From Mustelus asterias (Eukaryota), in the NCBI RefSeq assembly GCF_964213995.1, contig NC_135830.1, forward strand, positions 8,060,001 to 8,124,000: a DNA stretch of 64,000 nucleotides, written 5' to 3'. A program made the position numbers and the translations under genes. The stretch's first letter is position 1. Each line of letters starts with the position of its first letter. This document shows, piece by piece, positions 1 through 64,000 of the stretch. Under the pieces are notes generated by a model that was not told the DNA's origin, ran no database searches, and saw only the letters and a program-made list of their open reading frames with translations.

Positions 1-897
1 CTCCATTTGCCATATCCTCGCCCACTCACTCAGCCTGTCCAAATCTCTCTGCAGATCTTCTCCGTCCTCCACACGATTCACTTTTCCACTTATCTTTGTG
101 TCGTCTGCAAACTTCGTTACCCTACACTCCGTCCCCTCCTCCAGATCATCTATATAAATGGTAAACAGTTGCGGCCCGAGTACCGATCCCTGCGGCACGC
201 CACTAGTTACCTTCCTCCAACCGGAAAAACACCCATTTATTCCGACTCTTTGCTTCCTGTCGGATAGCCAGTCCCCAATCCACTTTAACACACTACCCCC
301 AACTCCGTGTGCCCTAATCTTCTTCAGCAGCCTTTTATGGGGCACCTTATCAGACGCCTTTTGGAAATCCAAAAACACCGCATCCACCGGTTCTCCTCCA
401 TCAACCGCCCTAGTCACATCTTCATAAAAATCCAACATGTTCATCAAGCACGACTTTCCCCTCATGAATCCATGCTGCGTCTGATTGATCGAACCATTTC
501 TATCCAGATGCCCTGCTATCTCCTCTTTAATAATGGATTCCAGCATTTTCCCTACTACAGACGTTAAGCTGACCGGCCTATAGTTACCCACCTTTTGTCT
601 CCTTCCTTTTTTAAACAGCGGCGTAACATTAGCCGTTTTCCAATCAACCGGCACTACCCCAGAATGCAACGAGTTTTGATAAATAATCACTAACGCATCC
701 ACTATTACCTCTGACATTTCTTTCAATACCCTGGGATGCATTCCATCCGGACCCGGGGACTTGTCCACCTTCAGTCCCATTAGTCTACCCAGCACTGCCT
801 CTCTGGTAACATTAATTGTATTAAGTATTTCTCCTGCTGCCAACCGTCTATCGTTAATATTTGGCAAACTATTTGTGTCCTCCACCGTGAAGACCGA
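1..897 (-). mobile_element. CR1-clade LINE ORF2 (reverse transcriptase) fragment
   Basis: Reverse strand encodes CR1 RT motifs ([13 protein letters not shown] from gatccctgcggcacgccactagttac; DFQKA-like; SPGPDG). It runs off the window start. Confidence 0.85.
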
Positions 898-944
898 CTT
901 GCAATTGAGTCTTTGTCAATATATCCCGTGTTTGTGAACCCAAC

Positions 945-1061
945 TCTCCACTCATCTGACGACAGCTCGTGATATCCAATAACCCTGTTGGAATTTACCC
1001 TGGTGTTATGAGACTTCTTACTGTGCCCACCCCAGACCAACGTCGGCATCTCCACATCATA
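945..1061 (+). mobile_element. Decayed Penelope-terminus-derived short element
   Basis: aaccctgttgga...cctggtgttatgagacttcttactgtgcccaccccagaccaacgtcggcatctccacatcat matches the termini at 17744/21196, 53262, 56850 and 58117. Confidence 0.7.
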
Positions 1062-1326
1062 ATTTTAATAAGCAAAGGACAGCGATAAGCTGCAAAGCGC
1101 TGATGGTAGATATGCTGTTGCAAGGTAAATCTGGCTGGTAATGGGTCACATTTTACCTTTTACACTGACACAGTTATCGCCCAGATCTAGGTCCAAATCT
1201 CGGAATAAGTGACAAAGAATCTTCGTGCAGAATTTACTCATTCCCATGAGGTCACAGGCATTGAACACAAGTGAAGAGGGTGGACTGTGCTGTCATGGGT
1301 TGTAAGGTGATAGAATTACCATGAGG

Positions 1327-1630
1327 GTGGCATGGTGGCGCAGGGGTTAGTACTGCAGCCTCAGAGAACCAGGGACCCGGGTTTGATTCCCAGCTTGGGT
1401 CTCTGTCAGTGTGGAGTCGGCACATTTTCCCCGGGTCTGTGTGGGTTTCCTTCGGGTGCTCGGGCTTTCTCCCACACTGCGAAAGACGTGCTGGCGAGGT
1501 GGATTGGCCATGCTAAATTCTCCATCAGTGCACCCGAACATGCGCCAGAGTGAGGCAACTGGGGGGTTTTGACAGTAGCTTCTATGCACTATTAATGCAA
1601 GCCTAATTGCGACTATAATAAAATAAACTC
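1327..1630 (+). mobile_element. tRNA-derived shark SINE (HE1/V-SINE-like)
   Basis: A-box/B-box head ggcatggtggcgcaggggttagtactgcagcctca...gggacccgggtttgattcc, a conserved body (gtgggtttcc...gattggccatgctaaatt) and an A-rich tail. Confidence 0.75.
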
Positions 1631-2711
1631 CTAAACTTTAAAGGCAGCAGTGTGAATGAAATGGAAACAATTATAGAAAGTTACAGCACAGGAAAAGGTT
1701 ATTAGTCCTGGCGTGCTGCTTTGAAACAACAGTTGTGTTTAGTTGATCAGGAATGAGAAAGAGACATACCAAATTCTATTTTCACCTTGGCCGTGGAAGA
1801 CTTGACTCTGAACCACTAGACCACCGGCCTCCAGCATAACATGTTCAATATTGTGGTCATTATTTGTGGTCATTTCCCTGTGGTCGTTAATCCATCCTGC
1901 CTTGCTTTCTACCACAGACCTTCACTTTTGTTGTTTTTGCCGAGTGACTCCTGACTTTGCAATCAGAAAATTCTGGAAATACTCACATATCATTTAATAT
2001 TTGGGAAAAACATGAATTATGAAACTTTTCCCTCACTCTGTTGAACGGTATTCGGAAATATTGCTGTCTGGTTTCAAACCGTCGGAGAGAAAGTGATAAG
2101 TCTGGTGGCGCGTTTGTTGTACGTTGTCAATGGCTGAACACATCACTGATGTTGAAGCAGATTATGTCATTTTTCAGATGAAAGCTTTTGGGGTGAATGT
2201 GCTTTGGAGTGAAAATAAAAATAACAAAAGGAGCGTGGATAAAACAAATTGTAAAACAAGCTGTAACCTGTTGGACTGGTGGACAGTGTTTAACTCTTTC
2301 ACTGATATTTTGATTACTGGTCAAGAAATGAAGATTTACTGCTCTTGCCCAAACCTTGTAACAAATATCAGTTATTGCACTGTAGAACACATAAATCTTG
2401 CCCTCGCCTCGTGTCCTGCCCTTACTGACGTGAAGAACCTGAGCAAATACAATAGTAAGTTTTCTTGTCATTTCTGGCGGGAAATTCGGAACCAGACGAG
2501 GTTGAGGACAGTTTAAATCCTGTTGGTTCTTCATTGCATCTCATTGTCTTTCTGACTGGAGAAGATTTCTGTTTGCTCCAACGTTCAGACTTATCTGATT
2601 AACAGACAGACCGGACTCGAGGTACCCAATGGCCCATCCCAAGTTCTTTGCCTCTGAGCTATTTCAGTAGCAATACCGGTAAAATAAATGATTAGCCTTT
2701 GCATTTCTGGC

Positions 2712-2790
2712 GGTAGCGGGGCCGAACGGTCTAAAATGTTAGATTTAGGTTCCAAGAGCTGGGGAGGCTGTTCCAATCCCAGCGCTGCGA
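2712..2790 (+). pseudogene. tRNA-Leu(TAG) pseudogene
   Basis: GGTAGCGGGGCCGAACGGTCTAA...ATTTAGGTTCCA...TTCCAATCCCAGCGCTGCGA resembles vertebrate Leu-TAG/AAG, but the stems and B-box are broken. Confidence 0.7.
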
Positions 2791-3219
2791 CAAGTGGTTT
2801 AGTTCCGGACACGGCATTGGAGAGTTTCACCTGCGAAGAGGGACTGGAGAGACTGCGGCTGATTTCCCCTGAGCAGAGAATGCAGACGGCAGATTTGACT
2901 GAGTGTACAAAATTTTGAGTGGCATAGATATGAATAGACGTTTCCCCATAGTAGAGGGGAACATAGATTTCAGGTAGGGAAAAAGAGATTAAGAGAAAAT
3001 CAGAGAGAGATGGCAATTTGGAACACACTGCCTGAAAGGTTGTTAGACACGGGAACTCTAACTCTAAAAACAGTTAAGAACCATTTATTAGAGCACTTTG
3101 AACGCCATAATATCACGGGCAATCACACTCGCCGCACCACTGCAGTACAGATCTTTTGCCCATGTGTGAAAAAATGATATAATTAGTTGAGCAGATTGCT
3201 GCAAAATCAATGCTTCTTG

Positions 3220-3450
3220 ACATCATGGTTGTTGTCCCCTTTTGTCACATTCCTGATGATCGACAGCAAACTGGTAGTAATTGTCTTGGTTTGATTTGTC
3301 ATTTGCCAGGTAGATGCCAGTGATGTAGTTATACTGAAACACCTTGGCTCGAAGCGCATCATGTTCTAGAGCACATCTCTTCTGTAGAATTGCAGGAATA
3401 TTGCCAGTGCCAAGAGCTTTGCTAGTTTTCAATGCCTTCATATGCATCTC
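3220..3450 (-). mobile_element. Decayed non-LTR retrotransposon RT fragment (same family as 4450-5170)
   Basis: ORF 3223..3447 (KALGTGNIPAILQKRCALE...FQYNYITGIY) parallels ORF 4450..4947. Confidence 0.6.
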
Positions 3451-3777
3451 TGTCTTCTCATCAACGCTGCTAGTGCAAATGATTGTGCAATAGCGGGCGC
3501 CGCAGTAGTTTCACAGCACCAGGGACCCGGATTCAATTCCAGCCTCAGGTCATTGCACGTTTTCCCCGTGTGCATGAGTTTCTCGCTGGTGTTCCAGTTT
3601 CCTCTCACAGTGTGAAGAGGTACAGGCAAGGTGGTTTGGTCACGTATTTGCTGTAATTGCTTATGAGATGATAGAGTGACTGTGTGACTATCTGGCAAAG
3701 TTTAGACAATGACCTGAAATGAAAAAAATGGGAGAAGAGATGATTCGGGATTAATTGCAAATCCTTCTTTTCAGCTT

Positions 3778-3838
3778 TTCCGGAGGCCGAGCGGTACGGA
3801 TTCGGCTTTGTGCCCGGGATTGATTCCCAGTCAGGGGG
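3778..3838 (+). pseudogene. Degenerate tRNA-Glu relic
   Basis: ggattcggct...gcccgggattgattcccagtcagggg resembles the tRNA-Glu at 25348, with an internal deletion. Confidence 0.5.
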
Positions 3839-3987
3839 TGAATAATTTTTTGTTTAATTCTTCATTAAATTAAACCTCAACTCACATCTTCTGTAAAGCG
3901 AGCAAGAGGGTCAATCTCCAAGCTTAATGAATTATATCGGAGATGGAAAAGTCAGAGATGTAACAACAATAATAATCTCAGAAGAAC

Positions 3988-4285
3988 AATCACACTGCAG
4001 GCACACGGTCAGCATCGGTCACTTCAAGTAACTGGCACATGTCAAATTTTGTCCATTTCAATCCACACATTTTAAGTCCCTGCTCTCCCGCTCAGACATT
4101 TCCACTTCCATCAAATATCACTCAGCTAAAAATATAGTCAGTTTTAGCCGAGTGATATTTGATGGAAGTGCAACTGTCTGAGCGGGAGAGCAGGGAGTTA
4201 AAATGTGTGGATTGAAATGGACAGAATTTGACATTTGCCAGTTACTTGAAGTGACCAATGCTGACCGTGTACCTGCAGTGTGATT
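3988..4285. repeat. Long inverted repeat (144-bp arms, 10-nt spacer)
   Basis: 3988-4131 is the reverse complement of 4142-4285, with about 8 mismatches counted by eye. The spacer is atatagtcag. Confidence 0.95.
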
Positions 4286-4326
4286 CTGATTAGTATGCAT
4301 TTATTGCAGGGAAACTGCTAACGATT

Positions 4327-4399
4327 GGCTCCATAGCTCAGTGGTTAGAGCACTGGTCTAGTAAACCAGGGGTCGTGAGTTCAATTCTCACTGGAGCCT
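4327..4399 (+). tRNA. TRT-AGT: tRNA-Thr, anticodon AGT
   Basis: GGCTCCATAGCTCAGTGGTTAGAGCACTGGTCT-AGT-AAACCAGGGGTCGTGAGTTCAATTCTCACTGGAGCCT. All stems pair, and a TTTT terminator follows at 4403-4406. Confidence 0.92.
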
Positions 4400-4449
4400 A
4401 TGTTTTCGTTCAGTTAATGGCCGCAAGTTACACATGGGATGTTCAACCC

Positions 4450-5170
4450 TCAGTCCAATGCCGCATTGATGTCCAGGGCTGTCACTCTCAACTCACCTCT
4501 GGAATTCAGCTCCTTTGTTTGAACCAAGGCTTGTAGTGACGACAGGAGCTGAATGATCCTGGTAAAACGGAAACAGAGTTTTGCTGACGAGGTGTTGCTT
4601 GTTAGCAATACTGATGATCCGTTCATCACTTTACTGATGAGTGAGAGAAGATTGATTGGGCAGTAATTGGCTGGGGTGGATTTTTCTTGTTTTTTATATA
4701 CAGGACTTACCTGGGCAATTTTCCACATTGTTGGGGAGATGCCACTGTTGTAACTGTACGGTAAAAGCTTGGCTAGGGGAGCGGCAAACTCTGGAGCACA
4801 AGTCTTCAGCATTATTGCCGGAATGTTATCAGGGCTCATTCCCTTTGCAGTAGCCAATGCCTCCAACCATGGAGTGAATTGAATTGGTTGGAGACTGGCA
4901 TCTGAGATGCTGGGGACCACTGGAGGAGGCCGAGATGGATCTTCCACTCGGCACTTCTGGCTGAAGATTTCTGCAAATAGTTCAGCCTTATTTTTTCCAC
5001 TGATGTGCTGGGCTCCACCATCATTGAGGATGGGGATATTTGCGGAGCCTCCTCCTCCAGTGAGTTGTTTAATTGTCCACCACCATTCTCGATCGATGTG
5101 GAATGGCTGCAGAGCTTAGGTCTCAACTGTTGGTCGTGGGAGCGCTTAGCTCTGTCTATCATTTGCACGT
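4450..5170 (-). mobile_element. Non-LTR retrotransposon (CR1/L2-group) RT fragment
   Basis: ORF 4450..4947 reads PDNIPAIMLKTCAPE...WKIAQVSPVYKK...PANYCPINLLSLISKVM and ALDI, with frameshifts. Confidence 0.8.
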
Positions 5171-5411
5171 ATAATCCCATGAAATTCTGTTGCAGAATGA
5201 ACGAGATGCGAATATGTGCACGGTATCAAAATCGAAACGTTCCTTTCCTGTCAGTGCGTCAAGAAATTATCAGCATTTCATTTTTTAAAGTTGAACATTT
5301 GATGACGAAGTCAGAGCAAAGATAACATGGCTGTAACATCAAGGTTCTGTAATGTTGAGCAACGAATTGAAATCATACAGATTTTCCCCACTCGCGGAAA
5401 AGTTAACGGAA

Positions 5412-5485
5412 CGTTTCTGCCCAGCTCCGAGCCGTGGAACTTCTCGCACGTGAGACGAATGTGATAACCACTACACTACAGCAAC
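5412..5485 (-). pseudogene. tRNA-Val(CAC) pseudogene
   Basis: Reverse complement GTTGCTGTAGTGTAGTGGTTATCACATTCGTCTCACG...; the B-box is destroyed. Confidence 0.8.
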
Positions 5486-6659
5486 ACCTGACAGCACCTG
5501 GCCACAAATCGGCCGTCTGCAATGTTCAACTGCGCTGTGTTGCTGCAGGTTCCAATGGTTGGACTGAGAGACCATGTCGCTTAATTCGGGAACATAACCG
5601 TTACTTTCAATCTCATTGCTCAACTTATCTTGAACTTCAAAATTTAAAAGCATTCGTCTGGCAGATATCTAAGGGAGCAATGATTTCTACCCATTCATTA
5701 TTTCAACATTCTCATCTTCCTTCGAATAATCTCAACCTATTGTACTCAATAATCGAAGCGAATTCCTGCAGATGCTGGAATCTGAAACCAAAAGAGGAAA
5801 TGCTGGAAAACCTCACAAGCCCCGGCAGCATCTGTAAGGAGAGAAAAGAGCGGGCGTTTCGTGTCCAGGTGACACTTTATCAAAGCTCATTGTACAATTC
5901 TACTCAACATTTGTTTCAATATTTAAAATCAATGTAATATTTAATAGATATGTCTTCATTATGAATTGAATATTTCTGAAATTGAATATCACATAATTGC
6001 AAACATAACTGACCAACTGAAGGAATCGAGTCACCGGGTAATGCAGATCACAATTTTGAGATTGACCAGTCAGCTTTTAAACAAAGTCAACTACATTTAA
6101 ATGGAAGGGATTAAAACATTATCTCTGAGTTACACTTGAGCCTTTTTTATTATGGGCGCGAAAATTCAGGTGCATGAATTCCGGCCATCTATAGGAAAGT
6201 CCAGTAGATTGGCGCTGAGTCCCGATTCCCTCATCTGCCTGACTGTTTTTTTCGCCCTATTTCTTTGTTGTGAAGAACGATTTTAAAAACGAATCTTCTG
6301 GGAAATGAGCGCCATTTCCTATAGATCACTTACAATATCACCTGTGTCAGTCTTCTGGAGCACACTCCACGATTAGATATGTTTCCGATGGTGATTAACC
6401 ATGTTAGTCTGCACCTAAAACCCATTAAATTCTGTTGTAGACTGCAAGAGTTGCGAATATGTGCACGGTGTCAAAATCGAAATGTTTCTTTCCTGTCAGT
6501 GCGTCATAAAAAGGAATAGCATCTCTTATTTCACAGAAAACTTTTGAGGTCGATGTCAGAGCAATGATATCATGGCTGTAATATCGAAGTTCGGAAAATG
6601 TTGAGCAACGAATGAAATCATGCAATTTTCCCTCGCACGCCAAGAGAAAGCTTAATGAA

Positions 6660-6732
6660 TATTCCTGCTCGGTTTCAAACCGGGAACTTTTCCCGTGTTA
6701 GGCAAACGTGATAACCACTACACTATAGAAAC
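6660..6732 (-). pseudogene. tRNA-Val(AAC) probable pseudogene
   Basis: Reverse complement GTTTCTATAGTGTAGTGGTTATCACGTTTGCCTAACAC...GGTTTGAAACC; anticodon-stem mismatch and C56T in the B-box. Confidence 0.8.
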
Positions 6733-7424
6733 AGCTGGAAGCACACTGCAGCCAATCTGCTTGTTTGCAATGTTCAACTGCGCTGTGCTGCTGCAGGCTC
6801 CAATGGTGAGACGGAGAGCCCATGCCACTTTATTCAGGAAGATAACCGTTACTTTCAATCTGATTGCTCAACGTATCTTGAACATCAAAATTTAAAAGCC
6901 TTCTTCAGGCAAATATCTAAGGGAGCAATGATTTCTGGCCATTCATTAATGCATCATTTTCATCTTCCTTCGAATAATCTCACCCAATTGTACTCAATAA
7001 TAAAAATACATTACTGTGGATGCCGGAATCGGAAACAAGAAGAGAAAATGCTGGAAAATCTCGCAATGTCTGAAAGCACCTGTAAGGAATGAAAAGGGCT
7101 GACGTTTTGAGTCCAGATGACACTGTGTCAACGCTCATTGAGCAATTGTACTCAGTATTAGTCTCATTATTCAAAATTTAGTACCAATGCATTATTTAAC
7201 ACATATGACTTTATTATGAATTGAATATTTCTGGAATTGAATATCACAGAATTGCAAACGTAACTGACCGACAGAAGGAATCGAGTGAACGGATAATCCA
7301 GATCGCAATTTTGAGATTGACTGTAGCCAGCTTTTAAACAAAGTCAACTACATTTAAATGGAAGAGATTCAAGAATTATCTGTCCGTGACACTTGGGCCT
7401 TTTTTAACATGGGCGTGAAACATT

Positions 7425-7897
7425 GAGGGATGAGGGGTGTTGATTATGAGGAGAGACTGAGCAGATTGGGTTTGTACTCGTTGGAATTTAGAAGGCTGAG
7501 GGGGGATCTTATAGAGACCTATAAGATAATGAAGGGGCTGGATAGGGTAGAGGTGGAGAGATTCTTTCCACTGAGAAAGCAAACTAGAACTAGAGGGCAC
7601 AGCCTCAAAATAAAGGGGGGTCAGTTAAGGACAGAGTTGAGGAGGAACTTCTTCTCTCAGAGGGTGGTGAATCTCTGGAATTCTCTGCTCACTGAAGTGG
7701 TGGAGGCTACCTCGTTGAATACGTTTAAATCACGGATAGATGGATTCCTGATCGGTAAGGGAATTAGTGGTTATAGGGATCAGGCGAGTAAGTGGAACTG
7801 ATCCACTTCAGATCAACCATGATCTTATTGCATGGCGGGGCAGGCTCGAGGGGCGAGATGGCCTACTCCTGCTCCTATTTCTTATGTTCTTATGTTC
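7425..7897 (+). mobile_element. 5'-truncated CR1 LINE 3' end
   Basis: ORF 7430..7801 is the CR1 ORF2 C-terminus (LGLYSLEFRRLRGDLIETYK...FFSQRVVNLWNSL), followed by a (TTCTTATG)n tail. Confidence 0.9.
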
Positions 7898-8258
7898 TGT
7901 GAAATGTGCGCTATTTCCTCCAGTTCACTTACAGTATATATTGTATCTGTCTTTTTGAGCACACACTGCTGTCAGATATTTCAGATGGTGATTAACCATA
8001 TTAGTCTGCACCTATAAACCCATTAAATTCTGTTGTAGATTGAACGAGATGCAGATATGTGCTCGGTGTCAAAATCAGAACGTTTCTTTCCTGTCAGTGC
8101 ATCGAAAAAAAGCGCAGCATCTCTTATTTTACAGAAAACATTTGAGGCTGATGTCAGACGAATGATAACGTGACTGCAATATCAAGGTTCGGTTAATGTT
8201 GAGCAACAAACTGAAAACAAGCAATTTTCCCTTTCCCGACTTGAGAAAGCTTAACGAA

Positions 8259-8330
8259 CGTTTCTGCCCCGTTTCGAACCGGAAACCTTTTGCATGTTAG
8301 GCGAATGTGATGACCACTACATTCAGAAAC
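8259..8330 (-). pseudogene. tRNA-Val(AAC) probable pseudogene
   Basis: Reverse complement ...GTAGTGGTCATCACATTCGCCTAACATG...GGTTCGAAAC; deletion near the A-box and stem mismatches. Confidence 0.75.
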
Positions 8331-9450
8331 AGCTGCAAATACGCGACAGCAAAACTGCTTGTCTGCAATGTTCAACTGCGCTGTGTTGCTGCAGGTTCCG
8401 ATGGTCAGACTGTGAGCCAATGTCACTTAACTCAGGAAGATGACCGTTACTTTCAATCTGATTGCAAGCCTTATCTTGAACATCAAAATTTAAAAGCGTT
8501 CGTCTCGCAAATATCTAAGGCAGCAATGATTTCTGCCCATTCATTAATGCATCATTTTCAACTTTCTTTGAATAATCGCAACCAATTGTATTCAGTCATA
8601 AAAGCCAATCACTGCGGATGAGGAAAGAGAAGATGCTGGAAAGTCTCACAATGTCTGTAAGGAGTGAAACGGGCTGACGTTTCGAGTCCAGATGACACTT
8701 TGCCAAAGTTCATTCAGCTTTTATACGCAGTATTTGTTTCAATATTTAGCATCAATGCAATATCTAACACACATGTCTTCAGTATGAATTGAATATCGCT
8801 GGAATTGTATATCACAGAATTGCAAACATAACTGACCAACAAAAGGAATCGAGTCACTAGGTAATACAGATCGCAATTTTGAGATTGATCGTAGTCAGTT
8901 TTTAAACAAAATCAACTACATTTCAGTGGAATTGTTTCACTTGAGCCTTTTTTATTATGGGCGTGAAACATCAAGCGCATAAATTCCGGCCGTTTATAGG
9001 AATGTCCAGTAGATCCGCACTGAGTCTCGATTCCCTCATCTGTCTGAGTGTTTTTTTTTTCCTATTTCTTTGTTGTGAAGACCGATTTTAAAAAAGAATC
9101 CTCTGGGAAATGAGCGCCATTTCCTATAGATCACTTACAATATCACTTGTGTCAGTCTTCTATTAGAAACGTTTCACATGGTGATTAACTATGTCAGTCT
9201 GCACCTATAATTCCATTAAAATCGGTTGTGGACTGAACGAGATGCGAATATGTGCATGGTATCAAAATCGAAACGTCCCTTTTCTGTCAGTGCGTCAAGA
9301 AACTATCAGCATTTATTTTTTTAAATTAAACATTTGGCGACGAAGTCAGAGCAAAGATAATATGGCTGCAACATCCAGATGCGGCAATGTTGAGCAACGA
9401 ATTGAAATCATATAGATTTTCCCCACTCGACATGAAAATTTTTTACGGAA

Positions 9451-9523
9451 TGTTTTTGCCCGCGTTTAAACACGGGTCCTTTCACATATGAGGCAAACGT
9501 GACAACCACTACACTACAGAAAC
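9451..9523 (-). pseudogene. tRNA-Val-body pseudogene with CAT anticodon
   Basis: Val body with loop CT-CAT-AT; the T-arm/B-box is broken (GTTTAAAC). Confidence 0.7.
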
Positions 9524-9593
9524 AGCTGACAGCGCAGCACAACCAATCGACCTGTCTACAGGTTCCAATGGTTGGACTGAGAGCCCATGTCAT

Positions 9594-10958
9594 ATAGCCA
9601 TAGAGTCATCGAAGTTTACAGCATGGAAACAGACCCTTCGGCCCAAATTGTCCATGCCGCCCTTTTTTTTTAAACCCCGAAGCTAATCCCAATTGCCCGC
9701 ATTTGGCCCATATCCGTCTATACCCATCTTACCCATGTAACTATTTAAATGCTTTTTAAAAGAAACAGTTGTACCCGCCTCTACAATTACCTCTGGCAGC
9801 TTGTTCCAGACACTCACCACCCTCTGTGTGAAGAAAATGCCCCTCTGGACACTTTTGTATCTCTCCCCTCTCACCTTAAATCTATGCCGTCTAGTTTTAG
9901 ACCCCCCTACCTTTGGGAAAATATATTGACTATCTACCTTGTCGATGCCCCTCATTATTTTATAGATCTCGATAAGCCTCCTACGCTCCAGAGAAAAAAG
10001 CCCCAGTCTATTCAGCCTCTCCTTATAACTCAATCCATCAAGTCCCGGTAGCATTCTAGTATTTTTTTTCTGCACTCTTTCTAGTTTAGTAATATTCTGT
10101 CTACAACGCCGGCATCTCGACATTACAATAGGGTGACCAGAATTGCACACAGTATTCCAAGTGTGGCCATACCAATGTCTTGTACAACATTAACAAGACG
10201 TCCCAACTCCTGTATTCAATGTTCTGACCGATGAAATCAAGCTTGCCGAATGCCTTCTTCACCACTCTGTCCACCTGTGACTCCACTTTCAAGGAGCTAT
10301 GAACATGTACCCCTAGATCTGTTTGTTCTGTAACTCTCCCCAACGCCCGACCATTAACTGAGTAAGTCCTGCCCTGGTACAATCTACCAAAATGCATCGC
10401 TGGTCACAGGCCTCCAGTTTGAAAAACAACTCTCTAGAACAACCTTCTGTCAAGAAGCCAATTTTGTATCCATTTAGACCAGATTTAACTTTGTGCAACA
10501 ACCTACCATGCGGTACCTTGTCAAAGGTCTTGCTGAAGTCCATGTAGACAACATCAACTGCACTGCCCTCATGTACCTTCTTGGTTACCCCTTCAAAAAA
10601 CTCAATTAAATTGGTGAGACATGATTTTCCAATCACAAAGCCATGCTGAATGTCCCTATGCAATCCTTGCATCTCTAAATGCCTGTAGATCCTATCTCTC
10701 GAAATACCTTCCAACAATTTACCCACCACAGGTATGAGGCTCACTGGCCTGTAGTGCCCAGGCTTTTCCCTGCAGTCCTTCTTAAACAAAGGCACAACAT
10801 TTGCCACTCTCCAATGTTCAGGCACCTCACCCGTGACTATCCATGATTCAAATGTATCGGCTCGGAAACCCGCAATTTCCTCCCTAAACTCCCAGAACCT
10901 CCTGGGATATACCTCATCAGGTCCCGCAGATTTATCTACCTCGATGCGCTTTAAGACT
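9594..10958 (-). mobile_element. CR1 LINE fragment (RT to 3'UTR), degraded
   Basis: ORFs 9683..10150, 10101..10397 and 10313..10825 carry CR1 motifs (YRPVSL, SCLTNLIEFFE, HLEYCVQFWSP). Confidence 0.9.
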
Positions 10959-12021
10959 TAATTCGGGAAGATAACCGTTACTTTTAATCTGATTGCTCAA
11001 CTTACCTTCAACTTCAAAAGTTAAAAGCGTTCGTCTGGCAAATATCTAAGTGAGCATTTCTGCCCATTCATTATTTCATCATTCTCATCTTCCTTCGAAT
11101 AATCTCAACCAATTGTACTCAGTAATAACAGCAAATTACTGCGGATGCTGGAATCGGAAACCAAAAGGGAAAAATCTGGCAAATCTCACAAGGACGGCAG
11201 AATCTATAAGGAGTGAAAAGAGCTGACGTTTCGAGTCAAGATGACATTTTGTCAAAGCTCATTGTACAATTTTACTAAGTATTTGTTTCAATATTTAGTA
11301 TCAATGCATTATTTAACACATATGTCTTCATTATGAATTGAATATCTTTGGAATTGAACATCACTGAACTGCAAACAGAACTGACCAACAAAATGAATCG
11401 AGTCACCGGGTTAAACAGATCACAATTTTAAGATTGAACATAGACAGCTTTTTTAAAAAGTCATTTGGATCTAAATGGAAGAGATTTAAGAATTATCTGC
11501 GAGTGACCCTTGAGCCTTTTTTTATTATGGGCGTGAAACATTCAGGCGCATAAATTCCGTCCCTTTACAGGAAAGGCCAGTTGATCCGCACTGTGTCTCG
11601 ATCTCCTCAAGTGTCTGAGTGTGTTCTTCCTGTTTCTTTGTGATGTAAAACGATTTAAAAAAAGATTTTCTGTGAAATATGGGCCCTTTTCTCGAGTTCA
11701 TTTACAGTATCACTTGTGTCTGTCTTTTGGAGCACACACTGCTATCAGATATTTCAGACAGTGATTAACCATATTAGTCTGCACCTATAAACCCATTAAA
11801 TTTTGTTGTCGACTGAACGAGATGCCAATCTGTGCTCGGTGTCGAACTCGAACTTTCCTGTCAGTGCGTGAAAAAGCAATAGCATTTCTTATTTCACAGA
11901 AAGCATTTGAGGGTGATGCCAGAGCAATATTCACATGCCTTTAACATCGAGGCTCGGATAACTTTGAGCAACAAACTGAAATCAAGCAAATTTCCTTTAC
12001 CCGACATGAGAAATGAATAAA

Positions 12022-12085
12022 TCAGTTTCGAACCGGGCAACTTTCGCGTGTTAGGCAAACACGAAAACCACCACACTTTAGAGAC
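12022..12085 (-). pseudogene. tRNA-Val(AAC) truncated pseudogene
   Basis: cagtttcgaaccgggcaactttcgcgtgttaggcaaac...; the 3' acceptor strand is deleted. Confidence 0.7.
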
Positions 12086-12419
12086 AGCTGGAAGCAAGCT
12101 ACACCAGATCTGCCTGTCTGCAATGTTCAACTGTGCTTTGTTTCTGCAGGTTGCAATGTTTGGACTGAGAGCCCATGTGACTTAATTCAGGAAGATAACC
12201 GTTGCTTTCAAACTGACTACTCAACTTATCTTGAACATCAAAGTTTAAAAGCTTTCGTCTGGCAAATATTTAATGGAGCATTGATTTCTGCTCATTCATT
12301 AATGCATCATTCTCATCTTCCTTCGAATAGTCTCAACCAATTGTACTCAGCAACAAAGCAAATTACTGCGGATACCGGAATGGCAAACCAAACAACAAAA
12401 TGCGGGAAAATCTCACGTC

Positions 12420-13172
12420 CTGTGGATTACAGGATCCACCCTGTGGATTACAGGGGCAAAGGTAGGGTTCTGAAGACTGTGGAGGAACAGAGAGATCTTG
12501 GGGTCCATATCCACAGATCTCTAAAGGTTGCCACTCAAGTGGATAGAGCTGTGAAGAAGGCATATAGTGTGTTAGCTTTTATTCACAGGGGGTTGGAGTT
12601 TAAGAGGCGTAGGGTTATGCTACAACTGTACAGGACCTTGGTGAGACCACATTTGAAATATTGTGTGCAGTTCTGGTCACCTCACTATAAGAAGGATGTG
12701 GAAGCGCTGGAAAGAGTGCAGAGGAGATTTACCAGGATGCTGCCTGGTTTGGAGGGTAGGTCTTATGAGGAAAGGTTGAGGGAGCTAGGGCTGTTCTCTC
12801 TGGAGCGGAGGAGGCTGAGGGGAGACTTAATCGAGGTTTATAAAATGATGAAGGGGATAGATAGAGTGAATGTTCAAAGACTATTACAAGTCTATTACAA
12901 GGGGGCATAACTATAGGGTTCGTGGTGGGAGATATAGGAAGGATATCAGAGGTAGGTACTTTACGCAGAGAGTGGTTGGGGTGTGGAATGGACTGCCTGC
13001 AGTGATAGTGGAGTCAGACACTTTAGGAACATTCAAGCGGTTATTGGATAGGCACATGGAGCACACCAGGATGATAGGGAGTGGGATAGCTTGATCTTGG
13101 TTTCAGATAAAGCTCGGCACAACATCGTGGGCCGAAGGGCCTGTTCGGTGCTGTACTGTTCTATGTTCTATG
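12420..13172 (+). mobile_element. 5'-truncated CR1 LINE
   Basis: RDLGVHIHRSLKV...LVRPHLKYCVQFWSPH...LRGDLIEVYK, followed by a (TTCTATG)n tail. Confidence 0.9.
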
Positions 13173-13956
13173 TCTGACAGCACCTGTAAGGAGAGAAAGG
13201 AGCTGACGTTTCGAGTCCAGATGACACTTTAACAGCGTTCATTGTGCAATTGTACTCAGTATTTGTTTCAATATTTAGTCTCAATGCATGATTTAACACT
13301 TATGTATTCATTGAATTGAATGTCCCTGAAATTGAATATCATAGAATTGCAAATATAACGGACCAACAGGAATCGAGTCACCGGGTAATATAGATCACAA
13401 TTTTGAGATTGACCATAGCGAACTACATTTAAACAAAGTGAACTACATTTAAATGGACGAGATTGAAGAATTATCTGTTATTGACACTTGAGTCATTTTA
13501 ATTCTGGGCGTGAAACTTTCAGGCGGATAAATTCCGGTCATTTAAATGAAAGTCCAGTAGATCCGCACTGAGTCTCGATTTCCTCATCTGAGTGTGTTTT
13601 CCCCCTATTTCTTTGTTTTGAAGAATAATTTAATAAATATTCTTCTGGGAAATGTGCGCCATTCACTTGCCGTTCACTTACCGTATCACTTGTGTCAGTC
13701 CCCTAGAGCACATACTACCATTCGAAAAGTTCCAGATGGTGATTAGCTACGTTAATCTGCACCTATACACTCTTTAAATTCTGTTGCAGACTGAACGTGA
13801 TGCGAATATGTGCACAGTTCAAAATCGAAATGTTTCTTTCCTGTCAGTTCGTCAAAAAGCTATCAACATTCTTATTTTACAGGAATAATTTGAGGCCGAG
13901 GTCAGCGCAAAGATCATCTGGCTGGAACATCAAGATTCGGATAATGTTCAGCAACG

Positions 13957-16900
13957 AAGGTCTAATACAGATAGGAAATATACAGTAAATGGCAGCACCC
14001 TTAAGAGTATTGATAGGCAAAGGGATCTTGGTGTACAGGTACATAGGTCACTGAAAGTGGCAATGTAAGTGGAGAAGGTTGTCAAGAATGCATACGGCAT
14101 GCTTGCCTTCATCGGCCGGGGCATTGAGTTTAAAATTTGGCAAGTCATATTGCAGCATTATAGAACCTTAGTTAGAACATAGAACAAAGAACATTACAGC
14201 GCAGTACAGGCTCTTCGGCCCTCGATGTTGCGCCGACCAGTGGAACCAATCTAAAGCCCCTCTAATCTACAATATTCCAATGTCATCCATATGTTTAAGA
14301 CCATAAGACCGTAAGACATAGGAGCGGAAGTAAGGCCATTCGGCCCATCGAGTCCACTCCACCATTCAATCATGGTTGATTTCAACTCCATTTACCCGCT
14401 CTCTCCCCATAGCCCTTAATTCCTCGAGAAATCAAGAATTTATCAATTTCTGTCTTGAAGACGCTCAACGTCTCGGCCTCCACAGCCCTCTGTGGCAATG
14501 AATTCCACAGACCTACCACTCTCTGGCTGAAGAAATTTCTCCTCATCTCTGTTCTAAAGTGACTCCCTTTTATTCTAAGGCTGTGCCCCCGCGTCCTAGT
14601 CTCCCCTGCTAATGGAAACAACTTCCCTACATCCATCCTATCTAAGCCGTTCATGATCTTGTAAGTTTCTATTAGATCTCCCCTCAACCTCCTAAACTCC
14701 AATGAATATAATCCCACGATCCTCAGACGTTCATCGTATGTCAGGCCTACCATTCCTGGGATCATCCGTGTGAATCTCCGCTGGACCCGCTCCAGTGCCA
14801 GTATGTCCTTCCTGAGGTGTGGGGCCCAAAATTGCTCACAGTACTCCAAATGGGGCCTAACCAGTGCTTTATAAAGCCTCAGAAGTACATCCCTGCTTTT
14901 GTATTCCAAGCCTCTTGAGATAAATGATAACATTACATTTGCTTTCTTAATTACGGACTCAACCTGCAAGTTTACCTTTAGAGAATCCTGGACTAGTACT
15001 CCCAAGTCCCTTTGCACTTTAGCATTATGAATTTTGTCACCGTTTAGAAAATAGTCCATGCCTCTATTCTTTTTTCCAAAGTGCAAGACCTCGCACTTGC
15101 CCACGTTGAATTTCATCAGCCACTTCTTGGACCACTCTCCTAAACTGTCTAAATCTTTCTGCAGCCTCCCCACCTCCTCAATACTACCTGCCCCTCCACC
15201 TATCTTTGTATCATCGGCAAACTTGGCCAGAATGCCCCCAGCCCCGTCATCTAGATCGTCGTTAATATATAAAGAGAACAGCTGTGGCCCCAACACTGAA
15301 CCCTGCGGGACACCACTTGTCACCGGTTGCCATTCTGAGAAAGAACCTGTTATCCCAACTCTCTGCCTTCTGTCTGACAGCCAATCGTCAATCCATGTTA
15401 GTACCTTGCCTCGAATACCATGGGCCCTTATTTTACTCAGCAGTCTCCCGTGAGGCACCTTGTCAAAGGCCTTTTGGAAGTCAAGATAGATAACATCCAC
15501 TGGCTCTCCTTGGTCTAACCTATTTGTTATCTCTTCAAAGAACTCTAACAGGTTTGTCAGGCACGATCTCCCCTTACTAAATCCATGCTGACTTGTCCTA
15601 ATCCGACCCTGCACTTCCAAGAATTTAGAAATCTCATCCTTAACGATGGATTCTAGAATTTTGCCAACAACTGAGGTTAGGCTAATTGGCCTATAATTTT
15701 CCATCTTTTTTCTTGTTCCCTTCTTGAACAGTGGGGTTACAACAGCGATTTTCCAATCCTCTGGGACTTTCCCTGACTCCAGTGACTTTTGAAAGATCAT
15801 AACTAACGCCTCCACTATTTCTTCAGCAATCTCCTTTAGAACTCTAGGATGGAGCCCTAATAACCATTTGAATGCTCTTAATGTTGACGAGTCCACTACT
15901 GCTGCAGGCAGGGCATTCCACGCCATTACCACTCTCTGAGTAAAGAACCTACCTGTAACATCTGTCTTATATCTCTCACCCTTCAATTTAAAGCTATGTC
16001 CCCTCGTGCAAGCCATCGTGGTCCGAGGAAAAAGGCTCTCACTATCCACCCTACCTAATCCTCTGATCATCTATTATGCCTCTATTAAGTCACCTCTTAA
16101 CCTTCTCTCTAACGAAAACAACCTCAAGCCCCTCAGCCTTTCCTCATACGATTTTCCCACCATACCAGGCAACATCCTGGTAAATCTCCTCTGCACCCTT
16201 TCCAACACTTCCACATCTTTCCTATAATACGGCGACCAAAACTGTACGCAATACTCCAAATGCGGCCACACCAGAGTTTTGTACAGTTGCAGCATGACCT
16301 CCTGGCTCCGAAACTCAATCCCTCTACCAATAAAAGCTGACACACCGTACGCCTTCTTAACAACCCTATCAACCTGGGTGCCAACTTTCAGGGATCTATG
16401 CACATGGACACCTCTGTTCATCCACACTACCAAGTATCTAACCATTAGCCCAGTACTCTGTATTCCTGTTGGGCCACACTTGGAATGTAGTGTTCAATTC
16501 TGGTCGCCACACTACCAGAAGGATGTGGAGGCTTTGGCGAGGGTACAGAAAAGATTTCCCAGGATGTTGCCTGGTATGGAGGACATTAGCTATGAGGAGA
16601 GGTTGGAGAAACTTGGTTTGTTCTCACTGGAGTTTGAGGGGAGACCTGATAGAAGTCTACATGATTGTGAGAGGCATGGAGAGAGTGGATAGTCAGAAGC
16701 TTTTTCCCATGGTGGAAGAGTCAATTACTAGGGGACATCTGTTTAAGGTGCGAGGGGCAATGTTTAAATGAGATGTACGAGGCAGATTTTTTACACAGAG
16801 AGTAGTGGGTGCCTGGAACTCGTTGCCGGGGGAGGTAGTGGAAGCGGATATAGTCGTGACTTCTAAGGGGCGTCTTGACAAGTACATGAATAGGATGGGA

Positions 16901-17017
16901 ATAGAGGGTTATGATCCCCGGAAGGGTAGGGTGTTTTAATGAACTCGGGCAGGATGGTCGGTGCAGGCTTGGAGGGCCGAAGGGCTGTTCCTGTGCTGTA
17001 ATTTTCTTAGTTCTTTG
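13957..17017. mobile_element. Three-level nested CR1 insertion
   Basis: The outer + strand CR1 is split (13957-~14174 and ~16468-17017). The middle - strand CR1 is split (~14175-14295 and ~15855-16467). The inner young CR1 spans 14296-15852. Confidence 0.8.
14296..15852 (-). mobile_element. Young CR1 LINE copy (5'-truncated, open RT frame)
   Basis: Uninterrupted RT frame (LHPRVLKE...PQGSVLGP...FADDTK...ERAGKWS) with a (TCTTATGG)n tail. Near-identical to 29902-32190. Confidence 0.95.
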
Positions 17018-17066
17018 TACTGAAATCATACAGATTTCCACACCCTGAATTAGAAAACTTAATGAA

Positions 17067-17139
17067 TATTTCTGCCCGGTTTTGAACTGGGAACTTTGCG
17101 CGTGTGAGGTGAACGTGATAACCACTACACTACAGAAAC
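17067..17139 (-). pseudogene. tRNA-Val(CAC) probable pseudogene
   Basis: Reverse complement GTTTCTGTAGTGTAGTGGTTATCACGTTCACCTCACAC...; two anticodon-stem mismatches and one T-stem mismatch. Confidence 0.8.
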
Positions 17140-17798
17140 GGGTGACAGAAATGACAGCAAATCCGCCTCTCTGCAATGTTCAATTGTGCTGTCTAAGGAA
17201 GCACTGATTTGTGCTCAAACATTAATGCTTCATTCTTACCTTCCTGCGAATAATTTCAACCAAATATACTCAATATTTGTTTCATAGAATCATAGAATCA
17301 GTGCAGAAAAGGCCAATCGGCCCAACGAATCAGCAGCGACGCCAAAGTATCGTATCCAGGCCATTTCCCCCGTTTTCCCCACAACGCTACTCCTTTCCCA
17401 TGGCTAATCTATGTAACCAAGGGGCAATGTAGCATGCCCAATCCACCTTGGATCTTCATTCAATCTTCAATATCAACAGAGTTATTTAATATATATGTCC
17501 AAATTCTGAATTTAACATCTCTGGAATATACAATCGGTCTGACTGCATTGTTCAGCTCCGCTCTTTTGCTGCAGATTCGAATGGTTGGACTGAGAGTCCA
17601 TGTACCTCAGTGCAAGAAGACAACCGCTCCTTTCAACGTGATGTCTCAACTTGTCTCGAATTTCAAAATTTAAAAGCGTTCTTCGGACAAATGTCAAAGG
17701 GAGCAAAGATTTCTGCTCAATCATGAATGCATCATTCTCATATTAAGAAGTTTAACAACACCAGGTTAAAGTCCAACAGGTTTATTTGGTAGCAAAAG

Positions 17799-17843
17799 CC
17801 ACACAAGCTTTCGGAGCTCTTAGCCCCTTCTTCAGGTGAGTGG
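17799..17843 (-). ncRNA. Minimal type I hammerhead ribozyme motif in PLE terminal repeat
   Basis: Reverse complement CCACUCAC-CUGAAGA-A-GGGGCU(AAG)AGCUCC-GAAA-GCUU-GUGUGG: CUGANGA and GAAA cores, a 6-bp stem II, a palindromic AAGCUU stem III and stem I CAC/GUG. Confidence 0.75.
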
Positions 17844-20800
17844 GAATTCTGTTCACAAACAGAGCTTATAAAGACACAGACTCAATTTACATGAATAATG
17901 GTTGGAATGCGAATACTTACAACTAAATCAAGTCTTTACGAAACGAAACAATGTGAGTGGAGAGAGCATCAAGACAGGCTAAAAAGATGTGTATTGTCTC
18001 CAGACAAGACAGCCAGTGAAACTCTGCAGGTCCACGCAACTGTGGGAGTTACAAACAGTGTGACATGAACCCAATATCCCGGTTGAGGCCGTCCTCGTGT
18101 GTGCGGGACTTGGCTATCAGTTTCTGCTCAGCGACTCTGTGCCGTCGTGTGTCGCGAAGGCCGCCTTGGAGAACGCTGACCCGAATATCAGAGGCCGAAT
18201 GCCCGTGACCGCTGAAGTGCTCCCCAACCGGAAGAGAACAGTCTTGCCTGGTGATTGTCGAGCGGTGTTCATTCATCCGTTGTCGCAGCGTCTGCATAGT
18301 TTCCCCAATGTACCATGCCTCGGGACATCCTTTCTTGCAGCGTATCAGGTAGACAACGTTGGCCGAATTGCAAGAGTATGTACCGTGTACCTGGTGGATG
18401 GTGTTCTCACGTGAGATGATGGCATCTGTGTCGATGATCCGGCACGTCTTGCAGAGGTTGCTGTGGCAGGGTTGTGTGGTGTCATGGTCACTGTTCTCCT
18501 GAAGGCTGGGTAGTTTGCTGCGGACAATGGTCTGTTTGAGGTTGTGTGGTTGTTTGAAGGCAAGAAGTGGGGGTGTGGGGTTGGCCTTGGCGAGATGTTC
18601 GTCTTCATCAATGACATGTTGAAGGCTCCGGAGGAGATGCCGTAGCTTCTCCGCTCCGGGGAAGTACTGGACAACGGAGGGTACTCTGTCCACTGTGTCC
18701 CGTGTTTGTCTTCTGAGGAGGTCGGTGCGGTTTTTCGCTGTGGCGCGTTGGAACTGTTGATCAATGAGTCGAGCGCCATATCCTGTTCTTATGAGGGCAT
18801 CTTTCAGCGTCTGGAGGTGTCTGTTGCGATCCTCCTCATCCGAGCAGATCCTGTGTATACGGAGGGCTTGTCCGTAGGGGATGGCTTCTTTAACGTGTTT
18901 AGGGTGGAAGCTGGAGAAGTGGAGCATCGTGAGGTTATCCGTGGGCTTGCGGTACAGTGAGGTGCTGAGGTGACCGTCCTTAATGGAGATGCGTGTGTCC
19001 AAGAATGCAACCGATTCCAGAGAGTAGTCTATGGTGAGCTTGACGGTGGGATGGAACTTGTTGATGTCATCATAGAGTTGTTTCAGTGATTGTTCACCAT
19101 GAGTCCAAAGGAAGAAAATGTCATCGATGTATCTAGTGTATAGCATCGGTTGAAGGTCCCGTGCGGTGAAGAAGTCTTGTTCGAACCTGTGCATGAAGGT
19201 GTTGGCATATTGAGGTGCGAATTTGGTCCCCATGGCTGTTCCGTGTGTCTGGATGAAGAACTGGTTGTTGAAGGTGAAGATATTGTGGTCCAGGATGAAG
19301 CGGATGAGATGTAAAACTGCATCTGGAAACTGGCAGTTGTTGGCGATGAGCACTGAGGCCGTTGCAGCAATGCCATCGTCATGGGGGATGCTGGTGTAGA
19401 GTGCCGAGACATCCATTGTGACGAGGAGCGCTCCTGGTTCAACTGCTCCATGTGTGCCGAGTTTCTGTAGGAAGTCCGTCGTGTCGCGACAAAAGCTGGG
19501 GGTTCTTTGTACAATGGGTTTCAGGATGCCCTCGACATAGCCGGAGAGGTTCTCGCACAGGGTCCCATTGCCCGATACGATGGGACGGCCGGGTGTGTTC
19601 GCCTTGTGTATCTGCGGGAGGCAGTAGAGATCTCCAACGCGGGGAGTACGTGGGATGAGAGCACGGAGGGTTTTCTGAAGGTCCGGATCAAAGGTCTTGA
19701 TCAGAGTGTTGAGTTGACGGGTGTGTTCTTTGGTCGGATCTGCAGGTAACTGTCTCGTTGTTGAGTTGTCGGTACACTTCTTTGCAGTAATCCGTTCTGT
19801 TCAGTATGACGATGGCCCCTCCTTTGTCTGCTGGTTTGATGACAATGTTGCGGTTGGTCTTGAGAGCGTGGATGGCGTTACGTTGTGCTTGGGTGATCTT
19901 CGGGGCTGTCTTGTGAGTGCGGCTGATGAATTTGGTGTTGACGCACCTCCTGACGGCTTGGGCATACATGTCAAGTCGAGGGCAGCGGCCTTCCGGAGGA
20001 GTCCAATTCGACTCTTTCCTCTTCGGATGCACTGCGGATCTCTCTGTCAGCTGTTCCGGTTCATTGGCTGTCTCATTGTGTTCGCTGTTGGCCTCTTGGG
20101 GTTTGTGGAAGAACTCCCTCAGCCTCATTCGCCTGATGCTGAAAGATGCCCTCATAAGAACAGGATATGGCGCTAGACTCATTGATCAACAGTTCCAACG
20201 CGCCACAGCGAAAAACCGCACCGACCTCCTCAGAAGACAAACACGGGACACAGTGGACAGAGTACCCTTCGTTGTCCAGGACTTCCCCGGAGCGGAGAAG
20301 CTACGGCATCTCCTCCGGAGTCTTCAACATGTCATTGATGAAGATGAACATCTCGCCAAGGCCATCCCCACACCCCCACTTCTTGCCTTCAAACAACCAC
20401 ACAACCTCAAACAGACCATTGTCCGCAGCAAACTACCCAGCCTTCAGGAGAACAGTGACCATGACACCACACAACCCTGCCACAGCAACCTCTGCAAGAC
20501 GTGCCGGATCATCGACACAGATGCCATCATCTCACGTGAGAACACCATCCACCACGGTACATACTCTTGCAATTCGGCCAACGTTGTCTACCTGATACGC
20601 TGCAAGAAAGGATGTCCCGAGGCATGGTACATTGGGGAAACTATGCAGACGCTGCGACAACGGATGAATGAACACCGCTCGACAATCACCAGGCAAGACT
20701 GTTCTCTTCCTGTTGGGGAGCACTTCAGCGGTCACAGGCATTCGGCCTCTGATATTCGGGTAAGCATTCTCCAAGGCGGCCTTCGCGACACACGACAGCG

Positions 20801-21095
20801 CAGAGTCGCTGAGCAGAAACTGATAGCCAAGTTCCGCACACACGAGGACGGCCTCAACCGGGATATTGGGTTCATGTCACACTATTTGTAACTCCCACAG
20901 TTGCGTGGACCTGCAGAGTTTCACTGGCTGTCTTGTCTGGAGACAATACACATCTTTTTAGCCTGTCTTGATGCTCTCTCCACTCACATTGTTTCGTTTC
21001 GTAAAGACTTGATTAGTTGTAAGTATTCGCATTCCAACCATTATTCATGTAAATTGAGTCTGTGTCTTTATAAGCTCTGTTTGTGAACAGAATTC

Positions 21096-21140
21096 CCACT
21101 CGCCTGAAGAAGGGACTTAGAGCTCCGAAAGCTTGTGTGG
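21096..21140 (+). ncRNA. Minimal hammerhead ribozyme motif (second PLE arm)
   Basis: CCACUCGC-CUGAAGA-AGGGACUUAGAGCUCC-GAAA-GCUUGUGUGG; one mismatch in stem II relative to the left arm. Confidence 0.65.
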
Positions 21141-21764
21141 CTTTTGCTACCAAATAAACCTGTTGGACTTTAACCTGGTGTTGTTAAACTTCTTACCAGA
21201 CTTAACTAACCCATTAGAAATCCATTCAATAATTCCATTCTCACAAACTCATTAATTATTCTCTCAGACAGTGAGTGAGACAGGGAAAAGCAGCAATCTT
21301 CCAGCCCCCACTCTCCAAACATCCCCTGCCAGCAAAAAGGACTGACGACTTAGCTGTGTCTGTTTTTTATGAAATGGTGAAGAGTAAATTTTTAAAATTT
21401 CGATTGATACCCAATTCAGTTCACATTTAACAATAAACTTGAATTCGGAAACTTCAGCGCAGTGAGTTTTGACAACATTTCTGCCCCGTTTAGCGCCTGG
21501 GACCTGCGCAAATATGAATAGAATGTGATTATCCCTTCAATACACAAAGTCCGCTCAGGATAAAAGCGACTAGATGGTCAAACAGTGCCGTCTGATTTAA
21601 CTTTATAACCTGATTTGTGGAAGTACATTTCGGCTAAAAACCCTTTTTCATGCGGCAGCGAAATTCATCTAACATTAGAATCAGTAAATGACATTTGTGC
21701 CATTTTTTCTCTTTTACCATGTCTGGGTGGGCGTGGGGGGGGCGGTTGGCGGTAGGGGGGAGGG

Positions 21765-22035
21765 TGGTTGCACTGTGGAACAGTCGTTAACACTGCCATC
21801 TCACAGTGCTAATGATCGATTCCTGGATTGGGTCTCTGTCTATTTGACGTTTGCACTTTCTCCCCGTGTTTGCATGAGTTTCCTTTGAATCGTCCGGTTT
21901 CTTCTCACAGCCGGAAAGACGTGCTGGTTCGGTGCATTGACCCGAACAGCCGCCGGAGTTTGGCGACCAGAGAATTTGACAGTGTCTTCGTTACAGTGTT
22001 AATGTAAGCCTTACATGTGACTAATAAATAACTTT
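21765..22035 (+). mobile_element. tRNA-derived SINE (HE1/V-SINE-like), decayed
   Basis: gcactgtggaacagtcgttaacactgccatctcacag...tttgcactttctccccgtg...ctaataaataa, related to 1327-1630. Confidence 0.65.
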
Positions 22036-22181
22036 ATTTTAACTGAGCATTTTGCAGAATATCATTTCACACTTGGGAAGTGCAACTGCAGTTAGACTGA
22101 GAGATAATGTTTTCTTTCAATATTTAATAACAAAAGAAAATGAGGTAACGTTTCCTCACACTGAGAGATGAGTCAGTTAGT

Positions 22182-22385
22182 TTCCTATTTCATACAGGAA
22201 ACCTTTCATATGTTAGGTGAATGTATAAAACACCACACTTCAGAAACTCTGAAGTACAATCAAGCTGCACGGTTCGACACTCCAGTCTGTTGCAGAGTTG
22301 GAGAGCATCGTTTATGTCTGTAATAATTATCACATTCACCTAAACACACGAAAAATTCCCGATTCGGAAACGGGAGGAAACATTT
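22182..22385. pseudogene. Divergent pair of highly decayed tRNA-Val relics
   Basis: Minus-strand ...atgttaggtgaatg...caccacacttcagaaac, and plus-strand gtttatgtctgtaataattatcacattcacctaaacac...gggaggaaaca. Confidence 0.5.
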
Positions 22386-22594
22386 TTAGATACGTTTCAC
22401 CTCGGAGTGAGGGAAATGGAAATAATTCACGTTTATTGCTGAATATTAGTTGAATACAGTAACTTACACGATGTTACATTTCGCCTTCCCGTCCACATTT
22501 CTGTACACACTCAAACCCGACAGAATATCTTTAACTGGTTCCCGTTTCCAGCTCTGTCAGTTCAGAAAGCTTCTCTCAAACTTCCACATTCGGG

Positions 22595-22850
22595 CTTTTT
22601 CTTTTGGTCATTCGTGAAACACTGGCGTCGCTGGCCAGCATTTAATGCCCATCCCGAGTTGAGTTGCAAGCATATTGCTGTGGTTCTGGAGTCACAAGTA
22701 GGCCAGGCAAGAACAGCAGATTTCCTTCCTAAAATACATAAGTGAAGCATATGGGTTCCTCCAACAGTCGGAAATGGTTTCATGGTCATCAATGCGTTCT
22801 CAATGCCAGATTTTTCAAAATTGAATTCAAATTCCACGACCGACCGTAAT
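22595..22850 (-). mobile_element. Shark SINE fragment (Deu/SacSINE-like)
   Basis: ggcgtcgctggccagcatttaatgcccatccc...attgctgtggttctggagtcac...; the related motif recurs at ~47140-47240. Confidence 0.5.
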
Positions 22851-22883
22851 CGCTGGTAGCGTGAAAGTAACACGTACAGCACC

Positions 22884-22980
22884 TGCTCCAGGTGAGCCTC
22901 GAACTCACAAAACCTCGGCATGGCCCCCTCGCTGTACTGCTATATAAGTACCGCGCGCTAACCGATTGCGCCACTGGAGC
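22884..22980 (-). tRNA. TRI-TAT: tRNA-Ile(TAT) with 21-nt intron (22922-22942); 2-nt insertion in variable loop
   Basis: Reverse complement GCTCCAGTGGCGCAATCGGTTAGCGCGCGGTACTTATA[TAGCAGTACAGCGAGGGGGCC]ATGCCGAGGTTTTGTGAGTTCGAGGCTCACCTGGAGCA. Confidence 0.88.
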
Positions 22981-23920
22981 ACTGTGCTAAAACGATTTTT
23001 GTCAGATTATTAAAGACTTCTACAGTGTCACCTCCGTTAACAACAATCATTCGAGGCAACATAGACGGGGAACAAACGCATCAATGATTCTCTCTTCCCC
23101 GGCTCCACAGTAAGAGAGACAGGGACAAGCAGCAGCATTTTACCCCGCATTCTCCAATCATCCATCCGCTGCCAGCAGAAAAGCGGCGACTGCCGCTTCA
23201 ATTCGTGGGTTACCGCCCATCCCTGGGACAGAAGATTCAACTCCGTTCAAACCTCGCAATACACCGAACACAAGCTCAGCAAAACGTTTATGGATTATAT
23301 CCCGCTCACTGAACCTTCGAGTATCATTTAAACAGTATCCGAGTGAGTCACAAACAATATTCAAACCAACTTTCCAAAACGTTTCAGTAGTAGATTCCTC
23401 CATTTGATTGAAAAGCTGAGTGTTGTGAATCTGGAAATGAACACCATGGGGTTTATGTTACCCAGTGACTATTAGTCCGTCAGGTTTCCAATTCCATTTG
23501 AGTTGTATATTGAAGCGAATCTCATTTCAAAATGAGGAGAAAACAAGGAAAATATTAAATCTTGGAACAAATCCTGAGAGAAATGGGTCACAATATTTGG
23601 ATGCAGGTGCAGCTGTGAATGGTGTTATTGATGATTGAGTGGATACTATTGGATCCTTGGGCTTCTGGTGGTCAGTTCCCTTCCCTCCCGTTGAATTCCT
23701 CCCTGTGATAAGAGACATGGATTCATTTTACCTACACGTTCATAGGAAAAAGAGAATAACCAACACACTACAGAAATGCTGCGGGATCAACGTCACCAAA
23801 GAGACTTATATAGAATTCTAAACGGTGCGGTCATGCTGCAGTTCTGGAACAGGTTTTGCAGAAAGAGAATTGTGCTTATTGACACCTTAGCTTAGAATAT
23901 CGTTAGCAGTTGCTGTCTGA

Positions 23921-23994
23921 GTCTCTGTGGCGCAATCGGTCAGCGCGTTCGGCTGTTAACCGGAAGGTTGGTGGTTCGAGACCACCCAGGGACG
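23921..23994 (+). tRNA. TRN-GTT: tRNA-Asn(GTT)
   Basis: GTCTCTGTGGCGCAATCGGTCAGCGCGTTCGGCT-GTT-AACCGGAAGGTTGGTGGTTCGAGACCACCCAGGGACG, with TTTT at 24000-24003. Confidence 0.93.
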
Positions 23995-24204
23995 GGTGAT
24001 TTTACTGTTTTCTCACCATCTGCATTCATAGGCAAACATTTGTGTGTTGGCAATGGGTCCGTGGTGGTCAATAAAAAATAGCTCTCAAGTGTTACCGGCT
24101 GTACTGTTATCTGTTGTCACCAACATTATTGAATGACTATTGACTTCAGACATATTACATATAATATTATATACATGCTTCCATTATACCATTAAGCTTA
24201 AAAA

Positions 24205-24500
24205 TTAGAATGGAAACATTAATTTGTGGCTGAGCATTTGTTCCAATTCCATATCCCTGCTTCCATTCATTCCTGAATAGATCATAAATCTATCCAGCCC
24301 GAACTGAAATGTGTTCAATGATGGAGCATCTACAACCCTCTGGCACAGAGAATTCCCCAAATTCACTGTCCTTTGAGTGAAGGAATGTCTGCTCATCGCA
24401 GTCTTAAATCATCAGCGCCTTATCCTGAGATTGTACCCCCGTGCTTTAGATTCCCGGACCAGGGAAAATAATGTCTCAGCATCCACCCTATCAAACTCAT
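24205..24500 (-). mobile_element. Old CR1 3' fragment
   Basis: ORF 24205..24396 reads SFTQRTVNLGNSLCQRVVDAPSLNTF. Confidence 0.65.
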
Positions 24501-25347
24501 AGAATCATAGAATCCCTGCAGTTTTTCAATGCTATCTATTCTTTCTCGTTAAAGCTGTTGAGATTTTCCAGCTTTTTCTGTTCTTGATTCAGATTCCACC
24601 ACCTCAGATTTTGCTTTTATTTTGTCTAAAATGGGGAGATGCAAACTGAACACACTATTACAGATGTGGTCTCAACACAACCCTGAATAACTGTAGCAAG
24701 ACTTCAAACACTTCAAAACTTAACTCCCTGCTCATGGTGGAAGGAGAGTGTGACAGTCGATAATTGGCACTGTGTACGTTCCTGCAATCAGGAACTGGAT
24801 CAGGAAAATGAGATATCTGTGTCTCCTTATACTGTTATCTCTAAACTCCATCTCCTCTCAATGCCGTGTGTCATACATGCGCTTTCCTTGCTTTCCAGGT
24901 GAAGATCGGGTTCACCAACTCTCTGAGTCTGTATCAAGCACCTAATTGACCCTGGGAAATGGACAACCAGATGAGAGACAGCGACAGAAACAGGAAGAGA
25001 AGCGACAGGATAATGTTTCGTAAATGAGTTCTGCCAGTTGCTCTCCGTGGTGAATGTCTGCCGTGTGTTACCTTGCAAGTTTCACAGAAGCCACAGTGAT
25101 GGGTTTGGTGGGTTTTGGAAATTGAAAGTGCCACATGACCAGCTGCGGGACTATTTCACCTCACGGTCGATTTCATGTTGCAGCTAACAGGTTTCGCTGT
25201 GTTCATTGGCTGAACAGTCCCTTGGGTTCGATCTAAACATGACAATTTAAAGGAGAAATTTGTTTTTGGTGAATAAAAAATCCGAAATAAAAATAAAAAG
25301 CAGAAGGCTCATGGATAAATGAATCTTTTAACGTGCTTGATCCAGCT

Positions 25348-25419
25348 TCCCTGGTGGTCTAGTGGTTAGGATTCGGCGCTCTCACCGCCGCGGCCCGGGT
25401 TCTATTCCCGGTCAGGGAA
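25348..25419 (+). tRNA. TRE-CTC: tRNA-Glu(CTC) (T-loop variant TTCTATT)
   Basis: TCCCTGGTGGTCTAGTGGTTAGGATTCGGCGCT-CTC-ACCGCCGCGGCCCGGGTTCTATTCCCGGTCAGGGAA; a single G57T change in the B-box. Confidence 0.88.
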
Positions 25420-26023
25420 AGTAGATTTATTGCTGCGTGAAAATCCTGCGTTCCTTCCAGGTTTGTACCAGTTCTGTCGGAATCAGTACCAGGTAGATTT
25501 CCTCTTTTGTGTCTGAATTAGAAATGTCACATGTCAAGAACAAAAAAAAGAGAGAAATAGGATACAAAGCGCTGACGATATAGATGGTGATGCGGCCTAA
25601 GATCTGGTTGTTGATGGAGTAGATTTTATTGTTTCCACTGACACAAATACCTCGCAGGTCTGGGTCCAAATCTCGGACTCAGTGACAAGAAGACCTTTAA
25701 TTCTAACTCTCCGACCTCCAGTGAAGTGGAGGCAGTTTTCACTCAGAAGGCAGGAGCTTTGAGATTAACAGCGTGGGATGGAGAAAGACTCAGTTTGAAC
25801 GGTGACGCTGCCGGAGGAATGGAGAGCTGGAGTTCACCCAGAAAAGCAGCAAAGTTGCTTCTTCTGTACAAACCTCCTTCTGTACAAACAGTGGCCCCCA
25901 ACTTGGGGCTGGAATCCACCGTCCATTAACGCTGATAAGTTAATGTTGATCAGCAGAATTACCACAAAATGGTTTATCACAGGTTGGTACTAACACTGCA
26001 GTAAAATTAAATGCAGTAGAATA

Positions 26024-26330
26024 GGACGGCATGGTTTCACAGTGGTTCGCAATGATGCCTCACAGCGCCAGTGGCTCAGGTTAAATTTCTCGGATCACTC
26101 TTTGCGGAGTTTGCACGTTTTCCCCGTGTCTGCGTGGGATTCCTCTGTGTGCTCCGGTTTCCTTTCCAAACATGTGTGAGTTCGGTTGCTTGGCCATGCT
26201 AAATTGACCCGCCTGTCAGCGGGATTATCAGGGTAAATATGTGGGTTTCCGGGAATAGGGCGTGGGTGGGATTGTTGTCGGTGCGCACTCGATGGGCCGA
26301 CCGACCTCCTTCTGTACAATAGGGATTCTA
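26024..26330 (+). mobile_element. tRNA-derived SINE (HE1/V-SINE-like)
   Basis: ggcatggtttcacagtggttcgc...gcctcacagcgcca head, the conserved core, and a CR1-like 3' tail (gatgggccga...agggattcta). Confidence 0.75.
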
Positions 26331-26538
26331 CTTGAATATATCATTATTCATTTTGACTGGAGGAACCAAAAGAGGCAATGCAAATACAAATTGTTGTGGG
26401 TAATTGACGGGTTTGTGGAATGGGACGGATTTTTCTCTGTACTGTTGAAACTGGCACCAATATCACTCCTGTTTTCGATCAGGAAGTAATTCCAATTCCA
26501 CTTAAATCATGTGCTGCAAGAAAACAATAAATCTTCAA

Positions 26539-26605
26539 TCCCTGACCAGGAATCGAACCGCTGCGGTGAAAGCGCCACATCCTCACCACGAGATCACCAA
26601 GGAAA
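26539..26605 (-). pseudogene. tRNA-Glu(TTC) pseudogene
   Basis: tccctgaccaggaatcgaaccgctgcggtgaaagcgcc...atcaccaaggaa; internal deletion. Confidence 0.7.
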
Positions 26606-26721
26606 CTGCCTGCAAGTGTTTTAATCTATCCTTTCCATGCGAACTTGGCGCTTTGTTTCGATTTCAGCATTTTTCTGTATACCAGGGACAAGTCTGTCTG
26701 ACAAGTGCCTCCTGAAAAACC

Positions 26722-27340
26722 AAATTTACTGCGGATGCTGGAATCTAAAACAAGAATAGAAAATGCTGGAAAACCTCAACAGGTCTGAAAGCACCTGTGA
26801 AGGGAGAATAAAGTTCACGTTCAAAATCTGGATGACCCATCGTCAGAGCTGAAGACAAAGAAATTTGGACGAGATTTATACTGTAATGGTGAGGGATATG
26901 GGTGTGGGGTGGGTGACAAAGGTGTCACATGTAAATTAAGAAGAAGGGAATTTTAATGGTGGTGATCATGGCTGAGAAGGGTGCTGCTGGCTGCCCATTA
27001 AGAGATCAGAATGTGTTAATGGCAGAACAAAGGAAATGTAAGAGACGGCCCGAGTGGGGTGGAGGGAGAGGGGGCAACAAGATGGAAAGTGAGATTTTAA
27101 ATAAACAGTGCAATACATGGAAATTAAAAAAAATAAATACATGTGTAAAAGAAGATATAAAATAATAAAAATAAAGAAATAAGATCAAACGAAATAAAAC
27201 AAAATAAATGGAAATGGGGAGAAGATGGAGGAAAGGAGATGCTCTGAAGTTGTTGAATTCAGTGTTAATTCTGGAACGCAGTAAGTGCCGAATCGGGACA
27301 TCGGGCGATGTTCCTCCAGTTTGCATTGGAATTCCTCCTG
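26722..27340 (-). mobile_element. Second PLE-family terminal-repeat fragment (hammerhead-like relic)
   Basis: actgcggatgctggaatct...gatgacccatcgtcagagct; the reverse complement gives AGCU-CUGACGA. The same repeat occurs in the Val units and at 52525 and 54135. Confidence 0.55.
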
Positions 27341-28228
27341 ATACCATTGTTTATTGCCCCTTCCGTCACGTTACTGATGATCAGGAGTAGACTGATGGTA
27401 ATTTGCGGCGTTGGATTTGACCTGATATTTGTAAACCGGGCAATCTTGGGCAAATTGCAGCATTGGCGGTTAGATGGCAGTGTTGTAGCCTAGGAACAGC
27501 TTAGCTCGGATTGTGGTAAGATCTGAATCTGAATTCTTCAGCACCATTGCCAGAATATATTTTTACGGCCATAGCATTTGCTGTTTTCAATGCTTTCAAC
27601 TTTCTTTTTCTTTAATTCAAATCAAATGGAATTGGCATTTTTTCCGTTCAGTGTCTCCCCTACTCTGTCTCTTTCTTTCTCTTTGTAGATCTGCGTCGGT
27701 TATTCCCTCGCTCAGTCTCTCTATCCAATTCCCCTATTTTGTTCTTTTTTATTCATTATATTCTCTCCATGTCTGGGTGGAACCAAGCTTCATTGAATTG
27801 ATTCCTGAGATGAGGTGGTTGTTGAGCTGGGCACACGTCTTGATCTTCAGTGGCGGAGGAGACTCAACGGGACATGTGATCCAATCCCACCTCATTGGTT
27901 CTGTTCACTGCCAATAACAGCTCTGGTAGCAATCACTTCTGATGGTGTCACTGATGAGAATTCGAGGACACTAAATTGAGGATAGCGCTATTTGTGGAGG
28001 ACTGGGTTCAAATTCCCCCACCGTCAGATACTCACTTAATTTGCTTTAAACGTTAAGAATAAAGTTGGTCAAACACGTGATCGCCAAAATGTTTCGCAGT
28101 GGAATGTATTATCATTCATTTTGATTAGAGGAACCAGAAGAGGCAATGTAAAATGAGAAACTAACGGGATTGTGGAAGCAGTTTTGTTGCTTCTCCAGTA
28201 AACCTGCTTCAGCTGCAAGGACTGCTGT

Positions 28229-28301
28229 GTTTCTGCAGTGTAGTGGTTATCACGTTCATTTCACACGCGAAACGTTCCTGGTTCAAGACCGCGTAGAAAC
28301 A
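28229..28301 (+). pseudogene. tRNA-Val(CAC) probable pseudogene
   Basis: GTTTCTGCAGTGTAGTGGTTATCACGTTCATTTCACACGCGAAA...GGTTCAAGACC; U8C change and stem mismatches. Confidence 0.75.
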
Positions 28302-29214
28302 TTTCCAAATGCTTGTTATTGCTCACTGATTCATATTTCAGAATTATTCTCGTTTCTCACGAAACTTTAATTGAACTGTTGAGTTATTGCAGCATTTAAG
28401 TCGGGAATTGCTCTGTATGGGAACAAAACGGAAGCTATGTGTTAGAGAGCAAGAGAGGATGGACTCACTGACACAAGGAATGATGGACAAGTGCAACATT
28501 GAGCTGGTGATGGTGGAGTCCGGGTGATCTATTGGTGCCGAATCAGTGTTTTCACCGCATTGGGCCCGGGGTTTATAACAGTCGATAACTAAGTAGAACA
28601 TTTTGAATTTGCTCCGTTTATGGGGATAATTGGATCTGAACACAAGGAAAGAGGTGCGTTTTACCGGAATCATAAATTGATATCATGATTGAGTGCATGT
28701 GTCTCAGGCGAAAGTGGCCTGAAATGAAGCAATGACTAAAGCGATGATGATCAACTAATTGCAAATCTCTTAAATCAGCTTCACTGGAAGTTTCGTGGTC
28801 AGGATTCAGTACGGTGGTTCGAGTTTGATTTCCACCCAAGAACTGAATAACTTTCTATAATTCTTCATTGAATGCAAACACACCTCACAGCATCTGTGAA
28901 GGGCGAAGCAAGATTAATCTTCCAGCTGCATGAACTTGCACTAGAGTTGGAAAAGTCAGACATATAACATCAGAAATAAGCTCTGACGAAGAATCACACG
29001 GCAAACACACGGCAGACAGTGATCACAGAAAGTAACTGACACATTTCAAATTCTGCCGCTTTCCATTAACATCTTTGAACTTCGTATTGTCCATCTCAGA
29101 CATTTCCTATGAATCAAATATTACCCACAAAATCTTCGCTCTGATGCTCGTTCCACTGGTTATAGAAGAGTAACTGTTAAAATGGGCATGCGGTTGGCTT
29201 CATAGCTCATAGCG

Positions 29215-29295
29215 CCAGTCATCGTGGCTGGCTGGTTAACGTGATGGAGTTTGAATCCATTGGGATTTCCCGCTTCTGATTATTCCTGGTTTTAA
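29215..29295 (+). pseudogene. tRNA-Ser relic
   Basis: gtcatcgtggctggctggttaacgtgatggagtttgaatccattgggatttcccgc resembles vertebrate Ser-AGA/TGA. Confidence 0.55.
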
Positions 29296-29901
29296 CACTG
29301 TGTCCACAGAGCGAATTGGATCAAATCCACCCAAACACTCAGGCGGTTTCACATTTCCGTTCATTCACAAAAGCATCACGGAACCTGCAGTCAGAAATGG
29401 AACAGAGACGGAGCCAGGTTGTGTTTTCAGTGTGTTGTCTCTCCTTCGGCCTCTGTCACGCTGGGTGCGTGTATGTGTCTGGGTTTCTCTGTGTGCGTCA
29501 ATGTGCTTTAGCTCCCCCTTGGAAATGAACAGCTTTTTAGCGTCACAAAATTATCCACAATAGTTCAAAAGTTTAATCATGAAATGTTTCAGAGAAAAGG
29601 TCAGAGTGAAAGATGTAAGAGGAGTTTGTAATGTTTGGAAGGAGGTGCAGCAAATAAATAGAAGACGGGAATGATGTTACTGCTGACTGAGAGGAATGCA
29701 TTGTAACGGTGGGGGATTTTATTGATCGGTTAATGGTAAACTTTGAATTCAGAACAAGCTGAGGCACCAGATGGAAACAGCGTTTGGCTTCACGTATGTT
29801 AAGAAAGGGTGCAAGCATCGCTACAGCAGGAGGACGGTTAGCTTAGTCGCAGCATATCAGATGTAATTTCAGAATCGTTGATTGCAGCCCCACGTTAGAC
29901 T

Positions 29902-32190
29902 CCATAAGACCATAAGACCATAAGACATAGGAGCGGAAGTAAGGCCATTCGGCCCATCGAGTCCACTCCACCATTCAATCATGGTTGATTTCAACTCCAT
30001 TTACCCGCTCTCTCCCCATAGCCCTTAATTCCTCGAGAAATCAAGAATTTATCAATTTCTGTCTTGAAGACGCTCAACGTCTCGGCCTCCACAGCCCTCT
30101 GTGGCAATGAATTCCACAGACCCACCACTCTCTGGCTGAAGAAATTTCTCCTCATCTCTGTTCTAAAGTGACTCCCTTTTATTCTAAGGCTGTGCCCCCG
30201 CGTCCTAGTCTCCCCTGTTAATGGAAACAACTTCCCTACGTCCATCCTATCTAAGCCGTTCATTATCTTGTAAGTTTCTATCAGATCTCCCCTCAACCTC
30301 CTAAACTCCAATGAATATAATCCCACGATCCTCAGACGTTCATCGTATGTCAGGCCTACCATTCCTGGGATCATCCGTGTGAATCTCCGCTGGACCCGCT
30401 CCAGTGCCAGTATGTCCTTCCTGAGGTGTGGGGCCCAAAATTGCTCACAGTACTCCAAATGGGGCCTAACCAGTGCTTTATAAAGCCTCAGAAGTACATC
30501 CCTGCTTTTGTATTCCAAGCCTCTTGAGATAAATGACAACATTACATTTGCTTTCCTAATTACGGACTCAACCTGCAAGTTTACCTTTAGAGAATCCTGG
30601 ACTAGGACTCCCAAGTCCCTTTGCACTTTAGCATTATGAATTTTGTCACCGTTTAGAAAATAGTCCATGCCTCTATTCTTTTTTCCAAAGTGTACGACCT
30701 CGCACTTGCCCACGTTGAATTTCATCAGCCACTTCTTGGACCACTCTCCTAAACTGTCTAAATCTTTCTGCAGCCTCCCCACCTCCTCAATACTACCTGC
30801 CCCTCCACCTATCTTTGTATCATCGGCAAACTTGGCCAGAATGCTCCCAGTCCCGTCATCTAGATCGTTAATATATAAAGAGAACAGCTGTGGCCCCAAC
30901 ACTGAACCCTGCGGGACACCACTTGTCACCGGTTGCCATTCTGAGAAAGAACCTTTTATCCCAACTCTCTGCCTTCTGTCTGACAGCCAATCGTCAATCC
31001 ATGTTAGTACCTTGCCTCGAATACCATGGGCCCTTATTTTACTCAGCAGTCTCCCGTGAGGCACCTTGTCAAAGGCCTTTTGGAAGTCAAGATAGATAAC
31101 ATCCATTGGCTCTCCTTGGTCTAACCTATTTGTTATCTCTTCAAAGAACTCTAACAGGTTTGTCAGGCACGACCTCCCCTTACTAAATCCATGCTGACTT
31201 GTCTTAATCCGACCCTGCACTTCCAAGAATTTAGAAATCTCATCCTTAACGATGGATTCTAGAATTTTGCCAACAACTGAGGTTAGGCTAATTGGCCTAT
31301 AATTTTCCATCTTTTTTCTTGTTCCCTTCTTGAACAGTGGGGTTACAACAGCGATTTTCCAATCCTCTGGGACTTTCCCTGACTCCAGTGACTTTTGAAA
31401 GATCATAACTAACGCCTCCACTATTTCTTCAGCTATCTCCTTTAGAACTCTAGGATGTAGCCCATCTGGGCCCGGAGATTTATCAATTTTCAGACCTTTT
31501 AGTTTCTCTAGCACTTTCTCCTTTGTGATGGCAACCATATTCAACTCTGCCCCCTGACTTTCCTGAATTGTTGGGATATTACTCATGTCTTCTACTGTGA
31601 AGACTGACGCAAAGTACTTATTAAGTTCCTCAGCTATTTCCTTGTCTCCCATCACTAGATTACCAGCGTCATTTTGGAGCGGCCCAATGTCTACTTTTGC
31701 CTCCCGTTTGTTTTTAATGTATTTAAAGAAACTTTTACTATCATTCCTAATGTTACTGGCTAGCCTACCTTCATATTTGATCCTCTCCTTCCTTATTTCT
31801 CTCTTTGTTATCCTCTGTTTGTTTTTATAGCCTTCCCAATCTTCTGACTTCCCACTACTCTTTGCCACATTATAGGCTCTCTCTTTTGCCTTGATGCATT
31901 CCCTGACTTCCTTTGTCAGCCATGGCTGCCTAATCCCCCCTCTGATAACCTTTCTTTTGTTTGGGATGAACCTCTGCACTGTGTCCTCAATTACTCCCAG
32001 AAACTCCTGCCATTGCTGTTCTACTGTCTTTCCCACTAGGCTCTGCTTCCAGTCGATTTTTGTCAGTTCCTCCCTCATGCGCCTGTAATTACCTTTATTT
32101 AACTGTAGAACCTTCACATCTGATTCTGCCTTCCTTCTTTCAAATTGCAGACTGAATTCTACCATATTATGATCACTGCTTCCTAAGTGT
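29902..32190 (-). mobile_element. Young CR1 LINE, 5'-truncated, ORF2 open from endonuclease end through RT
   Basis: ORF 29991..32255 (LGSSDHN...KSPGPDG...FADDTK...) has no stops and ends in a (TCTTATGG)3 tail. Confidence 0.97.
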
Positions 32191-33119
32191 TTAAACTTTG
32201 CTGCTTTCCTGGGTGAACTCCAGCTCTCCATCCCTCCGGCAGCGTCACCAATCAAACTGAATCTTTCTCCATCCCGCTTTGTTTACCTCAGTGTCTGAAT
32301 GAAAACTGCAATCAATAAAGGTGAAAGAGTTTAATGTTCATTCGGTGAGAAGTTTTCTTCTTGGCTTGGGAATTTTTATCCAGAAATGCGTGATATTTTT
32401 GTCAGTGTAAACGGTTAAATCTGGCCCATTAGCACCCAGACGTTACGTTGTATCACGATCTCTATCGGCAGAACCTTACAATCTATCACTGTCCTTCACT
32501 ATCTGTGTTTGTCCTTTACCTGTTGCACATGTGGCATTTCCAGCTCGCAAGCCAACTACAAATCTCACTCCACTGATTCTGACAGAGCTGCTTTCGATCA
32601 GGAAGTAATTCAAGTTTTTTTAAAATCAAAACTATTAAATCTTAGTACATCGAAGCCAGTCTGCGACCCTGAAAACGCCGACCCCTCACCACTCGATGAC
32701 CAGGATCCCACCTGCCCGATTCTCCCAGGTACTGATTACAGCAATGTGCACAGTGCCAATTATCCACAGTCACACTCTGCTTCCTGTCTGTTAAGGTTAG
32801 AAATTGTTCACATTTTCTTACTGGCTTCCAATGCGACGAAAATAGAGGGTGAACAGCTGATGCTGTTCAGTAGATTTACCACAATAGAGTTTGTAACAGG
32901 TCGATGCTAACATTGCTGTTTGAATGTGGTGAGCTGCAGTGAAATTCAATGCAGTTGCAGGTAGAGTACTCATTATTTTCGGAGGAAACAGCAAGGGCAA
33001 TGTCAGTATGAATTGCTGTGGGTAATTGACGGGATTGTGGAATGGGAATGATTTTTTTCCCTGCTGTTCAGACTGGCACAGGTATTGCATGATTATTTGC
33101 AGGCGGATATTGTGTGTTG

Positions 33120-33191
33120 GGTTTCGTGGTGTAATGGTGAGCACTCTGGACTCTGAATCCAGCGTACTGAGTTCAAATCTCGGCGGAACCT
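33120..33191 (+). tRNA. TRQ-CTG: tRNA-Gln(CTG), possibly functional
   Basis: GGTTTCGTGGTGTAATGGTGAGCACTCTGGACT-CTG-AATCCAGCGTACTGAGTTCAAATCTCGGCGGAACCT. Stems pair with G:U, and a T-run lies at ~33236. Confidence 0.85.
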
Positions 33192-33444
33192 TGGTCAACG
33201 CTGATGGTTGATTTGCCGAAGGGCGTTTCGTTCAATTTTTTCACAACGTACGAATCGAGAGGGCAATTTGTCAGCCAGTTCAACTGCTATTACAATGCGC
33301 ATTGCTGAGCCTCTGGCGCCAGATGCCTGCCGCATCAATGTCTTTTCATATTTTATCTTCTCTTTAATTCCTCTGTTGAAAGAAAGGAGCACTGGTGCCA
33401 CACAGCAACACCCCTTCGAATGGAGTCCAGCAATTATTGAGCAA

Positions 33445-33506
33445 GTGTGTGTGTGTGTGTGCGCGCGCGCGCGCGCGCGTGCGCGTGAGAGAGAGAGAGA
33501 GAGCGA
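33445..33506. repeat. Compound microsatellite (GT)n(GC)n(GA)n
   Basis: gtgtgtgtgtgtgtgtgcgcgcgcgcgcgcgcgcgtgcgcgtgagagagagagagagagc, read directly. Confidence 0.95.
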
Positions 33507-34724
33507 GTGTAGGTACGTGTGTGTGTTTTGGGAGACAAGTCTAGTGTCTTCGGTCACAGTGCTGTCGATTCCATGGTGTAACGGATCGCACTCTGGCCTC
33601 TCGCTTCCGAAATCTTTAAATTGGGACAGATGAGTGAGTGAATGACACGACACATGAAGATGGACCCCCCCCCCCCCCCCCACACTTTCTACAGTGGCTT
33701 CCCTGCCTCTCAGCGCATTGTATTCCTGAGCAATCATCCTCTGGGGCTGATGCAATGACGCCAGGAGAGGCATTCGCTGCAGCGTCTGCAATTTGAATGC
33801 CGTGGAATTTGCTGAGATTTCGTCAGTGTTTAGATTTACACTTTCTGACAATTTAACATAAAATGCCCTTCTGCAAACCCGTCATCGGCTTTAGCAAAAC
33901 AAATCAAGGTTTTGCCACGATACGAACTCGAATTGCTGGATTCAGATTCCAGAGCGCTCACCGGTCCACCACAGATCACAGAACACGCCCATTGCCGGCA
34001 AATGATCACTCGAACAATTTGATATCTTTCATTCGATGTGACAGCAACAGCAAGTATGATAACAATGTGTCGTTATAGGCCACCGTTGATATCAGAAAAG
34101 CTCAGAAGGCAGAGTGCCCCAAATCTCAAATTATTTCATCGCAAGACCTATCGGGAGATATCTCCAGAAATAGCCATGTTTCGCAGGTCATTTGCAAGTC
34201 ATTGCGGTGCTCTGTGTTCCGTGGTGTAATGGTGAGCTCGCTGAACTTTCAATGCTGCGATCTGAGTTCAAATCTCGGTGGAGCCTTGCTCTCCTTTACC
34301 AATGCTGATAATTGATTTTCTCCATGACATTTATTCTCCATTTGTCACCATGTACGAATCGAGAGGGCACTTTGTCAATACACATTGCTGAGACTCTGGC
34401 GCCAGATCCTTGCAGCTTCAGTGTTTTTATGTTTTCATCTTTCGCTCCTCTTTGACGTTCTGTCGAATCAGAGGAGCAGTTGGTGTCAAACAAAAACCCG
34501 ACTGGAGCCTGGCAATAATTGAGCAAGAGTGTGTATGTGTGAGAATTGGGTGAAAGGTCTCCCGCATTAAAACAGCGCCCAGTTGGTTCCATGGTGTAAC
34601 GGTGAGCACTCTGGATTTTGAATCCAGCATTCCGAGCTCGAATCTCAATGAAACCACTATTCTCAACGCCCGAACTCCTGCTTAACTTGGGGCAGATGAC
34701 TCAGCGAATTATATCGGTAGAATA

Positions 34725-35020
34725 ACTGTGGTTAGCACTGCTGCCTCCCAGTAACAGGACCCGTGTTCAGTTCTGGCTTCGGGTGACTGTGTGCAGTTTG
34801 CACATTCTCCCCGTGTCTGTATGTGCGGAAGAAAACCGAGCACACGTCCTATGAGACAAAATTGTGCGGATTAGGTTGATTGGTCATGTTACATTACCCT
34901 TAGAGTCAGGGGATTAACTGGGTAAATATGCGGGATTACAGGGATGGAGCCTGGGTGCGATTGCTGCTGGTGCCGGATGAGCCCAATTGCTTCTTCTACA
35001 CGATAAGGGTTCTATGATTC
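34725..35020 (+). mobile_element. tRNA-derived SINE (duplicated with the Gln unit; second copy ~36120-36392)
   Basis: gtggttagcactgctgcctc...gtttgcacattctccccgtgtctg...ttctatgattc at the equivalent position in two units. Confidence 0.7.
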
Positions 35021-35453
35021 TGCCTCCGAACTCTTCATTTTCTTGAGCAATCGTCCTCTGTGACTGAAGCCATGAAGCTAGGAAATCATTTCCTGCATCG
35101 TCTGCAATGTGGATGCGGTGGAATTTGCTGAAATTTCTTCAGAGTTTAAAATTTCACTTTCTGCCAATTTTGAATAAAATACCCTTCAGCAAACCAATCA
35201 TCGCCTTTAGCAAAGAAAAGCAAGGCTCCACCGAGATCTGATTTCAGTTTACTGGATTCAGAGTTCAGAATGCTCACCGTTACACCACACAACCGGGAAC
35301 ATGGGCGCCACTTGCAAATCGTCATCAACCGCATTTGGTTCTGTGGTGAAACTGTGGGCACTCTAGAGTCTGAATCCAGCGATCTGAGTTCGAATCTCCT
35401 TGGAACGTTGTTTTTCTTTGCCAATTCTGATGATTGATTTGCTAGATGATATT

Positions 35454-35800
35454 TGATTTGATTTTGATTTAATTTATTATTGTCACGTGTATTAGTATAC
35501 AGTGAAAAGTATTGTTTCTTGCGCATTATACAGACAAAGCATAACGTTCATAGGGAAAGAAATGAGAGAGTGCAGAATGTAATGTCACAGTCATAGCGAG
35601 GGTGTAGAGAAAGGTCAACTTAATAGAAGGTAGGTACATTCAAAAGTCTGATGGGAGCAGGACAGAAACTCTTCCTGAGTCAGCTGGTACGTGACCTCAG
35701 ACTTTTGTATCTTTTTTCCCAACGGAAGTAGGTGAAAGAGAGAATGTCCGGGGTGCGTGGGGTGCTTAATTATGTTGGCTGCTTTGCCGAGGCAACCGAG
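35454..35800 (-). mobile_element. Rex1/Babar-L2-group LINE 3' end
   Basis: ORF 35615..35860 reads KAANIIKHPTHPGHSLFHLLPLGKK, followed by an (AAATC)n tail. Confidence 0.65.
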
Positions 35801-37468
35801 GTTTAACTTTCTCACAAAGTATGAATCGAGAGGACAATTTGAAAGCCAGTTCAACTTCAATGAGAATGCACATTGCAGAGAAAATGTGTGTGTGTGTGTG
35901 TGTGACTAAGAGAAAGATCTGGGAAAATGGCCTGCTGCCTTAAACCAGTGGCCTGTCGGTTCTTTGGTGAACTAGTTAGCTTTCTGGTTTGTGAATCAAG
36001 CAAACTGAGTTCGAATTTCCGTGGAGCCACTATTCTTTTCGTTCTAAGTCTTGTTTAAATTGGGAGAAAGGACTCAGTAAATGATACCGGTTGGGGAACC
36101 CCTGCACTCTGTGGCATTTCCGGCACGGTGGCACAATGCTACCTCACAGTGTTAGGCACCGGGTTTCAATTCTGGCTTCGGGTGACATTCTGCAGTTTGT
36201 ACATTCTCCTCGTGTCTGCGTGTGTGGAAGGAAGCTGAGCATCCGGCGCAGAATCCAAAGGTGTGTGGGTAGGTTGATTGGCCATGCTACTTTGCCCGTA
36301 GTGTCAGGGGGACTAAGAGGGTAAGTGTATGGGGATAGGGCCAGGGTGTGATTGTTATCGGCGCAATTCTGCACTGCAGGGATTTTATGATTCTGCCTCC
36401 GAGCTCTATTCTTTCTTGAACAATCGCCCTCGAGGGCTGAAGCAATAACACCAGGAGAATCATTCGCTGCATCGTCTGCAATGTGATTGCGGTGGAATTT
36501 GCTGAAATTTCCTCAGAGTCTAAAATTCACTTTCTGAGAATTTCAAATAAAATGTCCTTCAGCAAACCAATCACCGGCTTTAGCAAATAGAAGGAACGTT
36601 TAACCGAGATCTGAACTCGTATTACTGAATTCAGAGTCCAGAGTGCTCACCATCGCACCACTTAACCAGGAACAGAGCCGCCAGATGCAAATGGTCACTC
36701 AAAGTATGTGACCTCCTTCATTCAATGTGGGAGGAACAACAAGTGGATCAATTGCTTTGAGCGACCATTTGAAGCCGACTGGTCTGTTGTCGGTTTTCTG
36801 GTCTAACTGTGAGCACTCTGGATCCAGCGAACCAGGTTTAAGTTTAGTTGGATCCTTGATCTTCTTTCCCATTGCTGAGGATTAGTTTGTGAAACGACCT
36901 TTTATTTAAATTTCTCATGAAGTAGGAATCTGGAGGACAGTTTGTCAGCCAGTTCAACTTCTCTTACATTGCACATTGCTGAGCCTCTGGGGACAGATGC
37001 CTGCAACAACAATGTTTTGTTTCCATCTTTTCGCGACATACACAATTGTTTCCTTTTCTTCATGTTGAGCTCCTGTTTTCTCTTTTTGGTGTCTGTTACA
37101 GTTGTACATATATTGGGCAGCTCAGAGCACACGTGCTCTGTTCTCAATATGAAAATCAATTGTTATGTTCCCTTCTGTGAACTTTAAAAAAACGTTTCTG
37201 TAAAATGTTCTCTGAATTTTTAAAATAAATCTTGAATAAAAAATGAACAAATTATCACTTTGCCAAACTCCTTTCCCCATCAGGCAAAATGGATATCCAT
37301 CTTTGTGTCCAATCTGCGCTTCAAACCACATCTCTCAGAGTAAAATATAACTCTCTTCCACACTGTACGAGGCACGCTGTCCAAGTATAAGGATCTCCCA
37401 CACCGCAACACAGTCTTGTGCAATCTCTCAGGGAGAAGTGGAACGTTGAGGCACATAATTCGAATCAA

Positions 37469-37485
37469 TGCCACCAGAGGGCGTT
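37469..37485 (+). promoter_or_regulatory. CTCF-binding motif candidate
   Basis: TGCCACCAGAGGGCGTT matches the CTCF core consensus CCASYAGRKGGCR. Confidence 0.6.
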
Positions 37486-37874
37486 TCAGCTTTACTCGAG
37501 TTTCAGCATTGGGATATTGACTCGCTCTCAGTGAATATATGCCAGATACTTACTTTCATACCTAACATAAATGGACATTAATGATTGCAACCCAGTTCAA
37601 TGCAACCAAAAATAGCTACTTGAATAGGCATCTACGGAACTATGGCCAAAAGTTCCTCAGCAACAGCACTGGGAGGCAGCTCAGTCTCGATATTGACATT
37701 CTCAATAAAACATTCGCCTTTAAAACATTTTCAACATTGAGAGCAGAATGGTAGAATATACTGGAGTGTTTTACCTATAGTACCGTGTGATGCGAAAATG
37801 ACCGTGCTCCAATGTCGGCTGCAGGTTCCTACAGTCAATGCTTTTCCATTTTTTCAAATCTTCTGGCCTGAATA

Positions 37875-38112
37875 TCATAGAACCATCGAATCCCTGCAGT
37901 GCAGAAGGAGGCAATTTGGCCCATTGAACCTTCACAGACTCCCTGACAACAATCCCACTCAGGCCCTATCCCCAGAAGCCTGCACATTCAGCCCGCTAAT
38001 TCCCCTAACCTACACACACATCTTGGTACACAAAGGGGTAAGTTAGCTTGGCCAATCCACCTAACCTGCACATCTTTGGAGTGTGGGATGAAACAGCAGC
38101 ACCGGGAGGAAC
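37875..38112 (-). mobile_element. tRNA-derived SINE 3' part
   Basis: catagaaccatcgaatccctgcagtgcagaaggagg...ggccaatccacctaacctgcacatctttgga. Confidence 0.7.
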
Positions 38113-38656
38113 TTTGTATTACTGGAAAAGCTAGATGTGCTACACATCCTCTTTCACCATGTTAATAGTCCCGAGAGACCACAGCAGTTTAAGACCGCTG
38201 CACACCCCCTCTCCTTCTCAAGGGTAATTAGGAATGGAGTAGAAATCTAGACTTCCCAGTAACGCTGACATTACTTCATGTATTAATAATAATTAAAGCC
38301 CGTGAGGGGAATTTCACTGCAGTCATGGTTATCACTACGCTGCTAGTGGAGCAAAATCCGTGAAAACAAAGTGACAAACTCATTCAAAAATTATTTACTT
38401 TCTTTAGTCCAATTATGGTGAAGGTTCCTTCCCCAACTCTGGTGGATAATTGGGAAGCATTTCCTCTGCAAGAATAGTGACTGTAATGCAGCTCGGGGTG
38501 ATTCTCTTTGCTATCTGCCGGCCTCACAGCACCAATGGAAAAGCAAGGAAGTGAGGTGAGTACAGCCTGAGACACGGCAGCAGATTATTGAGGGCGGGGT
38601 TTAGAAAGGGTGGCTAAATATCCAAACCCTCCCCTTTCACAGAGCGGACAGAGACA

Positions 38657-39111
38657 ATGCGGATGCTCAGCATCTGGGTTGTGTGGGGAATATTTCAGAC
38701 AGGTAAATGTGGATGCGCTCCTTCATTCCCCAAGCTTGATTGGAATCAAATTTCAATCAGCCACCGGACTAAACTTTTCCTTATTGATATATTATTTTCC
38801 AGATTTAAGTCATGGAGATTCTGTCACTCAGCCGCTACCCTCAGATGTTAAGGCAGAAGGAGCAGCGCTCATATTAACCTGCAACTATGAAACTACACAG
38901 AGCAGCTATGTATTGCACTGGTACCGACAACTCCCAGGAAACCATCCCGAGTTTATCGTGTGGAAAAATACATACAATCGTGAAGAAAAAGCAGATTTAG
39001 CCAAAAACCGTTTCTCTATCGAGCTTCAGACATCGACTAAATTCACCAGTTTAACCGTTTCGGATCTGCAGCTGACTGATGTCGCCGTGTATTACTGCGC
39101 TTTCCAGCTAT
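38657..39111 (+). CDS. TRAV/TRDV: T-cell receptor alpha/delta V gene segment (leader exon 38657-38702, intron 38703-38802, V exon 38803-39111), apparently intact
   Basis: 46-nt phase-1 leader MRMLSIWVVWGIFQT with donor G|gtaaat and acceptor ttttccag. V domain DSVTQ...LTCNY...LHWYRQ...RFS...LTVSDLQLTDVAVYYCAFQL has the canonical Cys/Trp/Cys and is followed by an RSS. Confidence 0.93.
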
Positions 39112-39150
39112 CACAGTGATGGAAAGCAGTCTCACCCCTGCACAAAAACT
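39112..39150 (+). promoter_or_regulatory. Recombination signal sequence, 23-bp spacer
   Basis: CACAGTG (39112-39118), a 23-nt spacer, then ACAAAAACT (39142-39150). Confidence 0.97.
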
Positions 39151-40919
39151 GCCTTTGGATTGTTGGTGCGAGCTCTGTTCTGTTGAGCGTTAAGTTGGAC
39201 GGCAGCTGTTGCAGTGCAGCGGCCCTCGCAGGCGCTCAGATACACACCCGAGAGGAAACCAAATTAACCTCGGATCAAACTGTCAGCCAACAATTAGCAG
39301 GAGAGACTGAGAAAATGAACTGCACAACTGCAGTGGAACAGACAAACATCACATAATTATAACTGAAACCACCCGTTATAATCCCCGCCCTCAATGATCC
39401 GACGTCCTGTGTGAGCTGGATGTCAGTGAAAGGAAACACCTCGATCTGTGCTGCAGCCAATGTCCTGGTGGGAGACAGCGTTCTGCTGTGTGGGTTGGTT
39501 TGTTAATGATCATCAGAAAAACAATAGTTAAAGGAAAAGGGGAAACAAGATTAGCCTCAGGAGACACTCTGAAGCACAAGAAGCTCATTATCAATTCTCA
39601 GTTACTACTTTGTGGAACATGTTGGTTGCAGATACGCTGTTTCTGATCCAGTAACACGCACTGATTAAATATAGCTCTGAACAGACCAGTTGTAAGCTGC
39701 TGGAGAGTGAGGGAGGAGATGATAAATGGTTGTTTCATAGGCGGGCAGGCGGGGAAAGGGTAGTAAAGGAGACAAAAAGCACATTAAAATATCATGAGTG
39801 CATTTATGACGTTTAACTTCTGTATAAAGGCGACTTGTAATCAAATAATGTAATAAGTCCACTTGTGGCCATGTGAACATCCAAATTCGGAGCTGGGGTA
39901 GGCAACTGTGCCACCTCGAGACTGCCCGATATTTGATAAGATCCTGGTGGATTGAATTGTGACATCTGTCTGTCCATGTCTCCCCTGTATACTCTGACTC
40001 CCTGGTCATTCAATAATCGACCTCACCCCGTCCTAATTGTTTTCAATGAACTTGCCACCACTGATTTCTGGGGAAGAGGATATCACAGACCAAATAACAT
40101 GATGGTGACAAAAAGGCATAATGTCATCATTTCTGAGGAGACCTTGAGGAGTTTATTAATATTATCTCCCACGTTTTTGTCCCTGTCACAAAGGAAACAT
40201 CATTTTAGTTTGGAATTAACCTCTGCACATTCTATACTGAACCAGCGATGATAACGGAAAAACAGTATAATTCCAGGAATGAATTATATGGATTTTTTCT
40301 GTTTTATTCAAATAGGTTATGTTTTTTTATATATCTTTCCCACTATGCTATAATACTCTGCACACAACTGGCCTTGAACAGTCCGGAAGGAGCTTTATTG
40401 GAATGGTATTTGTGATCAGGGAGCTCTCCAAATATGGTCAGCTCAGACAGCGTAAAACTGATAGAAATTCCGCCCCACTCTCGGTCACTGGGGGACGAGA
40501 CACCACAAATATCTCCAAAACAAACTATTTTAAAATTAATTTGACCGAGTGTGGGCTTCGTTGTTGAGTCCCGAATGTATTTCCTAATTGCTTTTCAAAT
40601 GGTGGTGATGATGTTGGGCTGCCCTCTTCCAGGCCAGCTGATATCAAGAAAACCAAACTCAGCTGTGACTTCAAACTGCAGTTTCACTTGCGATTAAAGT
40701 AATACAATATCACCATCTGGTGGTGACTTGCACTTACGGCAGGCGCTGGCCTCTGTGAGTCTCGGGGAAGTTCAGTCACTGGATGGTTGGAACTGGCATC
40801 CGGTTGATGAAGTGCCAATATGGAATAACATTGTTCATTCCCTGTTGCAAAGTGGAGTTGGATGTTTGAAGACACCCTTTCCAAGCTTCACCCTGTATAT
40901 TTTGCTGCCGTGTCTCGGA

Positions 40920-40972
40920 ATGCTCTCACTGCATTTCCCTGTGTCCTCAGTCATGCTTTGGGTTGGTAGCTG
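40920..40972 (+). other. Candidate leader exon for the second V segment
   Basis: ATG-initiated hydrophobic MLSLHFPVSSVMLWVGS followed by a G|gtgagc donor; tgtatatt lies ~25 nt upstream. The phase does not cleanly match the V exon. Confidence 0.4.
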
Positions 40973-41341
40973 GTGAGCTGTCTGCCAGTGAATGGGTTCA
41001 CCCCGAGCTGGGTTCACTCAGTGTTCTGAAAGGGCGAATGGTTTCCTAGTTAGACACGTGGGGAGTGATTTGTAACCGGAAACATGGGGTTGCCGATGGG
41101 GTTTATTTAGTCCGGCTTCAATTCTTCATCTCCGATTCCAGTAGAATCGATGCCAGTGAGTGTGGGCGGATAAAACCCGAGTCTCAGCTTCTTTCATCAG
41201 TTCGACAGATAGACGCCTCAGTTGGACACGAAGCAGGCATTTGACTCCTTGTAAATTCTTCCGAATATTAAACCCAGGTCCTGGTTCCAATCTGAACTCC
41301 CTGGATAACTGCTTCAGCAGAAATTTCATATGATCTGAAAA

Positions 41342-41678
41342 ATGCTCCGAATTTACAGATTCTCTTTGCTGCTTTCCTCTCTGACCTGCACGGGGGTGAC
41401 TGGAGCAGATGAGGTGATGCAGCTTCCTCGGCGGAAGGTTGTTAGTGAAGGGGGAACCGTATCCATGAACTGCACCACGACCACTACATTTAGCAACATA
41501 CATTGGTACAGACAGTCCCCGAATCAGCCACCCCAGTATCTGGTGATGGCCACAAGAGAAACCGATCCAAGCGGGAGGATCACTGCCTCAATCGGTGGAG
41601 GCTACAAATTCAGTGCCCTGACTCTGAGAGACGGCCGGAGTTACAGACACTGCCACCTATCTCTGTGCCATGAGCCAC
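41342..41678 (+). pseudogene. Second TCR alpha-like V segment; frameshifted as assembled, truncated by gap
   Basis: ADEVMQ...SEGGTVSMNC...IHWYRQSPNQPPQYL...LTLRD; removing one G near 41632 restores AGVTDTATYLCAMS. The last bases before the Ns are CAC, the probable start of the RSS heptamer. Confidence 0.8.
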
Positions 41679-41878
41679 NNNNNNNNNNNNNNNNNNNNNN
41701 NNNNNNNNNNNNNNNNNNNNNNNNNNNNNNNNNNNNNNNNNNNNNNNNNNNNNNNNNNNNNNNNNNNNNNNNNNNNNNNNNNNNNNNNNNNNNNNNNNNN
41801 NNNNNNNNNNNNNNNNNNNNNNNNNNNNNNNNNNNNNNNNNNNNNNNNNNNNNNNNNNNNNNNNNNNNNNNNNNNNNN
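41679..41878. other. Assembly gap (200 N)
   Basis: Run of N; the round number suggests a scaffolding gap of unknown true size. Confidence 1.
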
Positions 41879-43405
41879 CCACCTGCTGAGTCACAATCTC
41901 ACTCACACCAATGAGAGACCCTTTAAATGCTCTGACTGTGGGAGCGGATTCAAAAGCTCTGGAGAACTGGTGTCCCACCAGCGCACTCACAGTGAGGAGA
42001 GACTGTTCAGCTGCTCTCTCTGCACAATGAAATTTAAATGGTCATCCACACTGCGGAGACATCAGCGAGTTCACACCGGGGAGAGACCGTTCAGCTGCTC
42101 CATGTGTGGGAAGGGATTCTCTCGGTCCTCCGAACTGCGGGCACACCAACGAATTCACACTGGGGAGAGACCGTTCACCTGCAATGTGTGTGGGAAGGGA
42201 TTCTTTCGGTCATCCGCCCTGCTGACGCACAAAGTCACTCACACCAATGAGAGACCCTTTAAATGCTCTGACTGTGAGAGTTGCTTCAAAAGTTCTCGGG
42301 ATCTGATGTCCCACCAGCGCATTCACACTGAGGACAGACCGTTCAGCTGCTCTCTCTGCACAATGAGATTTAGATCATCATCAAACCTGCGGAACCACCA
42401 GCGAGTTCACTCCGGGGAGAGACCATTCACTTGCTCTGACTGTGGGAAGGGATTCACGCAGTTATCCGCCCTGCTGACACACCAGCGAGTTCACACCGGA
42501 GAGAGGCCATTCACCTGCTCTGTGTGTGGGAAGGGATTCACTAATTTACCCAACCTGCTGAGTCATAAAGTCACTCGCACCAGTGAGAGGCCCTTTAAAT
42601 GCTCGGACTGTGGGAGCGAATTCAAAATTTCTGGGGAACTGGTGTCCCACCAGCGCATTCACACTGAGGACAGACCGTTCAGCTGCTCTCTCTGCACAAA
42701 GAGGTTTAAGAGGTCATCCACACTGCAGAGACACCAGCGAGTTCACACCAGGGAGAGACCATTCATCTGCTCTGTGTGTGGGAAGGGATTCAGTCAGTCA
42801 GTCATTCACCCTGCTGACACACCAGCGTCTTCACACCGAGGAGAGACCATTTACCTGCACCGAGTGTGGGAAGGGATTCACTCAGTCATCCACCCTGCTG
42901 ACTCACCAGCAAGTTCACAGCGGGGAGAGACCGTTCACCTGCTCCGAGTGTGGGAACAGATTCACTCGGTTATCCACCCTGCAGAGACACAAAGTCACTC
43001 ACTCCCAGGAAAGACCCTTAAAATGCTCTGACTGTGGGAGTGGCTTCAAAATTTCTGAGCATCTGATAGATCACCAGCGCATTCACACTGGGGAGAGACC
43101 GTTCAGCTGCTCTCACTGCACAAAGAGGTTTGGAAGGACATGCACACTGAGGAGACACCAGCGAGTTCACACTGGGAGAGACCATTCACCTGCTCTGTGT
43201 GTGCGGAAGGATTCTCTCGATACCCCAGCTGCTGAGGCACAATGTCCCTCACACCCAGGAGAGACCCTTTAACTGCTCTGACTGTGGGAGTGGTTTCAAA
43301 AGCTCTCAGGAACTGATGATCCACCAGTCCATTCACAGCTGCTGTGTGTGCAAAGAAATTCACCAGTTCATCCCTCCTGCTGAGACACCAGCGAGTTCAC
43401 AAGTG
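41879..43405 (+). pseudogene. Tandem C2H2 zinc-finger exon (~17-18 fingers visible), frameshifted; 5' end lost in gap
   Basis: Repeated CxxC...HxxxH with TGERPF linkers. Frameshifts at ~42795 (cagt duplication) and ~43175. Confidence 0.88.
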
Positions 43406-43684
43406 ATGACAGGGGTTGGATTCTGCTGTTATTGCTGCTGTTGATCACATCCAGGACTGAACCATGTTCACTCTGACAGTTGGTGAAGTGGGAGGGTCGG
43501 AGGGTTTCTTTCTGCTGGACTGGCCAGTCTCACGACTTTGCTTCCAGTGGGCTGATGCTCTTTGAGCCTGGGAGAGCACATTTCCACTGAAATGACCCAC
43601 ACAAACTGACGAAGAACATTTATTTTATGCTGGATAGTAAATAATGTTTTTCCTACCACTACAGGTAGATCTAAAATAAATACA

Positions 43685-44370
43685 TTTGTCTCTGTTCCAG
43701 TGAGTCTACAGCACAAGGCCGGGCCAGTTGGCCCAATTGGTCTGTGTCAGTATTTATGCTCCACATGAGCCTCCACCCACCCCTCTTCATCTCCCCCCAT
43801 CAGCATATCCTTCTATTCCTCTCTCCCTCATGTATGTATCTAGCTTCCCCTTCAATGTATTCATGCTGTTCACCTCAACCACTCGCTGTGGTAGTGAGTT
43901 CCACATTCTCACCACTCGCTGGGTAAAGAGGTTTCTCACTGAACTCCCTGTTGGATTATTGAACCCCTTCATAACCTTAAATTCTTCCATCAGGTCACCC
44001 TTCAGTCTTCTGTTTTCCAGAGAAAAGCAGTGCCAGCCTTTCCTGAAGGTTAAATGCTCTCAGTTCTGGGATTATTCTTGTGAATCTTTGTTGCCGCTTC
44101 TCCAGTGCCTCTATTTCCTTTTTCTAAATGGAGATCACAAATGTTGACAGTGCTCCCAGTGTAGCCGAACCCTGATTCTAAACAAGTTGAACAGAACCTG
44201 TTCAATTCTATTCCTCGAGAATGGAACCCTGTATATGGGCCCTACACTTTAGGAAAGATGTGAAGTCCTTAGAGAGGGTGCAGAGGAGATTTACGAGAAT
44301 GACTCCAGGGATGAGGGACTTCAGTGAGTTCGAGAGACTTGAACAGCTGAAATTTCTCTCTTTAGATCAG
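43685..44370. mobile_element. Old CR1 fragments (minus then plus)
   Basis: ORFs 43787..43990 (FTQRVVRMWNSLPQ) and 44221..44544 (LERVQRRFTRM). Confidence 0.7.
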
Positions 44371-44669
44371 ACAGGCATTAGGATTGGGAATGGGGCCATT
44401 CAGCCCATTGAGTCCATGCTGGCTCTCTGTAGATCAAACTGTTGCCCTGTTCTCTCTCCGTGTCCCTGCGGATTTATTTCCCTGAAGTTCCCATCCAATT
44501 TCCTTTTGGAAACATTCCATTATCTCTGCTTCAGCCGCTCGTAGGAAGTGAGTTCCAGATATTTACCACTTCAAATGCAAACGAGGAGCAGAGAGCACAA
44601 AAGGAGGCCGTGTGACCCATTGTGCCCCTGCTGCCTCTTCAAACATTCTCAGCAACAAGGTCAGGGAGG

Positions 44670-46880
44670 CCATAGAACCATAGAAAATTACAGCTCAGAA
44701 ACAGGCCTTTTGGCCCTTCTTGTCTGTGCCGAACCATTTTATGCCTAGTCCCACTGACCTGCACTTGGACCATATCCCTCCACACCCCTCTCATCCATGA
44801 ACCCGTCCAAGTTTTTCTTAAATGTTAAAAGTGACCCCGCATTTACCACTTCATCCGGCAGCTCATTCCACATTCCCACCACTCTCTGCGTGAAGAAGCC
44901 CCCCCTAATATTCCCTTTAAACTTTTCTCCTTTCACCCTTAACCCATGCCCTCTGGTTTGTTTCTCCCCGAGCCTCAGCGGAAAAAGCCTGCTTGCATTC
45001 ACTCTATCTATACCCATCAAAATCTTAAACACCTCTATCAAATCTCCCCTCAAGCTTCTGCGCTCCAGGGAATAAAGTCCCATCCTATTCAATCTCTCTC
45101 TGTAACTCAGCTTCTCAAGTCCCGGCAACATCCTTGTGAACCTTCTCTGCACTCTTTCAATCTTATTTACATCCTTCCTGTAACTAGGTGACCAAAACTG
45201 TACACAATACTCCAAATTCGGCCTCACCAATGCCTTATATAACCTTACCATAACACTCCAACTTTTATACTCGATACTCCAATTCATGAAGGCCAATGTA
45301 CCAAAGGCACTCTTTACGACCCTATCCACCTGTGACGTCACTTTTAGGGAACTCTGTACCTGTATTCCCAGATCCCTCTGTTCAACTGCACTCTTCAGAG
45401 TCCTACCATTTACCCTGTACGTTCTTCTTTGGTTTGTCCTTCCAAAGTGCAATATCTCACACTTGTCTGCGTTAAATTCCATTTGCCATTTTTCAGCCCA
45501 TTTTTCTAGTTGGTCCAAATCCCTCTGCAAGCTTTGAAAACCTTCCTCACTGCCCACTACACCTCCAATCTTTGTATCATCAGCAAACTTGCTGATCCAA
45601 TTGACCACATTATCATCCAGATCATTGATATAGATGACAAACAACAATGGACCCAACACCGATCCCTGCGGCACACCACTAGTCACAGGCCTCCACTCAG
45701 AGAAGCAATCCTCCACAACCACTCTCTGGCTTCTTCCATTGAGCCAGTGTCTTATCCAATTTACTACCTCCCCATGTATACCCAGAGACAACCTTCCTAA
45801 CTAACCTCCCATGAGGGACCTTGTCAAAGGCCTTGCTGAAATCCAGGTAGACAACATCCACCGCCTTCCCTTCTTCCACTTTCCTGGTAACCTCCTCGAA
45901 AAACTCTAATAGATTGGTCAAACATGACCTACCACGCACAAAGCCATGTTGACTCTCCCTAATAAGTCCCTGTCTATCCAAATATTTGTAGATCCTATCC
46001 CTTATCACACCTTCCAATAACTTGCCCACCACCGACGTCAAACTTACTGGCCGATAATTTCCCGGATTTCTTTTGGAACCTTTTTTAAACAACGGAACAA
46101 CATGAGCCACTCTCCAATCATCTGGCACCTCCCCCGTGAATACTGACATTTTAAATATGTCTGCCAGGGCCCCTGCAAGTTCAACACTAGCTTCCCTCAA
46201 GGTCCGTGGGAATACCCTGTCCGGTCCTGGGGATTTATCCACTCTGATTTGCCTCAAGACAGCGAGCACCTCCTCCCCTTTAATCTGTAAAGGTTCCATG
46301 GCCTCCCTACCAGTTTGCCCTATTTCCGTAGACTCCATGCCCGTTTCCTCAGGAAATACAGATGCAAAAAAACCATTTAGTATCTCCCCCATCTCTTTTG
46401 GTTCCATACACAGTGTACCACTCTGGTCTTCAAGAGGACCAATTTTATCCCTCACTATCCTTTTGCTCCTAACATACCTATAGAAGCTCTTTGGATTTTC
46501 CTTCACTCTGTCTGCCAAAGCAACCTCATGTCTTCTTTTAGCCCTCCTGATTTCCCTCTTAAGTCGCTTCTTGCACTTTTTATACTCCTCGAGCATCTGA
46601 TGTGTTCCTTGCTGCCTGTACATTTCATACAACTCTCTCTTCCTCTTAATCAGTGTGACAATCTCCCTCGAGAACCAAGGTTCCTTATTCCTATTTACTT
46701 TGCCTTTAATCCTGACAGGAACATACAAACTCTGCACTCTCAAAATTTCTCCTTTGAAGGCCTCCCACTTTCCATTTACATCCTTACCAGAGAACAGCCT
46801 GTGCCAATCCACACTTCCCAGGTCCCTTCTCATTTCATCAAATTTGGCCTTTTTCCAGTTCAGAACTTCAACCCAAGAAC
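44670..46880 (-). mobile_element. CR1 LINE, 5'-truncated, one frameshift
   Basis: ORFs 45697..46833 and 44745..45791 together give CR1 ORF2 RT, followed by a (TTCTATGG)n tail. Confidence 0.95.
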
Positions 46881-47277
46881 TTCAACCATGTTAAATTCTA
46901 ACATGTGACTGGAGCTTTATTTTAAAAATTAATGTTGGATTCACCTACATGCTTGTGGAAGCTGCATAGCTGGCAGGAATTGTCTGAACTAAGAATTTCT
47001 TCTATGAATTTGATCAGTTGGAGGACATTATATTCTGTCAAATCTGGCTCAAGAATAAGGTTGATTGCTCAGTTCAAGTAAGAAGGAAAGCTATTGGCTT
47101 GCAGCAAGTGTCTTTTCGAACCAGGATATCTTGTATTAACCTTATTCAGTTGTGGGACATGGGCGTCGCTGGCTGGCCAACATTTATTGCCCATCCCTAG
47201 ATGCCCTTGTTCAGAGGGCAGTTGAGAGTCAACCACATTGTATGAACCAAATGTGTTCATTAAATATTACTGTATTT

Positions 47278-49668
47278 AGAACAAAGAAAGTTACAGCACA
47301 GGGACAGGCCCTTTAGCCCTCCAAGCCTGCTGCCGGACTAAATTAAAACCCCCTACCCTTCCGGGGACCATTTCCCTCTATTCCCATCCTATTCATGTAT
47401 TTGTCAAGATGTCCCTTAAAAGTCACTACCGTATCCGCTTCCACTACCCCCCAGGCAACGAGTTCCAGGAACCCACTGCTCTCTGTGTAAAAAATCTGCC
47501 TCGTACATCTCCTTTAAACCTTGCCCCTCACACCTTAAACCTGTGTCCCCTAGTAATTGACGCTTCCACCCTGGGAAACAGCTTCTGACTATCCACTCTG
47601 TCCATGCCTCTCATAATCTTGTAGACTTCTATCAGGTCGCCCCCTCAACCTCCCTCATTCCAGTGAGAACAAACCAAGTTTCTCCAACCTCTCCGCATAG
47701 CTAATGCCCTCCATACCAGGCAACATCCGGGTAAATATTTTCTGTACCCTCTCCAAAGCCTCCACATCCTTCTGGTAGTGTGGCGACCAGAATTGAACAC
47801 TATATTCCAAGTGTGGCCTAACTAAGCTTCTCTAAAGCTGCAACATGACTTGCCAATTTTTAAACTCAATACCCCAGCCAATGAAGGAAAGCATGCCGTA
47901 TGTCTTCTTGACTACCTTCTCCGCCTGCATTGCCACTTTCAGTGACTGTGTACCTGTACACCCAGATCCCTTTGCCGACCAATACTCCTAAGGGTTTTGC
48001 CATTTACTGTATATTTCCTATCTGTATTAGACCTTCCAAAATGCATTACCTCACATTTGTCCAGATTAAACTCCATCTGCCATCACTCCGCCCAAGACTC
48101 CAACCAATCTATATCCTGCTGTATCCTCTGATGGTCCTCATCACTATCCGCAAATCCACCAACCTTTGTGTCGTCCGCAAACTTCCTAATCAAACCAGTT
48201 ACATTTTCCTCCAAATCATTTATATATATATATAACAAACAACAAGGTCCCAGCACTGATCCCTGAGGAACGCCACTTGTCACAGCCCTCCATTCAGAAA
48301 CGCACCCTTCCACTGCTACCCTCTGTCTTCTTTGACCGAGCCAGTTCTGTATCCACCTTGCCAACTCACCTCTGATCCCATGCGACTTCTCCTTCTGCAC
48401 CAGTCTACCATGAGGGACCTTGTCTAAGTCCATGTGGACAACATCCACTGCTCTACCCTTATCAATCATCTTCGTCACTTCCTCGAAAAACTCGACCAAG
48501 TCCGTGAGACACGACCTCCCCTTCACAAAACCATGTTGCCTCTCACTAATACATCCACTTATTTCCAAGTGGGAATAAATCCTGTCTCGAAGAATTCTCT
48601 CCAATAATTTCCCTATCACTGATGTAAGGCTCACCAGCCTGTAATTACCTGGATTATTCTTGCTACCCTTCTTAAACAAAGGAACAACATTGGCTATTCT
48701 CCAATCCTCTGGGACCTCCCCTGTATGATGTGGAGATGCCGGCGTTGGACTGGGGTAAACACAGTAAGAAGTTTAACAACACCAGGTTCCTCTGGCTCCA
48801 CACATAGATTCCCTCCCCTATCCTTGAGTGGGCCGACCCTCTCCCTGGCTACCCTCTTGTTCTTTATATATGTATAAAAAGCCTTGGGATTTTCCTTAAT
48901 CCCGCTGGCCAATGATTTTTCGTGACCACTCTTAGCCCTCCTTACTCCTTGCTTAAGTTTCTTTCTACTTTCCTTGTATTCCACACTTGCTTCGTGTGTT
49001 CCTCCCCTGTAGCCAGTGAGGATACAAAGATCTCTCTCAAGACCCCAGCAATTTCCTCCCTTGCCTCTCTCAGTATTCTGGGGTATATCCCATCAGGCCC
49101 TGGGGACTTGTCTACCTTAATGTTTCTCAAGAACCCCAATACCACCTCCTTTTTGATCTCAACATGACTCAAACTATCTACACATCCTTTCCCAGACTCA
49201 TCCACCACCAAATCCTCTTTGGTGAATTCTGACGCAAAGTACTCATTTAATATCTCCCCATTTCCTCTGGCTCCGCGCATAGATTCCCTCCCTTGTCCTG
49301 GAGTGGGCCAACCCTCTCCCTGGCTACCCTCTTGCTCTTTATATATGTATAAAAAGCCTTGGGATTTTCCTTAATCCTGCTGGCCAATGCTTTATCGTGA
49401 CCCCTTTTAGCCCTCCATTCTCCTTGCTTAAGTTTCTTTCTACTTTCCTTGTATTCCACACTTGCTTCGTGTGTTCCCAGCCTCCTCGCTTTGACAAATG
49501 TTTCGTTTTTCTCTTTGACGAGGCTCACAATATCTCTCATTATCCAAGGTTCCCAAAACTTGCCATACTTATCCTTCACCCTTACAGGAATGTGCCGGTC
49601 CTATCAGCTTACAGTTGAAAGCCTCCCACATGCCAGATGTTGATTTGCCCTCAAACATCTGCCCCATC
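47278..49668 (-). mobile_element. Degraded CR1 LINE with internal chimeric insertion
   Basis: ORFs 48083..48679, 48942..49280 and 49247..49579 carry CR1 motifs. An insert at 48726-49000 is bounded by cctcccctgta repeats. Confidence 0.9.
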
Positions 49669-50424
49669 TGGTAGCTATTTATTAGCAACCAGACATTAAC
49701 AGACGAGAAATTAATGAGCCTTAATTGAGTTATAGTTAATCAATGAATCAGTCGTCATAGTAAAAGATTGAGTTTTATTTGCTGTAAAAGTTTAATTGCT
49801 GTGGATGTAAAGAATGTGCAATGAGGATAAATGTACTGGCGAGAGAGACCTTCAAGCTCTGATTAGCCTCAACATTTGAAACTGTGAGAATAAGGGATTG
49901 TATCGAATCAGATAAAGGGATAGTATGAACCAGTTCTCTTGTATTCCTGTCTAAGATAATGAGAGAAGGTGGTGTCAGTAATTGAGGATCCAGTTAAATT
50001 AATCTAGTGGTCAAATTGACCAATTGTCATGATACAACAGGCCCAAATCTGACGTGAGGTAATCGTCACTTTGTGGATAAAAGTAGAGGTTCTGAAGGTC
50101 TTCCTTGGGAGCCAAATACTGAAAACTCCCGAGGCTGAGTTCCAAGGAAATTACTGTCAGAGAAGGAACCAGACTCCCAAGGCTGAATTCCACATGAATT
50201 CCTGTGAAAGAAGGAGCCAGAGAGGGTTATGCTTCTACGGACCGATCACCTGCATGAAGTTGTAAAAGTCAATATCTTAAAGTTGTTGAGTAAAACTTTT
50301 TCATTCAGGAAACTTCTTTTTAAATTTCCTATCCAGAGAATTCTGCCTTTACCACAAAAAGGGCAGGGAACAGGCTACAGATGAATTAAAGAGAAACCAT
50401 TTGTGTCCAGAACATTGTGAATAT

Positions 50425-51160
50425 CAAAGAACAACAAAGAACAAAGAACAATACAGCACAGGAACAGGCCCTTCGGCCCTCCAAGCCCGCGCCGCTCCCC
50501 GGTCCAGGATTGAATCCTGAATCCAGGATCCCCGCCCAATTTTCCAGCCTATCTACATACCAATATCCTATCCACCGAGCTGTCCCTCACAGCTACGATG
50601 CTTTGTTCATTACAACCTATTAACTCACCCCCACCCCCCCATTCCAGACAATGTGATCTCCAGGGAGAGGCGAAAACCCAGAGTGAAAAACCCCAGGGCC
50701 AATATGGGGAAAAAAATCTGGGAAATTCCTCTCCGACCCCCTGAGGCGATCGAAACGAGTCCAGGAGATCACAATGGCCCTGATCGGGAAATGCTTCCCA
50801 ACCCTAGTCATTTCCACTTCCACGAACACCATATGAATTCCCTGCCCCCGAGACAGGTTCCCAACTATCCGCAGTCTCGCTCTGTACTGGCACCAGCAAG
50901 ATAATCATAGAATGAAGCCTTGAAACGAGAAACAAGGAACAATTAGCCCGCGCCGCTCCCTGGTCCAGACTAGACCACTCTTTTGTATCCCTCCATTCCC
51001 ACTCCGTTCATATAGCTGTCTAGATAAGTCTTAAACGTTCCCAGTGTGTCCGCCTCCACCACCTTGCCCGGCAACACATTTCAGGCCCCCACGACCCTCT
51101 GTGTGAAATATGTCCTTCTGATATCTGTGTTAAACCTCCCCCCCTTCACCTTGAACCTAT
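50425..51160 (-). mobile_element. CR1 3' end with long 3'UTR
   Basis: (TTCTTTG)n tail; reverse complement FTQRVVGA*NVLPGKVVEADT; internal ~24-bp direct repeat agcccgcgccgctccc(c/t)ggtccag. Confidence 0.75.
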
Positions 51161-52833
51161 CCTTTTACTCTGGTTGTCTTTGATGCTCAAGTCATTTTCT
51201 GATTGTTTTAACCATGTTCTGTTTCATTAATAAACTTTGATCAGTAAAATATTTGATTGTTCTGGACTTTTCCTGATGAGATTGATGCACTTTAGGGAAA
51301 GTGGGTGAGAGGGGTTGGCAGGCTCTTTAACAGAAAGTGAGTCCCTCTAAGGTAATTGGCAAAGGAGCCAGAGGGGGAGATGAGATTTTATTTTATATTT
51401 TTGACACAGCGAGTTGTTCTGATCTGCCTGAAAACAGATTCAATAGAATCTTTCCAAAGGTTAAAGACTTGAAAGGGAAGAATTTGCAGGGCTGTGGGGA
51501 CAGATCAGAGTGGTAGGATGAATCAGACAGTCCTTTCAAAGAGATAGCAGGGGCACGATGGGCTGAATGGACTCTTCCTGCAGCCTGTCAATCTCAGCCT
51601 CCTGCTTTTGTGCAGGTTAAAAGGGACAGATTTCATTGCAGCCTCTTCCCTGTATCTGTATTTAAAGAGACAGGTTTCTCTTTAGCTCTGAGTGACTGAT
51701 ATAACAATTGGTTGGAGGCCCATTTCCCAGTCAGTCCTCCAGCACCTTCCTGTCTCTCTATTAGTGCGACGCCCAGGGCAGTTTCCCAACTGGGGCGCAG
51801 GCCCCATTATTCTCAGCTAAGTTCAGCCCTCAGCTCCGTCGCCTGGCTGTCATTGACACGAGCAATAGAGAGACAGAAAGGTGCCCCAGGCTCAAATGGG
51901 AAATCAAAACTCGGGGCTTTAAATGAACTGTTAGGATCTCTGTAACGATCAACAATTTAAAAAAAAGAATTCTAAGCCCAGTGAGTAAATTAAAGAATCA
52001 CACGACAAAACTTCAAGTTTCTGGCGTTTATTCCAACAAACTGGAAGCAACAATGACTAAACACTTTTTTGAAGGGAACATTGCTCTTAAACTTAAAATT
52101 AAACTTTGCCCTTTTACTCTTAACACCATCAAATATCCCACTCAACCGTTATATTTTATTCTGCCTTGGAATGTTCACACTCTTTCTCCAAAAACCAGTC
52201 CAAAGTGATTCTTTCCTCCCCAAGGGTTTATTTCCATTGTTTTCCTTTTCCAGTCTGGCAACCTTTAATCCCAGAACTGTCCTTCACAGTGATGGTTCTC
52301 CTGGACATTTTCCCACTAACACAAGCAAGGCGAATCTTCCAGCCTTGTTTCACAATCCTCAGGAATTTGTGACCAACATTCAACACCGGAGCAGATGTAG
52401 GTCATTTGGCCCTTTGAGTCGGCTCCACCGTTTATTTAGGTCATGGTTGATCTGTTTGTGTGGAGTTCCACATTCTCGTTCTAGACCCAATACTTTTGAT
52501 TCTCTTACCCAACAAGAATTGGGATAAAGGCAAAATTCTGCTGTTGTTGGAATCTGAAACAAAAACAGAAAATGCTGGACAATCTCAGCAAGTCTGACAG
52601 CATCTGCAGAGAGAGAATAGACACAGCATTTTGAGTCAGGATGACCCTTTGTCAGAACTGAAGACAAGGAAAATCGGACATAATTTATACTGTGAGGGTC
52701 AAGAATTGGGAAGCAATCTATTAAACCTCCTCTGAACCACTTTCAATGCATTTGTATCATTTCTTAAATAGGAGACAAAGCTGCACCCAGTATTCAAGAT
52801 GCAGTCTCCGTAATGCCCTGTATAACTGAAGCA

Positions 52834-53383
52834 TAGTAAGAAGTTAAATGGGATTATATTCATTGGAGTTTAGGAGGTTGAGGGGAGATCTGATAGAGAC
52901 TTACAAGATAATGAACGGCTTAGATAGGATGGACGTAGGGAAGTTGTTTCCATTAGCAGGGGAGACTAGGACGCGGGGGCACAGCCTTAGAATAAAAGGG
53001 AGTCACTTTAGAACAGAGATGAGGAGAAATTTCTTCAGCCAGAGAGTGGTAGGTCTGTGGAATTCATTGCCACAGAGGGCTGTGGAGGCCGAGACGTTGA
53101 GCGTCTTCAAGACAGAAATTGATAAATTCTTGATTTCTCGAGGAATTAAGGGCTATGGGGAGAGAGCGGGTAAGTGGAGTTGAAATCAACCATGATTGAA
53201 TGGTGGAGTGGACTCGATGGGCCGAATGGCCTTACTTCCGCTCCTATGTCTTATGGTCTTAAACAACACAGGTTAAAGTCCAACAGGTTTATCTGGTAGC
53301 AAATAAACCTGTTGGACTTTAACCTGGTGTTGTTAAACTTCTTACTGTGTTTACCCCAGTCCAACGTCGGCATCTCCACATCA
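52834..53383. mobile_element. PLE-derived palindromic mini-element (split by CR1)
   Basis: ggttaaagtccaacaggtttat...ataaacctgttggactttaacc inverted repeat. The flanking ataact(g/a)aagca duplication looks like a TSD. Confidence 0.7.
52848..53261 (+). mobile_element. Young CR1 3' end (same family as 14296 and 29902) inserted in a PLE mini-element
   Basis: ORF 52848..53183 is essentially identical to the C-terminus of the other two copies. It is flanked by agtaagaagtt and aacaacacaggttaaagtcc. Confidence 0.93.
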
Positions 53384-55157
53384 TAACTAAAGCAGAACAT
53401 CTTTACTCCTGTGTTCAATTTCTCTCATAATAAAGGATAACATTCCATTTGTAAGAACTTTGATTTATTTGAACTAAGATTTATGGGGGTTCTCTTGTTT
53501 ACAATAACTCCATAACTGTAAATCACACCAGGTTCCAGTGACTTAACCAAATGGCAAGAAAGAACACTTTAAATCGTGAATTCAGAAAGTTTATTAATCA
53601 TTAAAAATGTAACAAGTCAGAAAGATAAAACAGAGTGTTGATTAACAGTGAATAGAGAAAGAATAGAAAAATGTTGAAAGCCCATCTTAGCCAATTCCCA
53701 TAAATCTTCAATTATAAACTAAAATAGACATGAGTTTTCAGATGATTTGAAAAGAAATGAATTGTCTGCTGAAAGGGTTAACTTTTCTACAGAACCTAAA
53801 GGGATGGGGAGTGAGCAGAAAAAAATTGGCACACAATAATACCACTTTACACAAGTAAAAAAATCAAAACAAACTAGATTGTAAACTTCAGCTCTTCATT
53901 TTTTTGTTATATTCCATAACCTAATTATTTTAATTTGATCAGTTTTTTTAGGGATGGATAACTTCTGTTCTTTATAAACTGCTTCACTCATTTTGTTGAT
54001 TCTACATGGGCTCGGAGAATCAGAACCCAGACTTTATCATCCTTATCCTTTTTCCCCTTTTGCCACCACTCCCTCTGTTTTGCAGGAAGGTCGTAGGGAT
54101 TCCAATCAGAACTAATCATTTTATCATAAAAGTTAAATACTGCGGATGCTGGAATCTGAAACAACAACAGAAAATGCTGGAAAATCTCAGCAGGTCTGAC
54201 AGTATCTGTGGAGACAGAATAGAGTCAATGTTTAAAGTATGGATGACCCTTCATAAGAGCGGTTATGAAGTGTCTTCCAGACTCGAAATGTTGGCTGTAT
54301 TCTCTAATAATTTTATCGATACGTTTCTTGTTCTTAGTTTCCAATTAGCAGGTAAGAGACCTATCCAGTCCTCACTCGAGCTCTGATTTTTTCACTGGCC
54401 ATGCTTGAGTCAGTTTATAACCATTAGAATCTACTCAGAGGTCTGCTTTTCAGTCCAGTGCTATTTGGAGTATACCGTTACTTCACCGACTAACGGGTCA
54501 CAAGTCCCTCAAAGTTCTTATCACAAATTTGGGATAAAATAATTTAAACAATGCCTGAGAATGCTTTTTAACTTCTTAACCAACTATCTCCCACTGTTTG
54601 TTGATTGGTCAGACCTTCTCTTCACAGATTCGGGTATCTCAGCCACTGAACACCAGCCGGTCCTGGAATAAGTTTAATTCTAACTCATTCTGAGTAAATA
54701 TTCTCACCAGGTCCTCTGTTGGGCACTAAGCAGCTTTAATGGTCCGTGATTGCAGAAACTGAGCAGTCACAGGAATGTGGTCAAGATAGTCCAGTCCCAT
54801 AATGCCTCACATTCAATCTGCAGTCCTTCAATTATAACAGAATATGTGGCTGTATGTAGCTGCCTCGGCCATGGTCAACCCCAACACTGCCTTCCTGAAC
54901 TGTTACAATGCCTGAGGTGTAAGTAAGCCGACAGTGCTGTTAGGGAGGGATTTCCAGCTACATATTCCAGACTTTCACTGGACTGTAGATGGATACCAGA
55001 TTGACATATTCCATTCAACCACTCCCAAGGTGAGTTATTCCAATTCCTTTATTGTCCAGGACAATATATTCACAATATCATTAAAACAGGAATTAAACAT
55101 TCCCATTTGGTTTCAGGTTCTAACATATTCTGTTAGTTTGTTCTTTATTGTCAATGT

Positions 55158-55452
55158 CAGGCTGGGGTTGTTTCCCTTGGAGCAAAGGAGGTTGAGGGGA
55201 GATTTGATAGAGGTGGACAAGATTCTGACAGGTTTAGATAAGGTGGACAAAGAAAAGCTGTTCCCATTAGCTGATGGGACAAGGACAAGGGGGACACAGA
55301 TTTAAAGTTTCAGGTGAGAGATGTAGGGAGGGATGTGAGGAAGAAAATGTTGATGCAGCGAATGGTAATGACCTGGAACTCGCTGCCTATGAGGGTGGAG
55401 GAAGTGGAGACAATAAACAATTACAAAGGAAATTGGATGGGCATCTGGGGGA
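55158..55452 (+). mobile_element. Old CR1 3' fragment
   Basis: LGLFPLEQRRLRGDLIEVDKILTGLDKVD. Confidence 0.75.
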
Positions 55453-55711
55453 GTTTCAAACAGAAATGCTGACTAAATATCTCTGAATTTCCTCACACCC
55501 GGTCACTCTGTGATCCGTGTGAAATTTGAAACCAGGTATTCACAACAAGACTCAAAGAGCATCAGCCCACTGGAGGCAAAGTTGTGAGACCGGCCAGTCC
55601 AGCAGAAAGAAACCCTCTGACCCTCCCCATTGACCAACTGTGAGAATGAACAAAATGCAGTCCTGGATGTAACTGAGAGCAGAAACAATAACAGCAGAAT
55701 CCCACCCCTGT

Positions 55712-57050
55712 GAACTTGTTGGTGCCTCAGCAGCTGTGATGAAATTCTGAACACTTTTTATACACTGAGCAGGTGGACAGTTTCTCCCCAGTGTAACTTC
55801 ACTGATGTCTCAACAGGTGGGATAACTGAGTGAATTCCTTCCCACACTGAGAGCAGGTGAATGGTCTCTCTCCATGTGAATTCGCTGGTGTCTCTGCAGG
55901 TTGGATAACTGACTGAAACCCTTCCCACACTGAGAGCAAGTAAATGGCCTCTCCCCAGTATGAACTCGCTGGTGTCTCCGCAGGTGGGATGACTGAGTGA
56001 ATCTCTTCCCACACTGAGAGCAGGTGAACGGCCTCTCTCCAGTGTGAACTCGCTGGTGTTTCTGCTGGGTGGATAACTGACTGAAACCCTTCCCACACTG
56101 AGAGCAGGTAAATGGTCTCTCCCCAGTGTGAACTCGCTGGTGTGTCTGCAGGTCGGATGACCGAGTGAATCTTTTCCCACACTGAGAGCAGGTGAATGGC
56201 CTCTCCCCAGTGTGAATTCGCTGGTGTGTCCGCAGGTCGGATGACCGAGTGAATCCCTTCCCACACTGAGAGCAGGTGAATGGCCTCTCCCCGGTGTGAA
56301 CTCGCTGATGTGTCCGCAGGTCGGATGACCGAGTGAATCTCTTCCCACACTGAGAGCAGGCGAATGGCCTCTCCCCAGTATGAATTCACATGTGTGTCCA
56401 TAGATTGGATAACTGGTTGAATTCCTTCCTACACCGAGAGCAGGTGAACGGCCTCTCCCCAGTGTGAATTCGCTGGTGTCTCTGCAAAGTGGATAACACA
56501 GTGAATCCCTTTCCACACTGAGAGCAGGTGAACGGTCTCTCTCCGGTGTGAACTCGCTTGTGTGACTGCAGGCTGGGCAACAGAGCAAATCCCTCCCCAC
56601 ACTGAGAGCAGATGAATGGCCTCTCCCCAGTGTGGCTGCGCCGATGAGCATCCAGCAGAGAGGGGGCTCTGTATCTCTTCCCACAGTCTGCACATTTCCA
56701 TGGTTTCTCCATGGTGCAGGTGTCCTTGCCTCTCCCTTGGGTGGCCAATCAGTTGAAGCCTTGTCCACACACAGAACACGGGTACCGTCTCTCCCTGCTG
56801 TGAATGGTGTGATATTTATTCAGGCTGTGTAACTGGTTAAAGCTCTTTATGTGGAGATGCCGGCGTTGGACTGGGGTAAACACAGTGGCTTTTGCCACCA
56901 AATAAACCTGTTGGACTTTAACCTGGTGTTGTGAGACTTCTTACTAAAGCTCTTTAGTCAGTGCACTGGAACACTCTCACTCGGGTGTGGCAGTGTGTTG
57001 CTGCTTTTCCACTCACTGATGGCCGAAGTCTTTTCAAATCCAAGTGGAAG
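55712..57050 (-). pseudogene. Tandem C2H2 zinc-finger gene, disrupted
   Basis: [14 protein letters not shown]...HTGERPF repeats. In-frame TGA at 56386-56388, a later frameshift, and a PLE mini-element at 56850-56944 inside the exon. Confidence 0.88.
56850..56944. mobile_element. 95-bp PLE-derived mini-element with 12-bp TSD
   Basis: TSD taaagctcttta at 56838-56849 and 56945-56956; the body is made of PLE terminal sequences. Confidence 0.85.
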
Positions 57051-57059
57051 GTTCAATCT

Positions 57060-57545
57060 GAAGCTCAGTGGCCAACTTCCGCATTGAGACGTCACAATGG
57101 AGCGCTGCCTGAATCAGCCAATAGGAATTACTCGGCTCCGCAGTGACGTGTCGGGGTTCCATGGCGCAGGCCCGGCTCGCGGACCCGGGAGCCCCGCCCC
57201 CGCCCATTGTTCCTCCTCCACCTGCACCTCCTCCATTCACGGTTTCCAGGCAACCGGCTGGCGGCTCCGGCCAGAGCGAGAAGCCGCTCGGTGATCTCCC
57301 CCTCTCCCCTCTCTGCGGCTGCTGCTCCAAAAAGAGAGCGGGAGCGACCGCTGGCGGCAGCCGCAGTGCGCCTGCTCCGGACCGCTCGGCTCAGCAGCGC
57401 TCTCTGCGCCTGCTCCGGACAGCTCGGCTCAGCAGCGCTCTCTGCGCCTGCTCCGGACAGCTCGGCTCAGCAGCGCTCTCTGCGCCTGCTCCGGACAGCT
57501 CGGCTCAGCAGCGCTCTCTGCGCCTGCGTGCTGGGCTGCCAGCTG
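57060..57545. promoter_or_regulatory. CpG-rich candidate (bidirectional) promoter between divergent ZNF genes
   Basis: High GC and CpG content; CRE-like gacgtca (~57088) and tgacgtg (~57143); CCAAT (57118); GC boxes ccccgcccccgccc; NRF1-like TGCGCCTGC. Confidence 0.6.
57368..57527. repeat. 38-bp GC-rich minisatellite, 4.2 copies
   Basis: gcgcctgctccggacagctcggctcagcagcgctctct starts at 57368, 57406, 57444, 57482 and 57520 (partial). Confidence 0.95.
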
Positions 57546-57639
57546 AGGGAGTGGGGGAGGGGACTTTGCAAAATCTGTTCCCATCATTTTCTTCCAAGTC
57601 TCGCAGTTTGATTTGAAACAGAACAGCTTCTGTTTGTAG

Positions 57640-57773
57640 CTTCACCACAGACTCCAACTTCACCACAGACTCAAACTTCACACACAGACTCAAACTTCAC
57701 ACACAGACTCAAACTTCACCACAGACTCAAACTTCACCACAGACTCAAACTTCACCACAGACTCAAACTTCAT
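57640..57773. repeat. 18-19-bp minisatellite, ~7 copies
   Basis: (cttcac(a)cacagactcaaa)n. Confidence 0.93.
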
Positions 57774-58116
57774 CCTCTGGACAACATCTGTGAGGAAAAC
57801 ACTTTCTTTCTCCCCCTGGGAAATACAGAGACAGAGAAATTCTCTGGAACTGGAATTAGAGCCAATATACTGAGGGGGAAACTGTGATTTTGTGGAACCT
57901 GTTTTTATTGTCTGAGCTTTTTAAAGTGTAATTTATCCTGTCTGTTCAAATAATGTTTCTAAATGCATGATTCAGTGATGTTAATTTTAGATTAATTTTT
58001 AAAATGAAACATTGTCTTTCAGTTTATTCCATTGGGATTTGTGGGAATTTGTTTATTATAAGGTGACCATGAGGATCGTAATAACATTGATATGTCTGGT
58101 GTTATATGGTGCATAT

Positions 58117-58316
58117 GATGTGGAGGTGCCGGTGTTGGACTGGGGTGGGCACAGTAAGAAGTCTCACAACACCTGGTTAAAGTCCAAATGGTTTATTTGG
58201 AATCACGAGCTTTCAAAGCGCTGCTCCTTCTCACCTGATGAAGGGGCAGTGCTCTGAAAGCTTGTGATTCCAAATAAACCTGTTGGACTTTAACCTGGTG
58301 TTGTGAGACTTCTTAC
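58117..58316. mobile_element. 200-bp PLE-derived foldback mini-element with hammerhead motif and 14-bp TSD
   Basis: TSD tatatggtgcatat at 58103-58116 and 58317-58330; inverted arms; HHR motif UCAC-CUGAUGA-AGGGGCAGUGCUCU-GAAA-GCUU-GUGA at 58231-58267. Confidence 0.85.
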
Positions 58317-58661
58317 TATATGGTGCATATTAGGTATATTATTTATGGATTTGTATTACAGTTGATGTTGTTTAATTCCAGAATAGTATTGTAACTACAC
58401 TGTATATTTTCCAGTCAAAGAGTCAGCAGAGCACAAGATAAATCAATTCAGCAGCTTGAGTCCGTGCCAAGTCTCTGTCGGGGAATCCACTCAGTGCCAT
58501 TTTTCCTCGATATCCCTGTTCCCCAGTACGTTTCATTCCTTCAAGTGCCCGACCAATTTTATTTTGAAATCACTGGTCGTCTCCACTTCCACCACTCTCA
58601 TCATCAGTGAGTTCCAGAACATGATTGCTTGCCCCCTCAGTCAAGTTCTTCCGCACCCATC

Positions 58662-58860
58662 TATCATAGAATCATAGAAACCCTACAGTACAGAAAGAGG
58701 CCATTCGGCCCATCGAGTCTGCACCGACCACAATCCCACCCAGGCTCTACCCCCATATCCCTACATATTTTACCCACTAATCCCTCTAATCTATGCATCC
58801 CAGGACACTAAGGGGCAATTTTAACATGGCCAATCAACCTAACCCGCACATCTTTGGACT
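58662..58860 (-). mobile_element. tRNA-derived SINE 3' part
   Basis: atcatagaatcatagaaaccctacagtacagaaagaggccattcggcccatcgag, near-identical to 63719-63910. Confidence 0.8.
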
Positions 58861-59220
58861 TTAATCTCTAATCATGTATCTCTAATCATGTAATAGAGTT
58901 CTGAATATTGCATACATTTTTAGTACACTAAATATGCAAATTTTTTATATGCTTAGACACAAGCCTGTGTGAAGATTTCAGGAATATGTGTCCTGTACAT
59001 GAAACAGTCGGCACGGATCTGTCGATTAGGATGAATCAGCACCCTCAGGACAATGTCTATTTCAGGTCCAGCAAAGTGAGAATGGAGGGAGAGTGTTTGG
59101 GATAAAGGTTTACAAATTTTCAAGAATGAGAGGAAAGAATGTTCCACAGAAACTAGAATTGTCTGTTCTGAGTTTTTATCCTGTACTGACAGCAATGATT
59201 TTTGTGAATTTCTTTCACAG

Positions 59221-60529
59221 GCTATTAGAAGGGGAGAATTTACAGACACAAATCTCAACAAACATGACGTTAGGATCTGACAGAGTCACACAATTATTCT
59301 GGATCTGAATACCATCGGCATTTGAAACTGGAATGGGAAATGTTTGTCTGTTCCTTCAAACTGTTTAAACATCAGTGTGACTGGAAAATCACTGAGACAC
59401 AGATACTCAAGTGAGAGTATTCCAGTGAACTGACTGTGGAAAGAGCTTTAACCAGTTACACAGCCTGGAAAAGATTGAAGGATTCACAGTGAGGAGAGAC
59501 CATGTATGTGTTATCTATGGGGTCAAACCTTCATCTGAACCTGGAGTTGTACAAAGACACTCAGACCATGGAAATGTAGGGACTGTGGGAAGGGATTCAA
59601 TTGTCCCTCGAAGCTGGAAACCCTTCGATGCAGCCACACTGTGGAGACACTGTTCACCTGCTCTGAGTTTGGAAGGGGATTTCGTGATTCATCCACCCTG
59701 AGGAATCACCAGCAACTTCACATCAGGGAGAGGCCATTCAGCTGCTCTGAGTGTGGGAAGAAATTCAGCGATCCGTCTGCCCTGCTGACACACCAGCGGG
59801 TTCACAATGGGGAGAGACCATTCACCTGTTGTGTGTGTGGAAAGGGATTCACTCAGTCATCTACCCTGCAGAACCACCAGCGATTTCACACGGGTGAGGG
59901 ACTGTTCCCCTGCTCAGAGCGTGGGAAGGGATTCACTCACTCATCCCTCCCGCTGACAAACCAATACATTCACACTGGGCCGAGGCCATTCATCTGCTCC
60001 GAGTGTGGGAAGGGATTCACTCAATTATCTAGTCTGCTGAGACACAAACGATTACACACTGGGGAAAGGCCATTCATCTGATGTGTGTGTGGGAAGTGAC
60101 TCAGTCAATCATCCAGTCTGCTGGAATACTGAGGCACCTCCCCCAATAAGAAACCTGTTCAATGCTCTGACTGTGGGAGCTGCTTTAAAACCTGAGCCTA
60201 CCTGAGGGTCGACCAGCGCATTCACACTGAGGAGACCCCGTTCAGGCACTCTCACTGTGCAAAGAGGGTTAGAACATCATCTGACCTACTGAAACATCAG
60301 GGAATTCACACTGGGGAGAGACCCTGATAATTCCCACTCACTTTCAGCGATTTCTCCTAAAACCTACCAGATTGGAAGCTTCTGCCTGAAATGTTATTTT
60401 CCCTTAGTTTCCAAACTGAGACCATTCACCTGCTCAGTGTGTGGGAAAGGATTCACTTGTTCACCCAAGCTGCTGAGACACCATGGCAGTCACACCCATT
60501 AGTGATCTTTTGGATGCTCTGACTGTGGC
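59221..60529 (+). pseudogene. Tandem C2H2 zinc-finger pseudogene
   Basis: Acceptor tctttcacag at 59211-59220; ORF 59641..60081 has CSECGKxF/HTGERPF; multiple stops and frameshifts. Confidence 0.85.
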
Positions 60530-61010
60530 TGTTAATTATACCAATAGAGGTTAAGTTTATTCAGATGGAGGGCACTGATTAGATAGTTATAATGAGCAGG
60601 TAAAAAGTGGGACTCACTAATATAGTTTGGAGTCAGAGTTGAACCTGTAATGTTTGATTCTGTGAACAAATCTAGACCAAATAAAGATTGACTCCACCCC
60701 AAGGCTGTCAGGATTATAACATGGTAACAGAAAATGCTTGTCTAATGGTGAAGGTTGGAAACTAAAAGAAAGTATATTTCAGACGGAAGCTTCCAATCCC
60801 AGCAGCTTTTGTGAGAAATGACTGAAAGGCAGTGGGAATTGTCAGGGTCTGATTACCTGCTGATGCTCTCGGAGTCTGAACCATACAACCAGTGGAAGAA
60901 TGAAGTGGCGATGTGGACACGGGTTACATCCCGATCAAGGAGGAAACAAGATCTGGCCTTGGCATTGTCACTTCCTAACACAAGGAAAATCAGCAACAAA
61001 GCATTTTCTG
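60530..61010 (+). mobile_element. LTR retrotransposon relic: LTR (60530-60721), PBS, gag 5' end
   Basis: TG...CA ends with an internal AATAAA; PBS TGGTAACAGA (initiator-Met-like) at 60722; gag-like YNQWKNEVAMWTRVT...KQDLALALSLP. Confidence 0.65.
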
Positions 61011-63718
61011 ATCAGCCAAACTGCAAGTTGATAACTGCACTGGCACGGATGATTCATGTAAAGAATTCACTTCAGGTGGTTGGAGGGTAGAATCCCTGTC
61101 AATTGGTCTATGGGAGAAATCCCTAATTCCTCTCTGTGCCGGGCGATCGCCCTCCTGCTTTAAAGGGATACAATTAGTTCCATTTTCAGTCATCAATTAT
61201 CTGATTGTTCCATGAAAAGAATTGCTCGAAGCAACAAATTATTGGAGATACCAGAAGAGGGTTTCTTCATGTGTAACGTTTGGACTGAAGAAGAAAAACC
61301 ATCTTTTTCTTCGATTTGTTTTGAAACTGTTTGTGTGAATTTTTGCGATCCCGGTCAGGACTGTTAACGTTTGCAGAGAAATTCGAACACCCGGTGATTA
61401 ACTGAAAGAATTACATCACAAGATTCCACATTGTTAAACAAAAACAAACTTTACTGTATGTTTAAATAAAATTAAAAAGACAACACTACAAATTGAATAC
61501 AATAAAGATTTATGATATAAACCAAGTTCTATTTTTTTACCTCACCCCAAGAGTTTCATTATACTTAATGATATCTTGAAGGTTCATTCACTTCTGTTCC
61601 TAGGACCTCCCAAAGGTATGTCAAAGCTCTCCACAATTCACTTTAATTCTCCCCAGTACTCCAGATATTCTCCAAGCTCCAAGAGTTTATGGGAGACCAT
61701 CCATTATCTTTTCACGAAACAAGCCTCCAATTTTCCTTTAAGCTCTCAAACTGTGGACTCCTCAGTCCAAACATGGGCTTCACTGCATTCTTGCTGAGGG
61801 ATTTAAATGTTGGAAACACCCCTGGTTTCTAATGGTCCTCTAGGCTTCTAGTCCCACAGATGGTTCACAGCTCCTGATCCCACAATTGGTGGCTTCCAAG
61901 CTAACTGCAGACTGTCCGCTGGAACCAGGTCATTGATTGGAAAGGACTCAAAAGGTTACGGGGAAAAGGCAGGAGAATGGGATTGAGATTTATCAGCCAT
62001 GATCGAATGGCACAGCAGATTCGATGGGCCGAATAACCTAATTCTGCTCCTCTATCTTATGGTCTAATTCTAACCAAGGGTCCACCCTGAATCACATATC
62101 CCCATGGTAACAGAGACGATTGAATATCTAACAGATATTCAGCTTCAAAATTGGACCTTTTTACCTGAGCTCTGCATGAAGAATTCACCTAACAAAAACA
62201 GTGCAATAATTGTCAGTCCCAATGTCTCCAGCTAAAAGACCCAGCTGACCTTTTACAGTTCTTACCTCTCGAGTTTTGACTTCTTAAACCAACATGGGCC
62301 ATGCTTTGTGACTGCGAATTCCCTGAGGGTATTTTCATCAGATTCTCAATCCAGGTTTTCCATTTTTTAAAAGCAATTCTTGCAACTAATTCATATTTCT
62401 AAAACATAGGAATTATGAAATTAGATTTTTGTAACAAAAACAGGAAGAAATGAAAACGTATCACCTTCATAATATCCCATTTAGAATATTACAATATACA
62501 ACATGCTGTATATCTTAACAACAGCCATGATCTTATTGAATGGCGGAGCAGGCTCGAAGGGCCAAATGGCCTCCTCCTGTTCCTAAGTCCACTGTTTTCC
62601 TATGTTGATCTATCTTATAACCTGCAATAGACATAATAATCCCTCCATTGTCTACTTCACATTCACAAGTCCAGCTTGGTAACAGCACACTGCTGGGTTC
62701 CATGTCCAGGAATTCAGTCCACTGAAGATGGAAATTACTGCTTGCAGTCTTTTCTGAAAGTTTTCTTCTTACAATAATTATAGTCCAAAGTTCCTCCTGC
62801 AAAAGGAGAGTCTTCATTGCTGTTCATTTGTGAATTTTCAAGTTCTATTTTGAAAACAGTCTGTACAGAGTTCACATTTTGAAATTTATTTTCTTCCATG
62901 TTTGCAGTTTCTCCATTGTTTAAATCCAGAGAGAAAATTCCACTCAATTCCACATTTAAACCGACTTCTTCTTGCTCAGTTATAGCTGATTCCTTTATTG
63001 TCCAGGAGAGTTACCCCTCTCGCCCCCTCCCTGATCACCACCTCTGCAGAGTTTCCCCGATCACTAGCTCCCTCCCCCATCAGGACTCCTGCAGAGCTCC
63101 CCCCCCCAACCCCCTCCTCAATCACCACCCCTGCAGAATTTCCCAATCACCACTCCCTCCCCCAGGTCAGCTTCACCGCCCCACGGAATGACCCAGGGGT
63201 CCATTGGCGCCTCAAGGGAGGAGGGGGGCCTGGGGACAGTGCTGGGGCCTTCCACCCGGGGGATTCCAGCCGATGGGATGCAGGGCTTTCCGACTCCCCC
63301 TTTCCTGACACCGGTGCATCTCAAGAGCAGCAGGGTGAACAGCAAGGCAAGGATACATCCATATCACCAGGAAGACGGCTGGACCCCTCTAGGTCCCAGC
63401 TCTCCAGCAGACGCCTGTCAGGGGCATCACAGGCAAATGGGTGCGGAGTGCAGCTGGCTGCCTCCAGTTCTGATGTGCATCCTGGGGGGACGTGTTGATG
63501 TGGCGCTGGACCACGGGAGATGGAGATGTTGTGGGGTCGCCAGGAGGGCACGGGTGAAAGTCTATATGAGAAAGGTTTAGGGAATTGGGCTCGGTTGATG
63601 ATCACATCCACCTGTTTTATCGCACTGTTAACTATCGGCCCTTCGTGTTATTGCATTGTTAGTTTCACCAATAAATGTCCAAAGATGTGCAGGTTAGGTT
63701 GATTGGCCATACTAAATT

Positions 63719-64000
63719 GATCATAGAATCATAGAAACCCTACAGTGCAGAAGGAGGCCATTCGGCCCATCGAGTCTGCACCGACCACAATCCCACCCAG
63801 GCCCTACCCCCACATATTTACCCACTAATCCCACTAATCTACGCATCTCAGGACTCTAAGGGGCAATTTTTAACCTGGCCAATCAACCTAACCCGCACAT
63901 CTTTGGACTGTGGGAGGAAACCGGAGCACCCGGAGGAAACCCACGCAGACACGAGGAGAATGTGCAAACTCCACACAGACAGTGACCTGAGCCGGGAATC
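63719..64000 (-). mobile_element. tRNA-derived SINE (HE1/V-SINE-like), well preserved
   Basis: gggaggaaaccggagcacccggaggaaacccacgcagacacgaggagaatgtgcaaactccacacagacagtgac...gccgggaatc; runs off the window end. Confidence 0.85.

What the first reader, a model, noticed from the sequence alone, without database searches (positions are those of the whole stretch)
56838..58330. Family of short, TSD-flanked, foldback non-autonomous elements built from Penelope termini and hammerheads
Seen in sequence: at least five short insertions (945, 48726, 52834-53383, 56850, 58117) combine a constant end (tgatgtggagatgccggcgttggactgggg) with variable-length inverted copies of the Penelope terminus. Four have 11-14-bp target duplications. 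The 58117 copy has a well-formed hammerhead (stem I UCAC/GUGA, CUGAUGA, GAAA, palindromic AAGCUU) facing a partial inverted one, and the 56850 copy disrupts a ZNF exon. Inference: either a MITE-like, ribozyme-associated retroelement class mobilised by the GIY-YIG PLE, or stereotyped abortive PLE integrations that expose the inversion mechanism. This is the best candidate for an undescribed system in the window.
Basis: partly seen in the sequence, partly recalled or inferred. Interest (0 to 1): 0.7.

Follow-up and report, generated by a model that had tools for sequence, protein, structure and literature searches.

The report
Mirror-image stumps of a Penelope retrotransposon
These short DNA hairpins are truncated, back-to-back copies of a very abundant Penelope-type jumping gene, with centres that nearly always differ, so they are not a self-spreading family; they likely form when two DNA copies made from one RNA are joined at the landing site, and over a thousand sister copies begin exactly where the element's small ribozyme is predicted to cut.

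Summary
The five sites are real, but they are not a new non-autonomous class. The 'constant end' is the reverse complement of the 38-nt Penelope 'tail', the stretch just before the element's start codon. It has 46,993 exact copies in this genome.

Of 116 head-to-head pairs sampled, 105 have a tail at one end only. A target duplication was found in 89 of 107 (mostly 10-14 bp; 0 in shuffles). Sizes run smoothly from 84 bp to over 3 kb, and 94 of 98 junctions were unique in the sample. This architecture is published (PMC8557442, PMC3846280, PMC11167929).

The 58116 and 56850 stubs recur mostly as passengers of duplicated ZNF-cluster segments. Only two of the five sites are true fold-backs. The 56850 copy sits upstream of a stop codon and the ZNF start, so it breaks no reading frame.

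The family records mechanism: arm lengths correlate (rho 0.78). In one subfamily 1,169 arms start at the predicted hammerhead cut, against 104-156 at three nearby positions, and 0 of 29 partner arms pass it by more than 2 nt. The scan noted these stubs and the cut footprint before, on other DNA of this genome.

The parts
58116..58316 (+). 201-bp head-to-head PLE stub: tail (58116-58153, antisense) + antisense arm to about 58230 + sense arm 58230-58316 without tail
   Evidence: junction has 1-nt microhomology
58103..58115 (+). left target-site duplication of the 58116 stub (13 bp)
58317..58329 (+). right target-site duplication of the 58116 stub
58231..58267 (+). minimal type I hammerhead of the PLE pLTR; predicted cut after 58263; G10.1-C11.1 pair decayed to G-U in this copy
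   Evidence: sequence; family stem I pair 1 is C-G in 97 and U-A in 68 of 174 motifs; descriptor from PMC4209133
56850..56944 (+). 95-bp PLE stub: antisense tail (56850-56884), 2-nt shared GT, 60-nt sense terminus that starts within 2 nt of the predicted ribozyme cut
56838..56849 (+). left target-site duplication of the 56850 stub (12 bp; right copy 56945-56956)
55762..56712 (-). C2H2 zinc-finger run downstream of the 56850 stub; starts at Met 56712, in-frame stop at 56388; the stub lies 5' of an earlier stop (56751)
   Evidence: translation; 84-bp period
48726..49000 (+). tail + 25-nt antisense PLE arm (48726-48788) completed with a 216-bp copy of downstream host DNA (49262-49477); 11-bp target duplication
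52836..53383 (-). short fold-back stub with a 413-bp CR1-type LINE 3' end (52849-53261) inside the tail-less arm; 13-bp duplication with 2 mismatches
945..1059 (+). old single-orientation PLE 3' end with tail (1022-1059); no inverted arm and no target duplication found
17744..21196 (.). long head-to-head copy of the parent PLE (arm 17744-20131 on -, arm 20132-21196 on +); RT and C-terminal GIY-YIG with CX4CxxC linker; no tail and no target duplication found

Best explanation
The five sites are truncated insertions of an abundant endonuclease-bearing Penelope-like retrotransposon, and the mirror-image ones likely form when the enzyme nicks both DNA strands about 10-14 bp apart and primes two cDNAs on one RNA, which are then joined end to end. 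SHOWN in sequence: the element reads hammerhead - terminus - 38-nt tail - ATG of the ORF. Nearly all paired insertions have one tailed and one tail-less end, a 9-16 bp target duplication, arms from the same subfamily, correlated arm lengths and variable junctions. INFERRED, using the in vitro result for a related PLE (two reverse-transcription start sites bounding the tail, both strands nicked and extended; PMC11167929): one nick primes at the tail end next to the AUG and the other at the site 38 nt upstream. Both cDNAs run towards the RNA 5' end and stop early, at the ribozyme cut (60-62 nt), or just upstream of the ribozyme (about 95-105 nt, likely the RNA start). Host end-joining then fuses the two 3' ends by microhomology, short templated inserts or a patch copied from nearby DNA (as at 48726). 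The stubs are short because the same pLTR also forms the 5' end of the transcript. They are dead on arrival and spread further only as passengers of segmental duplication or, rarely, by local recopying.
For: Copy number: 46,993 exact tail 30-mers and 173,713 exact terminus cores. Tail position: L057 runs through the tail into the ORF start, and the bases after the tail lean to that sequence in 263 tails. Pairing: 52 of 67 tail-anchored sites with up to 6 kb read have an opposing terminus; 105 of 116 pairs have one tail, 7 none, 4 two. TSD: 89 of 107, of which 77 are 10-14 bp; 0 in three flank shuffles. Junctions in 98 clean pairs (18 of 116 dropped): 34 microhomology, 10 blunt, 54 with inserts; inner length 84-2,450 bp; two identical pairs only. 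Arm lengths: rho 0.78; 45 of 98 within 10 nt against 12 when permuted. Arm identity: median 97.5% within an insertion against 86% to other arms, 56 pairs. Ribozyme cut: 1,169 arms start at the predicted cut against 126 (3 nt upstream), 104 (6 nt upstream) and 156 (4 nt downstream). All 30 inspected are true arm ends; 29 have a partner and none passes the cut by more than 2 nt, against 31 of 59 control arms (Fisher p 1e-7). Local patches: 2 of 107 pairs (L010, L037) plus 48726.
Against: The chemistry is inferred from end products; no nicking, priming or cleavage was observed. 15 of 67 tail-anchored sites have no opposing terminus, and 15 more have one without a clear TSD. The long copy at 17744-21196 has neither tail nor TSD. 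Correlated arm lengths could partly come from later deletion of palindrome centres. The cut test used one subfamily and three control offsets, not the +/-1 and +/-2 neighbours; the downstream control allows 18 rather than 27 letter triples and pools subfamilies. The in vitro study used a Poseidon element, found ribozyme cleavage unnecessary, and saw no RNA-seq reads ending at the cut (PMC11167929). The sample comes mostly from the first 6 Mb of one contig and was mostly picked by an exact tail match, so it favours young, tailed copies.
Confidence: 0.8

Rival explanations
1. A true non-autonomous fold-back family (MITE-like or retrozyme-like): hairpin stubs are transcribed and re-inserted as units by the PLE enzyme.
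For: Exact junctions do recur: 350 copies of the 53383 junction, and 25 unrelated-flank copies of the 58116 junction among the first 30 listed. Two nearby pairs share a junction with different flanks. L233/L234 lie 1.8 kb apart and share a variant seen 0 times against 16 for the common form in the other loci. L019/L148 lie 1.1 Mb apart and are the only 2 copies of their junction. A hairpin RNA could in principle give either tail side, so mixed polarity alone does not exclude this.
Against: 94 of 98 junctions are unique and there is no size peak. The 350-copy junction sits on a 2-5 nt microhomology, spans at least three subfamilies with concordant arms, and has the tail left in 17 and right in 12 of 30; it is a few tenths of a percent of stubs. 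All 25 cluster copies of the 58116 junction that I checked share its TSD and at least one flank (19 share both), and 9 of 10 copies of the 56850 junction share flanks. The locally shared junctions have only 2 and 3 copies. No tandem hammerhead repeats were found at these sites.
Confidence: 0.07
2. Stubs are eroded remnants: long inverted insertions formed first, and their unstable palindrome centres were deleted later.
For: It explains near-equal arm lengths and the microhomology or templated scars. Microhomology deletions in PLE copies are reported in PMC3846280. Long head-to-head copies exist in this genome.
Against: DNA deletion has no reason to stop at the ribozyme cut (1,169 against 104-156), or to keep all 29 partner arms from passing it. 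Tail-only partners (56850; L243, L251, L264) and host-DNA patches have no palindrome to lose.
Confidence: 0.08
3. Self-priming or fold-back on an antisense template makes the inverted copy before integration, as proposed for Adineta Penelopes (PMC3846280).
For: It explains same-template arms and some perfectly palindromic junctions (for example L027, L048, L076).
Against: It predicts palindromic, nearly gapless centres, but 54 of 98 junctions carry inserts and many are asymmetric. It does not explain one tailed and one tail-less end, which matches the two start sites measured on sense RNA (PMC11167929). It does not explain arm ends at a sense-strand ribozyme cut.
Confidence: 0.05

Closest known systems
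EN+ Penelope-like element insertions with an inverted 5'-truncated copy and a one-sided 30-40 bp tail (PMC8557442 Fig. 2 legend and text; Adineta Pen2a/Pen2 in PMC3846280; D. virilis 34-bp repeat in PMC2377424)
   Same: Head-to-head inverted ends, tail at one end only, tail next to the ORF start, target duplication of about 10 bp (8-10 bp in Adineta), heavy 5' truncation, hammerhead in the pLTR.
   Different: Here the extreme short end of the range dominates (median 207 bp between the termini) at tens of thousands of copies, the TSD mode is 12-13 bp, and the tail lies wholly before the AUG.
Poseidon_Ac of the green anole studied in vitro (PMC11167929)
   Same: Two reverse-transcription start sites that bound the tail; both target strands cut and extended; minimal hammerhead upstream.
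   Different: Poseidon clade, whereas this element has the Neptune/Nematis linker motif. Its start sites lie inside the ORF. That paper saw no reads ending at the ribozyme cut, whereas arms here pile up at it.
Non-LTR retrozymes, proposed non-autonomous PLE derivatives (PMC7761336; bioRxiv 10.64898/2026.07.22.740005)
   Same: Short, non-coding, derived from PLE pLTRs, type I hammerhead.
   Different: Retrozymes are head-to-tail tandem repeats with a hammerhead in each unit and circular RNA. These stubs are head-to-head, carry at most one complete hammerhead per strand, and have no fixed unit.
L1 twin priming (recalled, not from a call)
   Same: Both target strands prime cDNA and give an inversion within a TSD.
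   Different: L1 twin priming copies non-overlapping parts of the RNA. Here both arms copy the same terminus, offset by the 38-nt tail.
MITEs (recalled, not from a call)
   Same: Short, inverted ends, TSD, high copy number.
   Different: MITEs have a uniform length and centre and symmetric ends, and move as DNA. These have variable centres and one extra tail.

Membership tests
EN+ Penelope-like elements | RT followed by C-terminal GIY-YIG endonuclease in the parent element | tested here: met
   [quoted passage not shown] Stub arms align to this element's 3' end.
EN+ Penelope-like elements | 30-40 bp tail, often at one end only | tested here: met
   38-nt tail; 105 of 116 pairs one-tailed; most loci were picked by a tail match
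EN+ Penelope-like elements | Inverted 5'-truncated copy next to the main copy, within a TSD | tested here: met
   52 of 67 tail-anchored sites have an opposing terminus; TSD in 89 of 107 pairs
EN+ Penelope-like elements | Minimal type I hammerhead in the pLTR | tested here: met
   174 motifs; first three stem I pairs kept in 168-170 of 174, with a C-G/U-A swap between subfamilies
Neptune clade | CX2-5CxxC linker between RT and EN (shared with Nematis) | tested here: met
   C-x4-C-x2-C before the GIY-YIG in both window arms; feature from PMC8557442
Neptune clade | Placement in an RT tree with reference PLEs | not tested
   No reference PLE proteins were held; Neptune rather than Nematis rests on the vertebrate survey in the 2026 preprint
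Non-LTR retrozymes | Head-to-tail tandem units, each with a complete type I hammerhead | tested here: not met
   No such array at the four sites within 44000-64000; the arms are head-to-head
Non-LTR retrozymes | Abundant circular RNA | not testable with these tools
   Only assembled contigs were available
MITE-like non-autonomous family | Uniform length and shared internal junction across dispersed copies | tested here: not met
   94 of 98 junctions unique; lengths 84-2,450 bp
MITE-like non-autonomous family | Same-junction copies have independent flanks and form one lineage | tested here: not met
   Cluster copies share TSD and flanks; dispersed copies span three or more subfamilies; no tree was built
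Catalogued Repbase/Dfam family | Match to an existing consensus | not testable with these tools
   No Repbase or Dfam library on hand

The most novel reading that the evidence does not exclude
The tens of thousands of stubs are a fossil read-out of the PLE integration reaction in a vertebrate germ line. Both arms are copied from one RNA molecule by two active sites. The weak minimal hammerhead really cuts in vivo and sets the 5' end of a few percent of templates. A second pile-up marks the RNA start. Finished stubs can be recopied into new nearby insertions with the tail switched to the other side, which would be the first step towards a fold-back non-autonomous family.
Probability: 0.55. Interest if true: 0.55.

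Novelty: new member of a known kind. Interest (0 to 1): 0.3.

Why it matters
As objects the stubs are ordinary PLE debris, and they should be annotated that way rather than as a new MITE or retrozyme. As a population they bear on two open questions named in the papers I read: how PLE inverted structures form, and whether the minimal hammerhead has a role (unknown per PMC7761336; dispensable in vitro per PMC11167929). Arm ends at the predicted cut, with partner arms capped at the same point, make both questions testable by counting genome copies and by one in vitro assay.

Tried and rejected
Rfam found only tRNAs at gathering scores in the window, and sub-threshold miRNA-hairpin hits on the 58116 fold-back; there was no hammerhead hit. 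The miRNA hits reflect the hairpin shape and were rejected.

No RNA holder on record was listed for 55700-58700. The runs laid were contigs whose RNA status is a guess, so expression, circular RNA and 5' ends could not be judged.

A hand-picked hammerhead alignment had badly chosen coordinates and was discarded; the motif count replaced it. The first tail-length script was off by one base and was corrected. The 'same/diff' column is shifted by one base; I read arm concordance from the printed letters. A Pfam scan of the ZNF stretch failed in one frame (0 families, wrong frame) and on stop codons in the other. The finger call rests on the translation and the 84-bp period.

My first argument, that tails on either side of one junction prove independent origin, was dropped: a hairpin RNA could give both.

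Seven full-text searches returned no paper whose listing or passages describe a shark fold-back PLE family or arm ends at the ribozyme cut. The library lacks most subscription journals, Repbase and Dfam. I read no supplements, and those of the preprint are closed; they could list a matching family.

Full report
Setting. The window is G000:C71:8060001-8124000 of a 3.68-Gb genome. It holds tRNA genes, zinc-finger arrays and CR1-type LINEs. That the host is a shark is my recollection from its repeats and the wording of earlier scan notes; no call of mine names it.

The observation. The 30-nt end occurs five times in the window and never in shuffles. Four sites have target duplications of 11, 13, 12 and 13 bp. 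The five are not alike. 58116-58316 is a full fold-back. 52836-53383 is a fold-back with a LINE fragment inside one arm. 56850-56944 is a tail facing a 60-nt arm. 48726-49000 is a tail and 25-nt arm completed by a 216-bp copy of DNA lying about 260 bp downstream. The site at about 945-1059 is a single old arm without a duplication that I could find.

The parent. [quoted passage not shown] By PMC8557442 (passages) that linker marks Neptune or Nematis; I built no tree. The 'constant end' is the reverse complement of 38 nt that follow the terminus directly. [quoted passage not shown] So the order is hammerhead, terminus, tail, AUG. The genome holds 46,993 exact tail 30-mers and 173,713 exact terminus cores.

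Family or one-off events. I examined loci mostly from the first 6 Mb of C1, most picked by an exact tail match. Of 67 tail-anchored sites with up to 6 kb read, 52 had an opposing terminus and 15 had none. Of 116 head-to-head pairs, 105 had one tail, 7 none and 4 two. With a slightly looser tail threshold, 89 of 107 had a TSD (77 of them 10-14 bp), against 0 in three shuffles. I dropped 18 pairs (no tail, two tails or long inserts). The other 98 ranged from 84 to 2,450 bp, with 34 microhomology junctions, 10 blunt and 54 with inserts; only two pairs shared a junction.

The window's own junctions, counted genome-wide. The 58116 junction has 133 matches. Of the first 30, 25 have unrelated flanks and several subfamilies. 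Of the 75 listed on C71 and small scaffolds I checked 25, the window's own copy included; all share this TSD and at least one flank, and 19 share both. The remaining 33 matches were not listed. The 56850 junction has 10 matches, 9 with the same flanks. The 53383 junction has 350 dispersed matches. It sits on a short microhomology, and the 30 inspected span at least three subfamilies with matching arms, tail left in 17, right in 12 and unscored in 1. There is therefore no amplified unit.

Against this reading. L233 and L234, 1.8 kb apart, share a junction and a private variant but have different TSDs and opposite tail sides. L019 and L148, 1.1 Mb apart, are the only two copies of theirs. Local recopying happens, either from a read-through RNA or as a DNA patch like those at 48726, L010 and L037. 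It did not lead to amplification.

Mechanism. PMC11167929 (parts 1-2 of 4 read) shows a PLE protein cutting and extending both strands and starting reverse transcription at two sites that bound the tail. One nick per start site gives exactly one tailed and one tail-less arm, head to head, inside a TSD. Three results point to one RNA template. Arm lengths correlate (rho 0.78; 45 of 98 within 10 nt against 12 permuted). Arms of one insertion are 97.5% alike against 86% to other arms (56 pairs). And where one arm starts at the predicted ribozyme cut, the partner never passes it by more than 2 nt (0 of 29, against 31 of 59 control arms). In one subfamily 1,169 arms start at the cut, against 126, 104 and 156 at +3, +6 and -4; all 30 inspected are true arm ends. 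The immediate neighbours were not counted, and the -4 control differs in stringency. A second pile-up lies 4-10 nt upstream of the ribozyme core (33 of 211 arms), likely the RNA start, since the pLTR is the promoter in D. virilis (PMC2377424, passages). Nicking, priming, cleavage and end-joining are inferred, not observed.

What is known. [quoted passage not shown] PMC3846280 (passages and Discussion) describes inverted pLTRs with a 31-bp tail and 8-10 bp TSDs, and proposes antisense self-priming. PMC4209133 (passages) describes the minimal hammerheads, thousands per genome, weak in vitro. Non-LTR retrozymes are tandem head-to-tail units (PMC7761336, passages; bioRxiv 10.64898/2026.07.22.740005, parts 1-3 of 5), which these stubs are not. 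Seven searches found no paper on arm ends at the cut; other listed papers were seen only as listings.

Earlier scan notes. Eight notes on other pieces of this genome reach the same reading; none lies near this window. I had listed the ribozyme-cut test in my notebook before reading them and ran it afterwards. The 'RNA start' reading of the second pile-up was prompted by one of them. They are not independent support.

Verdict. These are real features, a known PLE insertion architecture and not a new class. Interest is 0.3, carried by the mechanistic record in the family rather than by these five copies.

Noticed in passing
L192-L200 and L186-L190, L266-L285 (duplicates of window 56850 and 58116): Segmental duplicates of the same insertion carry different subfamily-diagnostic letters (two forms at the 56850 right end; L187 and L281 in the 58116 tail). 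This suggests gene conversion from other PLE copies or cDNA.
   Followed up: partly
L269, L279, L280: In three duplicates of the 58116 stub the left end is replaced by PLE coding sequence, as if a second PLE landed inside the stub's own terminus.
   Followed up: no
L233/L234 (G000:C1:460771, 462556) and L019/L148: Nearby insertions share a junction, and in one case a private variant, with different TSDs; the tail side is switched in the 1.8-kb pair.
   Followed up: yes
L236-L265: Among 30 arms that start at the ribozyme cut, 22 are the tailed arm; unexplained asymmetry.
   Followed up: no
L257 junction: A 51-nt junction insert resembles the ORF 5' region just downstream of the tail, so the RNA itself may serve as patch template.
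   Followed up: no
L004, L014, L020, L039, L086, L145, L160: A young subfamily carries an extra stretch of about 60 bp at 309-325 nt from the terminus, at the ORF end.
   Followed up: no
window 55700-58700 and scaffolds C71, C87-C183: The unit of ZNF array, GC-rich upstream region and 58116 stub is duplicated roughly a hundred times in a ZNF/tRNA cluster; the 56850 stub marks a sub-lineage of nine.
   Followed up: partly
window 14296-15857, 29905-31463, 52849-53261: Three copies of a young CR1-type LINE, 98.5-99% identical; one sits inside a PLE stub arm.
   Followed up: no
window 4327-36667: Eleven tRNA genes or pseudogenes, several in repeated units of about 1.2 kb; a 298-bp palindrome at 3988-4285 lies just before the first.
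   Followed up: no
L047 tails, tally: The 7 bases beyond the tail lean towards the ORF's first bases, which suggests priming by microhomology with the target or a spread of start sites into the ORF.
   Followed up: partly
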